NCBI GenBank assembly: GCA_034926675.1
Contig: JAYFQW010000028.1
Span: forward strand, 4,693 to 68,692
Direction of reading: 5' to 3'
DNA length: 64,000 bases
Source of the DNA: Clostridia bacterium
Lineage (GTDB): Bacteria > Bacillota > DTU025
In this document: positions 1 through 64,000 of the stretch, in pieces
Layout of the letters: the number at the start of each line of letters is the position of its first letter
How positions within the stretch are numbered: the first letter of the stretch is position 1
The notes under the pieces: generated by a model
The model's database searches: none
What the model was told of the DNA's origin: nothing
The model's input: only the letters and a program-made list of their open reading frames with translations
Made by a program: the position numbers and the translations under genes

Positions 1-4
1 CCGA

Positions 5-2452
5 ATGAGAATCTCGGGGCTCTCAACTGGCTACGATACGACAGCCGTCATCGACCAGCTGATGGCCATTGAGCGCAGGCCCGTGCTGCAAATGCAGCAG
101 AAACAGAATAAGATCAAGTCCAGGGCGGACGCCTGGCGCGATATCGCCACGAGGCTTTCGGCCTTGAAGACTCGGGCGACGTCTCTCAAGTCGGCCGCGA
201 CGATAAACGCGAAATCCGCGTCCACCTCTAGCGCGTCGGTCGTGGCTGCTACTGCGTCGGCTGGCGCGGCCAACGGAGTTCACAAGGTGTGGGTGGATCG
301 CATGGCGACGTCCACGAAGATCGTCGCCAATGGTCAGCTTGGGCGGGCGTTGGAAGTTGGCGCGAAGCTGGCTGAGGCAGGCTTCTCCACAGCCCCCACT
401 GTCGGCGCGTTCACCGTTAGCGGCAAGGTGATACGGATAGACTCAGATACGGTCATGAGCGATGGAGTCGACAATGCCGGGTCGAACTCGATCCTTGGAA
501 AGATCAACAACTCAGGCGCTGGCGCAATAGCATCCATGGAGAATAACCGCCTGGTCCTGAGATCTGCCTCAGGGCAGATCCGCCTGGGCAGCGGCGCCGA
601 TACTAGCAACTTCCTCACTGCTGCGAAGCTGCTTGGAGCTGGAAACAGTGCAATGGTTACGTCTGGCGTCGCCGAACATGCCACCGAGGTGGGCAAGATC
701 GCTGCCGATGTTGCTTCTGGAGCTAAGATCACCTTCTCCTATCGGGGAAACTCGTACACCACTGACTCTGCCGACATTACCGGCGGGGCAGCGGGCGTGA
801 CCAGCGTGACTGATATGGCCTCCCAGATAGAGGCCGCGCTGAATAAGGCGATCGGCGCTGCGGGCTCAGTGAAGGTCTCGGCAAGCGATGGCCTTGGTGG
901 AGGGGCGCAGGCAGGCGACGGCAGGTTCGTCATTACTGATTCCGCAACCGATGGAACACTTTCGTTCTCCCAGGTCACAGATGCGGGCCTCGGAAGCTTG
1001 CTGGAGTCGGGCGGCGCCACGAGCGGGGCCATGATGGCTAGCTTCGGAAACCTCGGCACTACCAAGACTACAGCGGCGCTCTCCAAGGCGCGCCTTGGCG
1101 TGGATCTCATGGATTCGGCGACAGGTGGAGTGGCAGAGGGTGACACCGAGGGCAAGCTCGCTGCGGCGCTCGAGGGAACTGAGACCGTCAAGTTCGTGTA
1201 TCATGGGACAGAATACACAACCGCCGCGCTCGCTGCGGGCGACGATATGCAGGCAGTGGCCGCGGACCTTGAGGCCCGGATGAATGAGGCCGCTGGTCTC
1301 GAGGCTGGCACGATTCGGGTCAGGACTGCGGGCATCAACGGATCCAAGAACGACATGTTTGTGGTGACGGATACCGCAACTCCGGTCGGTTCGACATCGA
1401 ATTCGATTACCATAGGGGATGCGCCGGGGGCCTTGAAGCTGGGCGCTGGCGACGGCGCGACGAACAAGGGAGTATTCCTAGTGAATGGCGTCGCGATCAA
1501 GTACGACAAGTACAGTGATGCAGTGAACGACATCCTGAACAGGATCAACTCCTCTACGGCGAACGTTGCGGCTGCCTACGACGCGCTGAATGATAGGATC
1601 TCTCTCACTGCCAAGTACACTGGGGAGATCGCCGTCGCCCTCGATGATGTGGGCGGCAACTTCCTTGGGGCGGCGAGGGTTCTCGGTGCAGAGCAGGATT
1701 ACGGTGACAATGCGCTCTACAGAATCGACACTGTGAACGGCGGACAGCAGATGTCCTCTGCGTCCAACACGATATCGGGTGTGATCACCAACGTGAACCT
1801 CACACTCAAGGAGATCAGCAAGGACCCAGTCACGGTCACGGTATCGCAGAACGTGGACGCAGGTTACGGCGCGATCAAGTCGTTTGTCGACCAGTACAAC
1901 TCGGTGATGGACATGATATCCACGCTGACCGCCTACGACAAGGATACCAGGACTGCAGGGGCTCTCCAGGGCAATAGCTCTGTTCGCGGCATACAGACAA
2001 GGCTGCGTCAGATGGTGTCAACGGCAGTTGACGGCCTGCCGGAAGGTGTGGACTCTCTTCTGGCGATCGGAATCTCCACTGGGGCGGTAGGCCAAGCGAA
2101 TGGCAAGTCGAACGCACTCACTATCGATGACGCTAAGCTGAAACGTCTTCTCGAGACCGACTCCGATACAGTGGCGCAAGTGTTCAACTCCGCCAACGGC
2201 GGGATCTCCGGGCTGTTTGAGAAGTACGTGGATGAGCTTGTCAAGGGCGGCACTGGTCTGATATCGAAAACCCAGGGCCTCCTCAAGGATCAGACCAGAG
2301 ACGTCGACAACCGCATCAAGGACATGGAGACCCGCCTTGCAAGGAAGCGGGAGAACCTCGTGAATCAGTTCACCCAGATGGAGAAGGTGCTCTCCTCTAT
2401 GCAGCAGCAGCAGTCCTGGATGACATCACAATTCAACTCTATGGGGATATAG
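5..2452 (+). CDS. fliD: flagellar filament cap protein FliD (long, 815 aa)
   Basis: N-terminus MRISGLSTGYDTTAVIDQLMAIERRP is typical of FliD. C-terminal coiled-coil region, position directly upstream of fliS. Confidence 0.8.
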   Translation: MRISGLSTGYDTTAVIDQLMAIERRPVLQMQQKQNKIKSRADAWRDIATRLSALKTRATSLKSAATINAKSASTSSASVVAATASAGAANGVHKVWVDRMATSTKIVANGQLGRALEVGAKLAEAGFSTAPTVGAFTVSGKVIRIDSDTVMSDGVDNAGSNSILGKINNSGAGAIASMENNRLVLRSASGQIRLGSGADTSNFLTAAKLLGAGNSAMVTSGVAEHATEVGKIAADVASGAKITFSYRGNSYTTDSADITGGAAGVTSVTDMASQIEAALNKAIGAAGSVKVSASDGLGGGAQAGDGRFVITDSATDGTLSFSQVTDAGLGSLLESGGATSGAMMASFGNLGTTKTTAALSKARLGVDLMDSATGGVAEGDTEGKLAAALEGTETVKFVYHGTEYTTAALAAGDDMQAVAADLEARMNEAAGLEAGTIRVRTAGINGSKNDMFVVTDTATPVGSTSNSITIGDAPGALKLGAGDGATNKGVFLVNGVAIKYDKYSDAVNDILNRINSSTANVAAAYDALNDRISLTAKYTGEIAVALDDVGGNFLGAARVLGAEQDYGDNALYRIDTVNGGQQMSSASNTISGVITNVNLTLKEISKDPVTVTVSQNVDAGYGAIKSFVDQYNSVMDMISTLTAYDKDTRTAGALQGNSSVRGIQTRLRQMVSTAVDGLPEGVDSLLAIGISTGAVGQANGKSNALTIDDAKLKRLLETDSDTVAQVFNSANGGISGLFEKYVDELVKGGTGLISKTQGLLKDQTRDVDNRIKDMETRLARKRENLVNQFTQMEKVLSSMQQQQSWMTSQFNSMGI

Positions 2453-2560
2453 TGTGAGCATCGGCAGTTCGATGGCGGAAACGACATGACCAGAGGCGAG
2501 AGGCATTCATGGATCCAGGGGCCAGCAGGCCAAGAGAGACATGCGAGGGTGATGATTCGG

Positions 2561-2959
2561 ATGATGGCGACTCCATACAACAGGTACCTTGAGACTCAGG
2601 TTCAGACGGCTCCGCCCGAGAACCTCGTCCTGATGCTATACGATGGCGCCATCAGGTTTGCTAACCAGGCCAAACTGGATCTAGCTGAGGGCAAGAGGGA
2701 GTCGGCGCACAAGAACCTCACCAGGGGCCAGGATATCCTGAGCGAACTCATGGGTTCACTCAACATGGATGCCGGCGATATCGCCGTGAACCTGTTCAAG
2801 CTATATGAGTACATGCAGTACAGGCTGGTTCAGGCGAACGTACAGAGGTCGATAGAGCCAATCGATGAGGTCGTGAGAATGCTCGGAGAGCTTCGCGAGA
2901 CGTGGTTCGAGGCTATCCGTGATTACCGCGGCAAGATCGCGCGGGCGGGGGGGCAATGA
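2561..2959 (+). CDS. fliS: flagellar export chaperone FliS (start chosen at the internal ATG after a GAGGGTGA RBS; the listed ORF begins at 2486)
   Basis: MMATPYNRYLETQVQTAPPENLVLMLYDGA matches the FliS N-terminal consensus. About 130 aa, follows fliD. Confidence 0.8.
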   Translation: MMATPYNRYLETQVQTAPPENLVLMLYDGAIRFANQAKLDLAEGKRESAHKNLTRGQDILSELMGSLNMDAGDIAVNLFKLYEYMQYRLVQANVQRSIEPIDEVVRMLGELRETWFEAIRDYRGKIARAGGQ

Positions 2960-2960
2960 G

Positions 2961-3470
2961 TTGACTTGTTCGACGCCAGATGTGGAACTGATAGAACGGA
3001 TTCACTCGTTTCGCGAGGATGAGCTCGCACAATACACTGCAATGCTCAGGCTGTCGGGTGTGCAGCGAGAGTTGATCCAGGCTGGTGATACGGATGCTCT
3101 CGCTCGTGCTACTGAGGAGAAAGCTCGGGTCATTGCCCAGATAGATGCGATCAGCCGGAAGATAGCCGGGCTTCTGGGCCAGCTTGGGGCGGCGCGGGGG
3201 AGCGCGCACGACGTGCATCCCTGCTTGCACCCGGAGATGGGCGCGGCAGTTGCGTGTCAGCTGAACGTGAAGATTGCCAAGGTGATGGCGGAGATCCTCG
3301 TCGCTGAGCGGGAGAATCAGGCTATGCTGGAGAGGGCCATCAATGCTGTGCAGGAAGAGATCAAAGGGGTGGCCTCCGGCGGGAAGGCAGTCCGCGCCTA
3401 CTGGGGGCGAGGCGCCGGAACGGCTGGCTTTGGATCTGGGGGCGCCACAGTGATCGATGAGAACCTGTAG
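2961..3470 (+). CDS. putative flagellar chaperone (FliT/FlgN-like), coiled-coil, Gly-rich C-terminus; start uncertain
   Basis: Position after fliD-fliS as in B. subtilis fliT. Helical, small, no other recognisable motif. Confidence 0.35.
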   Translation: MTCSTPDVELIERIHSFREDELAQYTAMLRLSGVQRELIQAGDTDALARATEEKARVIAQIDAISRKIAGLLGQLGAARGSAHDVHPCLHPEMGAAVACQLNVKIAKVMAEILVAERENQAMLERAINAVQEEIKGVASGGKAVRAYWGRGAGTAGFGSGGATVIDENL

Positions 3471-3499
3471 TGGTCTCAGGGGGCAACGTAGCATGGTCG

Positions 3500-3750
3500 C
3501 CAGTACGGAATTCGTACAGGTTCGTCGGTCAACCAGTACGGAATTCGTACGACTCTGGGCCTAATTCGCCGCCAATCAGACTCCAGGGAGAGAACATCGG
3601 CCCAGATGATGTAAATTAGTCCCCCCAAATCTGCCTTTCAGCGCTCTTGTGCACGAATCCTCCGGTCTTCTGGGATCACACACCGGTTTTGCCTTCAGCG
3701 ACGTACGGAATCCGTACAGGTGTCCCTTGTTCCCCGTACGAAATCCGTAC
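3500..3750. promoter_or_regulatory. array of four 15-bp palindromic sites GTACGRAATYCGTAC (3503-3517, 3536-3550, 3703-3717, 3736-3750), in two pairs each spaced 33 bp
   Basis: Read directly. The site at 3703 is a perfect 7-1-7 palindrome GTACGGA-A-TCCGTAC. Lies in the lower-GC intergenic region upstream of the sigma-54 response-regulator gene. Confidence 0.5.
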
Positions 3751-3842
3751 TGGGTCTCTGGAAGTTGGATGTGCTGCAGGAATCCACATTTCATTGAAGA
3801 ATTCCAACTAATATAGACAAGACTCGGATAGGGGACTGGCTG

Positions 3843-5540
3843 ATGGCAGAAGAGACGAACCGCAGCGGTCCAGTTGCGGTGGGCCGCGTGCTGATTGTTG
3901 ACGATGAGGTTAACATGCAGGTGGTTCTATCTGGCGCATTCGAGGATGCTGGACATGCAGTCCAGACGGCCTCAAACGGGACGGAAGCTACGGAACGATT
4001 GAGGGAATCCGATTTCGACCTGATAATCTTGGATCTCCGCCTTCCGGACATGTCGGGGATTGATGTGTTCAGAATCGCACGCGGGCTGCGCCCCGGGATT
4101 GTGGTGATCATGGTCACCGCTTACTCTTCAGTCGAGACTGCCATTCAAGCTCTCAAAATGGGCGCATATGATTACGTGATCAAGCCGTTCAACGTTGAAA
4201 AACTCCTGATGATGGCTGCGAATGCCATAGCAGGCCGGCATCATGCGGGCAAGCCAGATCGGAGCTTGGCATCGTCTGCAGTGGCAACGGCCGGGCATGA
4301 GGAGTTTGAAGGCGTTATCGGGGCATCTCCGCAGATGCGGAAGGTCATGGAGATGGTTCGGGACCTAGCGCCCACAAATGCTACAGTGCTGATATATGGT
4401 GAGAGCGGAACAGGAAAGGAACTGCTCGCCGACTACATACACAAGATGAGCCTTCGCGCGGGCCGTCCACTTGTCAAGGTGAACTGCGCCGCGATTCCGG
4501 AGTCGCTTCTCGAATCTGAGATGTTCGGCCATGAGAAGGGCGCCTTCACGCACGCGGTGTCGCGTCGATTCGGGCGGTTCGAGGTTGCGAACTCCGGCAC
4601 GATATTCCTTGACGAGATAGGGGAGATGTCCCCTGCTATGCAGGCCAAGCTCCTCCGCGTCCTGCAGGAGAAGGAGTTCGAGCGAGTGGGCGGCACTGAG
4701 ACAGTGAAAGTGGATGTCCGCGTGATCGCAGCCACCAATCGCAACCTCCGACAGGCCATTGCTGAGGGCGCTTTTCGCGAAGACCTGTACTACAGGCTTT
4801 CCGTAGTTCCGCTGTTCATGCCACCCCTCAGACAGCGAATGCAAGACATACCCATGCTGGTATCTCGGTTCATCGACAAGTACAATCGCGAATTCGGAAG
4901 GACCGCAAGAGGGCTGTCGCCAGAGGCCGCCCAGGCTGTTGCGGCTTACGCCTGGCCTGGCAACATCCGAGAGTTGGAGAATGCAATAGAGCGGGCAGTG
5001 CTCCTCTCCCGTGGCGACCTGCTCACCCCGGAGTACCTTCACCTGGGGCAAGATCCCGGTGACGCCATGTGCGGCCTGCGCACGATTGCATCCTCGGCGA
5101 ATGGCGCAGGCGTTACGCCGGTTCAGGCTGGGCGGTCGATGGCCTCAGGCGTTCTCTTGCACTCTAGTTTGGCGTCAACCGCTGCCGGATCCGAATTCGT
5201 GGCAGCCAGCACCCGCTCCTCTGCAGTTGCGTCTGAATCCGGATTTGCGTCCGTGTCCTCATTTGCTCCTTCGCGGGCCTCTTGGCTCGCATACACACAC
5301 GCATCCGCAGCCCCGCTCGCCCCTGGCTCGAATGGCCCAAACGAGCTCGCCGCTATCAGCCCGGGAGTCGAGTCGGAGGCAGCGTCTGCTGCTGGAGACG
5401 CGTTTTCGCTAGATGAGATGGAGCGGCGCCACATCAGGGCGGTGCTTGAGCAGACTGGCGAGAACAGGACGCAGGCTGCGAAGATACTCGGAATCACCAG
5501 GCGGACTCTTCTGAACAAGATCAACAAATATGGGCTCTGA
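3843..5540 (+). CDS. sigma-54-dependent response regulator (NtrC family; FlgR/FleR/FlrC-like flagellar activator)
   Basis: Receiver domain (LIILDLRLPDMSG), AAA+ sigma-54 interaction domain (GESGTGKE; GAFTHA variant of GAFTGA; ESEMFGHEKG), C-terminal Fis-type HTH (RTQAAKILGITRRTLLNKINKYGL). A long Ser/Ala-rich linker precedes the HTH. Confidence 0.85.
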   Translation: MAEETNRSGPVAVGRVLIVDDEVNMQVVLSGAFEDAGHAVQTASNGTEATERLRESDFDLIILDLRLPDMSGIDVFRIARGLRPGIVVIMVTAYSSVETAIQALKMGAYDYVIKPFNVEKLLMMAANAIAGRHHAGKPDRSLASSAVATAGHEEFEGVIGASPQMRKVMEMVRDLAPTNATVLIYGESGTGKELLADYIHKMSLRAGRPLVKVNCAAIPESLLESEMFGHEKGAFTHAVSRRFGRFEVANSGTIFLDEIGEMSPAMQAKLLRVLQEKEFERVGGTETVKVDVRVIAATNRNLRQAIAEGAFREDLYYRLSVVPLFMPPLRQRMQDIPMLVSRFIDKYNREFGRTARGLSPEAAQAVAAYAWPGNIRELENAIERAVLLSRGDLLTPEYLHLGQDPGDAMCGLRTIASSANGAGVTPVQAGRSMASGVLLHSSLASTAAGSEFVAASTRSSAVASESGFASVSSFAPSRASWLAYTHASAAPLAPGSNGPNELAAISPGVESEAASAAGDAFSLDEMERRHIRAVLEQTGENRTQAAKILGITRRTLLNKINKYGL

Positions 5541-5601
5541 GTGATACGATTCCACCGGTCTGTGCAGGTCAAATGGTCCATGCTATCAGGAGGTTTCGCA
5601 G

Positions 5602-7485
5602 GTGGCAATGAGGATGGGGCCCAGAGTATCGTTGGTTCCGGGTGTTGTTGCCTTGGCCACGAGCTTGATCGGCGCGACAGTGCAACTATGGTTCGTGCGC
5701 AACGTTGGATTGTGGGCAATTGTCGCCTACATTGGCTTGGCAGGCATCGAGATTGCGGCTATTGCACACTACATCGCTGTCGACCGCAGATACATCGTGA
5801 AGCAACAAGCAGTGGCAGAGCAGGCTCAGAGGCTTGAGATCGTCGCCAAAGAGCTTGTCGAGCACGAGGCGCTTATGAGGGACGACCTGGTGCGGGCTCA
5901 GCGTGATCTGAACGAGAGGATCGTGCGTCTATCTGGATTGCTTGAAGCTACCCGGCAGCTTGTGGCTACGCGCAACCTTCAGGACGCGCTGCAGCGCATT
6001 GTGGACATGACCCAAGCTATCGCGGGATCAGACGGCGCCATGCTTGAGTTGCGTGATGGAGAGCAGACGATCAGGTTGTCGTCAGGGTCATTCACCGAGG
6101 CTTCTGCTTCATTCGAACTCACTTCGAAAATCAGGTCGGCGGGCGTCGAGGTGGGCCGGCTTTCGGTGCAATTCGCCAACGTTGGGCATGGAGCTGCAGA
6201 CACCACTCACGTCCTGTCGATCATATCGGCTTTCGCCGGAGTTGCAGTAGAGAATGCCCGCCTCTACCAGGATCTCCGCACCGCCAACAACTCGCTGGAC
6301 CTATCTCGGAAATACGCGGAGAAGCTCGTTGAAGAGGTGCCAGTGGGCATTGTAGCCCTTGACCACGATTACCGCATTACAACCTGGAACAAGGCGCTTA
6401 CTGGCATCTCGCAGATGCCGACCTCATCTGCCATGGGCAAGCATATCTCGGATCTCCTAGGCCCTCAAGCAGACGCGGTTGTACGCTCTCTTGCCAAGGA
6501 TTCGGAGAAGTCGCAAAGTGCGGAGATGCGAACATGCACGGTTTCCCTTCCATCTGCAGGCACGTGCGGCTATCAGGGTGATCGCGGCGACGATCCTGAC
6601 CTCGGTGAGCACATCCTTCGGCTTGTAGTGTCGTGCGTCCACTCTCTCGACGAAGACGGTGTGGGGATTGTGATCATGGCCGAGGACGTGACGGAGAAGG
6701 TTCGCCTTGGGGAGCAGCTCAGGTATGCAGAGAAAATGAAAGTGGTAGGAGAGTTCGCGGCAGGAATGGCCCACGAGATAAATAACCCAATCGGGATCAT
6801 ATCTGCCTGTGCTGAGGTCATGGGAAAGCGGCTTTCACGTATAGGCGCCGGCATGGAGCAGTTTGTGAAAACTGCGAAGATCATAGAGGACGAGGCAATC
6901 AGATGCTCATCCATTATCAAGAACCTGCTGGGGTTCGCGAGGCAGGCGGAGATGAACCCAGGCGAGGTGAGTATCCCCGAGCTTGCTCGAGAGACCGTTG
7001 ATTTCCTCAGGGACCGGGCGGATGCAGCGAATGTGAATCTGACACTGGATGTGGCTGGCGACATCCCCATGGTCATTGCCGACAGGAACCAGATTGAGCA
7101 GGTTTTCCTGAACCTTGCCATGAATGCTATGGAGGCCATGAAGGAGGGAGGAAACCTCCGTGTGGCCGTTGTTGCCGATTCTGGGTCGGTGCGTATCTCA
7201 TTCGCAGACACTGGACCTGGTGTGGACCAGCAGAGCATCAATAGGCTGTTTAGCCCGTTTTTCACCACCAAGCCCACTGGAACTGGGCTCGGACTGGCCC
7301 TATCCCACGGGATAGTCGAGAGGCACGGCGGCAGGATCGAAGTGGAGAACCTGCCTGATGCCGGTGCACTCTTCACTGTTGTTCTTTCACTCTCAACACA
7401 GGAATGGAACGGCGGGGGCGGGCTGGAAATCGAGAAACACTTGCATTCAGGTGAGCAAAATCTGCTCACCCCCATCAACCCCTGA
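5602..7485 (+). CDS. membrane sensor histidine kinase with coiled-coil/GAF-like and PAS regions (FlgS/FlrB-like partner of the upstream regulator)
   Basis: Two N-terminal TM helices, PAS-like segment, HisKA H-box (GEFAAGMAHEINNPIGII), HATPase_c N/G boxes (NLAMNAMEAM; DTGPGV; GTGLGLAL). AGGAGG RBS 8 nt before the GTG start. Confidence 0.8.
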   Translation: MAMRMGPRVSLVPGVVALATSLIGATVQLWFVRNVGLWAIVAYIGLAGIEIAAIAHYIAVDRRYIVKQQAVAEQAQRLEIVAKELVEHEALMRDDLVRAQRDLNERIVRLSGLLEATRQLVATRNLQDALQRIVDMTQAIAGSDGAMLELRDGEQTIRLSSGSFTEASASFELTSKIRSAGVEVGRLSVQFANVGHGAADTTHVLSIISAFAGVAVENARLYQDLRTANNSLDLSRKYAEKLVEEVPVGIVALDHDYRITTWNKALTGISQMPTSSAMGKHISDLLGPQADAVVRSLAKDSEKSQSAEMRTCTVSLPSAGTCGYQGDRGDDPDLGEHILRLVVSCVHSLDEDGVGIVIMAEDVTEKVRLGEQLRYAEKMKVVGEFAAGMAHEINNPIGIISACAEVMGKRLSRIGAGMEQFVKTAKIIEDEAIRCSSIIKNLLGFARQAEMNPGEVSIPELARETVDFLRDRADAANVNLTLDVAGDIPMVIADRNQIEQVFLNLAMNAMEAMKEGGNLRVAVVADSGSVRISFADTGPGVDQQSINRLFSPFFTTKPTGTGLGLALSHGIVERHGGRIEVENLPDAGALFTVVLSLSTQEWNGGGGLEIEKHLHSGEQNLLTPINP

Positions 7486-7553
7486 AACCGTAAGCCCCGT
7501 CGAACCTAATCACTGCTCTCGCATGCAGCGGTTGTAGCTGAGCTGCGAGCAGT

Positions 7554-7586
7554 CCCCGACGAATCTCGCCGGGGTTTTGCTTTTTT
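7554..7586 (+). terminator. rho-independent terminator after the kinase gene
   Basis: Stem CCCCGaCGA-atc-TCGcCGGGG followed by TTTTGCTTTTTT. Confidence 0.5.
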
Positions 7587-7593
7587 CACGCAA

Positions 7594-7609
7594 TGGCGCC
7601 GTTATTGCA
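7594..7609 (+). promoter_or_regulatory. sigma-54 (-24/-12) promoter TGGCGC-N5-TTGCA upstream of flgB
   Basis: TGGCGCcgttaTTGCA has GG and GC separated by 10 nt. Sits about 48 nt before the flgB ATG, directly downstream of the sigma-54 regulator / kinase pair. Confidence 0.6.
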
Positions 7610-7656
7610 TCTAATCTCATACGGGTTTCTATTCCCTCGTATTGGGGGGCTGAAAT

Positions 7657-8073
7657 GTGGGGATTTTCGATTCACGCACAATGAGAGTGCTCGAGTCTGC
7701 GCTGGATCTATCGTCGGCGCGCCATGCGATAATCGTCAACAACATCGCCAATGTGAACACCCCAGGCTACAAGGCTGCCGATATCGATTTCCAGAGCGCT
7801 TTTGCGCAGGCTCTGGCTGGGCATGCGCCCATAGAGGGTAGGCTCACCAGACCCGGGCACATTCCGATTCGCTCTGGCTCGGGCGATCCTGGGGAGGTGG
7901 CAACTACCCACGATGCTGAAGGGGTTACGATGAGACGCGATGGCAACAGTGTGGACATAGACGTGGAAATGGCGAGGCTCGCGGAGAATGCCACGATGTA
8001 CAGCACCCTCTCCCAACTGGTATCCACCAAGTTCAGCATGATGAAGTATGTGATCAACGAAGGGAGGCGCTAA
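7657..8073 (+). CDS. flgB: flagellar basal-body rod protein FlgB
   Basis: Size, N-terminal rod motif, position before flgC. Confidence 0.85.
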   Translation: MGIFDSRTMRVLESALDLSSARHAIIVNNIANVNTPGYKAADIDFQSAFAQALAGHAPIEGRLTRPGHIPIRSGSGDPGEVATTHDAEGVTMRRDGNSVDIDVEMARLAENATMYSTLSQLVSTKFSMMKYVINEGRR

Positions 8074-8076
8074 CTC

Positions 8077-8472
8077 ATGAGCCTGATGTCGAGCTTTCGG
8101 ATCAGTGCATCAGGAATGGCCGCGGAGCGACTTCGCCTTGACGTGATATCGAGCAACCTTGCGAACATCAACACTACTCGCACTGCGGAAGGAGGTCCAT
8201 ATCGCAGGCTGATGGTGCAGTTTGAGGCGGCGCCGGGCAGCGCTGGCGTCCGGGCCGTGAACGTTGCGCAGGATGAATCGCCTCTCCCCTTGGTGTACGA
8301 GCCGGAGCATCCCGACGCCAACTCCGAAGGATACGTGGAGATGCCGAATGTGAACGCCGTGTCGGAGATGGTCGACATGATCACCGCTACTCGCGCCTAT
8401 GAGGCTAACGTGGCGGCCTACAACGCGGCCAAGACCATGGCGGCGAAGGCGCTCGAGATCGGAAAGGTCTAG
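8077..8472 (+). CDS. flgC: flagellar basal-body rod protein FlgC
   Basis: SFRISASGMAAERLRLDVISSNLANINT N-terminus and C-terminal AYEANVAAYNAAKTM rod-family motif. Confidence 0.85.
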   Translation: MSLMSSFRISASGMAAERLRLDVISSNLANINTTRTAEGGPYRRLMVQFEAAPGSAGVRAVNVAQDESPLPLVYEPEHPDANSEGYVEMPNVNAVSEMVDMITATRAYEANVAAYNAAKTMAAKALEIGKV

Positions 8473-8502
8473 CAAGCAGCGCACGGCTGAGGGAGGTAAC
8501 GC

Positions 8503-8841
8503 ATGATGCCGGGAATCGGGTCACTAGGCGCCGTTGAGAGGGCGGTAAGCGGTGTAGCCGCCGGTGCTGGAACGGGAGCCGGAATCGAATCTGGCAGGCG
8601 AACTGGCCAAACCGACCTGGTCAGCACCTTCGGAAATGTGCTTGAACAGGCGCTTGATACTGTGAACGACATGCAGACAAGGGCCGACAGGCTCACGGAG
8701 AAACTCGCCACTGGCGAGGTGAGTGACATTCACCAGGTCATGATCGCAGTGGATCAGGTGAACATAGCGCTTCAGCTCACTATGCAGGTGAGAAACAAGG
8801 TCATCGAGTCGTATCAGGAGATCATGCGGATGCAGATCTGA
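8503..8841 (+). CDS. fliE: flagellar hook-basal body protein FliE
   Basis: About 110 aa, C-terminal VMIAVDQVNIALQLTMQVRNKVIESYQEIMRMQI typical of FliE, position between flgC and fliF. Confidence 0.8.
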   Translation: MMPGIGSLGAVERAVSGVAAGAGTGAGIESGRRTGQTDLVSTFGNVLEQALDTVNDMQTRADRLTEKLATGEVSDIHQVMIAVDQVNIALQLTMQVRNKVIESYQEIMRMQI

Positions 8842-8861
8842 AGGAATGCAGGTAAAGCAAC

Positions 8862-10508
8862 ATGACTCTTCCGCAGATTCCGCAGGGTGATAGAGCTCAA
8901 ACCCAACGGAGCGCACGCCGTCCAAGCCTCAGCACGACGCAGAAAATCATCATCGGCGTCGTTTCGGGCGGTGTGCTCCTTGCACTCATTTTTCTCATCA
9001 TGTCCAGCTCAAGCGCTGACTTCACAGTTCTCTATTCCAATCTGTCTCCTGAGGATGCCGGGCGCATTGTTGAGTATCTCAAGGAGTCGGGCGCCAAGTA
9101 CAAGCTCACGTCGGGCGGCAAGACAGTGATGGTGTCTGCGAGCGGTGTATACGAGCTAAGGATGGAGCTTGCAGCCAAGGGTTACCCCCAGGGCTCCGGT
9201 TCTGGATTTGAGCTGTTCGATAAGACGAACTTTGGGGCGACGGAGTTTTCGCAGAAGGTGAATTACACCCGCGCCCTCCAGGGGGAGCTTGCACGGACCA
9301 TTGGCTCGCTGAATCAGGTTGAACAGGCGAGAGTGCATATAGTGATCCCTGACGAGAGGCTTTTCGCAGAGCAACAGAAGCCAACTACGGCGTCGATTGT
9401 CCTCAAGATGAGGCCAGGCGCCTATATCCTCGATGCACAGGTAAGGGGAGTTGTCAATCTGGTCGCTGGCGCCGTTCAGGGGCTCAGCCCCGAGTTTATC
9501 ACTGTGGTGGATACCGATGGGAATCTGCTATGGCGCGGAACTGGCTCTCTCGCAACTGCGACCGGATCAGGCGGTGTAGGCATAGGAAACAACGGAGCAA
9601 TGACATCCGCTCAGCTCGAAGCGAAGATGGGCTTCGAGCAGGAGATGCAACGGCGCGTGGAAACGATGCTCGACCGTGTACTCGGAATCGGCAAGGCGGT
9701 CGTGCGAGTGTATGCCGACATAAGTTTCGACAGCACTCAGCGGGAAAGCGAGACCTATCAGCCTCTGGCAGGCGGACGAGGGGTCCCAGTGGCAGAGCAG
9801 ATGACAGAGGAGAGACGCACGGGGGAGGCGCAGTCTGCCACTGGATATGCTGGGACCCCATCGAATGTGGAGAATTACCCCGTCATCACCCCTGTGGATG
9901 GCAGTGGCGGCTCAACATACACCAGAACCGATCGCACGGTGAACTATGAGGTCTCCAAGGTGACTGAGAAGGCAGTGATCGCTCCGGGGAAAGTGGAGCG
10001 CATCTCAGTGGCTGCGATGGTGGACGGCGTTGTCACTCAGGACCGAATGGAAGCTATTCGGCAGGTCGTGTCGGCTGCCGTTGGCCTCAAGTCAGAGCGA
10101 GGCGATCAGGTGACCGTCTCGGCGATGGAGTTCGCGAAAGCAGCGAGCGATGCCGATATGGCGGCTGCGGCAGATGAGATGGCAAAGGCAGATGGACAGG
10201 CATTCATAATGCGCCTTGTTCGGTCGATTACTCCCATAGTCCTCGGTTTTCTCCTACTGGTGTTCGGGCTGTCGATTCTGCGGATGTTCCGCAGCAAGCC
10301 CGAGGCTGTCAGAGAGCCCGTGGCGATCGGTCGCAAAGTTGGCGAAGTCATAGCGGATCAACCAGCGGCTGCAGTTTCGCCGCAGGCCGCGGCGGCCAGG
10401 GTTGAGGAGAAACGCAAGGCCGATACCAGGCAGACAGTAGAGACCCTCGCCAGAGCAAGGCCGGAGGATGTGGCCAGGATTCTCGAAACATGGATGTCGG
10501 AAGACTGA
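8862..10508 (+). CDS. fliF: flagellar MS-ring protein FliF
   Basis: N-terminal TM, length, C-terminal TM, synteny. Confidence 0.85.
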   Translation: MTLPQIPQGDRAQTQRSARRPSLSTTQKIIIGVVSGGVLLALIFLIMSSSSADFTVLYSNLSPEDAGRIVEYLKESGAKYKLTSGGKTVMVSASGVYELRMELAAKGYPQGSGSGFELFDKTNFGATEFSQKVNYTRALQGELARTIGSLNQVEQARVHIVIPDERLFAEQQKPTTASIVLKMRPGAYILDAQVRGVVNLVAGAVQGLSPEFITVVDTDGNLLWRGTGSLATATGSGGVGIGNNGAMTSAQLEAKMGFEQEMQRRVETMLDRVLGIGKAVVRVYADISFDSTQRESETYQPLAGGRGVPVAEQMTEERRTGEAQSATGYAGTPSNVENYPVITPVDGSGGSTYTRTDRTVNYEVSKVTEKAVIAPGKVERISVAAMVDGVVTQDRMEAIRQVVSAAVGLKSERGDQVTVSAMEFAKAASDADMAAAADEMAKADGQAFIMRLVRSITPIVLGFLLLVFGLSILRMFRSKPEAVREPVAIGRKVGEVIADQPAAAVSPQAAAARVEEKRKADTRQTVETLARARPEDVARILETWMSED

Positions 10509-10528
10509 CTGTCGGGGGGTAGGGAACG

Positions 10529-11542
10529 TTGAACGGCTCCAGCTTGTCGGCGAACGGGAGACGAAAGGCAGCAATAGTCCTGGTGTCGCTCGACTCCGAG
10601 ACCGCCGCCGCAGTTCTCAAGCACATGAGAGATGACGAGATCGAACAGCTGACTCTGGAGATCGCTACACTCGGCAAGGTGACTTCAGTGCAGTCCGATT
10701 CCGCCCTGAGTGAATTCTACCAGCTCGCCCTGGCGCAGGAATACATAGCCCAGGGCGGCATCGACTACGCGAAGCAGATCCTGGAGAAGGCTCTCGGCGC
10801 GTCGAAAGCAATGGACATCATCGGTAGGCTCTCTGCCAACCTCAGGGTAACGCCGTTCGATTTCGTGAGGAACATAAACCCGGAGCAGCTCACGACTTTC
10901 ATAGAAGGTGAGCACCCGCAAACCATCGCTCTCATCGTCGCACATCTGAGGCCAGACCAGGCAGCTATGGTGCTATCGGCGCTCTCAGCAGAACTGCAAG
11001 CAGATGTGGCATTGCGTGTCGCTCAGATGGAAGGCGCGCGGCCAGAGGTGATCAAGGAAGTCGAATCAGTCCTGGAGCGGAAGCTCACCACCTTTGGAAC
11101 GCAGGAGTTCTCCGCCGCGGGTGGAGTGAAGTCACTTGTCGAGGTTCTCCAGAATGTGGACAGGGCAACCGAGAAGGTAATCCTCGAGAAGCTGGAGGAG
11201 GAGAATCCCGACATCGCAGAGCAGATCAAGAACCTGATGTTCGTGTTTGAAGATGTCGTGTACATTGACGACCGATACGTGCAGATGGTGATCAGGGAGG
11301 TTGATTCCAAAGACCTGGCGCTCGCTCTCAAGGTGGCCTCGGCTGAAGTCAAGGACAAGATCACCAAGAACATGTCGGAGCGCGCTGCAGCTATGCTCAA
11401 AGAGGAGCTCGAATACCTAGGCCCAGTGAGGCTACGCAATGTGGAAGAGGCTCAGACGAAGATCGTAGCCGTCATCAGGCGAATGGAAGAGGCAGGTCAG
11501 ATCGTGGCCAGCCACGAGAAGGGGGACGAGGTCGTTGTGTAG
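10529..11542 (+). CDS. fliG: flagellar motor switch protein FliG
   Basis: RKAAIVLVSLDSETAAAVLKHMRDDEIEQLTLEIA and C-terminal torque-helix region. Start uncertain. Confidence 0.85.
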   Translation: MNGSSLSANGRRKAAIVLVSLDSETAAAVLKHMRDDEIEQLTLEIATLGKVTSVQSDSALSEFYQLALAQEYIAQGGIDYAKQILEKALGASKAMDIIGRLSANLRVTPFDFVRNINPEQLTTFIEGEHPQTIALIVAHLRPDQAAMVLSALSAELQADVALRVAQMEGARPEVIKEVESVLERKLTTFGTQEFSAAGGVKSLVEVLQNVDRATEKVILEKLEEENPDIAEQIKNLMFVFEDVVYIDDRYVQMVIREVDSKDLALALKVASAEVKDKITKNMSERAAAMLKEELEYLGPVRLRNVEEAQTKIVAVIRRMEEAGQIVASHEKGDEVVV

Positions 11543-12236
11543 CGTGATCAAGCGCGATTGGATCAGCGACAGCACTGAGGCCTCCAGCTTTGTCCTTTCC
11601 ACTGATCGTCCTGAGGTCGTAGCTCTTTGCGTTGACTCAAACAGCCAAGATAGCGGCGCGGAGCTGATCGCGCAAGCCCGCGCAGAGGCAGACAGGATCA
11701 TGACGGAGGCGAAGCGCAGGGCGCACAGTGTAGTCGATCAGGCAAGGACAGATGGGTTCCAGGCAGGGCTTGCGCAGGGCATGGAAGAGGTCAAGCGCAA
11801 GTATGAGGGCATCTTCACGCTGATGCAGGGTATTGCAGATCAGGTGACGGCAGAGGCCGACGCGCTAATCCGCGGAAGCGAGAAGGAGATCGTGAAGCTC
11901 GCTGTGGCCGTGGCAGAGAAGATCGTGAGACGGGCCGTGGATGCCAATCCGGGCATTATTCTTGAGATAGTGAGAGAGGCTGTTCGCAAGTGCAGCGGCG
12001 CGCGCGTGGTCGTGGTGCGGGTGTCGCCTGAGGATATGGAATCCGTGCTTGCTGTCCACGATGAGCTGATGAGAATGGCGCCTGACCTTAGGGGACTGAA
12101 GGTCGTGGAGGATCCTCGCATAGATCGGGGCGGATGCGTCGTGGAGATGGATGTCGGCTCGGTTGACGCCAGAATCGCCGAGCAGCTCAGGGGGATAGAG
12201 AGTGCGTTCGAGGAGGAGGCGGAACATGCGGTCTGA
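11535..12236 (+). CDS. fliH: flagellar assembly protein FliH
   Basis: Coiled-coil N-terminal part, position between fliG and fliI, overlaps both neighbours. Confidence 0.7.
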   Translation: MCSVIKRDWISDSTEASSFVLSTDRPEVVALCVDSNSQDSGAELIAQARAEADRIMTEAKRRAHSVVDQARTDGFQAGLAQGMEEVKRKYEGIFTLMQGIADQVTAEADALIRGSEKEIVKLAVAVAEKIVRRAVDANPGIILEIVREAVRKCSGARVVVVRVSPEDMESVLAVHDELMRMAPDLRGLKVVEDPRIDRGGCVVEMDVGSVDARIAEQLRGIESAFEEEAEHAV

Positions 12237-13569
12237 TCAGGGGCCCGAAAACGCCGCGCGAGCCGTCGATTTCGAGAAGTACTACTCGCGTCTTGCAGCC
12301 ATCGATACTATCAAGCAGAGCGGTCGGGTCGCTCAGGTCATCGGGCTTGTCATAGAGTCAAATGGCCCGCAGGCGCAGGTGGGAGAGATCTGCTACATCC
12401 ACCCTCGGAACTCAGTGGCCCCGGTCACAGCGGAGGTTGTTGGGTTTCGCGAAGGCAGGCTTCTGCTAATGCCCCTCGGGGAGATGGCCGGGATCGAACC
12501 TGGAAGTGAGATAGTTGCTGGCGGGAAATCCCTCACGGTGCGTGTCGGCGATGGGCTTCTGGGAAGGGTCATCGACGGCCTTGGGAATCCCATCGATGGC
12601 CTCGGTCCAATCCACGGTGTGAGCGAGTACCCAGTGTCCAGCTCTCCGCCGAATCCATTGTCACGTCCGAGAATCTCGGAACCGCTTCCTCTGGGAGTCA
12701 GAGCAATCGATGGCCTCCTTACGTGCGGCTGCGGCCAGCGTATTGGCATCTTCGCCGGCAGTGGGGTGGGGAAGAGCACGATGCTTGGGATGATCGCCAG
12801 GAACACCAGGGCCGATGTGAACGTGATCGCGCTTGTGGGTGAGCGTGGCAGAGAGGTGCGAGAGTTCATCGAGGGAGATCTGGGAGATGAGGGCCTCGCT
12901 CGCTCGGTCGTGGTTGCCGCTACCTCTGATACGCCCGCGCTGGTAAGGCTGAAGGGCGCCATGGCCGCAACGGCCATAGCGGAGTACTTCCGCGACCGCG
13001 GGCTCAATGTGATGCTTATGATGGATTCGGTCACCCGGTTCGCCATGGCCCAGCGCGAAGTGGGGCTGGCCATCGGAGAGCCGCCAGCTACGAAGGGATA
13101 CACCCCATCGGTATTCGCGCTTTTGCCGAAACTCCTAGAACGCTCAGGCACCAGCGAACGTGGGACCATAACTGGCCTCTACACGGTGCTCGTTGATGGC
13201 GATGACCTTACGGAGCCCATCGCAGACGCAGTCCGGAGCATTCTCGATGGGCATATCGTCCTCTCGAGGCAGCTTGCCGATAGGAACCACTACCCAGCGA
13301 TTGACATTCTGAAGAGTGTCAGCAGGGTTATGGACAACATCGTATCCGAGGAGCACAAGCTATCGGCCAAGGGATTCCGCGATCTCCTCGCCACATACCG
13401 CGAATCAGAGGACCTGATCAACATCGGCGCCTATGTGCGCGGAACGAGCCCCAAGATCGACAGGGCCATCGAGGCGATCGATGGCTTCAACGAATACCTG
13501 CAGCAGGGTGTAGCGGAGCAGTCATCATTCGATGAAGCAGTTGCGGCGCTTAACGCCATCGCAAGCTAG
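12226..13569 (+). CDS. fliI: flagellum-specific ATP synthase FliI
   Basis: Walker A GSGVGKST, Walker B LMMDSVTRFA. Start at the ATG after AGGAGGAGG. Confidence 0.9.
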   Translation: MRSDQGPENAARAVDFEKYYSRLAAIDTIKQSGRVAQVIGLVIESNGPQAQVGEICYIHPRNSVAPVTAEVVGFREGRLLLMPLGEMAGIEPGSEIVAGGKSLTVRVGDGLLGRVIDGLGNPIDGLGPIHGVSEYPVSSSPPNPLSRPRISEPLPLGVRAIDGLLTCGCGQRIGIFAGSGVGKSTMLGMIARNTRADVNVIALVGERGREVREFIEGDLGDEGLARSVVVAATSDTPALVRLKGAMAATAIAEYFRDRGLNVMLMMDSVTRFAMAQREVGLAIGEPPATKGYTPSVFALLPKLLERSGTSERGTITGLYTVLVDGDDLTEPIADAVRSILDGHIVLSRQLADRNHYPAIDILKSVSRVMDNIVSEEHKLSAKGFRDLLATYRESEDLINIGAYVRGTSPKIDRAIEAIDGFNEYLQQGVAEQSSFDEAVAALNAIAS

Positions 13570-13580
13570 GAGGGGTTGCT

Positions 13581-14042
13581 GTGGGTGGATTCAGCTTCAG
13601 ACTGGAGCCCGTGCTCGAACACAAGCGGCGCCTGGAGGATCAGGCGAAGCAGGAGTTCGCTCGAGCGAAAGATGTGGAGCGCAGGGCCACCGAGGAACTC
13701 GACGGTCTGGAGAACGCGTACGGCGATGGCCAGGGGGATATGGTCTCTGTGATGCGCGATGTGATGGACCTCGACGAAGTGACCTCCTATCAACGGTACC
13801 TAACGAAACTCAGATCCGACATCGTCAACCAGACAGATCTGGTTACGCAGCTTCACACCACGTCAGAGGAGAAACGCTCAGATGCAGTGGATGGAATGAG
13901 GGCTCGAAAGGTTGTCGAGAAGCTGAAAGATAGGCAGTATGCTCAGTACGTGGTGGAGGAGAAGAGGGTCGAGCAGAAGCAGACCGACGAGTTCGCTACG
14001 ACCAGGTACAGGCCCGTCGGGGTGGACAGGAAGCCAAGATAG
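13581..14042 (+). CDS. fliJ: flagellar export protein FliJ
   Basis: About 150 aa coiled-coil, FRLEPVLEHKRRLEDQAKQEF, position after fliI. Confidence 0.7.
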   Translation: MGGFSFRLEPVLEHKRRLEDQAKQEFARAKDVERRATEELDGLENAYGDGQGDMVSVMRDVMDLDEVTSYQRYLTKLRSDIVNQTDLVTQLHTTSEEKRSDAVDGMRARKVVEKLKDRQYAQYVVEEKRVEQKQTDEFATTRYRPVGVDRKPR

Positions 14043-14136
14043 GGCCGCTGCCATGAAGCAAGGGGCTTCGCGGGGGTGATGAGGGGCATATGAGAGCAGT
14101 CCGATCCAAGCGTGTGCGAAAGGAGGTGAAAAAGCA

Positions 14137-16983
14137 ATGAACACCATACAGTCAACAGCAATGATACAGACAGCGATGACCATGACAGGGGTCACAGCAG
14201 GGGTTCCTGAAACTGCGGGGCCGGTTCCGATGCCGAGCGTTGCGTCATCTGCAGGCGTCCTCCCTGAGCAGGGTGGTTCATCTGTTCCTGAAGAGTCCTT
14301 CCTTCTGATTCTGCAGGAGGCCGTGTCGCGGACCGTGAGTCCTGACCAGCAGTCGGATACACAGGTGCAGACACAACCGGTGGTCTGGCCCGGACCGATT
14401 GCCATAGCGCGGAATGCGCCCGACGCAGAGGCACAAGGCACGCCGGAGCCAGCTAGTGAAGGTGCAGTCAGTGACGCGATCTCTGAGGATGGTGATGATG
14501 AGGCTGCGGAAAGCGATTCCGAAAACGAGCTGGCAGCGATTATGGCTGCAGCGCGGTGGGCCGCGGCAGGCGGCGCTTATCCGGCCGTGACCATGATGAA
14601 TGGGAATGGCGCTGGCCGTCTGGACTGTGAGTCTCTCGGCACTGTGGAGAACGCGGGATCCGCCGCGGGCGTTGACCGAGTTGACGCCCATTCCACATCG
14701 GTCCGGCCCTCATCTATGGATTCGATTCCTCAGCAGGGGGCTTTTGCGCACACAGAACCGGCGGCTCAGCTTGGTGGAGCGCAGCGGATGAGCGGCGAGT
14801 CCTCATCAGGTGGGGTCGATGCAATTCGGGACGATGCGGGAACGGGCGAAATGAGCGAGGTGCGAACAGATAACGTCCATATGGCTTGCAGGGAGGCTGG
14901 CGCTGCCCGCGTGATGGGCTTCAGAGCATCGAAGGAAGACTCGATGGCGGTCGGCTATGCCAACTCAAATGCGAGCCCGCGCGCTCAGGGCGCGAACCTC
15001 AATACACCCCCTGTGCGGCACATCGATCCGTTCACCGATGGTGTTGAACCTCTGGAGATCCACATGAGGAGAGCGCCATCGAACGTATCCGAGGCGATTC
15101 CCGCAAAAGCCGGCGCGAGGCCAGGACGTCAGGGTTGCCAGGCCACAACGGTTCCGGCAGAGGCGAGTATGGGAGACGTCGCGGGTGCGGACGGTTCGCA
15201 TGGTCTACAGGGATACGAACCGCGCCGTGTTGAGCCCGGTCATGCTGCGGTTCAATCCGCAATGGAAGCGCCGAGAGATGTTCGTTTGAAGCAGACCATG
15301 AGCAGACGGGCAGAATCGGTCGACGCCAGGCCTAACGGAGCCAGAGCGGATGCAGATGGGCCAACGGGGAAGCTGGTCTTGACCGCGAGCAATCCACTGC
15401 AGAATGCGCGAGACGCTTACGCAGAGCTAGCGTCGTCGACAGACTCGGTGACTTCGCCTCATGTGGATGCCGCACTTACGGCCCTGGGCGAACTGACGCC
15501 TGTGTATGCAGATGGTCAACTGCCTGAGGATCCGACCGGTGAGCGGTGGTATGGCGGCGAAACCGCATCAGCGGCCCAGGGGCTCGAGGGTGAGCCGATA
15601 ACTGCTTCAGAATCAGTGCAGTCAAGGCCTCATCCTGGTGGCCTGCAGCGTGAAGCTGTTGCGAAGCTTCTGCCGATGCCAGTGCTCGCGCGGAGAACTC
15701 AGCTCAGTGACACTCAACCACGAACCCGCATGATCGCTGATTTGCGCCGTGTTGAGCCCGGTCGTGCTGCGGTTCAATCCGCAATGGAAGCGCCGAGGGA
15801 TGATGTTGAGGTGGACTCAACTGCGGCTCTTCCGCGAGCTGAGAACAGTGGAATTCCGGGGGATGCTCGTTCATTCAGCCTGAGGCAGACCATGAGCAAA
15901 CGAGCAGAAGCGGACCAAGGCGAAAGTAAAGGCATGTTGCGGACAGCGCCAATAGAGGCTGCGTCCGCGCCGAAGCCCGCTGGCGTAGTCGACCCTGAGC
16001 GCACCGACGGCACGGGGAAGCCGGTTTCGATCGCGAGCAATCCTCTGCAGAATCCTCGAGACGCTTATGCTAGGCTCGCGATGGCAGCGGCTGATATGCC
16101 ACAGAAGCTGGCCACAGCAACAGGGGGATCTGTCATGAATGCGGACGTGGATCGCTTCAGCTCCGCGGATGGCGGCGAAAGGGCGGACAACATCGGCAAG
16201 GCTGATCAGATCGGGCCGGTATCGTTCCACAGGGAGAACCATACGGCGAACTCGAGGGAGCGCTCTGGCGGCCAGACCGAGGGATTCGGGGGGCATTCCT
16301 CTGGTTTCCGCTCGGCGGCGCCTCATGGCGCTCCAGTGAAGCGCGCGGAAACAGGATCCGAGCGGGCTGCGGTTCCCGCAGCGTTCGCCGATGCAGTCGC
16401 GACTGGCAGCCCGTCTGTTGGAACTGCAGGAACACCCGGCGTTGAGGCGAGCAGCACTGCCGGCGCTCGCGGCGAGAGGCTATCCCCAGAGGTTGGAGAG
16501 TCGGTGATGACCCAGATCTCAGCACACCTGCGTGCCAGGGCGAGTCGCGGAAGCGGGGAGTTTCGGGCGAAGCTCGTTCCTGAGAACCTTGGCGATGTGG
16601 AGATCAGAATCAGAGTAATCGGCGATTCGTGCACGGCCACTATCAAGGTGCAGAATCCAGAGGTCGAAAGATACGTCAGCGAACACGGAGCAGATCTCAA
16701 GGCAAGCCTTGCTGAGCATGGCATGGACCTCGGAGGGCTCGCGGTATCAGTGGGGTTCGGCTTCGCGTCAGGAAGAGACGACGGCAATGCAGCGAGGGAC
16801 TACGCAGGCGCGTTCTACGGCAATGGTGAGCGGCGCGAGTCGGGAGCTAGTGCGTGGGCTGGTGCGGGCCATGATGCTCCACACCGGCGAGGAGAGAATC
16901 CGCGGCGGCAGCAGTCTGCTCCGTGGAGCGCGAAAGGCGCGACCACGTGGTCAAGGTACGGGAGAATCGACTACCTGGCGTGA
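14137..16983 (+). CDS. fliK: flagellar hook-length control protein FliK-like (948 aa) with internal tandem duplication
   Basis: C-terminal Flg_hook-type domain (FRAKLVPENLGDVEIRIRVIGDSCTATIKVQNPEV). Long low-complexity N-terminal ruler region with duplicated segments. Confidence 0.7.
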   Translation: MNTIQSTAMIQTAMTMTGVTAGVPETAGPVPMPSVASSAGVLPEQGGSSVPEESFLLILQEAVSRTVSPDQQSDTQVQTQPVVWPGPIAIARNAPDAEAQGTPEPASEGAVSDAISEDGDDEAAESDSENELAAIMAAARWAAAGGAYPAVTMMNGNGAGRLDCESLGTVENAGSAAGVDRVDAHSTSVRPSSMDSIPQQGAFAHTEPAAQLGGAQRMSGESSSGGVDAIRDDAGTGEMSEVRTDNVHMACREAGAARVMGFRASKEDSMAVGYANSNASPRAQGANLNTPPVRHIDPFTDGVEPLEIHMRRAPSNVSEAIPAKAGARPGRQGCQATTVPAEASMGDVAGADGSHGLQGYEPRRVEPGHAAVQSAMEAPRDVRLKQTMSRRAESVDARPNGARADADGPTGKLVLTASNPLQNARDAYAELASSTDSVTSPHVDAALTALGELTPVYADGQLPEDPTGERWYGGETASAAQGLEGEPITASESVQSRPHPGGLQREAVAKLLPMPVLARRTQLSDTQPRTRMIADLRRVEPGRAAVQSAMEAPRDDVEVDSTAALPRAENSGIPGDARSFSLRQTMSKRAEADQGESKGMLRTAPIEAASAPKPAGVVDPERTDGTGKPVSIASNPLQNPRDAYARLAMAAADMPQKLATATGGSVMNADVDRFSSADGGERADNIGKADQIGPVSFHRENHTANSRERSGGQTEGFGGHSSGFRSAAPHGAPVKRAETGSERAAVPAAFADAVATGSPSVGTAGTPGVEASSTAGARGERLSPEVGESVMTQISAHLRARASRGSGEFRAKLVPENLGDVEIRIRVIGDSCTATIKVQNPEVERYVSEHGADLKASLAEHGMDLGGLAVSVGFGFASGRDDGNAARDYAGAFYGNGERRESGASAWAGAGHDAPHRRGENPRRQQSAPWSAKGATTWSRYGRIDYLA

Positions 16984-16998
16984 TGAAAGAAGGGAGGG

Positions 16999-17409
16999 AT
17001 GAGGTTGTACACTGCCAGAGCGGCGGGCGCCGGCGTATACAGAGGATCCGATGCAGCAACCCCGAGGAAGACTCTTGGAAAGGATGAGTTCCTCAAGATC
17101 CTAATAGCCCAGATGAAGAATATGGACATCGGCGAAGGCCAAACAAACGAGCAGTTCGTGGCGCAAATGGCCCAGTTCTCCACCCTGGAGGAGCTGCAAA
17201 ACCTGAACGCAGGGCTTCGCGAACTAGCCGGGGCGCAGGTAATCGCGCAGGCGGGGGCCCTTATCGGCAAGAGCATTGAGGCCATGCCCCCTGGATACGA
17301 GGTTGCCATCAAGGGGAAGGTCGAGGCTGTTCAGGTGATTGGCGGGGCGCCCTACCTTAAGGTTGGCGATTTGAAGATCAATATCAGCCATGTAACGAAG
17401 ATCTCGTAG
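16999..17409 (+). CDS. flgD: flagellar hook capping/assembly protein FlgD
   Basis: TLGKDEFLKILIAQMKNMD FlgD N-terminal motif. Position before flgE. Confidence 0.8.
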   Translation: MRLYTARAAGAGVYRGSDAATPRKTLGKDEFLKILIAQMKNMDIGEGQTNEQFVAQMAQFSTLEELQNLNAGLRELAGAQVIAQAGALIGKSIEAMPPGYEVAIKGKVEAVQVIGGAPYLKVGDLKINISHVTKIS

Positions 17410-17411
17410 GG

Positions 17412-17822
17412 GTGGGGGTCGTGACGACAGACAGGATTGACAGACCAAACCAGACAGGGAGGCCGGTAGGTCCATCGCCGGTCAGGCCTGGAACGATCCA
17501 ACAGCACCCGATGCCAGCTACTGGAGGCGCTACGTTCCGTGAGATCCTCGCTGAACGCCTTCAGGTCGATGGAGTGAAGTTCTCAGCTCATGCGCAGGCG
17601 CGCCTTGCTGCGAGGAACATCGACCTTGGCCGGGAGGACTTGGACCGGATCACGGGTGCGGTGAACAGGGCAGCTGCGAAAGGATCGAGGGAATCGCTGA
17701 TCCTCATGGACGACAAAGCATTCGTGGTGAGTATCAGAAATCGGACAGTCATAACTGCCGTGGATGGGGATAGCCTCAAGGAGAACGTGTTTACGAACAT
17801 AGACAGTGCAGTGATAGTCTAG
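17412..17822 (+). CDS. conserved flagellar operon protein (small protein found between flgD and flgE in Firmicutes/spirochaetes)
   Basis: Motif VKFSAHAQARLAARNI...SLILMDDKAFVVSIRNRTVITAV, position between flgD and flgE. Confidence 0.5.
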   Translation: MGVVTTDRIDRPNQTGRPVGPSPVRPGTIQQHPMPATGGATFREILAERLQVDGVKFSAHAQARLAARNIDLGREDLDRITGAVNRAAAKGSRESLILMDDKAFVVSIRNRTVITAVDGDSLKENVFTNIDSAVIV

Positions 17823-17941
17823 AAGCTCAGCTCTTCGGAACCTAGATACTCAAAGGGCCGGACCTCTGTGAGGAAGCCCTAGGCCGCCTGCTACTTGGGC
17901 GGCCAGCGCAAACCAGAAGCAGAAACGGAGGTCGAGACGAA

Positions 17942-19177
17942 ATGATGCGTTCAATGTTCGCGGGCGTTTCTGGAACTCGCGCTCATCAGGTGCGAATGGA
18001 CGTGATCGGGAACAACATCGCCAACGTGAACACCGTCGGTTTCAAGTATGGAAGGGCGACTTTTCAGGACATGCTTTCGCAGACTCTCAGAGGCGCGAGC
18101 AGCCCGAAGGGGAAGAGGGGCGGAATCGACCCGATGCAAGTGGGTATGGGCGTGTCCCTGCGATCCGTCGATATAGTGTTCACCCCGGGGAACCTGGAGT
18201 CGACCGGGAAACTCACTGACATGGCGATTCAGGGGAACGGGTTCTTCGTGGTTCGCGATGCCTCTGATGCCCTTCTGTTCACGAGGGATGGGGCGTTCAA
18301 GATCGATGCCTTCGGGCAGCTCACTCATCCGGCGACAGGCTACCAAGTCCAGGGATGGATGGCCGATGCCTCTGGGAAAGTCGATTCAAAAGGCGAGCCT
18401 GAGGCCATCTCGATACCTCTAGGAACAAGCATGAACGCAACTGCAACATCTGAGGTTGGATTCGTGGGCAACCTCGATGCAGGCGCCGCGACTGCTGCCT
18501 CGTCGGATGCGGCGATTCCGGTGTACGATTCCCTAGGGGAGCAGCACACTGTGAGGGTCAGCTTTACGAAGACAGCGAATCCAAGGGAATGGACATGGAA
18601 CGCCACCTTCGACGGCGGCGCCGGATCGGTCGGGAGTGGGACGATTACGTTCAAGAATGACGGCAAATTCGACTCTGTCACACCTACACCTTCCACCGTG
18701 TCTGTTGCGAGCCTTCCCAACGGGGCAAAGGCTCTATCTATCGACATGGACTTCAGTGCGCTCAGCCAGTACGGGCAGGCTTCATCTGTGAGCTGGAGCC
18801 ATCAGAACGGGTTCCCAGCCGGCTCGCTGGAGACCTTCAACATCGACGACCGTGGGATCATCACGGGCGTGTACTCAAATGGGCAGTATGATGTGATCGC
18901 TCAGATGGCTCTGGCATCGTTTGCAAACTCAGAAGGCCTGATGCGTGCGGCCGGAAACATGTTTGTGCAGACGACGAACTCTGGAACTGCTCAGGTGGGC
19001 GAGGCCGCCATGGGTGGCCGCGGCTCGATACTTGGCACTACTCTGGAGATGTCCAACGTCGACTTGGCCAGGGAGTTCACGGACATGATCGTTACCCAGA
19101 GGGGATTCCAGGCAAACTCCAGGGTGATCACGTCAGCTGATGAGATGCTTCAAGAGCTTCTGTCGCTCAAACGGTAA
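17942..19177 (+). CDS. flgE: flagellar hook protein FlgE
   Basis: MMRSMFAGVSGTRAHQVRMDVIGNNIANVNTVGFK N-terminus and C-terminal GFQANSRVITSADEMLQELLSLKR. Confidence 0.85.
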   Translation: MMRSMFAGVSGTRAHQVRMDVIGNNIANVNTVGFKYGRATFQDMLSQTLRGASSPKGKRGGIDPMQVGMGVSLRSVDIVFTPGNLESTGKLTDMAIQGNGFFVVRDASDALLFTRDGAFKIDAFGQLTHPATGYQVQGWMADASGKVDSKGEPEAISIPLGTSMNATATSEVGFVGNLDAGAATAASSDAAIPVYDSLGEQHTVRVSFTKTANPREWTWNATFDGGAGSVGSGTITFKNDGKFDSVTPTPSTVSVASLPNGAKALSIDMDFSALSQYGQASSVSWSHQNGFPAGSLETFNIDDRGIITGVYSNGQYDVIAQMALASFANSEGLMRAAGNMFVQTTNSGTAQVGEAAMGGRGSILGTTLEMSNVDLAREFTDMIVTQRGFQANSRVITSADEMLQELLSLKR

Positions 19178-19284
19178 CCACGTGTAGCGGGCATCTGGGA
19201 TTTCTCGCAGGGAGGGACGGGGCTTCCCCTCGCCGGGTGCGACGCTCGCGCCCCTCCCCACGAGGTCTGCGCAGGGGGGATTAA

Positions 19285-19509
19285 GTGGTGATAAGTGTAA
19301 CCAAACTGAACGGTTCGCCGATATTCATTAATGCGGAACTGATAGAGTCGATTGCCGCCACTCCTGATACGGTGATCACGCTTACTACGGGAACAAAGCT
19401 GATCGTATCGGAGCCGGTTGATCGGCTAATCGACGACATCATCCACTACCACCGCCTTATCAACCGGCGCGCGGTAATCGTCCGGAACTGGGCGGATAGA
19501 TCGAGGTAG
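19285..19509 (+). CDS. flbD: flagellar protein FlbD
   Basis: VISVTKLNGSPIFINAELIESI is the classic FlbD sequence. 74 aa, immediately upstream of motA. Confidence 0.8.
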   Translation: MVISVTKLNGSPIFINAELIESIAATPDTVITLTTGTKLIVSEPVDRLIDDIIHYHRLINRRAVIVRNWADRSR

Positions 19510-19513
19510 AACT

Positions 19514-20362
19514 ATGGACATTTCGACCATCATCGGATTCGTGTCAGGGACGTTCTTCATAATATGGGCGATCATGCAGAGCAAGGTTGGGCTCGGGCCG
19601 TTCTGGGATTTCCCCTCGGTTCTGATCACAATCGGGGGCTCGGCGGCCGCCGTCATGATCTGCTTTCCGCTGTCCGCACTTAAGGAACTCCCCAAGATGA
19701 TGATGATCGCTTTCAAGCCGGGCACTTACAATCCACGCAGTGTAATAGAGAAGATAGTGGAACTCGCTGAGAAGGCCAGGCGCGAGGGCCTTCTCGCACT
19801 CGAGGATAGTATCGCCGGCGCCGACGACCTGTTCCTGAAGAGAGGAATACAGCTTATAGTCGATGGCACAGACCCCGAACTGGTCCGCGACATTCTGGAG
19901 ACTGATCTGAACTACATTGAGGACAGGCACAAGTCGGGCAAGAGCATATTCGATGCCATTACGGCCTATGCGCCCGCCTATGGCATGATAGGAACGCTCA
20001 TAGGCCTGGTGCAGATGCTGCGATCCCTTGACGATCCAAGCCAAATCGGGCCCGCCATGGCCGTAGCCTTGGTGACCACATTCTACGGTGCGATTGTCGC
20101 CAACTTCATCAGCGGTCCAGTCGGCGCCAAGCTTGCGATAAGAAACTCCGAGGAAATCCAGTTCCGTGAGATGATGTTGGAGGGCATTCTCTCCATCCAA
20201 TCGGGCGAGAACCCCAGAATCGTGGAGGAGAAACTGATGGGATTCCTCGCTCCTCGCGAGCGCACGATGGCGGCCAAGGAAGCGGAGACGCGCCGTGGCG
20301 GCCGGGGGCAGGCGGCTGGAACCGTGGCTGAAGAGACTGGCGGAGGCGTGACTGGTCGATGA
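19514..20362 (+). CDS. motA: flagellar motor stator protein MotA
   Basis: Four TM segments, conserved plug/charged loop, position. Confidence 0.85.
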   Translation: MDISTIIGFVSGTFFIIWAIMQSKVGLGPFWDFPSVLITIGGSAAAVMICFPLSALKELPKMMMIAFKPGTYNPRSVIEKIVELAEKARREGLLALEDSIAGADDLFLKRGIQLIVDGTDPELVRDILETDLNYIEDRHKSGKSIFDAITAYAPAYGMIGTLIGLVQMLRSLDDPSQIGPAMAVALVTTFYGAIVANFISGPVGAKLAIRNSEEIQFREMMLEGILSIQSGENPRIVEEKLMGFLAPRERTMAAKEAETRRGGRGQAAGTVAEETGGGVTGR

Positions 20363-20410
20363 ACGGGCGCTAGGAGGCGAGCTAGGAGGTGAGCTAGGAG
20401 GTGAGGATGG

Positions 20411-21157
20411 ATGGGCAGACACAAGAAGGAAGATCCGCCGAGCGCCGGCGCTCCCCTATGGGTTACGACGTATGGGGACATGATGTCATTGCTTCTTACG
20501 TTCTTCATCCTGCTGTACTCATTCTCTGTTCTGGATCTCCAGCGTTTCAGGCAGGCGATGATATCGCTTCAGCGGGCGTTCGGCGTCCTGCCGGGGGGAA
20601 CTGCAGTGCTTGACCCTGGATCGATCCCCATTCAGCCAGAGCCGCCTCCGCCGGAGGCCATGGATGAGTACGTTGACGATGGGGGCGGACAGGAGACAAT
20701 GGACGAGCTGGGTCTTCTGCAGGTGGAGCTCACCCAGTACCTGGCCGTACAGGGGCTTGCCGGCAGGGTAAAGGTGGAGATGACGAAACGGGGCCTCCTA
20801 ATCCGTTTCACCGACACTGTTCTGTTCGACTTGGGCCGGGCGGAATTGCGTTCCGATTCGAGGAAGCTTCTCAAAGACATGGCGCAGTTCATAGCGCCCA
20901 TCAAGAATGCTGTGATCGTTGAGGGCCACACCGACAACCTACGTCTTCGCCCGGAGGCTCAGTTCGCTACCAACTGGGAGCTTTCCACTGCACGTGCAAC
21001 TACGGTCGTGCGGTACTTCGTAGAGGGCCTGAGCATGAAACCTGGTCGATTCTCTGCGGCTGGCTACGGCGAGTATCATCCGATCATGCCGAACGACATT
21101 GATGCCAATCGTGCCCTGAACAGGCGCGTTGACCTAGTGATAATCGCATCCGAATGA
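20411..21157 (+). CDS. motB: flagellar motor stator protein MotB (OmpA-like peptidoglycan-binding C-terminus)
   Basis: N-terminus WVTTYGDMMSLLLTFFILLYS (TM with conserved Asp), OmpA-like C-terminal domain. Confidence 0.85.
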   Translation: MGRHKKEDPPSAGAPLWVTTYGDMMSLLLTFFILLYSFSVLDLQRFRQAMISLQRAFGVLPGGTAVLDPGSIPIQPEPPPPEAMDEYVDDGGGQETMDELGLLQVELTQYLAVQGLAGRVKVEMTKRGLLIRFTDTVLFDLGRAELRSDSRKLLKDMAQFIAPIKNAVIVEGHTDNLRLRPEAQFATNWELSTARATTVVRYFVEGLSMKPGRFSAAGYGEYHPIMPNDIDANRALNRRVDLVIIASE

Positions 21158-21195
21158 CTTGGCCGCTGCAGAAGCGGATCATGGAGGAGAAGGGT

Positions 21196-21684
21196 ATGGC
21201 CAAAGGAGGGCCGGGCAAGGCAAGCAAGACATTGGTCACTGTGATTACGGTACTGGTGCTGCTCATTGCAGCGGGAACTGTCGGCTACGTCATAGTCCGT
21301 GGCAAACCGGCGAAGGGAGATCCAGGATCCAACGGGGCTTCGAACAAAGCCGGATCTAACACAGACTCGGTCGAGGCGGAACTAGGACCCATGTACGCGT
21401 TTGAGACCTTCATCGTGAATGTGGCAGAGGCGATGAACCGCAGGTACCTCAAGTGCGCCCTCACCATGGAGCTGGATAATGCCGCTGGCACGGCCGAGGC
21501 AGTGGCGAGAGTCGCACTACTGCGCGATGCGGTGATCGATATCCTGTCGGCGAAGACCATGGCGGAACTGGAGCCTGGGCCTGCAAGGGACGAGCTCAGG
21601 CGGGCGCTGGCGAAGAAGCTCGATTCCGTGATGACAGAATCCCGCGTTCGGCGGGTGTTCTTTAGCGAGTTTGTCGTGCAATGA
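21196..21684 (+). CDS. fliL: flagellar basal body-associated protein FliL
   Basis: Single N-terminal TM, PMYAFETFIVNV...RRYLKCALTMELD FliL motif. Start taken at the ATG after GGAGGAG. Confidence 0.75.
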   Translation: MAKGGPGKASKTLVTVITVLVLLIAAGTVGYVIVRGKPAKGDPGSNGASNKAGSNTDSVEAELGPMYAFETFIVNVAEAMNRRYLKCALTMELDNAAGTAEAVARVALLRDAVIDILSAKTMAELEPGPARDELRRALAKKLDSVMTESRVRRVFFSEFVVQ

Positions 21685-21700
21685 GCAGGAGTTGTTGTAT

Positions 21701-22720
21701 GTGACTGAAGTACTGACCCAGGAGGAGATCAATGCTCTCCTCACTCAGTTCTCGAAAACTGATGAGGCGGTCGAACCGAGGGAGGGCGCCATCGATGGCA
21801 AGACGTACCGGGTGTACGACTTCAAGCGCCCCAACAGATTCTCCCGGGATCAGCTCAGAACTATACACATGTTGCATGAGACGTTTGCCCGGTATTTCGC
21901 CACAACACTCTCTGCACACCTGCGCACGCCGGTGAAGGTTACCCTCACCGACGTGCAGCAGCGCATATACGACGAGTACATGTCGTCGATGAGAGCGCCT
22001 GCCGTTCTCTACGTGTTCACGCCAGAACCCCTGGACGGACAGGCTGTGATGGAATTCAACCCGTACATCGTCTTCATCATGATCGACAGGCTCATGGGCG
22101 GACCAGGGCGAGTGAGAGGCAAGATCCGGGAACTCACGGAGATCGAGGAGAACCTGGTCAGAGCCATAGTTCTTCGGTCAATGGATGACCTGAGGGAGGC
22201 CTGGGACCCCATGCTCAGGTTTGACCCGCATATCGACAGATACGAATCCAACCCGCAATTCGCGCAGATCGTATCGCCCAATGACACTGTGGTTCTCATG
22301 ACATTCGATGTCAAAGTGGGAGATGCTTCAGGATCGATGAGCATCTGCATGCCCCACTCCACACTCCAGCCTGTTCTTCAGAAACTCAATGCCCAGCAGT
22401 GGTACCAGAAGGGCGGCAAGATAAGCTCTGAAAAGTCCACTAGTGCGATAGCCGCTGGGCTCGATAATGTGAAGGTCCCGGTTATCGCCGTGCTCGGCAA
22501 GGCTTCAGTGCCCATGCGTGAGATGCTCGATTTGCAGGTTGGAGATCTGATACGTCTCGATGAGCGTTCATCGGGGAACCTCACGGTGATCGTGGGGCAG
22601 ACTCCGAAGTTCATCGGAATACCGGGGCTTGTTGGCAAGAGTTGCGCAGTTCAGGTCATCGATAGGGCGGGAGACCAAGTGAAAGGAAGCATTCAAACGG
22701 AGAGGCGGGAGTCGCAATGA
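21701..22720 (+). CDS. fliM: flagellar motor switch protein FliM
   Basis: [12 protein letters not shown]-terminal CheY-P binding motif. GTG start after an AGGAG RBS (listed ORF begins at 21671). Confidence 0.85.
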
Positions 22721-23208
22721 ACGGCATGGAGAAGACAGACGCCGCGTGGGCTGACACTGAGACCGGGGACGACGATATTCCCACTTTCGACCTCACGCCA
22801 GAGACGCCAGAGACCAACGAGGCCAAGGCGCCGCTGGTCTCTAGGTCCGCGGGTCCAAAGGCATCCGCGCCTGAAACGCCTCCACCTGCTCCCGCGCCTG
22901 AGGTGCGCCCGGTGCAGTTCATGCCGTTCGACGACCTCCGCTCCGGCAGGGGAAACAGCAATATCGATCTGCTCATGGACGTGCCCTTGCCTGTAGTGGT
23001 TGAACTAGGACGAACCAGCATGCTGGTGAAGGAGATCCTGTCGCTTGGCCCAGGGTCCATCATCGAGCTAGACAAGGCTGCAGGGGAGAACGTGGATATT
23101 CTCGTGAATGGAAGGCTCATAGCCAAGGGCGAGGTCGTGGTGATCGAGGAGAACTTCGGAGTCAGGATCGTGGAGTTCGTAACCACACCAGAGAAAGCTG
23201 TGCAGTGA
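22717..23208 (+). CDS. fliN: flagellar motor switch protein FliN (short form with a disordered N-terminal extension)
   Basis: C-terminal SpoA domain [59 protein letters not shown]. Confidence 0.8.
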
Positions 23209-23212
23209 GGAC

Positions 23213-23590
23213 ATGCAGGAGAGTACTGGGCAACTGCTGCTTCGGACCGGGGGCGCTCTGGTCGTAGTCATCGGACTCATCTACTTCACGGCCTACCTGG
23301 GCAGACGTGCGCAGGCTGCCGGGCTGATCAGGGGGTCGGCACGGAGAAGGCGCATCATGGTGGTGGATACGGCGCGAATCGGGCCTGATGCATATCTCCA
23401 CCTGGTCGAGGTGGACGGGAGGACGGTCCTGGTGGCAGTGAACCGTGGGTGTGTGGCCTTTGCGCCTGGAGATCACAGCGCCGGGAAGGATTCCTGCGCC
23501 TGCCCCGCCGGCGCCGGAGGAATTGGCATGGGCGCTTCAAAACATTCGGATTCCTCTGATGTCGCAGACGGCGGGGTGAGGGCTGAATGA
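23213..23590 (+). CDS. fliO: flagellar biosynthesis protein FliO/FliZ
   Basis: Small protein with a single TM, position immediately before fliP. Confidence 0.6.
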   Translation: MQESTGQLLLRTGGALVVVIGLIYFTAYLGRRAQAAGLIRGSARRRRIMVVDTARIGPDAYLHLVEVDGRTVLVAVNRGCVAFAPGDHSAGKDSCACPAGAGGIGMGASKHSDSSDVADGGVRAE

Positions 23591-24375
23591 AGGCCAGAGT
23601 ACGTGGAATTAAATTCTGCCTCACGGGGTTGTCCATTGCGGGAATGGCGTTTGCCATTACCCTGATCATTTCCATGGCGGCTGAGTGTGCGCCTCTTCGG
23701 ATACCCGGGATGAGCCTCGCCATCGATACCGCCGACAATCCGAAGGAGGTCGCGGGCGCCCTTCAGATACTGGCGCTTCTGACTGTGTTGACGCTCGTGC
23801 CTTCCATACTGTTGATGATGACTTCATTCACGCGGATCGCCATAGTGCTGTCGTTCGTTCGATCTTCCATGGGGACTCAGCAGGTCCCCCCGAACCAGGT
23901 GCTCATCGGCTTAGCCCTTTTCATCACCTTGTTCGTGATGATGCCAGTGTTCGACCAGATGAACCGGGAGGCGCTACAGCCGTATATGGCGGGGAAGCTC
24001 AAGCAGGAGGAGGCGCTGGCCAAGGCCGCAGGCCCGATCCGCACCTTCATGCTGAAGCAGACTCGCGAGAAGGATCTTGCGCTGTTCGTGGATCTGGCAG
24101 GGCTAAAGCAGCCCAACAAGCCAGATGACCTTCCCCTTCACGTGGTGATTCCGGCATTCATGATCAGCGAACTCAAGACGGCTTTCCAGATGGGATTCGT
24201 AATCTTCATACCATTTCTTGTCGTCGATATGCTGGTGTCCAGCATCCTGATGTCCATGGGTATGATGATGCTGCCGCCCGTGCTGATATCCCTCCCATTC
24301 AAGGTGCTCCTGTTTGTGCTTGTGGATGGATGGGCGCTCGTCGTTAAGTCCCTTGTCGAGAGCTTCGTGCGGTAA
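23587..24375 (+). CDS. fliP: flagellar export apparatus protein FliP
   Basis: Highly conserved FliP motifs (LTLVPSILLMMTSFTRIAIVLSF; GLALFITLFVMMPV). Confidence 0.9.
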   Translation: MKARVRGIKFCLTGLSIAGMAFAITLIISMAAECAPLRIPGMSLAIDTADNPKEVAGALQILALLTVLTLVPSILLMMTSFTRIAIVLSFVRSSMGTQQVPPNQVLIGLALFITLFVMMPVFDQMNREALQPYMAGKLKQEEALAKAAGPIRTFMLKQTREKDLALFVDLAGLKQPNKPDDLPLHVVIPAFMISELKTAFQMGFVIFIPFLVVDMLVSSILMSMGMMMLPPVLISLPFKVLLFVLVDGWALVVKSLVESFVR

Positions 24376-24395
24376 GGAGATAGGGAGGCAGGCGT

Positions 24396-24665
24396 ATGAA
24401 CGAGGCTACGGTAACATCAATAGCTGTTCAGGCACTCGCCGTGGCGTTCAAGGTGAGCGCGCCAGTGCTCCTCACTGCACTTGTCGTTGGCATAGTGGTG
24501 TCGGTTCTCCAGGCTGCCACGCAGATCCAGGAGATGACCCTAACGTTTGTCCCGAAGGTGCTTGCTATCGCTGCGGTCATGCTTCTTGCTGGTCCATGGA
24601 TAATGAGGACCATGGTGGGATTCACGAGGGACTTGTTCGGCATGATGACGACTTTGGCTAAGTAG
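24396..24665 (+). CDS. fliQ: flagellar export apparatus protein FliQ
   Basis: 89 aa, two TM segments, conserved FliQ sequence. Confidence 0.9.
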   Translation: MNEATVTSIAVQALAVAFKVSAPVLLTALVVGIVVSVLQAATQIQEMTLTFVPKVLAIAAVMLLAGPWIMRTMVGFTRDLFGMMTTLAK

Positions 24666-25460
24666 GTGGCGGGTTCGATGCACGGGGCGACTATCGGCCT
24701 TTCTGAACGGGATTTTCTCATATTCCTGCTGGTGCTTGTGAGGATGACCGGCCTCTTCGTCATCGCCCCTGTGTTCGGCCATGCCAGCCTGCCGCGGCAG
24801 GTCAAGGTGGGCTTGGCAGTCGCAAGCGCCATCTTCGTGTTTCCTTCGGTGTTGGGGTCGAATTCCCAGGCGCCAGGCGATACTGCTGAGCTAGCCCTTA
24901 TGGTCGGACGCGAACTACTGGTGGGGACCGTGATCGGATATATCGCACTCCTCATATTCGCCGCGACTCAGATGGCAGGTGAGCTCGTAGATACGCAGAT
25001 CGGATTCGGGCTTGCGAACATAGTGGACCCATCATTCGGAGGGCAGGTCACTGTCATCGGCCAGTACCAGTTCCTGATCGCGACGATGCTCTACCTGACT
25101 GTGAACGGACATCACATTCTAGTGGGCGCGATCGTGAGGAGCTACGGCGCAGTGCCCTTGGGAAGCGCGAGTATTGGCCCGGAACTCCTGACTCTTATCA
25201 TTGCGAAGTTCTCGGAACTGCTCAAGATCGCAGCGAGAATGGCGATCCCGGCAGTGGCATGCCTGATAATCACCGAGATTGCCCTTGGCGTGCTGGCGCG
25301 GTCTGTCCCCCAGATGAACGTGCTGATGGTGGGGTTTCCCCTCAAGATCATCGTCGGTTTCGTCGTCATGGGGTTGGCGGCGCCGGCTATCTGTGGGTAC
25401 ATGCAGGGGGTGTTCGGGAGACTTCCGGAATCCCTCAGCGCGGTACTGAGATCGTTCTGA
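24666..25460 (+). CDS. fliR: flagellar export apparatus protein FliR
   Basis: Polytopic membrane protein, position between fliQ and flhB. Confidence 0.85.
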   Translation: MAGSMHGATIGLSERDFLIFLLVLVRMTGLFVIAPVFGHASLPRQVKVGLAVASAIFVFPSVLGSNSQAPGDTAELALMVGRELLVGTVIGYIALLIFAATQMAGELVDTQIGFGLANIVDPSFGGQVTVIGQYQFLIATMLYLTVNGHHILVGAIVRSYGAVPLGSASIGPELLTLIIAKFSELLKIAARMAIPAVACLIITEIALGVLARSVPQMNVLMVGFPLKIIVGFVVMGLAAPAICGYMQGVFGRLPESLSAVLRSF

Positions 25461-25528
25461 CAGCGCAGTGCCAGGTTGTTTTCTGAGCATGCAGAAGCTC
25501 CGGATATCAGCGAGGGATGTGAGGGCGT

Positions 25529-26686
25529 TTGGCGGGAGAAGACAGGACAGAGCAAGCAACACCACGAAGGCGCGAAGAGTCGCGCAAGAAGGGGCAGGTG
25601 GCCAGGAGCGCAGAGCTATCCGCCGCCCTCAACTTCATTGTGTGCCTGTATGTGCTGCAGTCCTCCTTCTCGTTCGCCAGCCGGACCCTTGCGAGCTTCA
25701 TGTCGGCCAGTATGTCGGGGCTTGCCATGGCGGACCTATCCGATGCTGCAAGCCTATCGATTCTGGGCAATGCGCTCATTACAGTCCTGATGGCCGCCGC
25801 GCCAATCGTGCTTGCGGCCATGATCACCGGGGTTGCGGCGAGTGTGGCTCAAGTAGGCCTCCTGCTCACTCCGCAGGCATTCACCCCGCAGCTTTCCAGG
25901 ATCGATCCCTTGGCCGGATTCGGGCGCATGTTCTCCAAGCGGGCCGTGGTGGAGATGCTCAAAGCCGTGGCAAAGGCGATCGTGATCGGCTACTTCGGTT
26001 ACACGGGGCTCAGGGCTAGGATGCCTGATCTGGTCATGGCGGCGTCGATGGATCTGGGTGAGGGGTTGGCGACCGCAGGCAACACAGCCATGTATGTTGG
26101 AACCCACATGGCCATCCCACTGCTCACCCTTGGAGCTATCGACTATGCATATCAGAAGATCGAACTGGAGCGAAACCTTCGGATGACCAAACAGGAGCTC
26201 AAGGAGGAACTTCGGCAGCAGGAAGGCGACCCGCTCATTCGCTCCAGGATCAGGCAGCGCCAGAGGCAGATAGCGACCCGCAGGATGATGCAGGACGTGA
26301 AGACCGCGGACGTGGTCGTGACTAACCCGACCCACTATGCGGTGGCAGTGAAGTACGATCAGGAGAAGATGAACGCACCGCGGGTGGTTGCCAAAGGCCA
26401 GCGGCTGATCGCGCTGAGAATTCGTGAGATTGCGCAGGAAGCTGGAGTGCCGATTGTGGAGAATCCTCCAGTCGCACAGGCTCTGTACCATTCAGTGGAG
26501 ATCGGACGGGAGGTCCCCCCAGAGCTATACCGGGCGGTTGCCGAGATCCTGGCCTTCGTTTTCAAGCTTGCCAAGGAGAGAGGGGCCTCAGCCGGAGGCG
26601 CCAATGCGCGTTCGAATCCGCAGGGCGACACTCAGGTCAGCGGAAGTGGGGATGGAGAGGAGGGGAGCAACGGATGGCTGATCTAG
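25529..26686 (+). CDS. flhB: flagellar export apparatus protein FlhB
   Basis: N-terminus EDRTEQATPRRREESRKKGQVARS, NPTH autocleavage motif (VVTNPTHYAVAV). Confidence 0.9.
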   Translation: MAGEDRTEQATPRRREESRKKGQVARSAELSAALNFIVCLYVLQSSFSFASRTLASFMSASMSGLAMADLSDAASLSILGNALITVLMAAAPIVLAAMITGVAASVAQVGLLLTPQAFTPQLSRIDPLAGFGRMFSKRAVVEMLKAVAKAIVIGYFGYTGLRARMPDLVMAASMDLGEGLATAGNTAMYVGTHMAIPLLTLGAIDYAYQKIELERNLRMTKQELKEELRQQEGDPLIRSRIRQRQRQIATRRMMQDVKTADVVVTNPTHYAVAVKYDQEKMNAPRVVAKGQRLIALRIREIAQEAGVPIVENPPVAQALYHSVEIGREVPPELYRAVAEILAFVFKLAKERGASAGGANARSNPQGDTQVSGSGDGEEGSNGWLI

Positions 26687-28794
26687 GGCAGGGCGAAAAC
26701 GCAGGCGCAGGAACTGGGGCTGGAACGAACGCACTGTCGGCGTTGCTCCAGTATCTCAAGGGCGGCGATATCGCCATGGCGGCCATCGTCATGGCCACGG
26801 TCATGATGATGGTTGTCCCGATTCCATCGATTATCCTCGATATTCTACTTGCGCTGAACCTCGCGTTCTCGCTTGCGATACTTCTTGTGACAATGTACAT
26901 CACTGAACCCCTTGAGTTCTCTGTCTTTCCATCGCTGCTTCTCATCGTGACCCTCTTTCGGCTGTCTTTGAACGTCTCAGCCACCAAACTGATACTGCTC
27001 AAGGGCAACGCGGGTTCGGTTATCGAGGCATTCGGAAACTTCGTGGTGGGGGGCAACTACATAGTCGGGCTCGTCATATTCCTCATCCTCGTTATCATCC
27101 AGTTTGTGGTGATTACCAACGGCGCGGGGCGCGTGGCTGAAGTGGCCGCAAGGTTCACTCTAGATGCGATGCCGGGCAAACAGATGAGCATCGACGCGGA
27201 TCTGAATGCAGGCATGATCACTGAGGATCAGGCGCGACGGCGTCGCCTCAAAATCCAGCAGGAAGCGGATTTCTACGGCGCGATGGATGGCTCCAGCAAG
27301 TTCGTGCGGGGTGACGCCATTGCGGGAATCATCATCATCGCAATCAACATTGTGGGAGGAATCCTCATCGGCATCGTGCAACTTGGGATTCCCGCAATGG
27401 AGGCCTTTGAGCGGTTTGCCCTGCTTACAGTGGGAGACGGACTCGTGAACCAGATACCGGCCCTACTGATCTCGACTGCCACTGGCATCGTAGTGACGAG
27501 AGCGGCATCCGAATCAGACCTAGGCCACGACTTCCAGGCTCAGATGCTTGCGCAGCCCAAGGCCGTGGGGATTGCGGCTGTGCTCTTGTTCGCAATTGGA
27601 TTGGTTCCCGGCCTTCCCAAGGTCCCATTCCTTCTGCTGGGCGGCACGGCTGCGTGGTACGCCTACGGCCTGGCCAAGAAGGCCAAGGAGAAGGAGGAGG
27701 GGCCTCCAGATGAGGGCGTTCCTGTGAGGCCGACCTCCGATGAAGGAGAGGATGTGATGGCGCTCCTGCGGGTGGAGACAATGGAACTCAACTTCGGGTA
27801 CGCTCTCATTCCTCTGGTCGATGTGGACCAGGGAGGCGACCTGAAGGATCGAGTTGCTGCAGTCAGGCGGCAGATCGCGCTGGAACTCGGCATTCTGGTG
27901 CCGTCGGTGCGTATCCGTGATGGTGTGCAGGCTAGGCCCAACGAGTACATTGTGAAGATCAAAGGGGTGGAAGTGGCGAGGGGAGAGGTCATCCCCGACT
28001 GCTTCATGGCGATGAACCCCGGCACTGCAACTGGGGACATCGACGGCAGCCCAACCAGGGAACCCGCCTTTGGCCTCCCGGCAGTCTGGGTTGCCGGCGC
28101 TCGAAGGTCGGAGGCCGAGATGATGGGCTACACTGTGGTGGATCCTGCCTCGGTGATCGCAACGCACCTGTCGGAGATCATTAAGGCCCATGCCCCTGAG
28201 CTCCTATCCAGGCAGGATACCCGGAACCTTGTGGATAACGTGAAGAAGACCTCGCCAGCCGTGGTGGAGGAACTGATTCCCGCGCAGATGAGCGTGGGCG
28301 AAGTGCAGCGAGTCCTTCAAAACCTGGTGAGGGAGAGGATATCCATTCGAGACCTCACTACTATACTGGAGGCCTTGGGTGATGCCTCAGGCGCCTACAA
28401 GGATGTGGACGCTCTTACGGAGTACGTCAGATCCAGGCTGGGCCGATCAATCTGCGCGCAGTACGCGGGGCCGGATGGAATGTCGGTGCTTACGATAGAG
28501 CCATCACTGGAGCAGCAGCTTCTTGAGTCCCTCGACATAACCGAGCATGGCGCCTATCTGGCGCCTGAGCCAAAGGTGTACAGGGCTTTGATGTCGAGCC
28601 TGGCCTCTGAGAGCGAACGGATGGCTGCTTCAGGGCTACAGCCCATGGTGCTAACGGCGAGCAACCTCAGGCCGCATTTCCGCCGCCTGATCGAGAGGGC
28701 CGCTCCTGCAGTGGTCGTCCTTTCCTACACTGAAGTGGTGCCGGAAGTAAGGGTAAATGCAGTCGGGATGGTGAGTTTGGGCAATGCGGGCTAA
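26674..28794 (+). CDS. flhA: flagellar export apparatus protein FlhA
   Basis: 706 aa, N-terminal TM domain with FHIPx-family motifs, large C-terminal cytoplasmic domain. Confidence 0.9.
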   Translation: MADLGQGENAGAGTGAGTNALSALLQYLKGGDIAMAAIVMATVMMMVVPIPSIILDILLALNLAFSLAILLVTMYITEPLEFSVFPSLLLIVTLFRLSLNVSATKLILLKGNAGSVIEAFGNFVVGGNYIVGLVIFLILVIIQFVVITNGAGRVAEVAARFTLDAMPGKQMSIDADLNAGMITEDQARRRRLKIQQEADFYGAMDGSSKFVRGDAIAGIIIIAINIVGGILIGIVQLGIPAMEAFERFALLTVGDGLVNQIPALLISTATGIVVTRAASESDLGHDFQAQMLAQPKAVGIAAVLLFAIGLVPGLPKVPFLLLGGTAAWYAYGLAKKAKEKEEGPPDEGVPVRPTSDEGEDVMALLRVETMELNFGYALIPLVDVDQGGDLKDRVAAVRRQIALELGILVPSVRIRDGVQARPNEYIVKIKGVEVARGEVIPDCFMAMNPGTATGDIDGSPTREPAFGLPAVWVAGARRSEAEMMGYTVVDPASVIATHLSEIIKAHAPELLSRQDTRNLVDNVKKTSPAVVEELIPAQMSVGEVQRVLQNLVRERISIRDLTTILEALGDASGAYKDVDALTEYVRSRLGRSICAQYAGPDGMSVLTIEPSLEQQLLESLDITEHGAYLAPEPKVYRALMSSLASESERMAASGLQPMVLTASNLRPHFRRLIERAAPAVVVLSYTEVVPEVRVNAVGMVSLGNAG

Positions 28795-30010
28795 ACGATA
28801 CGAAGGTGCAACGATGAAAGAGGTCCTCTCCCAGGTGCGGCGGGACCTCGGGCCAGAGGCCGTGATCCTGGAAGCGCGGCAGTGTCGTGGGCATGGGCTC
28901 GCGGCTCTGCTGAGTCTGCTCCGCATACGCCCTGTGTGCAGGTTCGAAGTACTAGCTGCAGCGGATGGCGATCCGGAGCCCTGCGAAATGGAGTTCGGGG
29001 CAGCCCTTGAGCGCGCGGAATCCCGCGGCGCTGCTCCAACTAACCAGCCAGGCCAGATCGGGCAGACTGGCACAGTGGACGGAGCGGGCGCAATGGGTTC
29101 ACCACGCTCGAACGGCGGCATCAGGACGCCTGGTGTGCCCAGTGGAGGCAGTCTGCGGGCTACTCTTTCAGTGTTGGCCAGGGAATCGGCTGCAAGAGGA
29201 CGGGCCGCGGCGCTGTCGCCAGAGATGGCAGATCTCTACGCGCTTCTGCTTGATGAAGACGTATCAGAGGAGACTGCATTTCGCCTAGTTAGCAGGCTTG
29301 GCCTGGAATCCCCCGGCGTTCCTCCGCCCGGCATTGAACTCAGGCAATGGGCAGCCCACGCTGTCTCGGCGATGACGCCGGTCTCCGGACCGATGCAGCT
29401 GATTAGGGGCAGGCGGAAGGTAGTCGGATTCATCGGCCCCACGGGGGTGGGCAAGACGACCACCATAGCGAAGCTAGCTGCCAACTTCGTTCTCGTGGAA
29501 AAGGCGCGGGTTGCACTCATCACTGCTGACACATATCGGATCGCCGCGATTGAGCAGGTTCGAACGTACGCGGATATCATAGGAGTTCCGTGCGAGGTGG
29601 CGTACTCGGCGAAGGATATGGGGGATGCGCTAGCGAAACATGCGGATAAGGAAGTAGTCCTTATCGACACCGCTGGGAGGAGCCCGAACAATCCGACACG
29701 AATGTATGAACTGCGAGGCATGATGGATGCTGCGCTTCCCGAAGAGACCCATCTGGTTCTTTCCGCGACCACACGAAGGCAGGACCTAGATAATCTCGTC
29801 GAGCGTTTCTCAGGTGTGGGGTTCGATAAGGTCATCCTCACCAAGCTCGATGAGAGCACGAACATCGGAGCGGTGTTCAATGTGGCCGCCAAATCTGGAA
29901 AGCCGTTCTCATATCTCACGACCGGACAAGGTGTGCCTGAGGATATCGAGGCCGCGACCCACTCTGTTCTGGCGCAGATGCTATCAGACAGGTGGCGAAC
30001 GAGGCAGTGA
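28784..30010 (+). CDS. flhF: flagellar biosynthesis GTPase FlhF (SRP-type)
   Basis: SRP-GTPase motifs GPTGVGKTTT, DTAGR, TKLD. Position after flhA. Confidence 0.8.
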   Translation: MRAKRYEGATMKEVLSQVRRDLGPEAVILEARQCRGHGLAALLSLLRIRPVCRFEVLAAADGDPEPCEMEFGAALERAESRGAAPTNQPGQIGQTGTVDGAGAMGSPRSNGGIRTPGVPSGGSLRATLSVLARESAARGRAAALSPEMADLYALLLDEDVSEETAFRLVSRLGLESPGVPPPGIELRQWAAHAVSAMTPVSGPMQLIRGRRKVVGFIGPTGVGKTTTIAKLAANFVLVEKARVALITADTYRIAAIEQVRTYADIIGVPCEVAYSAKDMGDALAKHADKEVVLIDTAGRSPNNPTRMYELRGMMDAALPEETHLVLSATTRRQDLDNLVERFSGVGFDKVILTKLDESTNIGAVFNVAAKSGKPFSYLTTGQGVPEDIEAATHSVLAQMLSDRWRTRQ

Positions 30011-30063
30011 GCACGGATAGTGGATTCCCGACGCATGGAAGCGGATGTGGGAGGGTTGACAAC

Positions 30064-30975
30064 ATGTCTGATCAAGCTGCAGAGCTCAGGGGAATGGCAC
30101 AGGAGGTCGGTGATGTCCGGACGCGCCAGCAGCGGACCAAGAAGAGCGCGGACGACTCGGTGAGAGTAGTGGCCGTTACCTCAGGGAAGGGCGGCGTTGG
30201 CAAGACGAACTTCGTGGTGAATCTGGCGATGGCCCTGGCCGACATGGGCATGCGAGTCAGCATACTCGATGCCGACCTCGGGCTTGCCAACGTGGATGTG
30301 CTTCTAGGGCTGCCTGTAAGGCACAATCTGCATCATGTGCTCAATGGCACGTTGTCGCTCGAAGATATCGTCGTCAGAGGTCCGCGGGATATCGAGCTCA
30401 TTCCTGGAGCATCTGGGCTGCGCGAGATCGCGGATATGGACGACGCCTCCCGGGCCAATCTCATCGGTGCGCTCGCCAGAGCGGTCCGCGGGCGCGACAT
30501 TCTGATTGTGGACACGGGCGCCGGGATGTCGAAGAATGTCATGGACTTCGTGCTCTCGGCGCAGGAGACCATCGTGATGACTGCGCCGGAGCCAACAGCA
30601 ATGGCGGACGCCTATGCTATGATAAAGGTGATCTCCAGGGAAAACCCCAGCGCGGCAGTGCGGGTTGTGGTCAACATGTGCGCTAGCCGCGATGAAGCCA
30701 AGAATGTCGTTGAGCAGCTCGCTCTCCTGGCCAGCCGCTTCCTCAGCTTCACCTTCGAGCCGTTGGGATACATACCCATCGATTCCTGTGTGGCCAAGGC
30801 TGTGAAGCAGCGCCAGCCCTTTGTCCTGGCATATCCCTACTGCCCTGCGTCCGGGGCTATGCTTTCGATAAGCCGGAAGTTCCGCGGAATGGACCGGCCC
30901 GATGCGCATGAACCGGGGATCACCCCGTTCATCAAGAGGTTTCTAGGTATGACGGCTCCGGACTATCTGCTTTGA
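30064..30975 (+). CDS. flhG: MinD-type ATPase FlhG/FleN
   Basis: Deviant Walker A SGKGGVGKT, MinD family, position after flhF. Confidence 0.8.
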   Translation: MSDQAAELRGMAQEVGDVRTRQQRTKKSADDSVRVVAVTSGKGGVGKTNFVVNLAMALADMGMRVSILDADLGLANVDVLLGLPVRHNLHHVLNGTLSLEDIVVRGPRDIELIPGASGLREIADMDDASRANLIGALARAVRGRDILIVDTGAGMSKNVMDFVLSAQETIVMTAPEPTAMADAYAMIKVISRENPSAAVRVVVNMCASRDEAKNVVEQLALLASRFLSFTFEPLGYIPIDSCVAKAVKQRQPFVLAYPYCPASGAMLSISRKFRGMDRPDAHEPGITPFIKRFLGMTAPDYLL

Positions 30976-30990
30976 GAGAGTGGTTTAGAA

Positions 30991-31668
30991 ATGCGGGCGC
31001 CAAACCTCCGCACAGATTCGCGCATACGGATCAGGGCCAGGGATCTCGATGGCTCGCCGAAGTTCGCCACTAAGGTGGAGAGTCCATCTGATCGTGGCCT
31101 TTGGATCTATGCGCCGTATACCGACGATTACCAATCGATGCTGCGCGTTGGGGATGCAGTGGAGATTGTCTGCTCGAGTCGAGGGGCTGTATACTACTTC
31201 AATTCCACGATCATCGGCGAGATGGATGATCAGGTCAAGCTCCTAGAGATATCCGCGCCGCAGTTCGTGAAGAGAGAGCAGCGGCGGGACCACGTGCGAG
31301 TTCCTCTGTACATCAGGGCCAACTATGCTGTAGAATCTCCAGATCGCCAGCCCAGTCTGGAGTGGCGTGCAGCAGTCACGATTGATCTGTCTGGAGGCGG
31401 CGTGTGCCTGTTCATTCAGGGCACAGACAAGAGGCTGGCGCCTGGCGTATTGCTACGAATCGTACTGCCCATTAGGCCGAGTTCCGCATCACTGCAGCTG
31501 CGAGCCAGGATTGTGAGAGTTCAGTCGCCGGACCTTTCGACTGCCCAGCCGGGTGTGTGTGTGGCGGCCGAGTTCATTGACCTGAACGAGGGCCAGCGGG
31601 GAGATATCATCAGATATGTCTTCGACAGGCAGAGGGCGCTCATACGACAGTCTGTCGAACCGGAGTGA
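30991..31668 (+). CDS. PilZ-domain protein (YcgR/MotI-like c-di-GMP flagellar brake candidate)
   Basis: RxxxR (QRRDHVRV) and DxSxGG (DLSGGG) c-di-GMP binding motifs in the C-terminal half. Located between flhG and fliA. Confidence 0.7.
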   Translation: MRAPNLRTDSRIRIRARDLDGSPKFATKVESPSDRGLWIYAPYTDDYQSMLRVGDAVEIVCSSRGAVYYFNSTIIGEMDDQVKLLEISAPQFVKREQRRDHVRVPLYIRANYAVESPDRQPSLEWRAAVTIDLSGGGVCLFIQGTDKRLAPGVLLRIVLPIRPSSASLQLRARIVRVQSPDLSTAQPGVCVAAEFIDLNEGQRGDIIRYVFDRQRALIRQSVEPE

Positions 31669-31674
31669 AGTCAT

Positions 31675-32448
31675 ATGGAGGACATCTCAGTGCTATGGGC
31701 TCAGTATCGTGAGTCGGGAAGCCAGGCAGTGCGGGAAACGCTCATCCTGAACTACATGGGCCTGGTGAAGTTCATAGTGAGCCGCATGCCCCAGGCGTCA
31801 ATCCCAGGGGTCGACTACGATGACCTCATGGGATATGGTGTTCTTGGGCTCATGGACGCGGTTGAACGCTATGATCTGAAACGGGGAGTGAAGTTCGAGA
31901 CATACGCAATGACCCGCATAAGAGGGGCCATTATCGACCATCTGAGGAACATGGACTGGGTGCCACGGTCAGTGAGGCAGCGCGCCAGGGAGATTGAGAA
32001 GGCCATGTGGAAGCTGGAAACGCAGCTTGATAGGCCTGCCACCGATGATGACATAGCTGCCGAGCTGAGAGTCGATGTGGCCACCCTGGAGAAATGGATG
32101 TGGGAGATAAGCAAGGCGTCGTACTTGTCGCTCGACGAACTCATTGCGGTGGATGAGGAGAGCAATGCAGCGACGTTACTGGACTTCGTGAGCGACATCG
32201 GAAGCCCAGATCCGGAGATGGTGCTGGAAATCGAAGAGCTGAAGAACGCTCTGATCGACGCCATCGATTCCCTTCCCGAGCGCGAGCGGATGGTGATTGC
32301 GATGTACTACTATGAGGAGATGACCGTCAAGGAGATAGCACAGGTCATGAGGGTCTCGGAATCGAGAGTGTCCCAGCTTCATACGAAGGCCATGATGCGC
32401 CTTCGGGCTAAGGTCGATCAGGGCAGGCAGGTCAGTGTGGAAAGATGA
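31675..32448 (+). CDS. fliA: flagellar sigma factor FliA (sigma-28 / SigD family)
   Basis: Sigma-70 regions 2 and 4 (RGAIIDHLR; MTVKEIAQVMRVSESRVSQLHTKAM), about 257 aa, at the end of the fla locus. Confidence 0.85.
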   Translation: MEDISVLWAQYRESGSQAVRETLILNYMGLVKFIVSRMPQASIPGVDYDDLMGYGVLGLMDAVERYDLKRGVKFETYAMTRIRGAIIDHLRNMDWVPRSVRQRAREIEKAMWKLETQLDRPATDDDIAAELRVDVATLEKWMWEISKASYLSLDELIAVDEESNAATLLDFVSDIGSPDPEMVLEIEELKNALIDAIDSLPERERMVIAMYYYEEMTVKEIAQVMRVSESRVSQLHTKAMMRLRAKVDQGRQVSVER

Positions 32449-32527
32449 ACAAGGCCTGTTTGAGCCGTATGGGCTCGTGCGCTGCACCTGCCCGAATCTG
32501 CCTGGCGTCCGGTCTTCAGTTCCGCGC

Positions 32528-33460
32528 CTATCGGTCTACTCCGTCCCTGCCTGCGGTCTCACTCCTGCTCCCGCCTCCCGCAATTCCCCGAATGTAATGC
32601 TTCTGCAGCAAGAGGAACAGAGCCACCGGAGGAAGACTTCCAACGGCTGCTGACGCGAACAGGTACGCCCAGTGAGCCTCGTCAGCCGTGATCTGCATTG
32701 CTATCGCAGTCTGCACCACCCTGTACTTGCTGGAGAATGCCGCGACAAGAGGCCAGAACAGGGAGTTCCATTGAAACATGAACAGCATGACTACTACAGT
32801 AGCCGCTGCAGGTATGGACATTGGCATCACGATGCGCCAAAATGTGCAGAACCAGGACGCGCCATCGACGCGCGCTGCTTCGATGATCTCAGAAGGTATC
32901 TCCTCATAGAACTGCTTGAACAGGAATATAGCCAGACCGTTTCCCACAGCGGGCAGCACCAAAGCTGCGCGGGTGTTCAGGAATCCCATTCTGCTTACAA
33001 CGAGGTGGAGCGGGATCACTATTGCATCGAAGGGCGCGATGAACGCGACGAGAACCGCGAGAAACACCAGACTCCTGCCTGGAAACTCGAACTTGGCCAG
33101 GGCGAACCCTGCCATGGAGTTGACTACCACTCCGAGTGCGACGGCAGCGCCAGATACCAGCGCGCTGTTCGCGATCGCCCTGCCGAAATCCAGCTTGCTG
33201 AAGATGCCCATGATGTTCGAGAGCGTAGGACTGGAAGGGACGAACGTGCGCCACGTAAGTGGGGAGGCGTATTGATAGAGCGAACTTGCCGGGCGGAGGG
33301 CAGACGCAACCACCCACCATACCGGCAGGATGTATACCATGGCGAGAAGCAGGAAAAGCCCCTCCCGGGCAATGGTTCCTGCCAGGCGAACGGCGATACT
33401 GCGGTTCATGTTGGCATGGCTCGGGATTCCGCTCAAGTGCGCAGCCCCTCTACTGGACAT
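32528..33460 (-). CDS. CUT1-family sugar ABC transporter permease (MalG-like)
   Basis: Six TM helices, EAA loop (EIIEAARVDGAS), binding-protein-dependent transport family. Confidence 0.8.
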   Translation of the reverse strand: MSSRGAAHLSGIPSHANMNRSIAVRLAGTIAREGLFLLLAMVYILPVWWVVASALRPASSLYQYASPLTWRTFVPSSPTLSNIMGIFSKLDFGRAIANSALVSGAAVALGVVVNSMAGFALAKFEFPGRSLVFLAVLVAFIAPFDAIVIPLHLVVSRMGFLNTRAALVLPAVGNGLAIFLFKQFYEEIPSEIIEAARVDGASWFCTFWRIVMPMSIPAAATVVVMLFMFQWNSLFWPLVAAFSSKYRVVQTAIAMQITADEAHWAYLFASAAVGSLPPVALFLLLQKHYIRGIAGGGSRSETAGRDGVDR

Positions 33461-33495
33461 AGTTCGCGGAGTTCAATGGTTGGCATGGCCGCCTG

Positions 33496-34428
33496 CTAGT
33501 ACTCGTGTTTCGGTCGGGTAAGCCGCAGCTCGGCCAGTGAAAGAAGTAGCACCGCGGCGAGAACCAACGATGATATCGCCGTTGCCCTCCCCATGTCAAG
33601 ACCTATGAAGGCGCTCTTGTATGATTCATACACAAGGACGTTGGTGGATCGGATCGGCCCGCCCTTCGTAAGGATGAACACCGGAGCGAAGGTAAGGAAA
33701 TTGAACGCAGTGTTCGACACAAGCACGAAAGAGACGGTGCGTGCAAGCAGCGGAATGGTGATATGCCATGCCTGTTTGCTCTTGGAGGCCCCATCAAGTG
33801 CTGCCGCTTCGTACGCCTCCCTTGGGATTCCCTGCATCCCGGCGAGGAAGAACATCATCCAATAGCCGGAATTCCGCCACACTGCAATGGCGATCAAGCA
33901 CGCCAATGCTTGCCGTGGCGAGTTAAGAAACGGCTGAGGAGGAAGCCCGATTGCCCGGAGCAGGCTATTTACGAGTCCGTAGTAGGGATCGAGCATCAAC
34001 CCCCAGACCACTGCCACCACCGACATGGATATCGCGGACGGAAGGAAGCACGCAGTGCGCAAAAGCGAACGCCGTCTATCGCTGCCCTTGAGAAGGAAGG
34101 CGAGCCCCAGTGCGACTGCGACGGTGACCGGGCTCGCCAGGGCGGAGTAGGCGAGAGTGACCCTTGCTGATCCCCAGAAAACCGGATCTGAGGTGAACAG
34201 ATGCCTGTAGTTGGAAAAACCAACGAAAGCGCGGGTTGGACCTCCCGCAGCAGCGCCGACGCCGGCGTTGATACTGGCGCCGATCGCCTCGCTGGCAGCT
34301 GTCGGAGGGGTCGCCAATCCCATAAGGCTTTCGCCTACGGATACTGCAGCGGGCAAAACCCGAAACAGCCCCAGCAGAATCAGGGCTGGGGCCAAGAACA
34401 CTATTGCAGCGCGCGGTTCACGGAACAC
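33496..34428 (-). CDS. CUT1-family sugar ABC transporter permease (MalF-like)
   Basis: EAA motif (EAYEAAALDGASK), polytopic membrane protein. Confidence 0.8.
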   Translation of the reverse strand: MFREPRAAIVFLAPALILLGLFRVLPAAVSVGESLMGLATPPTAASEAIGASINAGVGAAAGGPTRAFVGFSNYRHLFTSDPVFWGSARVTLAYSALASPVTVAVALGLAFLLKGSDRRRSLLRTACFLPSAISMSVVAVVWGLMLDPYYGLVNSLLRAIGLPPQPFLNSPRQALACLIAIAVWRNSGYWMMFFLAGMQGIPREAYEAAALDGASKSKQAWHITIPLLARTVSFVLVSNTAFNFLTFAPVFILTKGGPIRSTNVLVYESYKSAFIGLDMGRATAISSLVLAAVLLLSLAELRLTRPKHEY

Positions 34429-34509
34429 GAGATCACTCCAAGTTCGAGGCGGCAGGGCGGCTCTCCCGGCGACTCGACGAGCCGCCCGCGCACGGATTGG
34501 GCTACCGGA

Positions 34510-35772
34510 CTACCGGTATTTCGCGAGGTCTCTATCGATCTGGCGCGCGGCGCTCTCGAGAGTAGAGGCAGGGTCGGCGCCGAACTGTATCGCATTGAAT
34601 GCATCCTTCAGAATCGACTCATACTGGAGATACCCGGGGGTAACAGGGCGCGGCGACGCAGTGGTGTCCATCTCGTGTAGAAGCACCTGCCACATCGGGT
34701 TCTTGAACACATCTGGGAGAGCAGCATACACATCGCGCCTTGCGGGAGCATTTCCGAACAGCTTGGTCCAGGCGATGGATGCATCCCGACCGGTTATGAA
34801 CTTCAGGAACCTCACGGCGGCATCCCGGTTGGCGGTCCTAGAGCCTATTCCAACGTTCCATCCACCTGTGGGTGTGACGGCGCGCCCTCCTGCAAAGTAC
34901 GGGTGGGGTGCGAGTCCAAACTCCCAATCCTTGAACGCCGCCAACCTCGAGATGTTCCACTCAGCCCCCAGCATCATCGCAGCCTTTCCGCAGCCGAAGT
35001 ACTCTCTGGCTACTGGCGCCTCAAGCAGGCCCTTCGGACTCACCTTCCACTCGTTGAACAGCTTTGAGTAGAACGTGGCAGCCTCAATGAACGCAGGCGA
35101 GGTGATGTAGCCCTCAGATACGGCGCCGTCGGCCGAGAGAGCGCGGGCTCCGCGTGACTCTGCAAGGGGGAGTATCTGGTACGGCCTGTCGGATTGCTCG
35201 AGGATTAGGCCCCACGTATCAGGCTGGCCGTCGTGGTTCTCATCGATGGTCAGCTTGCGGGCGAGCTCGGCTGCCTGCTCCCAGGTGAGACGCTCCCCGG
35301 GGTTCTCCGACGGCAGCGCCACGCCATACTTACGGAAAATCGTCTTGTTGAAGTAGAGGCCAACAGAGGATGTAGCGTAGGGCGCGGCGTAGAGCCTGCC
35401 ATTCCATCGGCATGCGGCCACCGACGAAGGAAACCACGCTGCCAGTTCAGTTTCGGTGAACACATCATCCAATGGAAGGAGATAGCCTCTCGTTGCATAT
35501 GATGCAGTTAAGGGCCCGTCCACTATGAACACATCGGGGGCATGCCCTGACGCGAGCCTGACTTCGAGGGTCTGGAAGAGTTGATTGAATGGAACGAGCT
35601 GAATGTCCACGGGAATGTCGGGATATGCTTTCCGAAACCCCTCGATCTGTGCATCGACTAAGTTCTTCGGCCAGCCCATCCACACGACCTCAAGGGTGGT
35701 TGCCCCCAGGACAGGTAATGAGATCAATGCCAGCGCGGCGATGACGACGGAGAGCGCGATCGCCCTTTTCAT
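34510..35772 (-). CDS. extracellular solute-binding protein family 1 (sugar ABC transporter substrate-binding protein)
   Basis: Signal peptide (MKRAIALSVVIAALALISLPVLG), SBP_bac_1-type sequence. Confidence 0.8.
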   Translation of the reverse strand: MKRAIALSVVIAALALISLPVLGATTLEVVWMGWPKNLVDAQIEGFRKAYPDIPVDIQLVPFNQLFQTLEVRLASGHAPDVFIVDGPLTASYATRGYLLPLDDVFTETELAAWFPSSVAACRWNGRLYAAPYATSSVGLYFNKTIFRKYGVALPSENPGERLTWEQAAELARKLTIDENHDGQPDTWGLILEQSDRPYQILPLAESRGARALSADGAVSEGYITSPAFIEAATFYSKLFNEWKVSPKGLLEAPVAREYFGCGKAAMMLGAEWNISRLAAFKDWEFGLAPHPYFAGGRAVTPTGGWNVGIGSRTANRDAAVRFLKFITGRDASIAWTKLFGNAPARRDVYAALPDVFKNPMWQVLLHEMDTTASPRPVTPGYLQYESILKDAFNAIQFGADPASTLESAARQIDRDLAKYR

Positions 35773-36192
35773 GGGTACTAAGCCTCACTTTTCGAGTTGC
35801 ACAGTCTGATGCCAGTTTATATGAGACCGTTGCATGGTGCAAATCCGATCGCCTCTGATTTGAAGAAGGCGCCCAATGGAAAGGAGGGAGCTCCTGCCCC
35901 CTCCGAATACGGAGTGCTTTCCAATCTAGATGGGGAAGAACCAACAGAAGAGCCACCAGACCAGTATGATGGCAATATCGACGATGATGAGCCACCACCA
36001 CCACCAGAATGGCCAGAAGATACCCTTCTTCTCAACCTCCGCCATTGCCCGTTAACCCCCTCTTCCATAAGCGATGGGTCCGGTTCATATTATGAAGGTT
36101 GGAGGCAGGGTGAACGGTGCCAATGGCACACCCGGTTGGCGAAGCGCGCACGACGCCAGGCCCTGTTGCGACGGGGTGGAAGCGGCGTCGGC

Positions 36193-37290
36193 CTATCCGC
36201 GCCACCGCGCTCCCTCGTCCATCATGATCAGGTAGTTCTCCACAGGCACATAGTTCGCTATTGAGTTCCCGGATCCCAGCGCCCAGCGACCGGCAACGCA
36301 GTGCTCTATGATCTCTCGGACATACTCTCGGAGTTCCGCCTCTCCCATCCGGCATAGCTTATCCACGTCTACACCGCCTAGGGCAGCGACGCGATTGCCG
36401 TGTCGCGCCACGAAATCCGCCACTGGGATGATTTCGTCCTGAAATGAGTGAATAGCGTCAACGCCCACATCATCAATGAGGTCATCCATGATGGCCGACA
36501 GATTCCCGCAAGAGTGCAGCCAGTACATCTGGCCATGCTCATGAGCCAGGGCTGCGTACCGCTTGTGCCATGGGAACACGAGTTTACGAAGACGATCCGG
36601 GGAGATGAAGGTGGACGTCTTAAAGCCCATGTCATCGCCTTGAAAGAAGCCCGCGACGTTATCAAGGGTGCACGCGTTGCGGTAGAACGAGAGGAGCGCC
36701 TCTCCGGTCCGGCTGAACACAGCCTCCACCAAGGCTGGATCCTCATACAGCAGGATGCTCATCCCCTCGAACCCGAGTAGATACTCGGAGGCAATCTCGA
36801 ACACGCCGCTCGATGGGCAGACGAGCATCTTCATGCCATCTGGGAGGTTCTTCGACACGAACTCATAGGCGGAGTAGTCGACCTGATTCATCTTCGCCCA
36901 TGGGTATGACTGGAACTCATCCCATGAGGCGATCTCTCCGGAACTCTCCTCAACCCAACCACGCTCACCCCGGGAAAGGTCCGCTGTATCAACAGTGGCC
37001 CGGTGCTTGGCGCGGGGCACGTGAAGTCCGTCGCCGACCCGAATGTAGTCATAGCCCATGCGGCGCCAGAATGCGATTTGCTGCTTCCAGTAGCCCTCGA
37101 AACTGTACTCCGGTGATGTGATCGGTTTCTCACCGAGGCAGCTCTGCAGCACTTCAGCAACGATCTCTCTGTCTGCGAAAAGCTCGGCGTAGTGAACACG
37201 GGCAGCCTTGCGTGTGCCCTCAAGCACCTGCCTGAACTCGGCGAAATCGGGCCTGGGATCATCGAACGGGACGAGCAGCTTTCCTGCCAT
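36193..37290 (-). CDS. uroporphyrinogen decarboxylase (URO-D)/MtaA-family protein (candidate corrinoid-dependent methyltransferase)
   Basis: URO-D family core (FQGDDMGFKTSTFISPDRLRKLVFPWHKRY), H-x-C-G zinc motif of MtaA-type methyltransferases (HSCGN) and a second Cys (EHCVAG). Confidence 0.65.
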   Translation of the reverse strand: MAGKLLVPFDDPRPDFAEFRQVLEGTRKAARVHYAELFADREIVAEVLQSCLGEKPITSPEYSFEGYWKQQIAFWRRMGYDYIRVGDGLHVPRAKHRATVDTADLSRGERGWVEESSGEIASWDEFQSYPWAKMNQVDYSAYEFVSKNLPDGMKMLVCPSSGVFEIASEYLLGFEGMSILLYEDPALVEAVFSRTGEALLSFYRNACTLDNVAGFFQGDDMGFKTSTFISPDRLRKLVFPWHKRYAALAHEHGQMYWLHSCGNLSAIMDDLIDDVGVDAIHSFQDEIIPVADFVARHGNRVAALGGVDVDKLCRMGEAELREYVREIIEHCVAGRWALGSGNSIANYVPVENYLIMMDEGARWRG

Positions 37291-37463
37291 GGTAGGTCCC
37301 TCCCTGTGTGAGTGGTATAGCTGAGCCTCAGCCCCGGGGTTCGCCGCATTGCCGGGCGGGGTGCGCCAGGTAGTCCGGGGCGGGCGATCAGGTTCGGTTC
37401 GTGGCGGTTCCAGATGCGGTTCCAGATATGGATAAGGCCCGCCTCAGGGGGTGGGCCTCATCC

Positions 37464-37486
37464 CTGTCTGACTGCATCTCAGACAG
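37464..37486 (-). terminator. intercistronic stem-loop(s) immediately downstream of the substrate-binding protein gene
   Basis: Perfect inverted repeat CTGTCTGA-N7-TCAGACAG plus a second GC-rich hairpin (GGCCCGCC...GGTGGGCC) at 37430-37460. Confidence 0.35.
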
Positions 37487-37494
37487 TCAGCGTG

Positions 37495-38739
37495 TCACTT
37501 CAGCTCGGCGTTTGCCTCTTTGATCAGCGTCACTGCATCTGCGAGCGCGCGGTCAGGGCTATTCTGGTTGCGAAGAACAATGTCGATGGCATTGTTCATC
37601 GGCACCCACACTGCGTTCATCTCCGGGATATCGGGCAGGATGCATCCATAGTCGGCTTGCGCGCCGAATCCGACGACCTCAGGGCTATTCTTGGCCTCCG
37701 GAGTATCGAGGACATCAAGCCGCGGGGGAATGCCCTCGGCGTTCCGGAAAGACCTCAGCATCGCATCCCTGGAAGTCAAGTAGGCTATGAGCTTGACCGC
37801 GTCGGCCTTGTTCTTGCTGTATGAGCTCACATGCCACCACTTGAGGCTCACGAACGGCGAGGGATACTTTCCATTGTCCAGTTTCGGCAGGGGCGCGACT
37901 CCGTAGTCGATTCCGGCCTGCTTCACATTAGTGATGATCCACGGACCATCGACGATGGCGGCTGCCTTGCCCTCAGTGAACTTGGCAGGAGCAGCCACGT
38001 AGTCGGTTCCAACCGGGATCAGACCCTCATCGCGGAATACCTTGAGCAACTTCAATGCCTTCACTGATCCGGCATTCGCGAGTCCGATGTTCTTCGCGTC
38101 CCAGCCGTTGGCAGTCGGAGTGAACACGTATCCGCCATAGGCATTCATGAATGGATAAGCGTAGTAGAAGTTCTCCATCGGCCACAACACGCCGAACATG
38201 CCCTTCTTCAAGAGCTCCTTCGACCTGGAGATCATCTCATCCATTGTGGCTGGCGGCGTCGGCCAGATCTTCTTGTTGTAGATCAGCCCGATTGTCGAGA
38301 TGTCGTAAGGAACTCCGTAGAGCTTGCCGTCAACAGTCGCTCCATCTAGGCCCACCTTCATGAACTTGGAGGCATCGATCGAAGTGCGGTCTATGGGCGA
38401 CAACATGCCGGTAACGGTGAGTATTCCGAGCTTGCCTGAGAGTGAGCAGAACACGTCCGGCCCTTTACCCATGGGGCCGGCGAGGGCGATTCTGTCGGCG
38501 GTTTCCAGAACGCCTACTGACTCAATGCTCACAGACCTTCCACTGGTCTTCGTCCACTCGTCTGCTATCGCTCTTATGGTGGCTACCTTCTGAGGTTCAC
38601 ACCAAACCACGATCGGATCCGCTGCTACTGCATACACAGCGCTCAGCGAAAGAAGCAGCAGCCCGACTGCGAGAACGCACAGAACTCGAGTCCATGATTT
38701 CACGTGAGATTCCCTCCTCCATGTGGATTCGCATGACAT
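37495..38739 (-). CDS. extracellular solute-binding protein family 1 (sugar ABC transporter substrate-binding protein)
   Basis: Signal peptide, maltose/oligosaccharide-binding-protein-like sequence. Confidence 0.8.
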   Translation of the reverse strand: MSCESTWRRESHVKSWTRVLCVLAVGLLLLSLSAVYAVAADPIVVWCEPQKVATIRAIADEWTKTSGRSVSIESVGVLETADRIALAGPMGKGPDVFCSLSGKLGILTVTGMLSPIDRTSIDASKFMKVGLDGATVDGKLYGVPYDISTIGLIYNKKIWPTPPATMDEMISRSKELLKKGMFGVLWPMENFYYAYPFMNAYGGYVFTPTANGWDAKNIGLANAGSVKALKLLKVFRDEGLIPVGTDYVAAPAKFTEGKAAAIVDGPWIITNVKQAGIDYGVAPLPKLDNGKYPSPFVSLKWWHVSSYSKNKADAVKLIAYLTSRDAMLRSFRNAEGIPPRLDVLDTPEAKNSPEVVGFGAQADYGCILPDIPEMNAVWVPMNNAIDIVLRNQNSPDRALADAVTLIKEANAELK

Positions 38740-38800
38740 AAACGGCTGACAGATCGCCGGGCCTGCAAGGCCCGCACATATGCACCTCCTCAGACGATGA

Positions 38801-39673
38801 TCACTTAATGGCGCCCTGGGTCATGCCTGACACAATGTACTGCTCAGCTGACAGGAACACGATGACAATTGGAATTGCGGTAAGCACCGACACTGCGGAG
38901 AAAGAGGCCCACTGCGTCGAGAACTGAGACGAGGTGAGGCTCCTCATGCCGAGTACTGAGGTCCACTTGGCGGTGGAGGTTATGATCACCTGCGCCATGA
39001 TGTACTCCGAATAGGGCCCGAGGAAATTCACCAAACCGACTACGTACAGTATCGGCTTTGCCAAAGGAAGGAGTATTCTTACGAACGCCTGAAACCTAGT
39101 GGCGCCGTCGATCATGGCCGACTCCTCAATCTCCTTGGGCAATGAATCGAAGTACCCCTTGAGAAGCCACACCGAGAAGGGGATCGCACCTCCCACATAC
39201 ACGATTATCAGCCCCAGGTAGGTATCGATTAGGCCTGCCCATCCAAGGAGAGTGTAGAGCGCCACAATCGCCATGAAACTGGGGAACATCTGCATAATCA
39301 TCGATGCTATCAGCCCTTGCCTACGCCCTGGAAATCTCATTCTTGAGAAAGCATAGGCCGCTGGTGTTGTTACAGCGAGCGCTGCAAGGGCTGTGAGTAC
39401 GGAAACCTTGACCGTATTCATGATCCAGCGCGGGAAATTCACGTCGGGATCGGTGAGTACCGTCTTGTAGTTGTCGAGTGTTACTGTATCAGGAATGAGA
39501 GAAGAGCCCACGAGGCCAGTGGAAGCCTTGAATGAGCACGATGCCACCCAGAGAAGTGGATAGAGAACCAAGACGCAGGCGACTGCCAGCACAAGGTAGA
39601 GAAGCACCAGCTCAAGCATGTTGCCTGCTTTTTTACGGTAGCTTGTGCGCTCGGATCTGCAAACGTTCGCCAT
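38801..39673 (-). CDS. CUT1-family sugar ABC transporter permease (MalG-like)
   Basis: EAA loop (EIEESAMIDGATR), six TM segments. Confidence 0.8.
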   Translation of the reverse strand: MANVCRSERTSYRKKAGNMLELVLLYLVLAVACVLVLYPLLWVASCSFKASTGLVGSSLIPDTVTLDNYKTVLTDPDVNFPRWIMNTVKVSVLTALAALAVTTPAAYAFSRMRFPGRRQGLIASMIMQMFPSFMAIVALYTLLGWAGLIDTYLGLIIVYVGGAIPFSVWLLKGYFDSLPKEIEESAMIDGATRFQAFVRILLPLAKPILYVVGLVNFLGPYSEYIMAQVIITSTAKWTSVLGMRSLTSSQFSTQWASFSAVSVLTAIPIVIVFLSAEQYIVSGMTQGAIK

Positions 39674-39674
39674 C

Positions 39675-40970
39675 TCACTGCTCCTCCTGTTTGAGCTGTT
39701 TGAGGACTCCCGACAGCTTGAAGTTGGTCATGCTCATGATCACAACGAATGCGAAGACGAGCAGCGCGAGAGAGGATGCGTACGCCCACTGCAGTTGCCG
39801 GAAACCAACGTTGTACACCCATGTCATGAGGATGTCAGTCGCGCCTGCTCCCCTACTTCCGGGCACCGGTGGGCCGCCGCTTGTGAGCAGGTAGATGATT
39901 CCGAAGTTGTTAAAGTTGCCTGCGAACATCAGGACCGCCACAGGTGCGATGACTGACATCACGAGTGGGAAGGTGATGCGGGAGAATGAGTCCCACCTAG
40001 ATGCGCCGTCGACCCTTGCGGCCTCATACACCTCATTCGGCACACTCTGAAGCGCTGCCGAAATCACCGACATGTTGAATGGGAAAGCGATCCACACGTG
40101 CGTGAGGAGTACGCTCACTCTTGCCCAGAAGTTGTCCTGGAACCAGGATATCGGGGAAAGCCCGATTGACTTCAGTAGTCCATTGATGGGGCCGAAGCTT
40201 GTGTTGAAGAGGCCGAAAAACACCATGATCGTCACTGCTGAGGGGATCGCCCATGGCAGCATAAGGATGGTTCGGAACATGCGGCGAAGCCGAATCTGCC
40301 TATTCTGCAGAGTGAGGGCCAGAACCAGCCCAACAAGAAATGCAAAGACCGTGCCCAATGCGGCGTACGCGAGGTTCCATGCGAGCACCGTATCGAGTTG
40401 GCCCCTCCATGAGGAGCCCGACTGGAGCAACTTCCTGAAGTTGGAGAAGCCTACCCAGTCGAATCTGCCGGCGGGTGGGCAATGGTACAAGTTGTAGTTG
40501 GTGAAGGCCAGCGCAACGTTGAATAGCAGTGGGATGAGTATTACGAAGGCTGTAAGAGCCATAGCTGGCGCGATGTAGAAGTAGGGTGCGGCGGATCTCA
40601 GGAAAGCGTGCCAGTCGCTTCCGGCGCTGACCTCTTCTGGCAGGCGTCCACATAGGCGCACAAACTGCGCGGTCTTGACGGCATCGGCGACGTTTGCTGC
40701 GTGGAACCACGCGTATGCTCCTACTGCCAGCGCCGAAAGGATGCCAACTAGAAGGATGTGGCGTGAATCAACGAACCTGCCGACGGGGTTCAGAGTCACC
40801 AGGCCGTAGAGAGGATCCCTGAGCGTCGTGATGGCGAGCACCAGGAAGATTGCCTCGATACACATGAATGCCAGAGCCTTCCGCCGCTGCCCATTGTAGA
40901 CCTGCCCTGCACCGGCGATCAGGGCTGAGAGGACTCCGGCGACTTTTGGATTGGGGTTCCGTGCCTTCAC
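39675..40970 (-). CDS. CUT1-family sugar ABC transporter permease (MalF-like, extended N-terminus)
   Basis: EAA loop (EVYEAARVDGASR), polytopic membrane protein. Confidence 0.8.
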   Translation of the reverse strand: MKARNPNPKVAGVLSALIAGAGQVYNGQRRKALAFMCIEAIFLVLAITTLRDPLYGLVTLNPVGRFVDSRHILLVGILSALAVGAYAWFHAANVADAVKTAQFVRLCGRLPEEVSAGSDWHAFLRSAAPYFYIAPAMALTAFVILIPLLFNVALAFTNYNLYHCPPAGRFDWVGFSNFRKLLQSGSSWRGQLDTVLAWNLAYAALGTVFAFLVGLVLALTLQNRQIRLRRMFRTILMLPWAIPSAVTIMVFFGLFNTSFGPINGLLKSIGLSPISWFQDNFWARVSVLLTHVWIAFPFNMSVISAALQSVPNEVYEAARVDGASRWDSFSRITFPLVMSVIAPVAVLMFAGNFNNFGIIYLLTSGGPPVPGSRGAGATDILMTWVYNVGFRQLQWAYASSLALLVFAFVVIMSMTNFKLSGVLKQLKQEEQ

Positions 40971-41126
40971 ATCCAGTCCCTCCGTTGTGCCTCGTATTTG
41001 CCGTCCATACTCCCGCCCGACGTCGCTCTGCTCAGATCAGCCAAGCAATGCCATGCGGGCTGGACCGACATGGGATCTGTGTCCCATCTGTGTTCCGTAC
41101 GTGTCACACGTATCTGACTGTCCCCG

Positions 41127-42257
41127 TTACCTCGAATACTTGCGCTCCTGGGCCCTGAATACGCTCACTGCCTCCGTGGCCTCGTCCGCCGTGTCGGTCA
41201 CCACGGAGAATACCAGTCGCACATGTTTCGATAGGCCGTAGTAGTCGGATATCTCGGCTGCAGAGGCATCGACCGCGATCACAGGCTTGTCGGGCGATCT
41301 GCCAAAGAGGTCTGGATGCTTTTCTATGAGGTTGCTGAGAATCTGCACTGGACGAGTCTGGTTCGGGTCCGCAACGATCTGTATCTGCCGCAAATGCTTA
41401 AGCTTCAGGAATTCAGGCATCACGTGGGGGCCGGCAGAGTGGCAGTGGACCTCGCCGATTCCGAAAGCATCAAATGCACGCTGAGTGTATGGAGCGCCGA
41501 ACTCCCGATAGTGGGCGGGGGAACAGAGGCTAGATATGTCTTCCGACACAGCTATCCTGTTTGGAGCGCAGTGCCATGCTGAAAGCTCATGTGCGAACTG
41601 GGGAGCGAATATCTCCCTTATCTGAGCCGACGCGAACCAGATGGTCGCATCCGTAGCAAGTTTCATGAGGCGGTGGACGAATTCCGGGTCTTCGTAGAAA
41701 TCCATGTAGATGGCCTCGCCCCGAAGCGCCCAGGCCAGGTCGAGGGGTGAGTAGTAGCCGCGCCCCAGAGGTATCCTGTATGGAGCGATCTTCTCCAGGG
41801 TGTAGCGGGTAGCGGCGTTGAGGCGAACGAACCAGCGGTTAGCGGGGTCCAGGCTGAGGCGGGCAAGGTCGGATTTCTCCGTGATCACAGGTTTAGCCCA
41901 GCTAGTGTCGTCGCCAAACTCGATATCCCCGGCTACGAATGCGCTGAACTCCCCGATTCCCATGTAGGGAACAACCGATGGAATCCAGTCGTCGTCGATT
42001 CCGCGGCGGATATCCATTAGCTCCGCCTGATACGAAAGGTAGTCGTCGAGATATGAAGAAATCCCTTCCTCAAAATCGTACTGATTGAGAGAAGGGCCCT
42101 TGAGAGTGAGAACAGACGGGAATGTGTAGATGAGTGCGCTGGGAATGCTGGGTGAATCCGACGCCCCGGAGGTTGAGGGAATCCCACTGAAGAAGGCACG
42201 GACTCTCGACATGCAAGATTCCAGCTCGGGTCTGTAGTTCGAAATGTCACAAAACAT
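41127..42257 (-). CDS. URO-D/MtaA-family protein, paralogue of 36193..37290
   Basis: Shares the FYEDPEFVHRLM / LYEDPALVEAVF block and overall architecture with the other URO-D-family gene. HCHSAG variant at the metal-site position. Confidence 0.6.
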   Translation of the reverse strand: MFCDISNYRPELESCMSRVRAFFSGIPSTSGASDSPSIPSALIYTFPSVLTLKGPSLNQYDFEEGISSYLDDYLSYQAELMDIRRGIDDDWIPSVVPYMGIGEFSAFVAGDIEFGDDTSWAKPVITEKSDLARLSLDPANRWFVRLNAATRYTLEKIAPYRIPLGRGYYSPLDLAWALRGEAIYMDFYEDPEFVHRLMKLATDATIWFASAQIREIFAPQFAHELSAWHCAPNRIAVSEDISSLCSPAHYREFGAPYTQRAFDAFGIGEVHCHSAGPHVMPEFLKLKHLRQIQIVADPNQTRPVQILSNLIEKHPDLFGRSPDKPVIAVDASAAEISDYYGLSKHVRLVFSVVTDTADEATEAVSVFRAQERKYSR

Positions 42258-42604
42258 CCTAGCACCTCATTGGCTGCCCAACCGGGCCGTCATTGCGCAT
42301 ACATAGTAGTCAACCCATCAACCACTATATTAGACTGGGAACTAGTGTATGTCAACACACACTGCGTGCGCATGGTCCCGCGCACATAGGCCGCGCGCGT
42401 AGGCCGCACACATAGGCCGCACGCATGGTGACGCACGCATAGGCCGCGCGCATGGTGACGCGCACATGGCGCCGAGTGCGTGGCGACGAGCGTACGGCGG
42501 GGTTTGAGGCGATGAGTTTGAGGCGATGAGTTTGCGGCGATGAGACGGTTGAGTCGGGGCGCTGTTGACAGTAGTTTACGAGTAGAGAGGGGAGACTGGC
42601 GCTA

Positions 42605-43348
42605 GTGAAGGTGTGTGACAGTCATGTCCATGTGGGGGAGTTCTACGACCGAGTGAACCGTTCGGTCCAGCACTATACGCCTCGTGAACTGGTTTCCCAG
42701 ATGGCGGCAGCTGGGGTTGACTTGGCTATCGTGTCGCACATCGGCGCCATCGCCGAGCCCATCGAGGCGAACCGCGAAATGACGCGGATTGCAGCCGAAT
42801 ATCCACAACTTGCGCCGCTTGTTTGGGTGAGCCCCGATGTTATGTCGCCAGATGATGTATTGGACCTGCTTGATCTGGGCTTCAAGGGGCTGAAGTTCCA
42901 TCCCACGGCTGGCCAATACCGGGCAGACTCTCCTGCGCTGAATCCCTACCTGGATTTGTGCCTAAACACGCGCACTGCGGCTCTGTTCCATAGTGCTTCC
43001 GATGAGTACAGCGCTCCGGCGTTCTTCGATGCTGTAGCCTTGGCACACCCGTGCGTTCCGATCGTGCTTGCACATATGAACCTAATGGGACCTGCAGGAG
43101 AGGCGATTGAGGCGGCCGAGGCCCATCCGAATCTGTACCTCGATACAAGCTGGGCTGCGCCTGAGGACATCCTAGAGGCCATATCGCGGCTGGGCGCTGG
43201 CCGTGTGCTCTGGGGCACTGATGCTCCGCTGGGAGGGGCATCCCACTATGCGCAGGATCGGGGTCGCCCAATCATCGAACAGCGCCTCACGCAGGCAGAA
43301 CGAGAGGCGGTTCTGTGGGGGAATGCCGAGAGGCTGTTCAGGCTGTAG
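42605..43348 (+). CDS. metal-dependent hydrolase/decarboxylase of the amidohydrolase_2 family (TIM barrel)
   Basis: HVH N-terminal metal motif (CDSHVHVGEF), LKFHP, LAHMN, GTDAPL, the H/H/H/D ligand pattern of PF04909-type enzymes. Confidence 0.6.
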   Translation: MKVCDSHVHVGEFYDRVNRSVQHYTPRELVSQMAAAGVDLAIVSHIGAIAEPIEANREMTRIAAEYPQLAPLVWVSPDVMSPDDVLDLLDLGFKGLKFHPTAGQYRADSPALNPYLDLCLNTRTAALFHSASDEYSAPAFFDAVALAHPCVPIVLAHMNLMGPAGEAIEAAEAHPNLYLDTSWAAPEDILEAISRLGAGRVLWGTDAPLGGASHYAQDRGRPIIEQRLTQAEREAVLWGNAERLFRL

Positions 43349-44119
43349 ATCATGGGTTCCGCCATCTCGCGGCCCATGTTCAGCACCCTTGGGCGTTCAG
43401 TTGCTCGGTTTTCGCTGCAGCCCTGAGCTCGTTAGGTACTCTGTACCTGAGGCATTGCCTTGGCATCGTGGAAGGCAACGTCTCGCACGCCGCTTACAGC
43501 CGCTGATGCGGCTCCGTGGTTCTCAAGCTTCCGGTCCCGCAGGCTGTCAATGTCGGCCAAACCAGCATTGTCGCGCGCTCAATGCCACTCAATTGGACAT
43601 TGACGGTCCGACTTCCGCGGTCGAGGTTCGCGCAGATTCCATGACGCGCGCGGGCGATTTCCGAAAACGCGTCTAGCTGCAAGTAAGCCGCGCCACAGTG
43701 TGCCATGATCCCGCCCTCTCGCGCGCAGTGTCGCCAATCTCGCCGGAACGCACGTTTGGAGGATCTCAATGCTGGTTTCATCGACATCGCGGGCTTCTCA
43801 ATGTCGATTCCATCGACATTGAGCTCGTCTCACTGCTGGATTCCTCGACATTATCGCTCCAGTGCTCGGTCGCCCCTCGTCAGGCGGCGCGGGGATGCAG
43901 CCGGGGACCATCACGCTGCTTGCAGAGCCCACGGTCGAACCAGGGCTCCTGCAGCTCATGGCAGATCTGCGCCGCTGTAGGGACCAGCTATGCAAGCGGG
44001 AGCAATCGGCATGCTCTGGGTGCATATCGCTTTGAGAAGGAATGAAGCATCAAGTGGAGAAATCGGCACTACAGTACTGATACGCGAAGGATGCAGCATG
44101 TTGACGCAATCGATCACAT

Positions 44120-45994
44120 ATGTGCTCGGTGGGGGTGTGTGGGATGTCCGCCAATAGGCGTACTGGGGACGCCCAAGAGCAAGCGCCTGAACTCGCTGGC
44201 CTTGCAGAAGATGCGCAGAAGGCATGCGATGCCATAGCGGCCGTAGTAGGTCTGGAAGTGGAAATTGTCGACAAGAACCTGCTTCGGATAGCTGGAACTG
44301 GCAAGTACCGTCTCCGCGTAGGGCATTCACTCGAACACGAAGGCGCAGTGTATCGGCAAGTCCTCAGAACTGGTCAGGGCACAATTGTAACCAGGCCCGG
44401 TCTGGAACCCATTTGTGGCCTGTGTTCCAAGTACGGTAGTTGCGACGAGAAGGCGGAGCTTTCTGCACCGATAGCCGTTGAAGGCGATATTGTAGGCGTC
44501 ATCGGGCTGGTCTGCTTCGACCAATCCCAGCGCGCCAGGCTGCTGGACAGGCTTGAGTGTCACAAGAACTTCATCGAACATATGGCCGGTCTGCTTGCAA
44601 GCAAGATTCGAGAGCACGCTCTGTTGGAACAGGAGCGGCGCGCTGCTCAAGAGGTCGCTGCGCTGCTCGATCGGATGGCCGACCCGGTGCTGGCTGTAGA
44701 TCAGAATGGAAGGCTGGTCCATTACAACGTCCCGGCAGGCCGGCTTCTGAATATCCCTGATGGCGATGGCTTCAGTGCTGCCCAGCGGGAGAAACGCATG
44801 GTCTGCAGCACTGAGGAACTGGGGTTCTTGGAAAGCACTCTCAGAACCAAGGAAGGGTTCGAGGAGAAGGAGATGTTTCTCAGTTTCGGGGGAGTCGAGA
44901 AACCCTATCTCGTATCCGCTACGCCGTTGGCATCGGGAGGGCTTATCTACGGTGCTATGGCGGTGATCCGTCCGCTGGGAGAACTCCACCGCTGGGCCTA
45001 CAACTTGACGAATGCCGTGAAGGTATTCACGCTCAACGACATCATCGGGGAGAGCCCTGCGATCCAGCTCATCAAGGAGAAGGCGCTCAAGGTGGCGGGA
45101 GGCAAGTCCAACATCCTGATAACAGGAGAAAGCGGCGCCGGGAAGGAGCTGCTCGCAAGGGGAATACACAATGCGAGCGGCCGTGCTGACCGGCCGTTTG
45201 TCGCGGTGAACTGCGCCGCGATTCCAGATACTCTCCTCGAGAGCGAGCTTTTCGGGTACGAAGAAGGAGCATTCACAGGCGCGAGAAAAGGCGGCAAACC
45301 TGGAAAGTTCGAACTCGCCGACGGGGGGACGATCTTTCTCGATGAAATAGGCGAGATGCCCATCCATCTCCAGGCGAAGCTGCTCAGAGTGCTCGAAGGC
45401 TGGGAAGTGGAGCGTGTTGGAGGCACTCGGTCAAGGCCCATCGATGTGCGACTCATGGCCGCCAGCAATCAGGACCTCGAAGGGAAGATCGCTTGCAGAG
45501 AGTTTCGCGAGGACCTGTATTTCCGTTTGAACGTAATACCTTTGCAGGTCCCGCCGCTGCGCGACAGAGAAGGAGACACTCCGCTCTTGGCACGCTACTT
45601 CATCCGAAAGCATGCCGCCTTGCTCAACAAGAAGATCGAGGGGATGGAACCCAGCGTGGCTAGGTTGTTCGAGAGCTACTGGTGGCCCGGCAATGTCCGC
45701 GAGCTTGAGAACACAATCGAGCATGCCGCCAACATCGAGAGTACATCCATCATTCATGAACGGAGTTTGCCAGAGACGATTCGCACCAGGGCATCGAGCG
45801 TCTCGAGGAAGTTGCGCGGCCATGCGGGCATTGACGACATGGAGGCGCGCCTGATAGAAAAAACCCTGGGGCGATACGGGTACAGCTACCGTGGCAAGCA
45901 ACAGGCGGCGCGCGAACTGGGAATCGGCATTGCCACCCTTTATCGGAAAATGGCTCGCTATGGCATCCCGGGAGTCCATGCCGCAAAACGATAG
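44120..45994 (+). CDS. sigma-54-dependent transcriptional activator (GAF/PAS sensor - AAA+ - Fis HTH); start uncertain
   Basis: GESGAGKE Walker A, canonical GAFTGA (EEGAFTGA), C-terminal HTH (QQAARELGIGIATLYRKMARYG). N-terminal sensor with a Cys cluster (PICGLCSKYGSC). Confidence 0.85.
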   Translation: MCSVGVCGMSANRRTGDAQEQAPELAGLAEDAQKACDAIAAVVGLEVEIVDKNLLRIAGTGKYRLRVGHSLEHEGAVYRQVLRTGQGTIVTRPGLEPICGLCSKYGSCDEKAELSAPIAVEGDIVGVIGLVCFDQSQRARLLDRLECHKNFIEHMAGLLASKIREHALLEQERRAAQEVAALLDRMADPVLAVDQNGRLVHYNVPAGRLLNIPDGDGFSAAQREKRMVCSTEELGFLESTLRTKEGFEEKEMFLSFGGVEKPYLVSATPLASGGLIYGAMAVIRPLGELHRWAYNLTNAVKVFTLNDIIGESPAIQLIKEKALKVAGGKSNILITGESGAGKELLARGIHNASGRADRPFVAVNCAAIPDTLLESELFGYEEGAFTGARKGGKPGKFELADGGTIFLDEIGEMPIHLQAKLLRVLEGWEVERVGGTRSRPIDVRLMAASNQDLEGKIACREFREDLYFRLNVIPLQVPPLRDREGDTPLLARYFIRKHAALLNKKIEGMEPSVARLFESYWWPGNVRELENTIEHAANIESTSIIHERSLPETIRTRASSVSRKLRGHAGIDDMEARLIEKTLGRYGYSYRGKQQAARELGIGIATLYRKMARYGIPGVHAAKR

Positions 45995-46000
45995 CAGCGC

Positions 46001-46119
46001 CTATCAATGTGATGGGTTTCATTATCAGTGGTTCTTTCGCAACAATGCCGCCAGCATATCGCGCATTTGACGCACTTTGACTCTACCCTCGCAGGCAGAT
46101 ATTACTATCAACATGATAG
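46001..46119. promoter_or_regulatory. two palindromic candidate enhancer (UAS) sites CTATCA-N3-TGATRG (46001-46015 and 46105-46119)
   Basis: CTATCAacaTGATAG is a perfect 6-3-6 palindrome and CTATCAatgTGATGG has one mismatch. Centres are about 104 bp apart and about 105-210 bp upstream of the sigma-54 promoter. Confidence 0.4.
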
Positions 46120-46215
46120 GCGGCGTTCCTTGACGTCAGAAGCCTCGCTATTTCGACAGTGATAACTGCCCAGCTAAACGCGGGTGTTGTCGAACTTGTG
46201 GTCTAGATGTGGCAT

Positions 46216-46231
46216 GGCGTGGAAATTGCAT
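46216..46231 (+). promoter_or_regulatory. sigma-54 (-24/-12) promoter TGGCGT-N5-TTGCA
   Basis: tGGcgtggaaattGCa with GG/GC spacing of 10, about 105 nt upstream of the 46337 ATG and downstream of the sigma-54 activator gene. Confidence 0.55.
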
Positions 46232-46336
46232 GTCTTATCAGATCGAATGCACAGGCGCGATGTAACAACATGGATGGCAGGCGTATCGTGAGTGGCGCTT
46301 TGAGGAAGCCTGCCAAGCCTTATAGGAGGAAGTTGC

Positions 46337-47728
46337 ATGTCTCGGAGGATGGTATGGGGACCGACATTCGAGGAGATGCTGCATCCCGACAAGATCGACC
46401 CTCAGATCCGGAAGCAGGCTCTCGCAGCAAGGGAGAGCGATCCGCTCAACGAGATCAACCTGTACAATATCACCTGGAAGCGGCCGGATGGGAAGCCGTG
46501 TTACGTTGTCATTCCCAAAAAACTGACCGGAGTAGATGCCAACATCATAGCTCTGTACGGTCGGGACTTCCCCACGGGTTCACACAAGGTGGGGGCAACG
46601 TACACGGTTACGGTCGAAAAACAGCTCAATGGGGAGATCACTCCAGGTGAGCACACAGTGGTGTTCCCGTCCACAGGCAATTACGGAATAGGCGGCGCCT
46701 GGGTGGGGCCCCGCATGGGCTACGACTCCTTGGTGATTCTTCCTGAACTGATGAGCGCGGAGCGTTTCCAGAAGATCGAAGGATACGGGGCAAGGTACAT
46801 CAAGACAACGGGCTGTGAATCCAGCGTGAAAGAGATATACGATAAGTGCTGGGAGCTTAAGCGCCAACCCGAGATACGGGTGCTCAACCAGTTCGAAGTG
46901 ATGGGCAACTACAGATTCCACTACTACGTCACGGGCAATACCGCAGTTGAACTTGTTGCCGATCTCGCAAAGCGCGGAATAGGCAACGGCAGGTGCGCGG
47001 CGTTCGTCTCGGCGATGGGCTCTGGAGGCACCATAGCCGCAGGCGATAGGCTGAAAGAGGTCTTCCCCGAACATCGCATAGTCGGCCTTGAGCCGATTCA
47101 GTGCCCGACCCTTTTCAACAACGGATACGGCGACCACGACATCCAAGGCATTGGCGACAAGCACGCCACATGGATTCACAACGTTATGAACATGGATTGC
47201 CTCATGTGCATCGATGATATGGAGAGCAAGTGGGGCCTGCAACTGCTGACAGATCCTGTGGGCATGGAGTATCTGGCGCAGAATGCAGGAATCCCAGAAG
47301 AGACTGTACGCGAGATGTCCACCTTGTTTGGCATCTCAGGTGTATGCAACGTTCTGGGCGCGATCAAGACAGCTAAGCACTACAGGATGACCAGCAGCGA
47401 AAACGTGGTCACTGTGCTTACCGACACCATAGATCGTTACCATTCGGTGATGAGCGCATTGGATGACAAATTCGGCAAGATGGATGCAGGCAAGGCAGAA
47501 GCCCGCTTGTCAGGCATCTTCCGGAGCGCCAAGCTTGACTACATTCAAGAGGGAACTGTTAACAATCGCGATAGATGGTTCAACCTCAAGTACTACACCT
47601 GGGTTGAGCAACAGGGCAAGACAGTTGCTGAGCTGAACGCGCAGAGAAGCCAGGCCTGGTGGGCTGAAGAGCGGAGTAAAGTCCTTGATATCAACGACCG
47701 CCTTTGCCAAGCGCGAAAGCGGTCATGA
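46337..47728 (+). CDS. PLP-dependent enzyme, fold type II (TrpB/CysK/ThrC superfamily), 463 aa, specificity unknown
   Basis: PLP-lysine motif PTGSHKVG and glycine-rich phosphate loop [21 protein letters not shown]. Confidence 0.65.
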
Positions 47729-48965
47729 GAGCGGTGATGAGAGAGGAGTGATCACGATTAGCTTCCCTTTCGAGAAAGCATTGGATCAAGCAGAAGGATA
47801 CCGAAAGCAGATCTCCGGATTCCTGCGCGACATGGTCGCGATACCAGGTGAAAGCTGTCAGGAGAAGGCAGTGATCCAGCGGATCGGAGAGGAAATGGAG
47901 GCCGTAGGTTTCGACAAGATCGAGATCGATCCTATGGGCAACATCCTCGGACGCATTGGAACTGGCAAGACCCTGATAGCGATGGACGCACACGTTGACA
48001 CCGTTGGCATTGGAGACCCAAGCCTCTGGGAAGTCGATCCGTACAAGGGATACGAGGACGAGAACATCATCATGGGCAGAGGCGCCAGCGATCAGAGGGG
48101 CGGCATGGCCTCGATGGTGTATGCCGGCAAGATAATCAAGGATCTGGGCCTTGAGGGCGACTATACTTTCCTGGTGACCGGAACCGTTCAGGAAGAGGAC
48201 TGCGATGGCCTCTGTTGGCAATACCTCATCCACGATGGCGGAATTCGGCCCGACTTCGCCGTGATTACCGAGCCGACATCACTGAACATCTACCGTGGGC
48301 AGCGTGGACGTATGGAGATAAAGGTGACGACTAAGGGCATAAGCTGCCACGGATCCGCTCCTGAGCGGGGCGACAACGCGATCTACAAGATCGCCCCCAT
48401 CCTTCAGGAACTGCGTGCCCTAAACGAGAACCTTCATGTAGATTCGTTCCTGGGCAAAGGGAGCCTGACCGTATCCGAGGTCTTCTTCAGCTCGCCTTCC
48501 AGGTGCGCAGTTGCTGACGGGTGCTGGATCTCCGTCGACCGCCGGTTAACAGACGGGGAGACGTGGGAAATGGCTCTCGAGCAGATAAGGAATCTTCCGG
48601 CAGTTAAGGAAGGAAAGGCCGAGGTGTCGATGTACGGGTACGACCAGCCGTCATATACAGGTCTGGTGTATCCCACAGAGTGCTTCTTCCCGACCTGGGT
48701 CCTTCCCGGCGACCACATGGTCTGTGAGACGCTAGTCGATGCCTACCGTGGTCTATTCCAGAAGGATCCCCTCGTGGACAAATGGACATTTTCCACCAAT
48801 GCAGTGTCCATCATGGGGCGATACGATATCCCTTGTATAGGATTCGGCCCCGGGCACGAGGATCAGGCCCATGCTCCCAACGAGAGGACCTGGAAGGACG
48901 AACTGGTGAAAGCGACTGCCATGTACGCGATGATTCCCTTGCTCTATACCTCGAAAACCGCCTGA
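47685..48965 (+). CDS. M20-family metallohydrolase (ArgE/DapE/carbamoylase/YgeY-like); start uncertain (TTG at 47685 or GTG about 47748)
   Basis: M20 metal-binding motifs (AMDAHVDTV; [10 protein letters not shown]), dimerisation domain region. Confidence 0.75.
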
Positions 48966-49005
48966 CGATCCAGGCAGAAGAACTGTGTATGGAGGAATTT
49001 GAGCA

Positions 49006-49992
49006 ATGCAGACGATTTTCAGGGGAAAACACTTCATCACCTTGGAGGAATGGTCGCTTGAGGAGATCGATACGCTTCTGGATGTGTCGTATGAGCTGAA
49101 GCGCGATTTTGCCATGGACAGGCCCACAGATTACCTGCCGCGCAAGACCGTGTTCCTCATGTTCTTTGAGCAGTCTACGCGCACTCGAAACTCAATGGAA
49201 GCCGGCATTACGCAGTTGGGCGGACATGCCCACTTCCTCGATGCCAGCAACATGCAGATCGCGCACGGCGAAGTCGCCAAGGATACGGCAGTCATCCTCT
49301 CGAGAATGGGCCACGCCATAGCCTGCAGGAACTGCTTCTGGAAGCAGGGGAATACGTATCTTCGCGACATGGCGAAGGCTTCGACAGTCCCCATCATCAG
49401 CATGCAGGACGATCTGTATCACCCACTTCAGGCCATTGCAGACCTGATGGCGATCCAGGAGAAGAAGGGCAGGAACACCAGGAACCTTAAAGTCTCCGTG
49501 ATATGGGCGTACGCCACAACCCACAAGAAGCCCATCTCCGTTCCTGTGAGCCAGGTCCTTCTCTTCCCGAGATACGGAATCGATGTCACGCTTGCCTATC
49601 CAGAGGGATACGATCTGCCCGACTGGGTAATCGAGAAGGCCAGGAAGAACGCTGGCGCCCACGGCGGATCCTTCAGGATAACTCATGACCAGGAAGAAGC
49701 CTATCGAGATGCCGACGTCGTATTCCCCAAGAACTGGGGCAGCTGGGTGACCAACGAGAGCACGGCAGTGGTTGACTCGCTTCTCGAAGCGAACAAGGGC
49801 TGGAAGTGCACCAGCGCCCGGATGGCGCTGACGGCGAAGGATTCACTATACATGCACGCCCTGCCTGCCGACCGCCTCAACGAAGTAGAGGACGCCGTGA
49901 TCGACGGGCCTCACTCAGCCATCTACGATGAGGCAGAGAACAGGCTTCACACAGCAAAGGCCGTCATGGCGCTTACCATGGGGGGAAGATAG
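49006..49992 (+). CDS. carbamoyltransferase of the ATCase/OTCase superfamily with a non-canonical second-substrate site
   Basis: Carbamoyl-phosphate motifs STRTRNS and HPLQ are present. The ornithine SMG loop is replaced (DVVFPKNWGSW) and HCLP is replaced by HALP. Confidence 0.75.
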   Translation: MQTIFRGKHFITLEEWSLEEIDTLLDVSYELKRDFAMDRPTDYLPRKTVFLMFFEQSTRTRNSMEAGITQLGGHAHFLDASNMQIAHGEVAKDTAVILSRMGHAIACRNCFWKQGNTYLRDMAKASTVPIISMQDDLYHPLQAIADLMAIQEKKGRNTRNLKVSVIWAYATTHKKPISVPVSQVLLFPRYGIDVTLAYPEGYDLPDWVIEKARKNAGAHGGSFRITHDQEEAYRDADVVFPKNWGSWVTNESTAVVDSLLEANKGWKCTSARMALTAKDSLYMHALPADRLNEVEDAVIDGPHSAIYDEAENRLHTAKAVMALTMGGR

Positions 49993-50064
49993 CGAGAGGA
50001 GGGGTAGCGGCAAGCACACTACAGAGCATTCAGGTAAGGTGCAAGCTTCGTAGGTCAAGCTTAT

Positions 50065-50613
50065 GTGATACCGGAGTCGGCATGGATCCAGTCCCTGATG
50101 CCGGGGACCCGTTTCCACTGGGGGTTTTTCGTGGCTCTGGCGGCGGCCCTGCTGGCGTATGTGATTCTCTGGCGGACCAGCCTTGGCTTCAAAATCCGGG
50201 CTGTGGGCATGAACCGGAGCGCTGCCCGGTATGCGGGAATCGACGAGAAGAAGATATTCGTGATCGTCTTCCTGATCAGCGGAGCGTTTGCCGGCCTGGC
50301 CGGGTTCATGGAGGTCAATGGCATCCAGCACATGGCCGTCCAGGGGTTCAACCCGGTGCTGGGCTCGGAGGGGATAGGGATAGCCATCCTGGGCAACGCT
50401 CACCCTCTAGGAATTGTGCTCTCCGGCCTGCTGTTCGGGGCGCTCAAGGTGGGTGGAAACCTGCTGACGCAGACGACCACCATTCCATCTAGCATCATCG
50501 GGATCATGGAAGGCTTCGTGATGCTCTTTGTGGTTCTGTCGTACTTCGTCCAAAAGAAGATCATCCTGGCCCAGCGCAAGAGAGACCTGGTGAAAGGGGA
50601 GGAGAGCGTATGA
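50065..50613 (+). pseudogene. N-terminally truncated ABC transporter permease (RbsC/Bmp-type), C-terminal half only
   Basis: 182 aa beginning 72 nt after the preceding stop. Contains the mid-protein RAVGMNRSAARYAGI motif but lacks the N-terminal TM helices. Confidence 0.45.
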
Positions 50614-51530
50614 TGATCACTGGCCTTCTGGCAAGAGCACTGCAGATGAGCACTCCCCTGTTTCTGGGATCCCTGGCTGAGGTCTTCGTTGAGCGGACCG
50701 GCGTGATGAATATGGCCATCGAAGGGATCTTCCTGATGGGCGCCTGGGGAGGCTTCGTCGGGGCGTATCTGACAAAGAGCCTGTTCTGGGGCTTGATAAT
50801 GGCCATGACGGTCGGCGTCGCGGTAGGCGCGGTATACGCCTACATTACGGTGAGACTGAAACAGCACCAGATCGTGACGGGCGTGGCGCTCAATATCCTG
50901 TCGGCGGGAATCAGTGTCTACCTGTACAGGGTGCTCTTCGGAGTGCCTCTGATCCCCCTGACGGTCGACTCGCTCAGGAGGATGCCCATTCCGTTGCTTT
51001 CCCGGATCCCGATCATCGGTCCGGCGCTGTTCAACCAGAATATCCTGACCTACCTGGCCCTGGCCCTGATGCCCATAGGATACTGGATCCTGTTCAGAAC
51101 CCGTCTTGGGCTTGTTGTCCGTTCGACCGGGGCTAACCCGGAGGCGGTGGACGCCGCGGGAACAAACGTTGAAAGGACGCAGTTCCTGGCTGTTCTCGCT
51201 TCGAGTGCCCTGGACGGCCTGGCCGGGGCGTTCTACTCAATCGGGTTCCTTGGTATGTTCTCAGACGACATCATTGGCGGTCGAGGGTGGATCGCGTTCG
51301 CAATCTGCTTCCTCGGCAACTGGAATCCTATTGGCGCTCTGATCGGAGGACTCATATTCGGACTGGCAGACAGTCTGGCAGTGCTGCTGCAGACCTCTGG
51401 CATCAGGATCGTGCCCAACGAGCTTCTGATCGCACTGCCGTATATACTGACTATCATCGCTACGATAACCAGGAAGCAGTTCAACGTGCCCGCGTATCTG
51501 GGAGTCCCGTACGTGAAGGAACGGAGCTAG
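50610..51530 (+). CDS. ABC transporter permease (RbsC/Bmp-type)
   Basis: Polytopic membrane protein, VVRSTGANPEAVDAAGTNV motif typical of this permease family. Confidence 0.7.
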   Translation: MMITGLLARALQMSTPLFLGSLAEVFVERTGVMNMAIEGIFLMGAWGGFVGAYLTKSLFWGLIMAMTVGVAVGAVYAYITVRLKQHQIVTGVALNILSAGISVYLYRVLFGVPLIPLTVDSLRRMPIPLLSRIPIIGPALFNQNILTYLALALMPIGYWILFRTRLGLVVRSTGANPEAVDAAGTNVERTQFLAVLASSALDGLAGAFYSIGFLGMFSDDIIGGRGWIAFAICFLGNWNPIGALIGGLIFGLADSLAVLLQTSGIRIVPNELLIALPYILTIIATITRKQFNVPAYLGVPYVKERS

Positions 51531-51544
51531 GAACGAAGCAGGCG

Positions 51545-52291
51545 CTAAGCTAAGGCTTGACCGGGCGGACATGCTGCTTGAGTCCTCCGCGAGATGGTTT
51601 CGCACTTCTCTCTATGGACGCACACATCGCACATGCTATAGGCTCTGAGCCTTTCTGGGAGCGTCGGGCCCATGGGAAACATGACTGACACCGACTTGAG
51701 CGGGCTCATCATGAACGAGGAGGACAGTGTGACTCCGATTCTGCGGGCGTCGAGCAGCGAGAACAGCACTGCCTGGGACTCTATGGGGATGGCATGGCAC
51801 CCAGGCGCGAGCCTGGGGCCTATGTCAACCTGGAGGCGTTCCGCTTCCGCGCGTCTGGCGCAGACCGCTCGGAACTCGCCTGTCATGCGACGAAGGAGAA
51901 TAGTGCCCATCGTGTCGAGGACGACTGCGGCGAGGGGGTCGCCCGAGGCGAACACCTCCTGCACTCTGTGCTCCAGGTTCGGGCCTATGGTTCCGATGCC
52001 GATGGCTAAGTGTGTTGCCCCTTGAAGCAATGGGCCTGAACATGAGATGTCGAAGCCCCCTGCTAGGCTTATCGAGTCACGCGTGATGGCGGTAATCCTG
52101 CTGACCGTTGAGATGAGCATGGGCGTTGCGAGCCCTGCGGAGATTGCGACGTTGGCCTCTTCGATGGATTGGAGCACTGATTGAAGCGCAGCGCCGGATG
52201 ACTCGCCGCCGATGGCGGCGAGCACCTCTTCAGGCGGAATAGCAGTAGCCTGCATATGTATGATTCGGCAGTCAGCGTATGGCTCTATCAT
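51545..52291 (-). CDS. methionine-synthase activation-domain-like protein (Met_synt_B12-type, candidate SAM-dependent corrinoid reactivation)
   Basis: RLAPGCHAIP and SFMMSPLKSVSVMF resemble MetH activation-domain motifs RPAPGYPACP and SFAMWPGASVSGWYF. Lies 4 nt downstream of the RACo gene. Confidence 0.5.
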   Translation of the reverse strand: MIEPYADCRIIHMQATAIPPEEVLAAIGGESSGAALQSVLQSIEEANVAISAGLATPMLISTVSRITAITRDSISLAGGFDISCSGPLLQGATHLAIGIGTIGPNLEHRVQEVFASGDPLAAVVLDTMGTILLRRMTGEFRAVCARRAEAERLQVDIGPRLAPGCHAIPIESQAVLFSLLDARRIGVTLSSSFMMSPLKSVSVMFPMGPTLPERLRAYSMCDVCVHREKCETISRRTQAACPPGQALA

Positions 52292-52306
52292 TGTTGTGAC
52301 AGCCTT

Positions 52307-54292
52307 TCATAGTGGAACGTGGGACTGGGCTTCAAAGGTCATGCAGTCGGTGAAGACTTCCATGAACCTAGGATCCGCGCTTAACTCGATGTGCTCGATT
52401 ACGCGCGCAAGGCGGAGCGCCTCGCGGTAGAAGACGCTGTTCGCGACTGCTAGTGCCGCTCCTTCCCCTGCCGCGTTTCCGATCGACTCGATCCTGGCGC
52501 GTTGAGCGGCCGGCAGAAGGCCTATGGCCACTGCAGCCCGGTTATCCAGGTATGTGCCGAAGGCGCCTGCGAGGACTACTCGCTCAAGATCGCCCGCTCC
52601 AATTCCCGCCTGCGCAAGCAGGATCTCTGCGCCTGCCCTGATTGCTCCCTTTGCGAGCTGCAGCTCCCGAACATCGCGCTGGGTGAGGGCCACCTCGGGT
52701 GTGCTCTCCTTCGCTAGCTTCAGGATGAATCGAGCGCCGCCGGGTCCGTCTACGAGCCGCTTGTCGCCAGCGCCCTGGGCGTAGGCGCCATTGCCCAGGA
52801 TCAAACCTGCTTCGCGCAGTGCAGCCACCAGGCTCACTAACCCCGATCCGCACACCCCGATTGGTTCTCCGCCGCCGATCACGTGCAGCTCAATGCCTGC
52901 GTCCGTCTGCAGATGCGGCAGATGCCTGTCTGAAGTGCGCGGCTTGCGCAGCCCAGCCCAGTCGATGGCCCCATCGGAGGCGATCATCCCGCACGAGATG
53001 CTTACCCCCTCAAAGGCCGGCCCGGCTGCAGTGGAGCAGGCAAGCACTCGTCCATTCGCCGCGAGCAGTATCTCACCATTAGTGCCGATGTCGATAAGGA
53101 GCATGGGGCGTGAGTGCTCGTGGACGCCCGCTGCTACTGCTGCGGCAAGTGCGTCGGAGCCGACGAATCCGGCTATGTTCGGGAGAAAGAAGAAACGTCC
53201 AAGGGGGTTCACCGAGTGAACACCCACATCAAGCGGTGACATGAGTCCACAGTCAATCGCCGCCGGAGCGTATGGAAGCCTTGCTAGCCTGCCGGGTGCG
53301 ATGCCTAGGAACAGATGGTGCATGCAGGTGTTCCCAACGGCTCCCGTGAGGTAGATCTGCTTACTGCTCACCCCTGCTTGTGAGGCGAGCCTGGCTATGA
53401 GGCTGTCGATTGCGTCAACTGCCTCCGAACGCAACTCAGCGAGGCCGCCGGGGCTCTCGGAGTAGGCGATGCGCGAGATGAGGTCAGCGCCATGCCTGGA
53501 TTGCGGATTCAGCGTTCCCGTTGCGCCCACAATGTGGCCAGAGGACAGATCGATGAGATACGCCACGAGGGTGGTAGTGCCGATATCAAGTGCGATCCCA
53601 TAGGCGGAGGCGCGTACAGCGGACGTGCAGGCGGATGTGCAGGCGGCGGATGTGCAAGCGGCGCCCGCGGCTGCTGTCTCCGCCACATCGATCAGCTGGC
53701 CATCTACGGATACTCCGTGCAGCCGCAGGGCGCCCGTGCTTCCCGTGCCTGAGAAGGCCTGAGCCGCTCGCCTGATGAGGGGCAATACGCCCTGGCCGGC
53801 GTTGAACGCCGACGCGACGCGTTCCCAGTCGGAGGCGGCTGGCTTCTCCAGGTCGATCAGGACATCGCGCATCGTCACCCGAGGTTCGAATGCCGTTCGG
53901 GCGTCAGCAGACGGAGCGGCATTCGCTCCGCCCTCTGCCAGGGCCGGGTCTCCGTGCAGAAGCACGAAGGCAGAACGCTCAATATCTGGGCCGGCGGCGC
54001 CTATGATCACTTCGGAGTCGCCCGCGATTGCTGCCTGGCACGCGAGACGCACGCCGCCGGCGAGTTCAGCCTCGGTGAGCAATTCTCGCTCAGCGTCGGT
54101 CGGAGCCGAGAGTCCGCCAGTCGCTGATACCTTGCATCTACCGCACACTCCTCGACCGGCGCACGGGGCATACACGCCCACACCCGCACGCCTCAATATG
54201 TCGAGCAGCAAGGCGCCTGGTTCTGCAATTGCGCAGATCTCGGTATGTGCGCTTGGCTGCGCGGCGCGTCCTACGATTCGAACAGAGGTCAA
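52307..54292 (-). CDS. reductive activator of corrinoid proteins (RACo/RamA-like: N-terminal [2Fe-2S] ferredoxin + ASKHA ATPase)
   Basis: Plant-type ferredoxin Cys pattern (CAGRGVCGRCKV...LACQ). Large ASKHA-like domain with an Ala/Cys/Thr/Ser-rich low-complexity insert. Confidence 0.7.
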   Translation of the reverse strand: MTSVRIVGRAAQPSAHTEICAIAEPGALLLDILRRAGVGVYAPCAGRGVCGRCKVSATGGLSAPTDAERELLTEAELAGGVRLACQAAIAGDSEVIIGAAGPDIERSAFVLLHGDPALAEGGANAAPSADARTAFEPRVTMRDVLIDLEKPAASDWERVASAFNAGQGVLPLIRRAAQAFSGTGSTGALRLHGVSVDGQLIDVAETAAAGAACTSAACTSACTSAVRASAYGIALDIGTTTLVAYLIDLSSGHIVGATGTLNPQSRHGADLISRIAYSESPGGLAELRSEAVDAIDSLIARLASQAGVSSKQIYLTGAVGNTCMHHLFLGIAPGRLARLPYAPAAIDCGLMSPLDVGVHSVNPLGRFFFLPNIAGFVGSDALAAAVAAGVHEHSRPMLLIDIGTNGEILLAANGRVLACSTAAGPAFEGVSISCGMIASDGAIDWAGLRKPRTSDRHLPHLQTDAGIELHVIGGGEPIGVCGSGLVSLVAALREAGLILGNGAYAQGAGDKRLVDGPGGARFILKLAKESTPEVALTQRDVRELQLAKGAIRAGAEILLAQAGIGAGDLERVVLAGAFGTYLDNRAAVAIGLLPAAQRARIESIGNAAGEGAALAVANSVFYREALRLARVIEHIELSADPRFMEVFTDCMTFEAQSHVPL

Positions 54293-55266
54293 TGCCGTCC
54301 CTCCATCATGAATGCGTCGATGTTCTCGTGCGGGGTCTCATAGGGGAGGTCGCAACCGGTGCTGAGTATGAAGTTATCACGTTCCGCCATGGAGTCAAGC
54401 AATGCGCGCACTGCCCGAGCCACGTTCTCCGGGTCCTGCTGCACCATGACGCCGACTGGATCGACGTTGCCGATCAGCACGACCTCTGGGTCAACCACCC
54501 TGGCCGCTGCCGGGAAGTCCACCGGGGAATCGAGGGATAGCCCCTGTGCACCTGTTGAACACATCTCGCGCAGGAGGTGCGTGGTGTCGCCGCATATGTG
54601 TAAGACCATAATGTCGGCCATTCCGGGAGAGGCGATGAGTTCCTTGACGTACGTTCCACAGAATTCATGGAAAGATCTGGGGGATAGGAACGTGGCTGTG
54701 GGTTCGAGGATTGCGACCATGTCGGCTCCGGCGTCAGCCAGGGCCCGGGCATACCTGATGCACAGGTTCTGGCAGAATCTCACTGTACCATGAACGAGCT
54801 CGGGATCGGTGATGGTGGCGACCGCAAGCTCCGAGGCGCCCATGAGCAGACCGGCCAGGGTGAACGGTCCAGTTATGTATCCGGCTTTCGGGATCGAGAT
54901 GCTGCGGCTCATCAGTTCCATCGTCTTGACATATGCTGCTATCCTGGCATCGTCCATAGGATCGAGAGCATTCAGAAGGGCAAGATCGGTCACCTGGGTC
55001 ACTGGGTGCTCTTCCACCGTTGGCGATTCGAACGGAGGGTATCTCACAGGAAGGCCGAGGGCCCCCGCTTCTAGGGAAAGATCCATCATAAAGAAGATCG
55101 CATCGGGAGAGAACCGCTCTGCAGCCCGGGCCACGGTCCTGGCGTGCAGACCGGGGTTGAACTCGTTCTGCTTGAGAGAGGAGCCGGTGAGGCGTGCCCC
55201 AGGGTAGCCCAGCAGGGGCACGACAAGTCGCCGCTCTGATGATCGCACCAGATCAATGAGCCTCAT
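54289..55266 (-). CDS. MtaA/MtbA-like methylcobamide methyltransferase (URO-D family)
   Basis: DAIFFMMD, ILEPTATFLSP, zinc motif HICGDT with a second Cys (EMCSTG). Start at ATG 55266 (MRLIDL) after an AAAGGAGG RBS; the listed ORF extends to 55356. Confidence 0.7.
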   Translation of the reverse strand: MRLIDLVRSSERRLVVPLLGYPGARLTGSSLKQNEFNPGLHARTVARAAERFSPDAIFFMMDLSLEAGALGLPVRYPPFESPTVEEHPVTQVTDLALLNALDPMDDARIAAYVKTMELMSRSISIPKAGYITGPFTLAGLLMGASELAVATITDPELVHGTVRFCQNLCIRYARALADAGADMVAILEPTATFLSPRSFHEFCGTYVKELIASPGMADIMVLHICGDTTHLLREMCSTGAQGLSLDSPVDFPAAARVVDPEVVLIGNVDPVGVMVQQDPENVARAVRALLDSMAERDNFILSTGCDLPYETPHENIDAFMMEGRH

Positions 55267-55288
55267 TGAGCTGCCTCCTTTCCGCGCG

Positions 55289-55924
55289 TCACGCGTGAAC
55301 GAGCAGTCGCGCCAGGTCAACTGCCGAGCTTGCATCTGGAGAGTAGCCGTCCGCACCGATCTCCTTGGAGTAGCGGTCTGTAACTGGTGCGCCGCCTATG
55401 ATCACCTTGACCTGGTCCCTCAGGCCTGCAACCTTCAGGGATTCAATGGTAGCTTTCATGGCGGGCATTGTCGTTGTGAGAAGGGCGGACATCCCCAGAA
55501 TGTCGGGCCTCTCGTTCTTCACGGCATCAACGAACTTGCCAGGCGGCACATCAGTGCCCAGGTCAATCACTTCGAACCCAGCGCCTTCGAACATCATCTT
55601 AACAAGGTTCTTGCCGATGTCGTGAAGATCGCCCTTGACAGTGCCGATTACGAGCTTGCCGGCAAATGAAGCTCCCGTCTTCGCCAGGATCGGCCTGATT
55701 AGGTTCAGCCCCGCATACATCGCCCGTGCGGCCACCATCACCTCAGGGACGTAGATCTCGTTCCTCTTGAACTTGGCGCCAACGACCAACATCGGAGCAA
55801 TCAGGCCTTCATTCAGAATCTCCTGAACATCAACGCCATCTGCGAGCGCCTTCTCGGTGATCTCCTTCACCTTCGGCGCGTTTCCCGCATCAAGCGCCGC
55901 GCACATTTCGCTGTAGTCGAACAA
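55289..55924 (-). CDS. cobalamin-binding corrinoid protein (MtaC/MtbC-like; B12-binding_2 cap + Rossmann B12 domain)
   Basis: DxHxxG cobalamin-binding motif (DLHDIGKN), GGAPVT loop, about 210 aa. Confidence 0.8.
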   Translation of the reverse strand: MFDYSEMCAALDAGNAPKVKEITEKALADGVDVQEILNEGLIAPMLVVGAKFKRNEIYVPEVMVAARAMYAGLNLIRPILAKTGASFAGKLVIGTVKGDLHDIGKNLVKMMFEGAGFEVIDLGTDVPPGKFVDAVKNERPDILGMSALLTTTMPAMKATIESLKVAGLRDQVKVIIGGAPVTDRYSKEIGADGYSPDASSAVDLARLLVHA

Positions 55925-56033
55925 CAGAACAACCTCCCGTCAATGGTCAGTGATCTTTGCCAACTCGAGTGTCCAATGCTAGCTTAGAGCATTACAGTGA
56001 CTGTTTCCATGGACACATCTGTGGTTTCATGCA

Positions 56034-57341
56034 CTATCCTGCTGAAATCATCCGTTTGCGGTAGTCTCGCGGAGACAGCCCTTCCGCCCGTTTGAAACAC
56101 CTGCTGAAGTGGGCAGGGTCCTGAAAGCCAGTCCTCTCCGCTACTTCTGCAATTCCACATCCTGCCACGGTCAGCAGATGCTTCGCCTCTTCAATGCGCA
56201 TCGCTGTGAGGTAATCCATGACGGATGTGCCCGTTTCCTGCTTGAACAGGTGGCTGAGATGGGATGGGCTGAGGCAGACGTAGGAGGCTACGTCGGCCAC
56301 CGAGAGTTTGTTGGAGAAGTTGCGGCGCATGAAGGCGGCACACTCTCGGATTACACCCTTGCTTACGTGTGCGCACCCGGCGTCAGTATTGTTGTGGCGG
56401 TTGTGTCCTGTTCCAACCGCCGCCCTCGTTTCCGATTCGCGCCCGCCACGGGTGCTGTCGGCTGCATCTGGGACTGCAGTGAGGAACTCGTCGAGCACGC
56501 GAACGATCCAGGCACACAATTCCTCGAACACCGCACAGCGCGAAAGCAGTCCTACTGACTCGTAGTTGAGCCCTAGGATGCGCTCTGGGTCTGCTCCTGC
56601 CTCCACAGCCGCTCTGGCCAGGAATACGGCGAGTTCCAAGAGTCGTGCTTTGATGATATCGATTCGGGTGGGCTCAGTGAGGAAGATGTCGGCGAGCATG
56701 GTATTGAGGATTCGCTTCGCTTCTGAACGCTGCCTTGCGCGGACTGCGCGCATCAGATCGCGCTCTCTGCGAGGGGAGTACATTCCCCAGGTGCAGCAGG
56801 CCTTCTCAAGCCGTTTGCGCTCCTGTATCTCCTCTCCCAGCAGCCGTTGCTGCCTGTAGATCTCGTTTCTCTGACGCAGTGCGAGGTCGTTCGACTGAAC
56901 AACGTGGGAAGCTGCCGCGAACAGCAGTTCCGCAGCTGCCTGCACTCTTACAGTGGAAACGTGCTCGATTTCGCCTACTGCTTCCGCTAGGCGGATTCTG
57001 TCGATGCAGAGGTCGGCCGTGCGGGCGGACACGTCCTGAACGAAGTAGTCGTCAGGCTCCCACATGATGACCTGTCCGCATACGATGGACCCAAGCAGGC
57101 CGCCGCCAAGGGCGGTTTCGTCTGCCACGAGAGGCGCCGCCCAACACACCAGCCCAGCATGGCATTGGAACACGTAGAGGTCTCCGAGGTTCTCGGCCTC
57201 CCGGCCCGCGCGAGCATACGAACGGGAGCATCTGTCCCGGCCCTCCTGCGAGGATCGCACTAGTCTGCAGAGGGAACAATGCTCCCAGTCGCGCGGCGCC
57301 ATCACCGGTTCGCCTGAAGCGCCGATTACCCTGGCGACCAT
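56034..57341 (-). CDS. AraC-family transcriptional regulator with an N-terminal PocR-like sensory domain
   Basis: C-terminal AraC HTH (LSVADVASYVCLSPSHLSHLFKQETG...). N-terminal roughly 170 aa PocR-like domain (FQCHAGL region); PocR domains are associated with B12-related regulons. Confidence 0.65.
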   Translation of the reverse strand: MVARVIGASGEPVMAPRDWEHCSLCRLVRSSQEGRDRCSRSYARAGREAENLGDLYVFQCHAGLVCWAAPLVADETALGGGLLGSIVCGQVIMWEPDDYFVQDVSARTADLCIDRIRLAEAVGEIEHVSTVRVQAAAELLFAAASHVVQSNDLALRQRNEIYRQQRLLGEEIQERKRLEKACCTWGMYSPRRERDLMRAVRARQRSEAKRILNTMLADIFLTEPTRIDIIKARLLELAVFLARAAVEAGADPERILGLNYESVGLLSRCAVFEELCAWIVRVLDEFLTAVPDAADSTRGGRESETRAAVGTGHNRHNNTDAGCAHVSKGVIRECAAFMRRNFSNKLSVADVASYVCLSPSHLSHLFKQETGTSVMDYLTAMRIEEAKHLLTVAGCGIAEVAERTGFQDPAHFSRCFKRAEGLSPRDYRKRMISAG

Positions 57342-57564
57342 CCCCGTCGCCTCAGTGAAGGAACGGAGGATGCGCTCCAGAGTCGGCTCTTCCAGAACAT
57401 CGCTCAGATTCGTCAGACCTCTCCACCTCCCTTGGCTGCCTCATCGAAGCTGCCTTTCCGAGTGTGGTGTCGCGCGTGCCGTTGACACCGGCACGACAGT
57501 ACCAATAGAATAGTAGTGATCAATATTACTACTACCCTATTTGGGGTTCGGAGGCAAGAGCCAC

Positions 57565-58419
57565 GTGATTGGATTGGTCGATGCTCTACAGGGAATGGGC
57601 CTTTCGCTGAATGAGGCCAAGGCATACTACGCCCTTGTACGCGAAGGGCCAGCGAACGGCTATGAGATAAGCAAGAGGTCTGGGATTACCAGATCGGTGG
57701 TGTATGGTGTCCTCGACAGGCTCGTGGAAAAGGGATACCTCCTCCCGGTCGATTCCGACCCGGTGATGTATGCCCCGCTGCCTCCGTCGCAGCTTGTAAA
57801 GGGATTTCGTGAGACTTACGAATCGAATCTAGGCAATCTGGAACGCGGCCTCAGCAAGCTCGCCGCCGGAGTGAACGAGGAGGCGTACATTCTGGGAGTG
57901 TCGGGCTATGATGACACGATCCGGAAGGCGCGGGATCTTATCCGCAACGCAATGGTGGAAGTTGTGGTGTCCGCCTGGGGAAGCGACTGTGCGCCTATTC
58001 GGCAGGATCTGGAGGATGCGCACCGAGCCGGCAAGCATGTAATCATCTTCTGCCATACCAAGGTGCCTTTCAACGTGGGGAGCATCCACGAGTATGGGCT
58101 CGACGAGAGTATCATAAGGCACAAGTGGCCCAACAGGCGGATTGTCGTTGCGGCCGATTGCCGAACGGTGCTCTTGGGCGACATCAGAAATGGCTCCGAT
58201 TTGGGGATAGTGACATCCAATCCGATCATCGTTCAGATGACTGTTGAGCATGTCATACTCGACATACTGCATCTTGCGCAGTTGAAGTCGGGTATAGGCG
58301 ACCTAGCGGAGCATATACACTCGGGCGACGACTATATGCGGGTAATCGAGGATCAACACAGGAAGCTATCCCTTGGACAGCTGGACCTGCCTACGCCTGT
58401 CCCCATGGATGGACGATAG
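57565..58419 (+). CDS. TrmB-family sugar-responsive transcriptional regulator
   Basis: N-terminal winged HTH (LSLNEAKAYYALVREGPANGYEISKRSGITRSVVYGVLDRLVEKGYL), C-terminal TrmB sugar-binding-like domain. GTG start after GGAGG. Confidence 0.65.
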   Translation: MIGLVDALQGMGLSLNEAKAYYALVREGPANGYEISKRSGITRSVVYGVLDRLVEKGYLLPVDSDPVMYAPLPPSQLVKGFRETYESNLGNLERGLSKLAAGVNEEAYILGVSGYDDTIRKARDLIRNAMVEVVVSAWGSDCAPIRQDLEDAHRAGKHVIIFCHTKVPFNVGSIHEYGLDESIIRHKWPNRRIVVAADCRTVLLGDIRNGSDLGIVTSNPIIVQMTVEHVILDILHLAQLKSGIGDLAEHIHSGDDYMRVIEDQHRKLSLGQLDLPTPVPMDGR

Positions 58420-58687
58420 TGAAGACGGGGGAACGCGCAGCAGCTTCCCTGTCGACGATTCCCAGCCTCTCGTGATCGTTCCATGTGTGCTCACGGCGGG
58501 CGCACCGCGCGTAGCTGGATATTGAGGAATGGCGGCGCCCCATTCGCCCGTACGATCGGTGGTGGGCTGCAACGCTACTTAAACGTTGCAGCGATTTACG
58601 TCGAGATGGCAGGATACGGACGGACCGGTGACGAATCCATGAGAAATGATTGCAGGCAATATGGCTCACTTTTACGATTAAGCAAAG

Positions 58688-61600
58688 ATGAGGGGGACGC
58701 CGATGAACGCGCTCTCTAGTCTTCTGGGCCGCCGTTTCCGAATGATCGTATTCGACTGGGACGGCACGGCGGTTGCGTCAAGGCATGATCCCGTCGACCA
58801 CCTGCTCTGGAGAGCGGAGGCGCTTCTGGGGCGGGGGGTGTGGCTTGTCGTCATAACAGGCACGAACTTCGACAATCTGAACCGTCAGTTCTTCTCCAAG
58901 GTCAGCCCGAGCCTGAAGACGCAGTTGCTTGGCTGTGTAAACCGGGGCTCGGAGGTGTACGGCTTCACCGAGAACGGCGCTCCCGTACGGCGCCACGCCA
59001 GAATCGCAACTGGTCTCGAGAACCGGCTGATGGACCAGGTGGGCGAGATGGTGCGCCGCCATCTCATGGAGGAATACGGCCTGGAAACGCGGATCATCGC
59101 GGACCGGATGAACAGGCGAAAGCTGGATATCATCCCGATGCCAGGGTGGCAAGATCCGAGAAAGGAGGACATCGGTGAGCTGCTTGCCGCAGTCGACACG
59201 CGCCTGCGTGATGCCGGAGTGCCCGGAATTCGCCATGTGCTCGGCCTTGTTCAGCGATACTGCTGCGATGTTGGCCTCGATGCCCGGATTACCACCGATG
59301 TGAAGCACATAGAGTACGGGCTGACCGACAAGTCGGATTCGGCGGGGTACATCCTGGATCAGATAAGGCCTGCCCAGGGAATGGTCAACGATGATGTTCT
59401 CTTCATCGGCGACGAGTTCGGACCTGTTGGGGGTTTCGAGGGAAGTGACCACAGGATGCTTGTAGGCCAGGCCAGCGGAGCATCGTTTGTGAGTGTCGGC
59501 CGCGAACCCAGCGGTGTTCCCGAGGGCGTGCGCCACATCGGCGGCGGAGTTCCGTCATTTGTCAGCATCCTCGATGAACAGAGGAGGCTCTGGAGGCCAA
59601 GGCCTATCAGGCAGTCCGCGGATGATCTTGTCTCTCCAGGCGATAAGGCCTGGTCCGCCTGGGAATGTGCATGCAATGCGCGAAACGCTGCAGCCTATGA
59701 AACCATGTTCACTGTGGCAAACGGATACATGGGGACGCGCGGCGCCCACGAAGACGGGCTGTACCGCGGGGTTCCCGTCACGTTCGTGGCTGGGCTCTTC
59801 GATCAGGCGCCGGGCGATCTGACCGAGCTGGTCGTCATCCCGGACTGGCTTCCCGTTCGCCTTCGGCTCGATGGCAGAGATGTGATCCCGCACATGGTTG
59901 GAAAGCCGCAGTCTGGGGGACCCGACCGCGAGGGGCTGGCTTCTGCAGACGGCGGCGAGGTTTTCGACTATTCCCGCGCTCTTGACGTGGCTCGCGGCGT
60001 GCTCAGGCGGACATACAAGTACAGATCCGCCGACGGGCGGGTGCTTAGGGTCGAGAGTGAGCGTTTCGCGTCCATCGCCTCGCCCCACATGATGCACATG
60101 AGCTACCAGGCAACGATGGAGAAGGGGACGGGGATGGTGACTCTGAGTTCCATCTTGGATGGCGACGTTGCCAACTCCGGCGCTGCGCACCTGGCCATCG
60201 ACGTGGTTGACGCGGATTCCCATGGCGACTCCCTCATCTGCGGAACGACGCTGCAGTCAGGGATTCCAATCGTTATGGCGTGCTCTGCGCGTGCCTACGT
60301 GACTACGCCTGAGGCTGCACGGGCCGCAGCCCTAGCCACAGCGCCAGCCGCCGATCGAGCCGCCGAACACGATTTCCAGGTTCTCCTCTCTGAGGGCAGC
60401 TCGATTGTCCTGGAGAAGCATGTCGCCGTGTACACCGGCCGCGACGCCGACAGGCCTGCGCACTCCATGGCCTCGGTCGGTCCGTGTGATTCCATGCATG
60501 CCTCTGCCCCAGGCGGTTCATTTCGGGGTGATCTGATTCGAGCTGCCAGGCTGGCGTCCTCCAGTGCAGCAGAAGCCGGTTTCCACCACGTGTTGACTCA
60601 GCATGCGGCCATGTGGGCCGGTAGGTGGGCGAAATGCGATGTGCAGGTCGATGGGCCTGAGCGTGACCAATTGGGAATCAGATTCGCGATGCACCACCTC
60701 ATGGCGTGTGCCTCCGACACTGATGAGACTGTGAGCATACCAGCAAAGGGTCTGCATGGTGAAGGGTATAGGGGGCACATCTTCTGGGATACGGAGATCT
60801 TCGCGTTCCCGTTCTTCGCAGCATCCTTCCCCAAGATCGCCAGGAACCTCCTGATGTACCGATATGGCACTCTTCCCGGCGCTAGGAGGAAGGCTCGGGA
60901 GAACGGGTACAGGGGCGCGATGTTCGCGTGGGAGAGCGCCGACACAGGTGACGAGACGACCCCGAAATGGTCGAAGCCGCATCCTGCCACGGGGGAGCGA
61001 ACCCGCATATGGTGTGGCGATACCGAGGATCACGTGACAGCCGATGTGGCGTACGCGGTTACGCGCTACTGGCGCTGGACTGGCGACAACGTGTTCATGC
61101 GCGAGCACGGTGCGGAGATGGTCATTGAGGCTGCTCGATTCTGGGCGGCGCGCGCCAGCTGGAGCGCGGAGAAGGGACGCTATGAATACCTCAGAGTGAT
61201 CGGTCCTGATGAGTACCACGAGAATGTGAACAACAACGCTTTCACCAACTACATGGCGCATTGGACGATCCGCGCAGGGCTTGCTGCATGTTCCTGGCTG
61301 CGGAGGGAATGCACTCCGCATTGGGAGGCGCTTGCGCGGCGCATCGGCCTGGAGGAAGCGGAACTAGAGGAGATGCAACAGGTTGGGAACCTCATCCACC
61401 TGCCTGAGCCGGATCCATTCACGCGCCTTATCGAGCAGTTTGAAGGGTACTGCAAATGCGACCATATCGACCTGACGAATCTGAATACAGGGGGGAGGCC
61501 TGTGGAGTCGGTGCTTGGGCATGACGCCGTGGCGAAAAGCGATCTGGTCAAGCAGGCTGATCTACTCATGCTTGCTCGCCTTCTGCCAGGTCTGTTTGAC

Positions 61601-62125
61601 CATGAGGTGTGGCAGGCCAACTGGGATTTCTACGAACCCCGCACCGCCCACGGGTCATCGTTGAGCCCGTCGCTTCACGCTGCTCTCGCCTGCAAACTCG
61701 GCAGTTCTGAGGACGCATACAGGTATCTTCAGCACGCTATCTCCCTAGACCTTTCTGATCACATGGGCAATCTGAATGACGGAATACACTGTGCCAACCT
61801 CGGCGGGATCTGGCAGGCCGCGGTGTTTGGCTTCGCTGGAATAGAGGTAGAGGCTGCCGGCGAATGCGGACCGACAACACTTCGGATATCGCCCCGACTC
61901 CCGGATGAGTGGGATCGCATCGAGGCTTCCATTGAACTCAGAGGGCGCCAGATGAGAGTTGCAGTCACGCGAGGGCGAGTTGAACTTGCCCTCGAGGCAT
62001 CGGCAGGCCATGGGCGTGGACATGTGCCAGCTCCCTTGCTGCTAACCCTTAATCCCGGTGAAGCTTATCCCCTCGACGAAATACCGCTGGAACACGATGA
62101 AGAGCACGGCGATGGGCAGCGCTGA
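58688..62125 (+). CDS. large fusion protein: N-terminal HAD-IIB phosphatase-like domain + glycoside hydrolase family 65 (disaccharide phosphorylase) domain; OtsB1 (Rv2006)-like architecture
   Basis: HAD motif I FDWDGTAV near the N-terminus. GH65 catalytic region (GYRGHIFWDTEIFAFPFF) and (alpha/alpha)6 barrel. Confidence 0.75.
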   Translation: MRGTPMNALSSLLGRRFRMIVFDWDGTAVASRHDPVDHLLWRAEALLGRGVWLVVITGTNFDNLNRQFFSKVSPSLKTQLLGCVNRGSEVYGFTENGAPVRRHARIATGLENRLMDQVGEMVRRHLMEEYGLETRIIADRMNRRKLDIIPMPGWQDPRKEDIGELLAAVDTRLRDAGVPGIRHVLGLVQRYCCDVGLDARITTDVKHIEYGLTDKSDSAGYILDQIRPAQGMVNDDVLFIGDEFGPVGGFEGSDHRMLVGQASGASFVSVGREPSGVPEGVRHIGGGVPSFVSILDEQRRLWRPRPIRQSADDLVSPGDKAWSAWECACNARNAAAYETMFTVANGYMGTRGAHEDGLYRGVPVTFVAGLFDQAPGDLTELVVIPDWLPVRLRLDGRDVIPHMVGKPQSGGPDREGLASADGGEVFDYSRALDVARGVLRRTYKYRSADGRVLRVESERFASIASPHMMHMSYQATMEKGTGMVTLSSILDGDVANSGAAHLAIDVVDADSHGDSLICGTTLQSGIPIVMACSARAYVTTPEAARAAALATAPAADRAAEHDFQVLLSEGSSIVLEKHVAVYTGRDADRPAHSMASVGPCDSMHASAPGGSFRGDLIRAARLASSSAAEAGFHHVLTQHAAMWAGRWAKCDVQVDGPERDQLGIRFAMHHLMACASDTDETVSIPAKGLHGEGYRGHIFWDTEIFAFPFFAASFPKIARNLLMYRYGTLPGARRKARENGYRGAMFAWESADTGDETTPKWSKPHPATGERTRIWCGDTEDHVTADVAYAVTRYWRWTGDNVFMREHGAEMVIEAARFWAARASWSAEKGRYEYLRVIGPDEYHENVNNNAFTNYMAHWTIRAGLAACSWLRRECTPHWEALARRIGLEEAELEEMQQVGNLIHLPEPDPFTRLIEQFEGYCKCDHIDLTNLNTGGRPVESVLGHDAVAKSDLVKQADLLMLARLLPGLFDHEVWQANWDFYEPRTAHGSSLSPSLHAALACKLGSSEDAYRYLQHAISLDLSDHMGNLNDGIHCANLGGIWQAAVFGFAGIEVEAAGECGPTTLRISPRLPDEWDRIEASIELRGRQMRVAVTRGRVELALEASAGHGRGHVPAPLLLTLNPGEAYPLDEIPLEHDEEHGDGQR

Positions 62126-63490
62126 GATTACGGTTCCGGCCAGCATGGGGCCCCAGTCGAAGGCCACTGCGTAAGTGCTTCTGAAGTTCAGTAGTCCGAT
62201 GGTGAGGGGGTACTTGTCAGGTGGAGACGTAATGACCACCAGAGGCCAGAAGAACTCGTTCCAAGTTCCCTGGAAGGTCAATATCGCGAGGGCGGCAAGC
62301 GAAGGCCTCGCCAGCGGAACCATGATCCTGAGGAACGTCTGGATCGTGCTTGCGCCGTCTATCCGGGCCGACTCCTCTAGGTCGTGAGGAAGGGACTCGA
62401 AGAACTGCTTCATGATGAAGACAGCGCTTCCCGCGACCATGGTGGATGCGATGTACCCGGTCCAGGTATTCACCAGAGAGCCCCCGCCGAATAGGCGCGA
62501 AAGCCCGAAGATCCCATCGCGCAGGACAAGGTAGTTGGAGATGAAGGTTACCTGCCCCGGGATCATCATGGAGAACAGCGTGAGCAGGAAAAGACCATGC
62601 CTACCACGGAAGTTCAGGCGCGCCAGGGCGTACCCTGCCATCGAGGCGATGATCACCGTTGTAATCACGCGACAGGCACTGAGCAAGAATGAATTCCTGA
62701 TCCAGGTCGCAAACAGGCTCTTCCCTGTTGTGCGGCTGTAGTTCTCGCGGAACACCCGGTTGTAGTTGTAGAACACATATGGCATCACTCCGCCGGTGAT
62801 GTTGTTCCAGCTCTGAACTCGCCCCAGCCTTTCGAGGCGGTTGGGAGCGAGTGTCGCGGACACAAACTTCTGGTAGAGTGGAACCTCCACATCGAGAGGG
62901 AGCTTCTCGTAGGTCAGGGTCCCCGTGTGGGTGATCTCGAACTCGTAGGTCGCTCTCACCATTCCTGACTCAGTAGTCTCCCGTTTCGTCTCGTGCACCT
63001 CGCTGACTTGAGCGTCGTCCGAGGCAAACGGATCAAGCCGAACTGCACCGACTCCCGCCCCTGGAACTCTCCTGGGCACTTTCACTATGGGGACTGCTGG
63101 AGCGGAGTCCGGCGCTGCCTCATACGTCACGCTGAATCCCACCCGGGCGCCAGGTGAAAACGCGCCAAACCATCCCCCTCCTCCGCCCTCGCGGCCGAGC
63201 CTCCAGGCGGCGCCCCAGTTTGTGGGGGATAGCTGGGGCGCGGATAGGCGGGGAGGCCACTCCGTGGGGTTATCCTTGAGGCTTGATAGAGTCGCGAAAA
63301 GGAACGGCCCTGTAAAAAGCATTGAAAGCGCCAGCAGTATCACATAGACGGATGCCGCTCGCGCCCACCTGCGGCGCGTGGTATCGGCAGGTCTCGGTGT
63401 GCGGATGTTCAGGTTCTCATCAGCCATGGCGGCCATTCGCCTCCTCACGCTTCTCGCCTGAGGTCCTTGCCTCAGCATCAGTTTCAGCAC
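62042..63490 (-). CDS. CUT1-family sugar ABC permease (MalG-like) with a roughly 200-aa periplasmic insertion after TM1
   Basis: EAA loop (ESARIDGAST), C-terminal permease core, long N-terminal loop. Overlaps the convergent GH65 gene by 84 nt. Confidence 0.7.
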   Translation of the reverse strand: MLKLMLRQGPQARSVRRRMAAMADENLNIRTPRPADTTRRRWARAASVYVILLALSMLFTGPFLFATLSSLKDNPTEWPPRLSAPQLSPTNWGAAWRLGREGGGGGWFGAFSPGARVGFSVTYEAAPDSAPAVPIVKVPRRVPGAGVGAVRLDPFASDDAQVSEVHETKRETTESGMVRATYEFEITHTGTLTYEKLPLDVEVPLYQKFVSATLAPNRLERLGRVQSWNNITGGVMPYVFYNYNRVFRENYSRTTGKSLFATWIRNSFLLSACRVITTVIIASMAGYALARLNFRGRHGLFLLTLFSMMIPGQVTFISNYLVLRDGIFGLSRLFGGGSLVNTWTGYIASTMVAGSAVFIMKQFFESLPHDLEESARIDGASTIQTFLRIMVPLARPSLAALAILTFQGTWNEFFWPLVVITSPPDKYPLTIGLLNFRSTYAVAFDWGPMLAGTVISALPIAVLFIVFQRYFVEGISFTGIKG

Positions 63491-63511
63491 CAGGCTCGGC
63501 GTCGGGCTTGA

Positions 63512-63991
63512 TCATGCCTTGGTGAACTTCTTCTGCAGCAGTACCAGGAGGAGCGTGAATGCGGCAAGAAACACGGCTGCCGCGGACGCCGCTCCTATCC
63601 GGGGCACTGCCGATGGTGGGAAGGCATTGCGATAAACGAAGTATGCGAGAGTGATTACTGATTCTAACGGCGCTTGGTCCCCAACGATCGCCGCCTGGTC
63701 GAACATCTGCAGAGTTCCAATCAGGCCCATGGTCACAACGAGGAAGGTGACATGCCTGAGCCCTGGGATAGTGATATGCGCAAACGCCGCGAACCCGGTG
63801 GCCCCGTCCACTGCCGCTGCTTCGTACAGTTCCTTCGGAATGTCCTGAAGGCCGGCAAGGAACAGCAGCATCATGGTTGGCGCTGTCGTCCACGTGTTGA
63901 GCATCATGATGGTGCCCAGGGGTCGTGGAAGTCCGAACGGCCCCGCCCATTGGGGGATGGTCTGGCCAGTGTTCAGCCAGATGGTCCTCAC
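63512..63991 (-). CDS. CUT1-family sugar ABC permease (MalF-like), C-terminal part; gene continues beyond the window end
   Basis: EAA loop (ELYEAAAVDGATG). The ORF runs off the edge of the window. Confidence 0.7.
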   Translation of the reverse strand: MRTIWLNTGQTIPQWAGPFGLPRPLGTIMMLNTWTTAPTMMLLFLAGLQDIPKELYEAAAVDGATGFAAFAHITIPGLRHVTFLVVTMGLIGTLQMFDQAAIVGDQAPLESVITLAYFVYRNAFPPSAVPRIGAASAAAVFLAAFTLLLVLLQKKFTKA

Positions 63992-64000
63992 CGGTTCGAT

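Follow-up and report, generated by a model that had tools for sequence, protein, structure and literature searches.

Operator arrays that are bound cooperatively, or bridged by DNA looping, are known for λ CI (OR/OL), GalR (OE/OI), DeoR and AraC (O2/I1). The four-site array described here lies upstream of a flagellar regulator gene in a 64-kb stretch of DNA (the window, meaning the whole stretch that was analysed). As in these systems, its sites are near-identical dyads of about 15 bp, neighbours are separated by whole helical turns, another set lies in phase with the first at a distance of one to two hundred bp, and both sets are in promoter-proximal intergenic DNA. It differs from them in the unusual uniformity of its sites, which show no gradation of affinity, and in that these are not kept in the nearest available relatives. 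A second known arrangement is that of the NtrC sites at glnAp2, which are centred near −140 and −108. The upstream activating sequences (UAS) of NtrC-family proteins and the array have in common paired or multiple palindromes beside an activator gene; in the window, however, no sigma-54 promoter lies within reach of the array, and the regulator apparently uses a different palindrome.

LysR-type boxes have the general form T-N11-A, which becomes ATAC-N7-GTAT in the sites of BenM and CatM, and they are bound by a tetramer that occupies a regulatory site and an activation site (PMC11495319). The GTAC-N7-GTAC core of the array sites fits the T-N11-A / TAC-N7-GTA form and has flanking dyad symmetry, as defined in PMC11495319, and the two sites of each pair would suit a dimer of dimers; the fit is a resemblance only. 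Unlike the LysR arrangement, the array has no divergent LysR gene beside it, both flanking genes being co-directional, and it consists of two pairs rather than one; no LysR-family domain was found among the large window ORFs that were scanned. LysR activation sites are usually degenerate, whereas all four window sites are highly symmetric.

Genomic Context of the Array

The window starts within fliD and continues with fliS, a flgN-like gene, the gap containing the array, and the genes for an NtrC-family response regulator (RR) and a PAS histidine kinase (HK), which form the RR-HK operon (Table 1). The flagellar cluster extends downstream from flgB, flgC, fliE and fliF onward and ends with flhF, flhG, a PilZ protein and a sigma-28-type factor. 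The gene order around the array, csrA-flaG-fliD-fliS-flgN / RR-HK / flgBC-fliEF, is the same in related contigs. The closest relatives of the window proteins come from uncultured Bacillota MAGs and from digester or fermentation metagenomes; the regulator has a database representative that is 100% identical (P0001), encoded on a contig of 99.65% identity.

Table 1. Coordinates of the array and of the surrounding features in the window.
Feature	Positions	Strand	Description
flgN-like gene	2919-3470		upstream neighbour of the array gap
flgN-RR intergenic region	3471..3842	+	372 bp; contains the array
Site 1	3503..3517	.	GTACGGAATTCGTAC, flanks CCA...AGG
Site 2	3536..3550	.	GTACGGAATTCGTAC, 33 bp past site 1, flanks CCA...GAC
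Inter-pair segment	3551..3702	.	152 bp, between the two pairs
Site 3	3703..3717	.	GTACGGAATCCGTAC, perfect 7-1-7 palindrome, 200 bp from site 1
Site 4	3736..3750	.	GTACGAAATCCGTAC, 33 bp from site 3
NtrC-family response regulator	3843..5540	+	REC, sigma-54 AAA+, lid, Ala/Ser-rich linker, HTH_8 (Fis-type)
PAS histidine kinase	5602..7485	+	second gene of the RR-HK operon
21-bp palindrome	7450..7470	.	GGTGAGCAAAATCTGCTCACC; motif distinct from the array; probable enhancer of the regulator
flgB sigma-54 promoter	7594..7609	+	TGGCGCCGTTATTGCA; kept in every orthologous locus including the HK-flgB gap

Scans of the intergenic region for sigma-A, sigma-D and sigma-54 promoters gave nothing above background, and the best sigma-A score, 6.1, compares with a median best score of 6.3 per 420 bp of window. 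These scans agree with the proposal, made in the preliminary description of this DNA, that the repeated motif is neither a sigma-54 nor a sigma-28 promoter element. Since the promoter of the RR-HK operon could not be located, the regulated gene is assigned by position only. The small ORFs of the intergenic region look like translated repeats and were rejected as genes. A conserved AGGA-N13-15-TGAAGAA element might be taken for a leader motif, but a MAFFT alignment places part of the element of the orthologues on the ribosome-binding site and start codon of the window.

Sequence of the Four Sites

The four-site array is real and well beyond chance. The palindromes that had been described at 3503, 3536, 3703 and 3736 were located both by sequence and by pattern search, and their motif, GTACGRAATYCGTAC, starts at no further place in the 64 kb. 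When up to 2 mismatches were allowed on both strands of the 64-kb window, with 100 shuffles as control, the motif gave 8 strand-matches (4 sites on 2 strands) against 0.09 expected, and none of the 100 shuffles reached 8; the looser pattern GTACGNAANNCGTAC, with 3 mismatches, gave 33 matches against 22.7 expected, i.e. additions at chance level. The clustering is visible also in the GTAC tetramers, of which the 250-bp array region contains 8 and the next densest 250-bp bin 4. GC content across the array is 0.52-0.535, against 0.585 for the window and 0.63 directly upstream, so the lower-GC character earlier attributed to this intergenic stretch holds.

The four 15-mers are mutually identical at 13-15 of 15 positions, and 12 of the 15 motif positions are invariant when both strands are aligned; the one perfect 7-1-7 palindrome that had been noticed is the site at 3703. 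Motif positions 5 and 11 (G/C) and 7 and 9 (A/T) are the same throughout the array, in contrast to the base that follows the second GTAC, which varies; the symmetry is therefore a true dyad and not an 11-bp direct repeat of GTAC. Symmetrising the sites extends the dyad consensus weakly, to ACCnGTACGGAATCCGTACnGGT.

Palindromes of this kind could also act in RNA, as hairpins of a read-through or leader transcript that would either present GGA to CsrA or serve as processing or attenuation signals. Each site can form a hairpin of 5-7 bp (−5.3 to −7.7 kcal/mol), csrA lies upstream in the same cluster of related contigs, no terminator was found between flgN and the regulator gene, and the fold of the minus strand has a z of −4.3. 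However, the variation among the sites is not compensatory, positions 6/10 being G-T, G-T, G-C and A-C on the plus strand, with the mirror problem on the minus strand. The GGA expected of CsrA hairpins is absent from site 4 on the plus strand (CGAAAU) and from sites 1 and 2 on the minus strand; moreover, the plus-strand fold of the whole region (z = −0.93) is no better than that of shuffles, Rfam gave no match over 3000-4300, and a U-tract is absent. A role as RNA hairpins is thus very improbable. The whole-region RNA folds are themselves uninformative: the palindromes simply pair with one another.

The base composition of the sites bears also on a phase-variation device, in which the array would be either an invertible promoter segment between inverted repeats or a switch that responds to GTAC methylation. 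The array does have inverted repeats of 21-26 nt, which enclose about 140-210 bp of DNA before a flagellar regulator gene, and it contains a cluster of eight GTAC sites. However, the central base is A on the plus strand in all four sites and, since this sole asymmetric core base is identical throughout, the sites are direct rather than inverted. Further points against such a device are that the odd-length 7-1-7 sites have no 2-bp crossover core, that no recombinase or methyltransferase gene lies nearby, that an independent contig (L075) has the same orientation, and that GTAC shows no marked depletion (150 observed, 171 expected). Phase variation is accordingly the least credible of the explanations considered, and extremely unlikely.

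Geometry and the Operator Reading

Start-to-start distances along the array are 33, 167 and 33 bp, and the pairs lie 200 bp apart, as had been proposed when two pairs with equal 33-bp spacing were described. Taking the site centres at 0, 33, 200 and 233 bp, their angular positions on a 10.5-bp helix are 0°, 51°, 17° and 69°, so that all four share one helix face (spread 69°). The 18-bp spacers within the pairs match at only 7 of 18 positions, in either orientation, against the 13-15 of 15 of the sites; constraint therefore acts on the sites and their 33-bp spacing but not on the intervening DNA. The inter-pair segment contains no recognisable promoter, plausible ORF or RNA family.

These properties are those of an operator array, in which dyad-symmetric sites are repeated above chance, are constrained relative to their spacers and are helically phased; the location is also supportive, being intergenic, directly before a regulatory operon and unique within the 64 kb. 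We consider it somewhat probable that the array is the operator array of a symmetric dimeric DNA-binding protein, bound cooperatively, possibly with looping, and controlling the RR-HK operon. Each 15-bp palindrome would bind one symmetric dimer of a protein encoded outside the window, most likely a helix-turn-helix or winged-helix transcription factor, and the genes adjoining the array encode no candidate for it. Two dimers would bind each pair cooperatively, since its two site centres lie on one face with 33 bp, or about three turns, between them. Because the two pairs are in phase, 200 bp (19.05 turns) apart, they could also be bridged, with the 152-bp segment between them forming the loop. 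Whether looped or not, the array would set the expression of the downstream operon for the flagellar sigma-54 response regulator and its kinase.

We infer that a protein binds the array, that this protein is other than the encoded regulator, and that the RR-HK operon is the target. The cooperative dimer operator that had been proposed is thus supported as regards dyad symmetry, the constraint on sites and spacing, the common helix face and the intergenic position, but finds no support in conservation among orthologues. As only one instance of the array is visible, a regulon is not definable.

The Encoded Regulator, Sigma-54 Promoters and a Second Palindrome

The gene downstream of the array encodes a bacterial enhancer-binding protein (bEBP), and the dyad sites come in pairs about three turns apart, in a manner reminiscent of the NtrC sites at glnAp2. 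The array could accordingly be a sigma-54 enhancer (UAS), bound either by the encoded RR, in positive autoregulation, or by a master activator similar to FleQ or FlrA. However, no −24/−12 promoter with up to 2 mismatches to the consensus occurs between 358 and 7594, and no GG-N10-GC element was found downstream of the array sites; the nearest sigma-54 look-alike, CTGGAAGTTGGATGTGCT, has an 11-bp spacing. A sigma-54 promoter at the array would have been seen, because the genuine ones, i.e. that of flgB and a second clear one at 46215, after a second activator gene, match the consensus closely and were both detected as controls.

The DNA-binding domain of the regulator leads to the same conclusion. 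Its recognition helix, ITRRTLLNKI(N/K)KY(G/D)L, is almost invariant among orthologues, which keep the helix and lack the array motif within 3-5 kb, so that the motif does not co-occur with the domain. By contrast, a different palindrome, with the form GGTGAGCAAAAWCTGCTCACC across loci, is kept in the window and in all other loci that extend over the HK-flgB gap. The flgB sigma-54 promoter follows it at a distance of 112-160 bp, and the palindrome is found before, across or after the kinase stop codon; from its expected place and form, the copy at 7450-7470 is probably the enhancer of the regulator. The encoded regulator is therefore probably not the protein that binds the array, and the autoregulation suggested in the preliminary description is disfavoured, there being no −24/−12 element nearby, no motif in orthologues with the same helix, and another palindrome at the enhancer position. 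A sigma-54 enhancer at the array, whichever activator is considered, is improbable.

The Same Palindromes in Other Genomes

Searches for pairs of the motif returned 74 genome loci, 21 metagenome loci and a single locus in viral contigs. The 74 genome loci, among which the source genome is not included, are heterogeneous and mostly iterons or unrelated repeats, and the 21 metagenome loci and the viral locus have no flagellar context. Only one genome locus, L054 of a Thermoanaerobaculum MAG, has a comparable regulatory context: four sites lie between the gene of a REC-less sigma-54 activator and a perfect divergent TGGCACGCGCCTTGCT promoter (TGGCAC-N5-TTGCT), which drives small Cys-rich peptides. 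Two of the four sites are identical to window sites 3 and 4 (GTACGGAATCCGTAC and GTACGAAATCCGTAC), and the motif co-varies symmetrically, since T. aquaticum has the same layout with GGTCGAAATTCGACC instead. This locus is a point in favour of the sigma-54 enhancer considered above; its sites, however, are 20 bp apart against 33 bp in the window, and the helix-turn-helix of its activator, LSHSTLKCKLEK, differs from those of both window activators.

Most of the metagenome and viral matches, together with several of the genome matches, are instead tight arrays with a spacing of about 11, 22, 33 or 44 bp. They sit in or beside genes for replication-initiator-like proteins, and many abut long AT-rich runs; because of these genes, spacings and AT-rich runs, they look like λ-type origin iterons. 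Ten of the initiator-like proteins were scanned: five match Phage_rep_O or DnaB_2 (E <= 2e-4) and three match HTH_36 (about 1e-3), with the Pfam curated cut-off reached by only two of the Phage_rep_O matches and by no HTH_36 match. Together with L054, these loci show the palindrome to be a true binding sequence for proteins of at least two families elsewhere, which does not in itself identify the binder of the array.

The array of the window could by analogy be a cluster of phage- or plasmid-type origin iterons, or the relic of one, recognised by a λ-O-like winged-helix initiator encoded elsewhere, e.g. in a prophage. The likeness lies in the same 15-mers, in the multiple palindromic copies and in the spacing by multiples of about 11 bp, and a 30-nt stretch with 77% AT (3788-3817) begins 38 bp after site 4. 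However, this AT-rich stretch is short and falls directly before the start codon of the regulator, whereas λ-type iterons are tight, lie in or beside initiator-like genes and have long AT-rich unwinding regions, three features that the window array is without: its layout is that of two pairs 200 bp apart. Moreover, phmmer found no window ORF similar to the ten ORFs that carry or adjoin such arrays, no phage genes are found around the array, which is inside a conserved flagellar cluster, and the intergenic region gave no BLAST match to phages or plasmids. An origin function, present or past, is thus very unlikely. The only literature found on the 15-mers concerns palindromic Widom-601 nucleosome DNA, and no bacterial literature was found.

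Orthologous Loci and a Possible Insertion

It had been expected that the sites would be conserved in orthologous promoters, and this was not borne out. All four sites are kept, in the same orientation, in contig L075, which comes from another sample (ERR1193535) and is 99.65% identical over 10.5 kb; given this identity, their conservation there says nothing. When up to 1 mismatch is allowed in its fixed positions, GTACG-N5-CGTAC is absent within 3-5 kb from L076-L081, L103-L110, L116 and L117, the orthologous regions whose regulators are 55-71% identical to that of the window. The array is thus, as far as these loci are compared, lineage-specific. Since the relatives are too distant, however, the absence of the motif is weak evidence and does not amount to a refutation of the operator array.

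The gap before the regulator gene varies from 74 to 702 bp in the orthologous loci and, where flgN is upstream, is usually short, at 74, 127, 147 or about 170-185 bp. Two lineages have unrelated palindromes instead, GTGTGCATCATGCACAC and ACAGTGCACTGT. In L078 the 702-bp gap contains a 23-nt unit four times, at spacings of 30, 171 and 32 bp and in pairs 201 bp apart, a geometry nearly equal to that of the window array. The L078 units are not palindromes, and they have in common with the window half-site only GTAyGGAA, in the opposite orientation relative to the dyad; global alignment shows no homology, and the L078 module was therefore rejected as a homologue of the array. A search of Rfam with the L078 intergenic region gave nothing relevant. 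A related four-unit architecture may exist in this other lineage, or the similar geometry may be a coincidence.

The main and most serious rival of the operator array is an insertion similar to a MITE, i.e. a non-autonomous element of about 252 bp (approximately 3501-3752) that entered a formerly compact flgN-RR gap; the palindromes would then be binding sites of a transposase or recombinase, and any regulatory effect would be incidental. Some features of the array are those expected of MITEs with terminal and subterminal binding repeats, namely a length of about 250 bp, mirror-symmetric ends, a possible short flanking duplication, and lineage-specific presence in an otherwise compact intergenic region. 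When the flanks are included, site 1 agrees with the reverse complement of its best mirror partner, site 4, at 19/21 positions and site 2 with that of site 3 at 17/21, while the corresponding direct comparisons give 17/21 and 14/21. The whole array is thus mirror-symmetric, and terminal inverted repeats are present as a pair of 21 nt, 90% complementary, with arms at 3500-3520 and 3733-3753. The hexamers that abut CAGTAC...GTACTG, GGTCGC and GGTCTC (5/6), are a candidate target-site duplication. Without 3501-3752, the window gap would measure 120 bp, near the 127-185 bp of several orthologous loci (L106, L103, L116 and L117); nor is the 74-bp gap of L079 far off.

Other observations do not fit such an insertion. 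A single copy is seen in the 64 kb, the unit of pair plus spacer has no copy in the scans of public genome and metagenome contigs, no transposase is encoded nearby, and there is no known autonomous relative. It is also unusual for transposon ends to be near-perfect palindromes about a single central base, as each of these repeats is; besides, the two hexamers of the candidate duplication differ at one position, and its limits were picked after the sequence had been inspected. A MITE-like origin therefore appears unlikely, although it is compatible with the operator array, as binding sites that arrived in an inserted cassette could by now control the operon. More specifically, the array might be a lineage-specific cassette of about 250 bp, of mobile or phage derivation, carrying sites of the O-initiator-iteron type and inserted between flgN and the sigma-54 two-component operon, which we regard as a rather unlikely history.

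Concluding Remarks

We know of no description of flagellar control in the uncultured high-GC Bacillota of digesters, and the sigma-54 two-component stage of the flagellar cascade of Bacillota is, to our knowledge, little studied. The array is an instance of a familiar kind of element, standard-looking and found in one lineage, and no general principle hinges on it. The comparison of loci separates two motifs, the array itself and the conserved palindrome through which the regulator probably acts. With its four near-perfect sites, the array is ideally suited as bait for a DNA pull-down. If the array were a cassette of mobile or phage derivation, a class-II flagellar regulator would be under the control of a winged-helix protein of mobile-element origin, in a looped complex of four dimers. 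If a protein does bind the array, that protein would be the top-level input to a flagellar hierarchy of the sigma-54/FlrBC-like type in uncultured high-GC Bacillota of anaerobic digesters.

The flgB promoter and other sigma-dependent genes

Near the end of the histidine kinase gene lies a 21-bp palindrome, GGTGAGCAAAAWCTGCTCACC, which is kept in every orthologous locus that covers the gap between this gene and flgB. In these loci, the window included, the flgB sigma-54 promoter follows 112-160 bp downstream of the palindrome, and the position of the palindrome relative to the kinase stop codon varies by locus, falling before, across or after it. The palindrome probably serves the flagellar response regulator as its enhancer. 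The arrangement that follows, a terminator-like hairpin succeeded by the flgB promoter, is also present in the orthologous loci (see table).

Elsewhere in the window, a second sigma-54 activator was found, a protein of 624 aa whose N-terminal domain, about 300 aa long, is uncharacterised; downstream of the sigma-54 promoter at 46215 are genes for a PLP enzyme, an M20 peptidase and a carbamoyltransferase. A sigma-D/sigma-28-like promoter precedes motA, and a sigma-28-type factor gene stands last in the flagellar cluster.

Features of the window, its orthologous loci and other loci carrying array-type palindromes
Feature	Locus	Position	Context
21-bp palindrome GGTGAGCAAAAWCTGCTCACC	window	7450-7470	upstream of flgB sigma-54 promoter
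flgB-side palindrome	near-identical contig L075; orthologous loci L076, L078, L079, L103, L106, L109, L116, L117	8546; 8414, 8397, 8502, 6569, 6508, 4226, 4016, 4003	
terminator-like hairpin and T-run CCCCGACGAATCTCGCCGGGGTTTTGCTTTTTT	window	within 7554-7609	closes regulator-kinase operon
flgB sigma-54 promoter TGGCGCCGTTATTGCA	window	within 7554-7609	directly after CCCCGACGAATCTCGCCGGGGTTTTGCTTTTTT hairpin
second sigma-54 activator and promoter region	window	44120-46336	
sigma-54 promoter TGGCGTGGAAATTGCA	window	46215	after second sigma-54 activator
sigma-D/sigma-28-like promoter TAAC-N15-GCCGATAT	window	19298-19324	just 5' of motA (19514)
sigma-28-type factor gene	window	31675-32448	last in flagellar cluster, behind flhF, flhG and PilZ gene
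AGGA-N13-15-TGAAGAA element	window; L079, L106, L078, L103, L116, L117	3779-3806 (window, putative counterpart)	just 5' of regulator start
four copies of 23-nt unit ACCnnnGGTTTTCCATACGGCT	L078	4407-4662	orthologous flgN-regulator gap
palindrome GTGTGCATCATGCACAC, unrelated to array	L076	4918-4942	5' of regulator gene
palindromes ACAGTGCACTGT and TGTGCACGATGCACA, unrelated to array	L109	652-688	5' of regulator gene
GTACGGAATCCGTAC-type palindrome arrays	L083, L085, L089, L098, L101, L115, L037, L049 and others		beside AT-rich runs
GTACGGAATCCGTAC and GTACGAAATCCGTAC, 22 bp apart	L059 (Streptomyces sp.)	1029-1065	gltB-like gene about 470 bp downstream
activator loci	Thermoanaerobaculum L054, L112, L113, L114	7240-7470 (L054), 4700-4990 (L112)	

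Array-type palindromes at other loci

Arrays of the GTACGGAATCCGTAC type lie in, or adjoin, genes resembling replication initiators, on contigs ranging in GC content from 27% to 67%. Ten of the encoded proteins were scanned: five had a match to Phage_rep_O or DnaB_2 (E <= 2e-4) and three to HTH_36 (E about 1e-3), these matches being mostly under Pfam's curated cut-offs. The arrays look like a widespread kind of origin iteron. In the Streptomyces locus, GTAC recurs with an 11-bp periodicity, which we take to resemble the GlnR boxes of actinobacteria.

The Thermoanaerobaculum loci encode a sigma-54 activator devoid of a REC domain, called as two pieces in several assemblies, and a divergent, perfect sigma-54 promoter directed towards small Cys-rich peptides; between the two are three or four palindromes, whose sequence co-varies by species, being GTACGGAATCCGTAC in some and GGTCGAAATTCGACC in others.

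The regulator gene and its upstream region

In the response regulator (3843-5540), the AAA+ lid is joined to the HTH by an Ala/Ser-rich, low-complexity linker of about 110 residues (residues about 400-520), variable in both length and sequence among the orthologues. Before the regulator gene, all orthologues have a Shine-Dalgarno-like AGGA followed 13-15 nt on by TGAAGAA, often accompanied by tiny start-stop ORFs (ATG TAA, ATG TGA or ATG TAG); in the MAFFT alignment, part of this element in the orthologues was instead matched to the ribosome-binding site and start codon of the window, so the stretch at 3779-3806 is a putative counterpart.

The four 23-nt units in the flgN-regulator gap of the orthologous locus L078 are spaced by 30, 171 and 32 bp, and one pair of them forms an inverted repeat with a 24-bp stem; their geometry is nearly equal to that of the window array, but their sequence is different. 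The orthologous loci L076 and L109 carry palindromes unrelated to the array at a position comparable to it relative to the regulator gene, which suggests that the regulator-kinase operon may be acted on by lineage-specific factors.

Follow-up and report, generated by a model that had tools for sequence, protein, structure and literature searches.

A probable sigma-54 catabolic switch of the YgeV/DioR type in a high-GC lineage of Clostridia

The window, by which we mean the whole 64-kb stretch of DNA that was analysed, contains a locus that very likely works as a self-contained sigma-54 switch for catabolic genes, of the type represented by YgeV in E. coli and DioR in Clostridiales. We base this reading on four sets of direct observations, namely the domain organisation of a sigma-54 activator, the sequences of the palindromic sites and of the -24/-12 promoter that follow its gene, the conservation of these elements, and the identities of the genes in the operon downstream (Table 1).

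Table 1 Coordinates of the features of the locus in the window.
Feature	Position	Strand	Details
Putative third operator, TATCGCTTTGAGA	44025-44037		107 bp upstream of the activator start codon
Sigma-54 activator gene, YgeV/DioR type	44144-45994	+	616 aa; longest ORF from 44120
N-terminal GAF domain	44192-44638	+	Residues 17-165 of the 616-aa protein
Cys triad C91-x2-C94-x5-C100	44414-44443	+	Codons TGT 44414-16, TGT 44423-25, TGC 44441-43
PAS domain	44681-45013	+	Residues ~180-290; PAS_4 19.6 bits, PAS 18.5 bits
AAA+ sigma-54 interaction domain	45041-45544	+	PF00158 over residues 308-475 of the 624-aa ORF
C-terminal Fis-type helix-turn-helix, DNA-binding domain	45833-45961	+	HTH_8 4.6e-9, residues 572-614
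Distal enhancer site A (predicted)	46001-46015		CTATCA-ATG-TGATGG, one mismatch; centre 208 bp upstream of the -24 GG
Proximal enhancer site B (predicted)	46105-46119		CTATCA-ACA-TGATAG, perfect palindrome; centre 104 bp upstream of the -24 GG
Conserved block CCAGCTAAACGCGG between enhancer and promoter	46170-46183		Near-invariant in the window, L001, L003 and L009; flanks diverge
-24/-12 sigma-54 promoter, TGGCGT-GGAAA-TTGCA	46215-46230	+	Predicted start near 46241
First operon gene (PALP463), 463-aa fold-type II PLP enzyme, cysteine-synthase-like	46337-47728	+	Pfam PALP
YgeY-family M20 hydrolase	47748-48965	+	TIGR03526, 698 bits vs cutoff 321
OTC-like carbamoyltransferase, 328 aa, role analogous to YgeW	49006-49992	+	Pfam OTCace_N, OTCace

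The ORF at 44120-45994 encodes a complete sigma-54 activator, and its likely start codon at 44144 is also the start of the deposited 616-aa protein, which is identical to P0001 (616 aa, Clostridia MAG). The domains are arranged in the order GAF, PAS, AAA+ with GAFTGA, and Fis-type helix-turn-helix (HTH). Pfam matches of the ORF were Sigma54_activat (PF00158, 1.1e-67), AAA_lid_14, and HTH_8 (PF02954, 4.6e-9), and the translation contains a Walker A motif (GESGAGKE), a Walker B motif (FLDEIGE) and, at 45266-45283, the canonical GAFTGA that a previous reading of the sequence alone (hereafter the sequence-only reading) had ascribed to the activator. By its AAA+ motifs and Fis-type HTH, the protein would be a bacterial enhancer-binding protein. 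In the AlphaFold model (pLDDT 82-89), the HTH region folds into three helices at residues 563-606. Both sensor domains are marginal by Pfam, with 22.7 bits against a cutoff of 22.4 for GAF and a PAS_4 score below the cutoff of 23.1 bits; nevertheless, the GAF/PAS sensor proposed earlier was borne out, as the modelled sensor fits the GAF-PAS region of E. coli DhaR (4lrx_C; E 2e-12, TM 0.51 over 279 columns). The fold of the GAF domain resembles the GAF domains of DhaR and SpoVT, and the PAS domain forms a five-strand sheet in the model and matched the PAS domains of DcuS, CitA, and DhaR in a PDB profile search. The GAF subfamily comprises 651 clusters (50% identity), in which the domain is invariably N-terminal, in proteins of ~580 aa. 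E. coli YgeV aligned with the activator over the full length in BLASTP (36% identity over 600 columns, E 5e-122), with the Cys triad aligned. PrdR was the best NCBIfam match, yet we rejected this assignment since the match covered residues 162-615 only and scored 352 bits (cutoff 795).

The 342-bp spacer behind the activator gene contains the two palindromes. The sequence-only reading described both as CTATCA-N3-TGATAG and placed them about 105 and 210 bp upstream of the promoter; the distances agree with the centres that we measured, and site B is indeed perfect, whereas site A departs from the palindrome at one position (TGATGG). With at most one mismatch, the TATCA-N3-TGATA core occurs three times in the 64 kb and two of these occurrences are in the spacer, while Markov simulations gave 0.78 core matches per 64 kb and a probability of about 9e-6 for two or more in the spacer. 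When the window was scored with a site matrix derived from orthologs, the three best matches in the 64 kb all flanked the activator gene, with site B at the top (15.06), the sequence at 44025-44037 second (14.05), and site A third (10.2). Site B aligns with a conserved site of the loci L001, L003, and L009, and site A lies within a window-specific segment of ~100 bp that is missing from the closest relatives. The sequence at 44025-44037 has a TATCA/TCTCA-N3-TGAGA counterpart at the same place in L001, L003, and L009, and is probably an autoregulation site of the activator gene. As for the conserved block between enhancer and promoter, GCTAAACGC is also found in L013 and a similar block in L007.

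The promoter TGGCGT-N5-TTGCA is present as well, at 46215-46230, one base off the position first assigned to it (46216-46231). Its GG (46216-17) and GC (46228-29) are 10 bp apart, and the element lies 107 bp before the ATG at 46337 on the same strand. The -24 element, TGGCGT, differs from TGGCAC at two positions. Matches to the promoter consensus with at most two mismatches were not enriched in the window (30 found vs 32.4 expected); since TGGCAC-N5-TTGCW counts were at chance level, we used a matrix built from 12 orthologous promoters instead. With this matrix, the promoter ranked first of the 127,966 window positions, and it was still second of 127,966 when three close relatives were left out and the matrix was made from distant orthologs only. 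By the ortholog matrix, the promoter match is better than chance, while the consensus count by itself is not significant. A scan of 43600-46400, spacer included, detected no sigma-70-type promoters. Because no Rfam family matched at gathering scores anywhere in the window and the 5' leader showed no unusual degree of structure (z = 0.31), we do not propose a riboswitch or leader mechanism. The rpoN gene is not within the 64-kb window, so that we infer its presence in the genome. A further sigma-54 activator (3843-5540) and another strong -24/-12 match (7593-7610) in the same window would lend indirect support to the use of sigma-54 by this organism.

Comparison of orthologous loci showed that the arrangement is conserved. 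In 13 non-redundant orthologous loci, the palindrome is enriched 144-fold just after the activator gene (5.85 sites/kb vs 0.041 elsewhere), and the -24/-12 element follows the palindrome in all orthologous loci and is conserved in 12/12 orthologs. The activator stop codon is followed by one to three TATCA-N3-TGA(T/G)A sites, a GG-N10-GC promoter, and the operon in orthologs whose activators are 42-82% identical, and the order of activator and then PLP enzyme is kept in more than ten loci (activators 51-82% identical). In Desulfitobacterium, a homologous activator is found within a cluster of PbuX, SsnA, two PLP enzymes, YgeY, a carbamoyltransferase, carbamate kinase, and a hydantoinase. From E. 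coli to Clostridia, the predicted operator consensus TATCA-N3-TGA(T/G)A is conserved. These comparative data and the published DioR motif support the enhancer-binding-protein geometry that the sequence-only reading had recognised, with the activator driving the operon that begins at 46337. Its further remark that the two sites are about 10 helical turns apart applies to this locus but not as a general feature: the sites of the orthologs are commonly a pair 17-20 bp apart with a third 45-100 bp further on, the distance from the last site to the promoter is ~52-196 bp, and no common phase was found, so we dropped helical phasing.

The operon begins with PALP463, which is preceded by AGGAGG at 46324-29 and has a conserved ATGTCTCGG start. 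This enzyme scored under every NCBIfam cutoff, its nearest solved structures are cysteine synthases, and it comes after the activator in L001-L016 and L041. We also considered YgeX and OrtB as identities of PALP463 and rejected them, as there was no meaningful similarity to YgeX and no OrtB-type match. The second gene encodes a hydrolase 67% identical to E. coli YgeY; its ORF opens at 47685, and the alignment suggests GTG at 47748 as the likely start. The third gene product is 36% identical to E. coli YgeW and reached 184 bits with the YgeW model (cutoff 453), and it is 66% identical to the transferase adjoining YgeY and carbamate kinase in L017 and L018. Through YgeY, the operon would belong with the ygeW/X/Y-ssnA-hyuA group of purine-catabolic targets, although its first gene is not a known member of the regulon. 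The pathway roles of YgeY and YgeW are those given in 10.1101/2025.05.19.654654.

The locus resembles several known systems to different extents. E. coli YgeV (IsrR) has the same GAF(CX2CX5C)-PAS-AAA+-HTH order as the window activator; it is a predicted sigma-54 activator of ygeWXY and xdhABC (PMC10602906), and its gene is induced by indole (PMC9426417). The E. coli ygeWXY-hyuA-yqeA operon encodes YgeY and a carbamoyltransferase, as the window operon does, and the best site-matrix match in 11 kb of E. coli sequence fell in the ygeV-ygeW spacer, ~215 bp upstream of TGGCAC-N5-TTGT, where the sites read TATCA-N3-TGAGA. However, ygeV is divergent from its operon, whereas the window activator is co-directional with the sites right at its stop codon, and in place of YgeX (diaminopropionate ammonia-lyase) and the knotted YgeW, the window has an unrelated 463-aa PLP enzyme and an OTC-like transferase. 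The window sites are identical in kind to the motif of the DioR regulon of Clostridiales; DioR itself was predicted computationally, its function being given as 'Unknown' (Nie, Dong, Yang 2019, BMC Genomics 20:565; PMC6615313), and our comparison with DioR is by sites and targets. The DioR group of sigma-54 activators is assigned TTATCA-N3-TGATAA or TTCTCA-N3-TGAGAA sites, two or three of which lie 100-250 bp upstream of TTGGCAT-N5-TTGCT, and its targets include ygeW-ygfK-ssnA-ygeY and dpaL (PMC6615313). The motif, copy number, and distance of the window sites fit an enhancer of the YgeV/DioR type, T(A/C)TCA-N3-TGA(T/G)A. Unlike the DioR loci of Clostridiales, the window locus belongs to an uncultured Clostridia lineage of high GC content (58%), and its operon opens with a PLP enzyme that is outside the published DioR regulon.

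An experimental precedent is the related CdsR of C. difficile, a PAS-AAA+-Fis activator whose gene, like that of the window activator, adjoins its target; sigL, cdsR, and the repeat region are all required for cdsB to be expressed (Gu et al. 2018, PMC5767170). In this system, two inverted repeats of the TCTCA-N3/4-TGAGA type are located ~180-210 bp upstream of the mapped sigma-54 promoter. CdsR differs from the window system in its signal, cysteine, and in its target, a cysteine desulfidase; the CdsR-like loci L031 and L038, recovered with a GAF-domain query, have activators ~38% identical to the window protein. The best solved match to the modelled sensor, E. coli DhaR (4lrx/4lry/4lrz), has the same overall domain order, but its GAF domain senses by binding DhaK and DhaL and it shows 16-17% identity to the window sensor. 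DhaR acts at a sigma-70 promoter.

The N-terminal sensor contains PICGLCSKYGSC at 44408-44443, and the cysteine cluster to which the sequence-only reading drew attention proved to be a very strongly conserved triad. The three cysteines are all-or-none, with all three in 63/73 homologs and none in 10/73, and the CX2CX5C pattern is present in 144/145 cluster representatives of the GAF subfamily as well as in E. coli YgeV; by these counts, CX2CX5C is a hallmark of the subfamily. In the AlphaFold model, the triad loop sits between GAF strands 80-82 and 104-112 with pLDDT >90. C91, C94, and C100 are conserved candidate ligands, and a fourth cysteine, C124, is present in just 21/73 homologs. NifA and NorR, which are GAF-AAA+-HTH activators gated by cysteines or a metal centre, provide a precedent for a metal or redox function, although a CX2CX5C loop is absent from the GAF domains of both and no homology to the window activator was seen beyond the shared domains. 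NorR uses non-haem iron. In NifA, the cysteines are found within the AAA+ domain and behind it (PMC10590331). CX2CX5C is known as an Fe-S motif from NUBP1, RseC, and SPASM domains, which for the triad serves as a lead only, and our literature search on CX2CX5C in YgeV-like proteins found nothing. We tentatively suggest that the loop of YgeV-type GAF domains may bind an iron-sulfur cluster or other metal, in which case the family would be redox-, oxygen-, or metal-gated; we consider this possible but rather doubtful.

The position of the palindromes raises the question of whether they serve as transcription terminators or RNA hairpins at the end of the activator gene instead of protein-binding enhancer sites. 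Site A begins 7 bp past the activator stop codon, a terminator scan flagged 45999-46017, which is followed by TTTCATTATCA, and as RNA the site forms a weak hairpin of -8.7 kcal/mol, so that it could act as a weak terminator in addition. This hairpin is, however, no better than those of shuffled sequences (z = -1.56; 19/200 fold as well), and site B reaches only -5.2 kcal/mol and is without a T-run. Moreover, orthologs keep the TATCA/TGATA sequence itself, beyond the ability to pair, in two or three copies and also upstream of the activator gene. The motif is also found upstream of unlinked DioR-regulon promoters in Clostridium (PMC6615313) and in the divergent E. coli ygeV-ygeW spacer, where termination of ygeV is impossible. 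We consider it highly improbable that the sites are terminators or hairpins instead of enhancers. The distribution of the motif bears equally on the idea that another factor, such as a repressor or a PucR-type protein, binds TATCA-N3-TGATA, with the sigma-54 activator binding at other places or working from solution. In Clostridia, Desulfitobacteriaceae, and E. coli alike, the motif accompanies the activator gene regardless of which other genes are nearby, and it flanks this gene on both sides; its two half-sites of 5-6 bp, arranged as a dyad, are well suited to a dimeric Fis-type HTH, and motif similarity follows the similarity of the activators' DNA-binding domains (Nie et al., PMC6615313). 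Against these observations stand the second conserved block in the spacer, through which another factor may act, and a PucR-type gene after the operon in L001; we regard binding by a different factor as improbable.

The circuit could also be a decaying remnant, in which the operon is cut off from its pathway and the switch has no working catabolic route. None of the four ORFs is disrupted, and they share 79-92% identity with the ORFs of the relatives L003 and L010, which have the same three-gene operon; the sites and promoter score best in the window. We give very little credence to decay. What speaks for it is that the 64 kb contain no SsnA, HyuA, YgeX, carbamate kinase, or xanthine permease, that the adjacent downstream ABC permease gene is N-terminally truncated, and that the spacer carries window-specific insertions, although the missing pathway genes could be elsewhere in the genome. 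Since these genes are missing in the window and the permease is truncated, the physiological substrate may not be a uric-acid intermediate.

In the switch that we favour, dimers of the activator would bind the TATCA-N3-TGATA inverted repeats through the C-terminal Fis-type HTH, with sites B and A acting as the enhancer and 44025-44037 being probably autoregulatory. A signal sensed by the GAF-PAS module would cause the AAA+ domains to oligomerise, and DNA looping would bring the oligomer to the sigma-54 RNA polymerase held in a closed complex at 46215-46230, where the GAFTGA loops and ATP hydrolysis would open the promoter for transcription from near 46241. The predicted transcript would encode the cysteine-synthase-like PLP enzyme, the YgeY hydrolase, and the carbamoyltransferase. 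Together, these enzymes may supply the ureido-cleaving end of the anaerobic reductive uric-acid (2,8-dioxopurine) pathway, or of a closely related route. The inducer would most likely be a purine-derived or ureido intermediate, which is a guess from the regulon.

The switch is real but ordinary, as its design was already predicted in clostridia in 2019; the understanding of sigma-54 regulation is unchanged, and the locus is chiefly of use in annotation and in guiding experiments. How gut and sediment bacteria degrade uric acid anaerobically (the 2,8-dioxopurine pathway) was elucidated only in 2022-2025, and to our knowledge the regulation of this pathway is essentially unstudied. To this, the locus adds a clean and compact YgeV/DioR example from a distant high-GC Clostridia lineage, and the 463-aa PLP enzyme family is now linked to the pathway. 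The near-universal three-cysteine sensor loop has apparently been examined by nobody. If the triad binds a metal or cluster, the whole family, that is YgeV/IsrR, DioR, and their relatives (651 clusters at 50% identity), would be gated by it, and the anaerobic breakdown of purines and ureides would be turned on only if a metabolite and a reduced cofactor are present together; a metal-binding triad would then be the first handle on the signal of E. coli YgeV.

The gene preceding the two palindromes encodes a complete sigma-54 activator, as the sequence-only reading had proposed; Pfam recognised its AAA+ domain, lid and HTH, and translation of the ORF placed the GAFTGA motif at 45266-45283 and PICGLCSKYGSC at 44408-44443. 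An identical protein is deposited as P0001 ('MAG: Clostridia bacterium', 100-kb contig); it has 616 aa and begins at 44144, a start that is consistent with the orthologs. By Pfam, the N-terminal GAF and PAS_4 domains were marginal (22.7 and 19.6 bits). AlphaFold models were confident, with a pLDDT of 89 for the full length (73 sequences) and 82 for residues 1-300, and the best solved-structure match of the N-terminal model was the GAF-PAS sensor of E. coli DhaR (4lrx_C, E 2e-12, TM 0.51); the SpoVT GAF domain was also matched.

In the full-length model, C91, C94 and C100 are on a loop that joins two GAF strands and is modelled with confidence. The triad behaves as all-or-none among 73 homologs, with all three cysteines in 63 and none in 10, and is also present in E. 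coli YgeV. With the GAF domain alone as a query against 1.84 billion cluster representatives, 651 clusters were obtained; the domain was N-terminal in all matches listed (full-length listed proteins of ~580 aa), and CX2CX5C occurred in 144 of the best 145 of the 651 clusters. Paralogs that control different targets share the triad, which makes a cofactor, structural or redox function more likely than a part in setting inducer specificity. In NUBP1, RseC and SPASM domains, CX2CX5C serves as a ligand motif for Fe-S clusters; for YgeV-type activators we found no literature on it.

Features of the activator locus and of other sites discussed in the text
Feature	Position	Strand	Remarks
Sigma-54 activator ORF	44120-45994	+	PF00158 (E 1e-67), AAA lid, Fis-type HTH (Pfam)
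Third site, TATCGCTTTGAGA	44025-44037		107 bp upstream of activator start; site-matrix match at 44023
Site A, CTATCA-ATG-TGATGG	46001-46015		one mismatch
Site B, CTATCA-ACA-TGATAG	46105-46119		perfect
-24/-12 promoter, TGGCGT-GGAAA-TTGCA	46215-46230	+	predicted
BPD_transp_2 permease ORF	50065-50613		starts 73 bp past carbamoyltransferase gene
Response-regulator-type sigma-54 activator	3843-5540
PAS histidine kinase	5602-7485
-24/-12 match, ATGGCGCCGTTATTGCAT	7593-7610		47 bp before flagellar rod/FliE/FliF gene block

The two palindromes lie where they had been described, about 210 and 105 bp upstream of the promoter, with the centres of sites A and B 208 and 104 bp from the -24 GG. Allowing at most one mismatch, the 64 kb contain three copies of the TATCA-N3-TGATA core, two of them inside the 342-bp spacer; first-order Markov simulations gave an expectation of 0.78 per 64 kb, and therefore a probability of ~9e-6 for two or more in the spacer. 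A symmetrised matrix from 27 ortholog sites (consensus TTTATCAAATTGATAAA, 22 bits) ranked 46104 (site B), 44023 and 46000 (site A) as the top three over the whole window, the fourth score being far lower. Alignment with the three closest relatives revealed that site B is the conserved member of the pair, and that site A is inside a window-specific segment of ~100 bp (~45993-46093) missing in those relatives. A weak hairpin is possible at site A (-8.7 kcal/mol), and shuffled sequence folds equally well. A second window-specific insertion of ~48 bp (~46282-46329) lies in the 5' leader and forms a GGCAGGC...GCCTGCC hairpin directly before the ribosome-binding site.

The third site (44025-44037), of the TATCA-N3-TGAGA type, has counterparts in the closest relatives (L001, L003 and L009), and the activator therefore probably binds upstream of its own gene too. 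This site is followed by TTGAGA, 17 bp and TGGAGA/TAGAGA; the block could form a weak promoter for the activator gene itself, in which case the activator would be autoregulated. Between the enhancer and the operon promoter, CCAGCTAAACGCGG at 46170-46183 is kept in the closest relatives, and a second factor may bind this block; GCTAAACGC was also found in the related locus L013, and a comparable block in L007.

The proposed -24/-12 element is present at coordinates one base lower than the 46216-46231 first assigned to it. Searching the sigma-54 consensus with two mismatches allowed gave 30 matches against 32.4 expected, so that this search alone proves nothing for the promoter, and we therefore built a promoter matrix from 12 orthologous loci. 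With this matrix, the site at 46214 ranked first among 127,966 positions on both strands, and second when three close relatives were left out. A promoter scan detected no sigma-70-like promoter in the activator-operon spacer. The third-best match of the promoter matrix, TGGGCACGGTCTTTGCAT (40341-40356, minus strand), falls within an ABC permease gene as delimited by its long ORF (39675-40970); the true start of that gene may lie further downstream.

In several Bacillota lineages, represented by metagenomic and MAG contigs, homologs 51-82% identical keep the order of activator and then 463-aa PLP enzyme. In each such locus the spacer after the activator stop contains between one and three TATCA-N3-TGA(T/G)A sites and then a GG-N10-GC element. 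Site density in 13 non-redundant loci was 5.85 per kb in this spacer versus 0.041 per kb elsewhere (144-fold). Usually a pair of sites separated by 17-20 bp lies at the stop codon, with a third 45-100 bp beyond; the last site precedes the promoter by about 52-196 bp, with no common helical phase. The orthologs support the enhancer arrangement of sites upstream of a promoter; a spacing of 10 helical turns is not supported as a general feature. In the mechanism that we infer from the family, activator dimers would be bound at the dyads, and a signal received by the GAF-PAS module would cause them to assemble into an active AAA+ oligomer; DNA looping would bring this oligomer onto the sigma-54 polymerase at 46215-46230, where it would open the promoter for transcription from a start near 46241.

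No rpoN gene was found in the 64-kb window. The response-regulator-type activator, the PAS kinase and the -24/-12 match before the flagellar block, which is among the window's two best, give indirect support to the use of sigma-54 by the host, and the arrangement looks like sigma-54 control of flagellar genes in the manner of FlrBC/FleSR, here in a Clostridia MAG. Around the locus (36193-42257, 51545-57341) are three URO-D/MtaA-like methyltransferase genes, together with a corrinoid reductive activase (RACo, 52307-54292), a MetH-activation-like protein and a PocR-AraC regulator, which suggests corrinoid-dependent methyl transfer or demethylation.

In the operon, the hydrolase matched the YgeY model at 698 bits and shares 67% of its residues with the E. 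coli YgeY protein, and the OTC-like carbamoyltransferase is 36% identical to E. coli YgeW. Profile search and structure comparison identified the 463-aa PLP enzyme as cysteine-synthase-like; an assignment as YgeX was rejected, the two being unrelated in sequence comparison. In Desulfitobacterium sp. Sab5, a homologous activator (42% identical) lies within a cluster of xanthine permease, SsnA, ThrC-like PLP enzyme, 453-aa PLP enzyme, activator, YgeY, carbamoyltransferase, carbamate kinase and hydantoinase. Such genes are part of the reductive uric-acid (2,8-dioxopurine) pathway, which was described in 2025 and in which both ureido groups of 2,3-diureidopropionate are taken off by YgeY and YgeW (10.1101/2025.05.19.654654). 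The remaining pathway genes (SsnA, HyuA, YgeX, carbamate kinase and xanthine permease) were absent from the 64-kb window. The permease ORF after the carbamoyltransferase matched only family-model positions 130-269 and is therefore N-terminally truncated; no binding-protein or ATPase gene lies near it, which points to a deletion or rearrangement. The 453-463-aa PLP enzyme (46337-47728 in the window) goes with YgeY/SsnA/HyuA clusters in Firmicutes without YgeX and is often paired with a ThrC-like enzyme that carries an N-terminal Cys-rich ribbon (related locus L017, 3185-5845). The 453-463-aa enzyme may catalyse a so far uncharacterised step of the anaerobic uric-acid pathway or substitute for a known one.

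A DioR group of sigma-54 activators was predicted in Clostridiales by Nie, Dong and Yang in 2019, with a regulon that includes ygeW-ygfK-ssnA-ygeY, dpaL-pyrC-argE, pbuX and xdh genes, the function being listed as 'unknown' (PMC6615313). Its sites, such as ATTTATCATAATGATAAGG and ATTCTCGAATTGAGAATA (supplementary table), occur in 2-3 copies 100-250 bp upstream of TTGGCAT-N5-TTGCT (PMC6615313); this motif and geometry are those of the window locus. The experimental precedent for the proposed design is CdsR/cdsB of C. difficile, where expression requires sigL, cdsR and an upstream repeat-containing region (PMC5767170). In two related loci, activators with 38% identity to the window protein precede TCTCA-N3-TGAGA repeats, a TTGGCAC-N5-TTGC/ATGC promoter and a CdsB-like gene (L031, 7752-7990; L038, 3705-3840); these are CdsR-type circuits with a half-site architecture in common. 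E. coli YgeV, for which support for such a design is indirect, is 36% identical to the window activator across all domains. Over 11 kb of E. coli, the site matrix scored best between ygeV and ygeW, 215 bp upstream of CTGGCACACTTATTGTTA. The observation on the window locus is borne out and its interpretation was correct, circuits of this kind having already been predicted.

Follow-up and report, generated by a model that had tools for sequence, protein, structure and literature searches.

A CysK-like enzyme as the probable replacement of YgeX in a variant terminal module of reductive urate degradation

The products of ygeW, ygeY and ygeX carry out the three terminal steps of reductive urate degradation (the 2,8-dioxopurine pathway), a pathway that obtains ATP from carbamoyl phosphate; 2,3-diureidopropionate is split into carbamoyl phosphate and a mono-ureide, which is converted to 2,3-diaminopropionate (DAP) and then to pyruvate (PMC12507026; bioRxiv 10.1101/2025.04.24.650524). 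All three reactions have been proven experimentally in E. coli and C. sporogenes, and a C. sporogenes ygeX mutant builds up DAP; in the same species carbamate kinase is encoded away from the cluster, and the D configuration has been proposed for a pathway intermediate (PMC12507026; bioRxiv 10.1101/2025.04.24.650524). Lineage-specific variants include UacX and UacY in C. difficile and an F420-dependent reductase in Chloroflexota (PMC12507026). Because YgeX and YgeW were scored by Pfam domain alone (PF00291 and PF00185) in the 2025 surveys (PMC12507026), CysK-like and ThrC-like PLP enzymes were merged with YgeX, and a short transcarbamylase with YgeW.

The locus described here lies in a 64-kb stretch of DNA (hereafter the window) and is a variant of this known pathway, not a new kind of system. 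Its core (46337-49992, + strand) consists of three closely packed genes encoding a 463-residue fold-type-II PLP enzyme (PLP463; 46337-47728), a YgeY-family M20 metallohydrolase (47748-48965) and a 328-residue transcarbamylase (49006-49992). The intergenic gaps are 20 and 40 nt, and strong ribosome-binding sites precede the first and third genes (AGGAGG and GGAGG, respectively). Compared with two related metagenome-assembled genomes carrying the same trio, all three genes have dN/dS values of 0.05-0.08; they are therefore real, under strong purifying selection and retained in function. We consider it probable, on the homology and gene context set out below, that this operon forms the terminal module of anaerobic reductive urate/purine degradation in a variant form in which PLP463 replaces YgeX. 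The original prediction had called the module enigmatic and uncharacterized, a description overtaken by the assignment of ygeWXY in 2025 (PMC12507026; bioRxiv 10.1101/2025.04.24.650524).

The closest described relative is the E. coli ygeV/ygeW-ygeX-ygeY(-hyuA-yqeA) locus, which likewise combines a YgeV-type activator, an orthologous YgeY (67% identical), a transcarbamylase of the YgeW lineage with PK[NS]W and HxLPAD motifs, and a fold-type-II PLP enzyme in the operon. The two differ in gene order (PLP-Y-W in the window, W-X-Y in E. coli), in the PLP enzyme, which is CysK-like in the window and a DAP ammonia-lyase in E. coli, and in the transcarbamylase, which is 68 residues shorter than E. coli YgeW and lacks its insertions, including the ISGVSC that follows HCLPAD. 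Unlike the E. coli cluster, the trio has no nearby hyuA, carbamate kinase, ygfK, ssnA or xdhD. Pfam scans of the large ORFs and tblastn with reference proteins (E < 1e-15) found no Xdh, YgfK/UacX, F420 reductase, SsnA, HyuA, YgeX, ThrC-like gene or carbamate kinase within the 64 kb, so the ring-opening half of the pathway is not in the window; in L005 and L009, both close relatives, the surroundings of the trio lack all of these genes as well. The window thus does not hold a complete 2,8-dioxopurine cluster; in other genomes every component of such a cluster adjoins the same gene families.

Upstream of the trio, a gene at 44120-45994 (+ strand) encodes a YgeV-like sigma-54-dependent activator that combines a sensory region at its N-terminus with an AAA+ domain for sigma-54 interaction and a Fis-type helix-turn-helix (Pfam Sigma54_activat, 227 bits; AAA_lid_14; HTH_8). 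Its full length aligns with E. coli YgeV at 36% identity (residues 33-614), and in L010-L014 a homologue of the activator (50-78% identity) immediately precedes PLP463 or the ThrC-like gene. A candidate sigma-54 promoter, TGGCGTGGAAATTGCA (46215-46230, + strand), is found about 107 nt 5' of the PLP463 start codon, and no sigma-70-like site was seen in the intergenic region ahead of PLP463. The pattern TGGC-N7-TTGCW has two matches in the whole 64 kb, a number also reached by 41 of 100 shuffled controls and hence at chance level, so the evidential value of the promoter lies in its position. Both matches fall just 3' of an activator gene and 5' of + strand genes, the second adjoining a flagellar sigma-54 regulator. 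This second sigma-54 activator, part of a flagellar cluster in the window, implies that the organism uses sigma-54; rpoN itself is not in the 64 kb. The sigma-54 control originally predicted for the trio agrees with both the YgeV homologue and the -24/-12 motif.

The transcarbamylase contains both OTCace domains (Pfam OTCace_N and OTCace) and falls under every curated NCBIfam cut-off, including those for ornithine carbamoyltransferase (OTC; TIGR00658, 235 bits against 280.85; NF001986, 237 against 306) and for the knotted YgeW enzymes (TIGR03316, 172 bits against 500; NF005538, 185 against 453). Its motifs are STRTR, YHPLQ, FPKNWGSW and YMHALPAD; the ornithine motifs DxxxSMG and HCLP are missing, with KNWGSW standing for the DVWASMG of P. 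furiosus OTC and HALP for its HCLP. As originally predicted, the carbamoyl-phosphate motifs are kept and the ornithine motifs replaced, and a search by alignment for canonical ornithine-binding residues found none. [PA]K[NS]W in place of DxxxSMG, together with H[ACP]LPAD, is common to this enzyme and YgeW, and in 99 of 100 bootstraps of a neighbor-joining tree lacking AOTCase, SOTCase and PTCase references the two form a clade to which neither ArgI nor P. furiosus OTC belongs. The enzyme belongs to the YTCase lineage as defined by S[LT]RT, HPxQ and H[AVC]LP (Barba et al. 2013), with STRT and HALP both fitting, the latter as the published YgeW-type motif H[AVC]LP (PMC4016543, Table 1); HPLQ departs from the published HP[TMF]Q, although relatives have HPMQ. 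In the alignment every short enzyme lacks the YgeW features associated with the knotted fold, namely the inserts AALDDGY, QRPA, ANDHEG...AQNA and ISGVSC and the C-terminal tail. The predicted structure has a pLDDT of 70, and a fold search with it did not discriminate on this point. Members of this short family share 73-94% identity, occur in Bacillota, Synergistota and other phyla, and are named ornithine carbamoyltransferase in public databases; judged by motifs and tree, the short transcarbamylase is a relative of YgeW and the OTC label is wrong.

The hydrolase carries the Peptidase_M20 and M20_dimer domains and scores far above the cut-offs of both models for the selenium-metabolism-linked YgeY hydrolases (TIGR03526, 698 bits against 321.5; NF009555, 649 against 321), covering profile positions 2-394 of 395. 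With 67% identity to E. coli YgeY over 398 residues and dN/dS of 0.07-0.08, it is, as far as homology can tell, a true YgeY-family member and the orthologue of the E. coli enzyme, a ureido-group amidohydrolase, which gives a name to the M20 carbamoylase-like hydrolase of the original prediction. Its start is uncertain: the longest ORF (47685-48965) begins at TTG 47685 and overlaps PLP463, but GTG 47748 is the likely start, as the conserved N-terminal SFPFEK then lines up with residue 4 of E. coli YgeY.

PLP463 matches PF00291 (PALP) and extends beyond the CysK-type core by about 60 N-terminal and about 90 C-terminal residues, predicted as large helical segments that are missing from all solved structures. 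The nearest solved folds to its predicted structure (pLDDT 87) are beta-cyanoalanine synthase, CysK, Fn1055 and CBS, and the catalytic residues are conserved: Lys84, the STGNY loop that contacts the carboxylate and contributes Asn, the phosphate-binding GSGGT loop, and Ser334 facing the pyridine nitrogen. Identity to Fn1055, CysK and beta-cyanoalanine synthase enzymes is only 22-28%, and the CysK/CysM models TIGR01139 and TIGR01136 give 115-120 bits against cut-offs of about 345-351. As the fold and PLP-binding residues are common with CysK while the scores fall below the cut-offs, PLP463 is best placed as a member of the superfamily and not as CysK. Neither is it YgeX: the DAP ammonia-lyase models TIGR03528, TIGR01747 and NF006058 have no match to it at E <= 1e-5, whereas a genuine Clostridium YgeX scores 572 bits, so that the "different PLP enzyme" noticed at the outset is indeed different. 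The family is conserved at 60-90% identity; when 600 candidate stretches from a collection with one genome per species were examined, 584 proved to contain a member. PLP463 resembles Fn1055, the cysteine (hydroxyl) lyase of F. nucleatum (PDB 5b53 and 5b55), as well as CysK and beta-cyanoalanine synthase in fold and catalytic residues but differs from them in context, which is purine catabolism and not sulfur metabolism.

Gene context in other genomes connects both non-standard enzymes with purine degradation. Transcarbamylases 73-78% identical to that of the window occupy the slot of YgeW in complete purine clusters, among them a Clostridium cluster (Xdh-UacX-SsnA-HyuA-TCase-YgeY-YgeX), one in Zhaonella with YgfK, carbamate kinase, SsnA and Xdh, and one in Syntrophaceticus. 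The order PLP463-YgeY-TCase is repeated in the close relatives L005, L009 and L010, and PLP463-YgeY occurs with a true knotted YgeW in the Desulfobacterales loci L074, L082 and L085. Purine-cluster markers are present at 30 of 39 well-flanked PLP463 loci, while about a quarter of such loci are in unrelated contexts. Among 32 well-flanked metagenome loci anchored on YgeY, YgeX is found at 16 and PLP463 or a similar protein at 11, and none has both (Fisher p = 7e-5). PLP463 is the sole PLP enzyme in the L040 and L062 clusters, is also carried by the Chloroflexota F420/LLM clusters already described in the literature (PMC12507026), and is most often partnered with a ThrC-like PLP enzyme that is missing at the window locus. 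Because of these purine-catabolic contexts across phyla and the mutual exclusion with YgeX, PLP463 most likely takes the place of YgeX. Against this stand the Clostridium spp., in which PLP463 adjoins a cluster that already carries YgeX, so that the two may not be redundant where both occur, and the usual preference of CysK-type enzymes for L-amino acids, which contrasts with the D configuration proposed for the pathway intermediate. Such a replacement would parallel UacX/UacY of C. difficile and the F420 reductase of Chloroflexota, where non-orthologous enzymes fill single steps by lineage (PMC12507026).

Under the proposed role, the YgeV-type activator would turn on the sigma-54 promoter in response to a presumed signal. 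The short transcarbamylase would then phosphorolyze one ureido group of 2,3-diureidopropionate to carbamoyl phosphate and a mono-ureido aminopropionate, as homology, common motifs and gene context suggest, and a carbamate kinase encoded elsewhere could convert the carbamoyl phosphate to ATP. This conversion of a ureido group to carbamoyl phosphate and ATP resembles the arginine deiminase pathway with its catabolic OTC and carbamate kinase; in contrast to that pathway, the transcarbamylase of the window lacks the ornithine/citrulline motifs and arc genes are absent. The YgeY orthologue, given its identity to the E. coli enzyme, is predicted to hydrolyze the remaining ureido group, forming DAP, CO2 and NH3. 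Finally, PLP463 may act through an alpha-aminoacrylate to remove the beta-nitrogen substituent, releasing pyruvate and NH3 or, with water, serine, a step proposed from its gene position, its anti-correlation with YgeX and its conserved CysK-type catalytic residues.

The preferred reading allows either product at this last step; its strongest rival keeps the pathway unchanged and makes PLP463 a hydroxy-lyase that forms serine, with water taking the place of the beta-amino group of DAP or of albizziin's beta-ureido group, so that the terminal branch differs from that of YgeX. SHMT and FolD would turn this serine into glycine and C1 units, or a serine dehydratase would turn it into pyruvate. Enzymes of the CysK type typically carry out beta-replacement in preference to pyruvate release, and Fn1055 converts cysteine to serine and H2S. 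Asp274 of PLP463 is invariant, in the motif GIGDKH, and aligns with Fn1055 Asp232 in GISDEF, a residue identified from the pair PDB 5b53 and 5b55 (the D232N mutant), where canonical CysK has Ala (GIGAGF); Fn1055 is also the best PDB match for the Asp274 segment, and the title of 5b55 describes D232N in complex with the aminoacrylate intermediate. SHMT genes adjoin PLP463 or the ThrC-like gene at seven loci and are found at no YgeX locus, and FolD occurs in a Thermovirga-like cluster. However, a single aligned residue is weak evidence, and SHMT is found at no more than seven of the roughly 60 PLP463 loci and not in the 64-kb window. Asp274 and the SHMT neighbors are a hint of serine as the PLP463 product, with pyruvate as the alternative, and we regard the serine-forming reading as a serious possibility, though not the expected one.

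It is also possible, if rather doubtful, that the trio, instead of completing a urate pathway of the organism itself, is a stand-alone scavenging module. It would then act on imported ureido amino acids that other purine degraders in the community release, for example 2,3-diureidopropionate, albizziin or related N-carbamoyl compounds. The trio does stand alone, under purifying selection, in the window and in L005, L009 and L010. In Desulfobacterales the trio, there with a true YgeW, has a TRAP carboxylate transporter and a regulator as neighbors, and neither Xdh nor SsnA occurs within 10 kb; the Thermovirga-like locus combines transporters, a hydantoinase-like gene and the trio in the absence of Xdh and SsnA. 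A strain 99% identical to the window encodes a Bmp binding protein directly 3' of the transcarbamylase. In the present genome, however, the adjoining transporter is broken: a deletion of about 3 kb just 3' of the trio removed both the ATPase and the binding protein of this BMP-type ABC transporter, along with half of one permease, and tblastn found no match to the Bmp binding protein or ABC ATPase in the window. Contigs L007 and L008 match at 99% identity as far as the breakpoint at 50058, after which L008 continues into the Bmp gene. What is left of permease 1 (50059-50613, + strand) corresponds to residues 171-352 of a 359-residue protein fused to the intergenic region, covers positions 130-269 only of the BPD_transp_2 profile and is 69% identical to residues 174-352 of permease 1 at L090, while permease 2 (50610-51530, + strand) is intact, with a full-length BPD_transp_2 domain and 72% identity to its L090 counterpart. 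Moreover, only 64 kb of the genome are in view, so upstream pathway genes may lie elsewhere, like the carbamate kinase of C. sporogenes.

The same deletion, and the lack of upstream genes and carbamate kinase in the window, could suggest that the trio is a decaying, functionless remnant of a once complete urate cluster. This is improbable: the ORFs are intact with good ribosome-binding sites, the low dN/dS was obtained against two relatives that keep the trio, and the activator and promoter are still present. Less credible again is a biosynthetic route in which a CysK-like DAP synthase (compare SbnA and VioB) and a carbamoyltransferase would supply beta-ureidoalanine or a similar building block. 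The weak PDB and NCBIfam matches to PLP463 do include SbnA and DcsD, an O-ureidoserine synthase, but the score on the SbnA model is 48 bits (cut-off 350), the trio has no neighbors of NRPS, siderophore or SbnB/VioK type, the operon includes an orthologue of the catabolic YgeY, and relatives accompany Xdh, SsnA, carbamate kinase and purine deaminases. Of the two directions that the original prediction had left side by side, the catabolic one is thus favored, and the biosynthetic one finds no support in the gene context. That the transcarbamylase is an ordinary catabolic OTC for arginine or citrulline breakdown can practically be dismissed, since its database name and its best PDB sequence match, P. 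furiosus OTC, are outweighed by the missed OTC cut-offs, the change of DxxxSMG to PKNWGSW and of the HCLP cysteine to alanine, the clustering with YgeW, and the lack of arginine deiminase or arc genes in any context examined, relatives sitting in purine contexts in place of the arginine or pyrimidine ones that would have argued against the original proposal.

The variant module described here adds to a pathway whose elucidation dates from 2025 and which is under development for urate-lowering probiotics. Together with about 160 related loci, the window locus indicates that in a large share of environmental and digester anaerobes the final enzyme is a different one and the transcarbamylase is short and mis-annotated. 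It corrects a systematic misnaming as ornithine carbamoyltransferase, offers a concrete, testable function for a large orphan family of CysK-like PLP enzymes, and bears on the order in which the ureido groups are cleaved and on the stereochemistry of the intermediates. It could also expose a serine-forming end of the pathway. We tentatively suggest, as one possibility, that PLP463, often with the ThrC-like enzyme, defines a second, previously unrecognized terminal branch of anaerobic purine degradation, used instead of YgeX in Chloroflexota, Synergistota, many Bacillota and Desulfobacterales, in which DAP or albizziin would undergo hydrolytic beta-replacement to serine by way of an Fn1055-like catalytic Asp, a new reaction for an enzyme of CysK fold. 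If this hypothesis is correct, purine carbon would flow to serine, glycine and C1 units and not to pyruvate.

The trio at 46337-49992 consists of three ORFs on the forward strand, as the original prediction described, and their close spacing (20 and 40 nt between genes), together with strong ribosome-binding sites, points to a single operon. The first gene (46337-47728) encodes a 463-aa CysK-like PLP enzyme (PLP463), the second an M20 hydrolase that is a true member of the YgeY family (scoring 698 bits where the cut-off is 321.5, and sharing 67% identity with E. coli YgeY), and the third (49006-49992) a 328-aa protein containing both transcarbamylase (TCase) domains. The longest ORF of the hydrolase opens at TTG 47685, overlapping PLP463; GTG 47748 is the more likely start, judging from the conserved N-terminus and from the gene model of a relative.

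A sigma-54 enhancer-binding protein, recognized by domain matches, is encoded upstream (44120-45994) and is 36% identical to E. coli YgeV, whose gene adjoins ygeW, over a full-length alignment that includes the sensory region. A candidate -24/-12 element, TGGCGTGGAAATTGCA (46215-46230), lies 107 nt 5' of the first start codon. The second and last match in the 64 kb occurs after a flagellar sigma-54 regulator pair; two matches are no more than expected by chance, so the argument for these elements rests on position. No sigma-70-like site was found upstream of the trio. The YgeV-like activator, the positioned element and this absence make sigma-54 control from this putative promoter likely. In the flagellar cluster, the other TGGC-N7-TTGCW match (7594-7609) follows genes for a sigma-54 response regulator (3843-5540) and a PAS histidine kinase (5602-7485) and sits directly 5' of fliF-fliG-fliH-fliI, which fits sigma-54-dependent flagellar expression. 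An Amidohydro_2 gene 5' of the activator (42605-43348) was excluded as a pathway member; it is absent from every related locus.

The TCase falls under every curated family cut-off in profile searches, including those for OTC (235 bits vs 281), AOTCase (220 vs 288), PTCase (203 vs 500) and YgeW (172-185 vs 453-500). Aligned with P. furiosus OTC, it carries the previously quoted motifs, KNWGSW replacing DVWASMG and HALP replacing HCLP; HALP conforms to H[AVC]LP, the signature given for YTCases by Barba et al. 2013 (PMC4016543). It belongs to a family of short TCases, all 327-328 aa, with 73-94% identity across Bacillota, Synergistota (Thermovirga, Aminobacterium, Dethiosulfovibrio), Lentisphaeria and others, all labelled "ornithine carbamoyltransferase" in public records. 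The short TCases share with E. coli YgeW the motifs PK[NS]W (at the DxxxSMG position of OTC) and HxLPAD and lack its four insertions and C-terminal tail. Phylogenetic placement, proposed as a check in the original prediction, puts them on the YgeW side: in a neighbour-joining tree of 44 sequences, rooted on PyrB and built without AOTCase, SOTCase or PTCase references, short TCases (the window's clade, a Chloroflexota clade and two singletons) and YgeW form one clade in 99 of 100 bootstraps, excluding ArgI, P. furiosus OTC and one locus's OTC-like gene. The low-confidence predicted structure (pLDDT 70, with residues 47-93 below 50) retrieves OTC, AOTCase and YgeW together in Foldseek. A sequence identical to the window's TCase was seen only on 2-kb contigs.

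Gene context also places short TCases in the YgeW slot. They fill it in complete clusters, namely in Clostridium (Xdh-UacX-SsnA-HyuA-TCase-YgeY-YgeX, where UacX is the C. difficile pathway variant), in Zhaonella (XdhD-SsnA-...-YgeY-TCase-YgfK-carbamate kinase-amidohydrolase) and in Syntrophaceticus (...-YgeY-TCase-carbamate kinase-Xdh-UacX-amidohydrolase-ABC transporter). Motifs, HMM cut-offs and gene context lead us to reject both an arginine (OTC) role for the TCase and the biosynthetic alternative that had been offered for the trio. At two loci a second, very divergent carbamoyltransferase, with an HSLP motif and 26-27% identity, sits beside the YgeW-type one (L026, 2514-3490; L056, 5591-6640) and resembles the "pseudo-ATCase" found beside ygeW homologues (Barba et al. 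2013).

The first gene product is, as predicted, a different PLP enzyme: it is a member of the CysK-like superfamily and has no hit to the diaminopropionate ammonia-lyase (YgeX) models. Its only domain match is the general PLP-enzyme family PF00291, and cysteine-synthase models reach 115-120 bits against cut-offs of ~345-351. The family is strikingly conserved (the best 120 matches are 63-90% identical) and bears no functional name; it was confirmed in at least 584 of 600 candidate stretches among the matches listed in a one-genome-per-species scan. An exact-sequence look-up returned no identical record for the window's protein, and a literature search returned nothing relevant to the family. 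In the confident structural model (pLDDT 87, pTM 0.90), helical extensions at both termini flank a CysK core, and the loop at residues 260-281 is flexible but invariant in sequence. Among solved structures, beta-cyanoalanine synthase, CysK, Fn1055 and CBS come closest in fold (22-28% identity). Since the Schiff-base Lys84, STGNY carboxylate loop, Gln185, GSGGT phosphate loop and Ser334 are all kept, PLP463 would be expected to act through aminoacrylate chemistry on an alpha-amino acid that bears a leaving group at the beta position. In a Syntrophaceticus schinkii MAG (L092, 7236-8590) the gene is split into ORFs of 272 and 182 aa, suggesting a frameshift or pseudogene within an otherwise complete cluster.

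Reference proteins were mapped by tblastn onto 80 PLP463 loci, 39 of which have at least 5 kb on each side. Purine-cluster markers occur at 30 of these 39, comprising a ThrC-like PLP enzyme (21), a transcarbamylase (18), SsnA (15), carbamate kinase (15), YgeY (13) and Xdh (10); F420/LLM reductase genes are present at some loci. The exact order PLP463-YgeY-TCase is kept in three relatives of the window (L005, L009 and L010), together with the activator in L010. Three Desulfobacterales instead combine PLP463-YgeY with a true knotted YgeW (64-69% identity to E. coli YgeW), adjoining a TRAP transporter, which implies that short TCase and YgeW are interchangeable within the trio and places PLP463 in the YgeX position.

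An independent scan anchored on YgeY yielded 32 loci flanked on each side by 4.5 kb or more. YgeX is present at 16, each time with knotted YgeW; a PLP463-family gene is present at 11, usually in the order ThrC-like, PLP463, YgeY, short TCase; neither occurs at five, and none of the 32 carries both. This exclusion gives a Fisher p = 7e-5 (7e-4 without near-identical E. coli contigs) for loci that are phylogenetically non-independent. The PLP463 genes found this way belong to a second subfamily, which shares the full architecture of the window's protein at 38-45% identity.

Several accessory genes recur at these loci. The ThrC-like gene lies directly 5' of PLP463 in most clusters without YgeX; its ~415-aa product has an N-terminal CxxC...CxxC zinc ribbon and exceeds the NCBIfam NF006050 "threonine synthase" cut-off (337 vs 303). 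It is found at L011-L014, L026, L029, L037, L038, L043, L053, L055, L056, L058-L061, L064, L067, L068, L070, L090, L092-L102, L105-L110, L113 and L115. In Chloroflexota, PLP463 and SsnA are separated by a conserved protein of ~226-245 aa that matches no NCBIfam model (cluster c6, 15 loci by ORF clustering; L037-L039, L046-L048, L058-L060, L063, L064, L067, L068, L070, L071, L075, L078, L084 and L086). In six Desulfobacterales loci (L057, L074, L081, L082, L085 and L088), a 557-656-aa protein (cluster c31) and a divergently transcribed TRAP (DctPQM) transporter come before PLP463; L057 apparently lacks both YgeY and YgeW and has only PLP463 with the transporter.

The original prediction likened the trio to an enigmatic catabolic module. 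The catabolic resemblance stands, but the module is no longer enigmatic, because two 2025 studies reconstituted a reductive urate pathway (PMC12507026; bioRxiv 10.1101/2025.04.24.650524). XdhD or XdhAC reduces urate to 2,8-dioxopurine, YgfK or UacX dearomatises the ring system, and SsnA and HyuA open the rings to give 2,3-diureidopropionate. YgeW then phosphorolyses one ureido group to carbamoyl phosphate, from which carbamate kinase forms ATP, YgeY hydrolyses the remaining ureido group to yield 2,3-diaminopropionate (DAP), and YgeX converts DAP to pyruvate and ammonia (same studies).

The simplest and most likely reading is that PLP463, like YgeX, consumes the DAP made by YgeY. Caveats to this reading are that about a quarter of the well-flanked PLP463 loci have unrelated contexts, that Clostridium spp. 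carry YgeX plus a divergently transcribed PLP463, and that the frequent ThrC-like partner is absent from the window. DAP also accumulates in a C. sporogenes ygeX mutant (PMC12507026; bioRxiv 10.1101/2025.04.24.650524).

Two observations hint, without proving, that the product of PLP463 is serine rather than pyruvate. At seven loci (L011, L012, L090, L092, L093, L097 and L109) an SHMT gene adjoins PLP463 or the ThrC-like gene, and none was seen at the YgeX-type loci examined; the Thermovirga-like cluster L090 also contains FolD. Fn1055 exchanges the thiol of cysteine for water, producing serine. The invariant Asp274 of PLP463 (GIGDKH) aligns with the Fn1055 Asp mutated in PDB 5b55, in which the D232N variant was crystallised with an aminoacrylate intermediate, whereas CysK enzymes carry Ala at this position.

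Pfam scans of large ORFs and tblastn with pathway references found no Xdh, reductase, SsnA, HyuA, YgeX, ThrC-like gene or carbamate kinase in the 64-kb window. Genes for the upstream half of the pathway may lie elsewhere in the genome, or this lineage may scavenge ureido acids produced by other organisms. A third possibility, that the module is in early decay, is made less likely by strong purifying selection on each trio gene (dN/dS of 0.05-0.08 against two related MAGs).

Relatives encode a Bmp-ABC-permease-permease transporter 3' of the TCase, of which the window retains the second permease whole and, from the first, only residues 171-352. The sequence departs at 50058 from two contigs (L007 and L008) that are 99% identical up to there. 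Relative to these and L090, the region 49993-50613 is missing ~3 kb, which would code for the Bmp binding protein, the ABC ATPase and the N-terminal half of the first permease; this gap is either a real transporter-inactivating deletion or an assembly join.

The remainder of the window contains the flagellar cluster, sugar-type ABC transporters, URO-D-like and corrinoid methyltransferase genes, and a GH65 enzyme. The corrinoid set (51545-57341, reverse strand) encodes a Met_synt_B12-like protein, a RACo-type corrinoid activase with a 2Fe-2S domain, a URO-D/MtaA-like methyltransferase, a B12-binding protein and a PocR-AraC regulator; two further weak URO-D-like genes lie at 36193-37290 and 41127-42257 among sugar-type ABC transporter genes. 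With starts as called, the BPD_transp_1 permeases at 39675-40970 and 62042-63490 are unusually long (431 and 482 aa, with the Pfam domain C-terminal only), and the GH65 phosphorylase (58688-62125; 1145 aa) has ~330 extra N-terminal residues.

The observation behind the original prediction is thus confirmed and its interpretation was essentially right: the trio is probably a variant of an already known pathway. New to it would be a widespread CysK-like family in place of YgeX, a short TCase of apparent YgeW lineage that is systematically mis-annotated as OTC, and, possibly, a serine-forming terminal branch.

Follow-up and report, generated by a model that had tools for sequence, protein, structure and literature searches.

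In the present study, we analysed a 64-kb stretch of DNA from an anaerobic Clostridia bacterium (hereafter, the window), in which an operon of five minus-strand genes was assigned by Pfam and NCBIfam to methyl transfer on a vitamin B12 protein. We propose, with middling confidence, that this locus is the shared core of a corrinoid methyl-transfer system, in which a composite reactivation unit is combined with URO-D proteins as donor enzymes and with a thiol- or selenol-type acceptor step carried out by an MtaA-like enzyme, and its most likely function is to demethylate imported methylated carbohydrates under anaerobic conditions. The operon runs from a PocR-AraC regulator through a corrinoid protein, an MtaA-like zinc methyltransferase and a RACo reductive activase to a protein of 248 aa. 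The first-pass annotation was supported in part. Its gene calls agreed with the Pfam and NCBIfam results in the existence, coordinates, strand, order and domains of the five ORFs, and its URO-D candidates were retained, but the unusual redundancy and the "SAM-type" label that it had seen in the reactivation genes were not. The domain scan covered 53 of the 58 non-overlapping window ORFs with a length of 100 aa or more, and MtaB, MttB, MtmB, MtrH and Pterin_bind domains were found in none of these 53. The annotation's statement that the window holds neither a canonical substrate methyltransferase nor a pterin-binding MT-II is supported.

The first gene (56034..57341, minus strand) encodes a regulator of 435 aa with a PocR sensory domain (108 bits) and an AraC-type HTH (HTH_18, 92 bits), which would control the module. 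The same five-gene module was found in L006-L008 and L178, with 43-47% identity in the last protein; orthologous regulators are its first gene in L006, L007 and L178, and PocR-AraC genes adjoin RACo in about 10 other loci. Divergent from the regulator lies a TrmB-family sugar regulator (57541..58419, plus strand; Pfam TrmB), and the same divergent neighbour is present in L178/L179 (464 bits). The corrinoid (cobalamin-binding) methyl-carrier protein of 211 aa (55289..55924, minus strand) contains B12-binding_2 and B12-binding domains and a D-L-H-D-I-G motif, and its top NCBIfam match is MtgC-like (239 bits, under the cut-off of 370); in keeping with the known role of this family, the methyl group would ride on the cobalt of this protein.

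The RACo-type ATP-dependent activase (52307..54292, minus strand) is composed of [2Fe-2S] ferredoxin, middle and ASKHA domains (Fer2, Raco_middle and RACo_C_ter, 242 bits). In alignment A5 its four cysteines are invariant and the DIGTTT/DIGTNGE motifs are present, and an AcsV-like NCBIfam model matches with 359 bits, under the cut-off of 800. With ATP and the [2Fe-2S] cluster, it would bring the inactive Co(II) state back to Co(I). The operon ends with the gene for the 248-aa protein (51545..52291, minus strand), which only just passes the Pfam cut-off for Met_synt_B12 (27 bits against 25, residues 158-205). The profile of its family matched PDB 1J6R, which is TM0269 of Thermotoga and the nearest solved relative (E=3.3e-21), as well as MetH chains. 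Its AlphaFold model has a pLDDT of 92.4, and the only Foldseek matches at probability 1.00 were 1J6R and reactivation domains of MetH (TM-score to 1J6R 0.76, normalised to 1J6R). The proposed homology of this ORF to the MetH activation domain is supported by both profile and fold.

The 248-aa protein shares with the reactivation (AdoMet-binding) domain of TM0269 and MetH, PF02965, the fold and a core of P163-G164, Q173 and P197-x-K-S. It differs from PF02965 in MetH in that no MetH is adjacent, its partner is RACo and not flavodoxin/MetH, and it carries an extra C-x2-C-x(4-5)-C tail (C221-x2-C224-x5-C230, near the C-terminus). The family comprises 2266 cluster representatives. The three-cysteine motif, which is absent from both MetH and TM0269, was kept in 147 of 151 representatives and may provide ligands for a metal or Fe-S centre. 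Of the same 151, 46 had the arginine of the RxxxGY motif and 17 had its tyrosine; the window subfamily retains the Arg, Pro and Gly of the MetH motif (R160, P163, G164), and the tyrosine, at a position that varies across the family, is replaced by Cys. Because RxxxGY is not conserved, SAM binding is doubtful and the "SAM-type" label is insecure.

The presence of two reactivation modules had been considered unusual, but this was not upheld. Of 80 RACo loci in other species, 11 have a TM0269-like gene in the same operon as RACo (L014, L025, L026, L032, L034, L042, L043, L044, L051, L058 and L064); the hosts of these 11 include Desulfosporosinus, Thermincola, a Deltaproteobacteria MAG, Anaerolineales, Thermotogaceae, Mesotoga and Paracoccaceae, and one additional RACo locus has a TM0269-like fragment. 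Single polypeptides were also found in which a TM0269-like part is fused to [2Fe-2S] and RACo (P0034, 793 aa; P0085, 831 aa) or to ferredoxin (P0042, P0029). From this recurrence, the fusions and the family's own motifs, RACo and the TM0269-like protein are read as one composite reactivation unit, coupled genetically and physically. In such a unit, the TM0269-like protein would bind to the corrinoid protein at its cobalamin face, in the way that the reactivation domain does in MetH, and there it could keep the cofactor reducible and His-off and may trap Co(I) via methylation. Members of the family were also found with MtmB (L174), with RACo and Pterin_bind (L175) and with MttB (L180), which makes the family a general accessory of corrinoid-protein systems. 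In L180, where MttB and a corrinoid protein adjoin it, there is no RACo within 8 kb, so the TM0269-like protein may also work without RACo.

This last locus is one of the points in favour of two independent repair routes, in which RACo works with ATP and the TM0269-like protein is a separate SAM-dependent reductive-methylation factor, acting either on a truncated MetH encoded elsewhere, as TM0269 does for TM0268, or, in different conditions, on the corrinoid protein of the operon. The title of Huang et al. 2007 states that TM0269 is required to reactivate T. maritima MetH (TM0268), the retained R160, P163 and G164 are consistent with such a role, and PF02965 and RamA-like proteins have been treated as alternatives (Price et al. 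2018, PMC5764234). We nevertheless consider separate routes quite improbable in view of the fusions to RACo, the shared operons, the lack of any MetH in the 64-kb window, and a family that keeps its three cysteines and seldom the motif tyrosine.

For the acceptor side, which had been left unassigned together with the donor, an answer can be given in part. The MtaA-like zinc methyltransferase of the URO-D superfamily (54289..55266, minus strand; ORF 55356-54289; URO-D 222 bits) matches the MtaA/CmuA model with 160 bits, under the cut-off of 235. Its true start is almost certainly the ATG at 55266 and not 55356: this ATG is preceded by the ribosome-binding site AAAGGAGG and gives a protein of 325 aa, and the orthologues have 323-325 aa. 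In an alignment with 4AY7, the MtaA of M. mazei (identity about 25%), His223, Cys225 and Cys305 align with the zinc ligands (His-x-Cys...Cys), and in the tree the enzyme falls within the His-Cys-Cys clade. By the rule of Kountz and Balskus, this triad marks S/Se-methyltransferases, and selenide and sulfide are methylated by an MtaA-like protein (PMC10418091). The enzyme thus keeps a zinc site of the thiol/selenol type and would pass the methyl group to such an acceptor, not to tetrahydrofolate; we infer a thiol-type acceptor from the gene context.

The same zinc site and likeness to MtaA would also fit a self-contained sulfur/selenium system, in which the MtaA-like enzyme demethylates a methyl-thiol or methyl-selenide, or has an unlinked partner, and the URO-D and ABC genes are unrelated sugar genes that are close by chance. 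The parts match type 1 MGCs (Ram/RACE and a corrinoid protein are present and an H4folate methyltransferase is absent), the enzyme shares a broad clade with the MGC-like triplets of L084, L085 and L069, and the module of L178 has no adjoining URO-D paralogue. However, type 1 MGCs need at least Mlp2 and Mlp3, and transfer from donor to acceptor via the corrinoid protein is impossible with the one methyltransferase present here. Moreover, the module is flanked by sugar genes (TrmB and GH65; Leloir genes in L178) and by no sulfur or selenium genes, and in L042 and L051 URO-D paralogues belong to the same operon. This explanation is judged unlikely.

The missing substrate enzymes of the proposed demethylase are probably the URO-D genes beside the sugar importers. 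Two such paralogues were found, each first in a minus-strand CUT1-type ABC operon (42257-37495 and 37290-32528), and both are candidate substrate:corrinoid methyltransferases. Paralogue A (41127..42257, 376 aa, URO-D 36 bits) heads importer A (37495..40970), with two permeases (BPD_transp_1) and a binding protein (SBP_bac_1/8) that is GanS-like (252 bits) and MalE-like (225 bits); paralogue B (36193..37290, 365 aa, URO-D 53 bits) heads importer B (32528..35772), with a binding protein (SBP_bac_1/8) and two permeases (BPD_transp_1). Paralogue A retains just the His of the MtaA zinc triad, and its sole NCBIfam match, a weak one, is methylcobalamin:CoM methyltransferase. In the family of paralogue B, with 50-70% identity across phyla, His259, Cys261 and Cys331 are invariant, and the tree places it in a clade in which the third Cys is replaced, beside other URO-D genes neighbouring corrinoid proteins. 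We propose that both would transfer methyl groups from imported O-methylated carbohydrates to Co(I).

Their candidacy, already raised in the first-pass annotation, was strengthened by the gene order of relatives. In L002 and L090-L093 the order is RACo, TM0269-like, Amidohydro_2, paralogue A and ABC, and in L009 it is RACo, TM0269-like, paralogue B and binding protein; the window holds the corresponding Amidohydro_2 protein at 42605..43348 (plus strand, 247 aa, Pfam 92 bits). In L042 (Thermotogaceae), A-like, permeases, B-like, corrinoid protein, MtaA-like, RACo and TM0269-like genes are contiguous, and L051 likewise has URO-D paralogues within the module's operon. Much of this adjacency is contributed by relatives with shared synteny (a flagellar cluster and FliA on the same side), and therefore it is only partly independent. 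The module and the URO-D operons of the window are about 8 kb apart, with unrelated genes in between, and an independent assembly departs from the window at 50064/50065. The module of L178 has ABC operon B nearby, and the visible 18 kb of that locus contain no URO-D paralogue. Homologues of paralogue B recur in fucose and glycan-utilisation loci, beside GH29 fucosidases, fucose isomerase, FGGY kinase, class II aldolase, GFO/IDH/MocA oxidoreductases, LacI and sugar ABC genes.

In another alternative, the URO-D paralogues are not corrinoid enzymes at all, but other sugar-pathway enzymes such as decarboxylases or cobalamin-independent alkyl transferases, with the true substrate methyltransferase outside the window. 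Among long paralogue B loci outside the window's lineage, only about 3 of 20 have either RACo or a corrinoid protein at a distance of up to 10 kb, the fold search with paralogue B places URO-D decarboxylases level with MtaA, and the view is limited to 64 kb of the genome. Uroporphyrinogen decarboxylase itself is not known to use a metal, and the invariant His259, Cys261 and Cys331 fit a zinc alkyl-transfer site. The NCBIfam matches are methylcobalamin methyltransferase models only, and B-type genes share an operon with a corrinoid protein in L161, L163, L169 and L042, while in L010, L116, L125 and L132 they are close to RACo. We therefore regard this alternative as rather doubtful and retain the URO-D paralogues as candidate donor enzymes.

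Among known systems, the O-demethylases Odm/Vdm (Acetobacterium, Desulfitobacterium), Mtv (Moorella) and MtoABCD (Methermicoccus) (PMC8630106) resemble the locus in their corrinoid protein, RACo-type [2Fe-2S] activase and URO-D-superfamily substrate methyltransferases with zinc cysteines partly replaced, and in being clustered with transporters and a regulator. Their methyl group passes to tetrahydrofolate or H4MPT via a separate methyltransferase, whereas the window has none and only the MtaA-like His-Cys-Cys enzyme is clustered. The unloading methyltransferase of the O-demethylases is probably pterin-binding/MtrH-like. These systems are known to act on aryl methyl ethers, and MFS transporters often go with them; the importers here are of the sugar-type CUT1 ABC class; a TM0269-like partner was not found described in the literature cited for them.

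Type 1 mlp clusters (Kountz and Balskus, bioRxiv 2023, PMC10418091), also from anaerobic Firmicutes, share the MtaA-like His-Cys-Cys enzyme, the corrinoid protein, a bacterial Ram/RACE activase and the lack of an H4folate methyltransferase. They carry at least Mlp2 and Mlp3 in a context of sulfur/selenium metabolism, whereas our module has a single MtaA-like gene among carbohydrate genes; that text makes no mention of a PocR regulator, and no activation-domain partner was found in it under "methionine synthase". The pair of RamA-like (DUF4445) and DUF1638 proteins of split MetH, MtgBCD and MecGH (Price 2018, PMC5764234; PMC12478193; bioRxiv 10.1101/2021.08.30.458270) likewise joins a RACo/RamA-type activase to a second small accessory protein, but DUF1638 is unrelated to PF02965 and the accessory here is a homologue of the MetH reactivation domain. 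Finally, the cytochrome P450 carbohydrate demethylases of marine bacteria, acting on 6-O-methyl-D-galactose, use oxygen-dependent oxidative chemistry (PMC6292453), whereas the window system would transfer the methyl group to Co(I) free of oxygen. If the sugar reading is true, both would perform the same task, stripping the O-methyl groups that block sugar catabolism (PMC6292453).

The five minus-strand genes of 57341-51545 were examined with Pfam and other domain models, and their domain content agrees with the first-pass annotation. The first gene encodes a PocR and AraC-HTH regulator of 435 aa, and the second a corrinoid protein that combines a cap domain with a Rossmann B12-binding domain and has DLHDIG as its DxHxxG motif. 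Because the corrinoid protein scored 195 against TIGR02370 (cut-off 215) and was likewise under cut-off with the MtgC models, it was given no substrate-specific subfamily. The third gene, for the MtaA-like protein of the URO-D superfamily, most likely starts at ATG 55266, after the ribosome-binding site AAAGGAGG; this start gives a protein of 325 aa, and the orthologues have 323-325 aa. The RACo gene follows, and the last gene (51545-52291) encodes a 248-aa protein resembling TM0269 of Thermotoga. The intergenic spacing in the module is 109, 22, -4 and 15 nt, and the last gene is convergent with a plus-strand permease gene; therefore, the module was regarded as one operon ending with the 248-aa gene. 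In the Rfam scan of the window no family reached threshold, cobalamin riboswitch included, and in the promoter and terminator scan the real sequence gave no better results than shuffled sequence. The locus is a corrinoid-protein methyltransferase cluster with a RACo activase, and such clusters are already known.

The RACo family performs ATP-driven repair of the oxidised Co(II) corrinoid. The RACo of the module has the domains of a bacterial corrinoid reductive activase and is predicted from them to reduce Co(II) with ATP. Its N-terminal domain is a plant-type [2Fe-2S] ferredoxin (Pfam Fer2, 28 bits) with C44, C50, C53 and C85 invariant in the RACo alignment, followed by Raco_middle (164 bits) and the ASKHA ATPase RACo_C_ter (242 bits), in which the motifs DIGTTT and DIGTNGE are present. 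The score against AcsV, the CoFeSP-specific activase (NF040756), was 359 bits, under the cut-off of 800. The linker at residues ~205-230 (window ~53600-53680, minus strand), placed between the ferredoxin and middle domains, is a low-complexity Ala/Cys/Thr/Ser repeat, AAGAACTSAACTSACTSAVRAS.

The Pfam model Met_synt_B12 (PF02965) matched the 248-aa protein with 27.0 bits (cut-off 25), over residues 158-205 only. A chance match of this model was considered and is ruled out by the profile and fold evidence. The profile of 45 relatives, compared with the PDB, matched 1J6R at E=3.3e-21 over 194 positions and then MetH chains. Furthermore, the AlphaFold model (pLDDT 92.4) was searched with Foldseek, and all 19 of the 19 significant matches were TM0269 or MetH reactivation domains. 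Hence the last ORF does align to the MetH activation domain, as had been proposed for it. The word-indexed protein search gave 2 matches for the single protein and 15 for the profile. Of 1.84 billion cluster representatives scanned in full with HMMER, 2266 were relatives at E<=1e-3 (392 at E<=1e-10), and nearly all of these stand alone at a length of 220-260 aa.

The structure 1J6R is that of TM0269, and its deposition describes it as the activation domain of T. maritima methionine synthase that binds AdoMet; the title of Huang et al. 2007 states that TM0269 is needed for MetH reactivation. A role of the module protein as a MetH partner was also considered and rejected, as there is no MetH nearby and fusions to RACo occur elsewhere; among the window ORFs scanned there was no MetH, Pterin_bind or S-methyl_trans domain, and the neighbour of the TM0269-like gene is RACo, in place of the truncated MetH that adjoins a TM0269-type gene. 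Judged from its conserved residues, the 248-aa family is distinct from the MetH activation domain despite the fold. In 151 family representatives G164, Q173 and P197 are invariant and T101, D126, P163, K199 and S200 near-invariant, and a C-terminal C-x2-C-x(4-5)-C motif, which TM0269 and MetH do not have, is found in 147 of them. The RxxxGY motif of MetH, which contacts AdoMet and cobalamin, keeps its Arg in 46 and its Tyr in 17 of the 151 representatives, and it is absent from the window protein, which reads R160-L-A-P-G-C165.

The first-pass annotation regarded the presence of both a RACo and a MetH-type activation module as unusual. This view is not sustained by the fusions, the shared RACo operons and the conserved five-gene module described here (L-numbers are loci of other genomes or metagenomes, and P-numbers homologues of the 248-aa protein). 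Among the best 150 relatives, 4 are fusions: P0034 (793 aa) and P0085 (831 aa) have the TM0269-like domain, then [2Fe-2S], then RACo middle and ASKHA, and P0042 and P0029 have the TM0269-like domain followed by a [2Fe-2S] ferredoxin. RACo loci were collected by an alignment scan with one genome per species, and the best 80 were kept; in 11 of these 80, a sample biased by its ranking on likeness to the window RACo, an ORF profile search found a TM0269-like gene in the RACo operon (L014, L025, L026, L032, L034, L042, L043, L044, L051, L058 and L064). In addition, L018 has a TM0269-like fragment and L079 a distant copy. The hosts of the paired loci include Desulfosporosinus, Thermincola, a Deltaproteobacteria MAG, Anaerolineales, Thermotogaceae/Mesotoga and Paracoccaceae. 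The complete five-gene module is also present in L006-L008 and in L178/L179 (GCA_028680845.1), in the latter with a divergent TrmB regulator. The closest species-level RACo locus, L010:8304-12100 (Bacillota MAG-64, 48% identity), has PocR, corrinoid protein, an MtaA-like gene that is apparently truncated or frameshifted, and a 736-aa RACo; no TM0269-like gene was detected at this locus, and a UROD_B orthologue lies 8 kb away.

TM0269-like genes with the three cysteines were also found beside other methyltransferases. In L174 (367-1068) the neighbours are DUF3870, a corrinoid protein and two MtmB genes, in L175 (7001-7702) Pterin_bind and a RACo without Fer2, and in L180 (8001-8705) MttB and a corrinoid protein, with no RACo within 8 kb. 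On account of the fusions, the shared operons and these MtmB, Pterin_bind and MttB neighbours, the TM0269-like family serves corrinoid-protein methyltransferase systems as a general accessory and is often coupled physically to RACo. In previous work PF02965 and RamA-like activases were treated as alternatives (Price 2018, PMC5764234), and DUF1638 was described as a RamA partner (PMC5764234; PMC12478193; bioRxiv 10.1101/2021.08.30.458270). No description of a RACo/PF02965-like pairing was found in the literature searched, which under-represents subscription journals.

The URO-D-superfamily protein of the module is closest to the MtaA/MtbA-type methylcobamide methyltransferases. It scored 160 bits with the MtaA/CmuA family TIGR01463, under the cut-off of 235, and is identical to M. 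mazei MtaA (4AY7) at 71 of 283 aligned positions (25.1%); this is borderline for an MtaA-like protein (Mlp) in the sense of Kountz and Balskus, who ask for an identity above 25% with a characterised CoM methyltransferase (PMC10418091). H223, C225 and C305 align with the zinc-ligand columns of MtaA (His-x-Cys...Cys), and the His-Cys-Cys pattern marks thiol or selenol methyltransferases (Kountz and Balskus, PMC10418091). In a rough neighbour-joining tree the protein falls among His-Cys-Cys proteins, mlp-like triplets among them; its own branch is shared with L058 and L031 and lies apart from the triplets of L084, L085 and L069. The module shares with type 1 mlp clusters a corrinoid protein together with a Ram/RACE activase without an H4folate methyltransferase. 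A simple type 1 mlp cluster was nevertheless rejected, since it needs Mlp2 and Mlp3 and the module has one MtaA-like gene. No canonical substrate methyltransferase or pterin-binding gene had been recognised in the window at first reading, and the window ORFs scanned bear this out, with MtaB, MttB, MtmB, MtrH and Pterin_bind all absent.

As partners of the module, the two URO-D paralogues of the window, UROD_A (41127-42257) and UROD_B (36193-37290), had been suggested. Both head CUT1-type ABC operons, and the binding protein of the UROD_A operon is GanS/MalE-like. UROD_A keeps only the His of the MtaA zinc ligands. The UROD_B family, with 50-70% identity across Bacillota, Atribacterota, Thermotogota and Omnitrophota, has invariant His259, Cys261 and Cys331; UROD_B itself reads His-Cys-Asn at the MtaA ligand columns, to which Cys331 is additional. 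Members of the family (L094, L095-L173; for example L107:6853-8154 and L112:13085-14581) carry no annotation beyond 'uroporphyrinogen decarboxylase family protein'.

Immediately after the TM0269-like gene come Amidohydro_2, UROD_A and ABC genes in L002 and L090-L093; in L009, UROD_B and a binding protein follow it. These adjacencies are only partly independent, because the loci are syntenic relatives with the flagellar cluster on the same side. The Thermotogaceae locus L042 has in one row UROD_A-like, permeases, UROD_B-like, corrinoid protein, MtaA-like, RACo and TM0269-like genes; in L161, L163 and L169 one operon combines UROD_B-type paralogues with corrinoid protein and ABC genes; and L010, L116, L125 and L132 have UROD_B-type paralogues near RACo. 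These are independent cases of URO-D/corrinoid association. The suggested partnership is favoured by the operons shared with a corrinoid protein in L042, L161, L163 and L169, but the majority of long UROD_B loci have no corrinoid gene within 10 kb. It is further opposed by L178, which has no adjacent URO-D paralogue, and by the fold search with UROD_B, which did not separate methyltransferase from decarboxylase.

The neighbours of UROD_B were collected from 80 loci (79 from the metagenome scan and L094) and clustered, and Pfam was run on the cluster representatives. They include GFO/IDH/MocA oxidoreductases (13 loci), GH29 fucosidases (7 loci, 20 genes) and fucose isomerase (7 loci), as well as FGGY kinase, class II aldolase, SDR, LacI, and GH51 and mannosidase fragments. 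This content places the UROD_B family in fucose and glycan utilisation and suggests a conserved, as yet uncharacterised role in deoxy-sugar or glycan catabolism.

Several features of the flanking DNA were recorded. The URO-D/ABC operons are adjoined by a complete-looking flagellar cluster (1-32448) from FliD to FlhA, FlhF, MinD-like ATPase, PilZ and FliA, with a sigma-54 response regulator and a PAS histidine kinase, which is syntenic with L090-L093. At 58688-62125 (plus strand), downstream of a TrmB regulator that is itself divergent from the corrinoid module, lies a gene for an unusually long GH65 glycoside phosphorylase/hydrolase of 1145 aa, whose ~330 N-terminal residues have no Pfam match. 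At 44120-49992 (plus strand) a sigma-54 activator gene precedes those for a cysteine-synthase-like PLP enzyme, an M20 peptidase and a carbamoyltransferase (ornithine carbamoyltransferase 237 bits, YgeW 185 bits, both under cut-off). This trio resembles the nitrogen-catabolic clusters of the ygeW/ygeX/ygeY type, and relatives do not have it in the interval from the corrinoid module to the URO-D operons. An independent Logan assembly contig (L001) matches the window at 100% identity over 53519 to 50065 and diverges beyond, so that contiguity across 50064/50065 is uncertain. Past this point L001 has the remaining N-terminal half of a BMP-type permease and an ABC ATPase, and the window joins the carbamoyltransferase-like gene, leaving a truncated permease ORF (50065-50613). 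There are no repeats flanking 50064/50065, and the junction is either a MAG misassembly or a strain-level deletion. The conclusions on the module are independent of it.

With the supposed redundancy deflated, two features, both testable, apparently emerge as uncharacterised. For the first, UROD_A or UROD_B would demethylate an imported O-methylated carbohydrate onto the Co(I) corrinoid protein, and the MtaA-like enzyme would hand the methyl group to a thiol-type acceptor. For the second, RACo and TM0269-like proteins occur coupled in operons and in single polypeptides, and the chemistry of the pair we infer as follows. Oxidised Co(II) would be restored by RACo with ATP, according to the known role of the family, and the TM0269-like protein would dock on the cobalamin face in the manner of the MetH domain and help the reduction or trap Co(I). 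The three-cysteine motif may bind metal. A wider reading, tentative and rather improbable, has two linked parts. Anaerobes may free imported sugars of O-methyl groups, for example on fucose or galactose units of glycans from plants and algae, by a cobalamin-protein methyltransferase system built on the widespread, highly conserved URO-D family, and an MtaA-like enzyme would dump the methyl group on a thiol or sulfide. Bacterial corrinoid activases, too, may often be machines of two parts, in which a MetH-domain homologue with a three-cysteine metal site would couple the ATP-driven reduction by RACo to capture or uncapping of the cofactor.

Corrinoid methyltransferase systems set which methylated compounds are usable by anaerobes in guts, sediments and digesters. 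A large family joining MetH-type and RACo modules, sometimes in one polypeptide, suggests an unrecognised step of cobalamin repair. The UROD_B family, found in fucose and glycan loci and in corrinoid operons of several lineages, is a concrete candidate for anaerobic sugar demethylation. Should sulfide or a thiol be the methyl sink, anoxic sulfur cycling would also receive methanethiol from this pathway.

In the known three-component O-demethylases there is a dedicated, pterin-binding methyl-corrinoid:tetrahydrofolate methyltransferase. Their substrate methyltransferases belong to the URO-D family and have a modified zinc site, a role for which UROD_A and UROD_B are candidates. The window locus differs from these systems in having no such methyltransferase in the cluster (no Pterin_bind or MtrH was found), in its sugar-type importers and in the presence of the TM0269-like partner. 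What separates it from type 1 mlp clusters is its single Mlp and its carbohydrate context. In the literature searched, which under-represents subscription journals, no corrinoid-dependent sugar demethylase is described, and the carbohydrate demethylases found there were oxygen-dependent P450s only. Whereas those P450 enzymes (PMC6292453) use oxygen, the system proposed for the window would be their oxygen-free counterpart.
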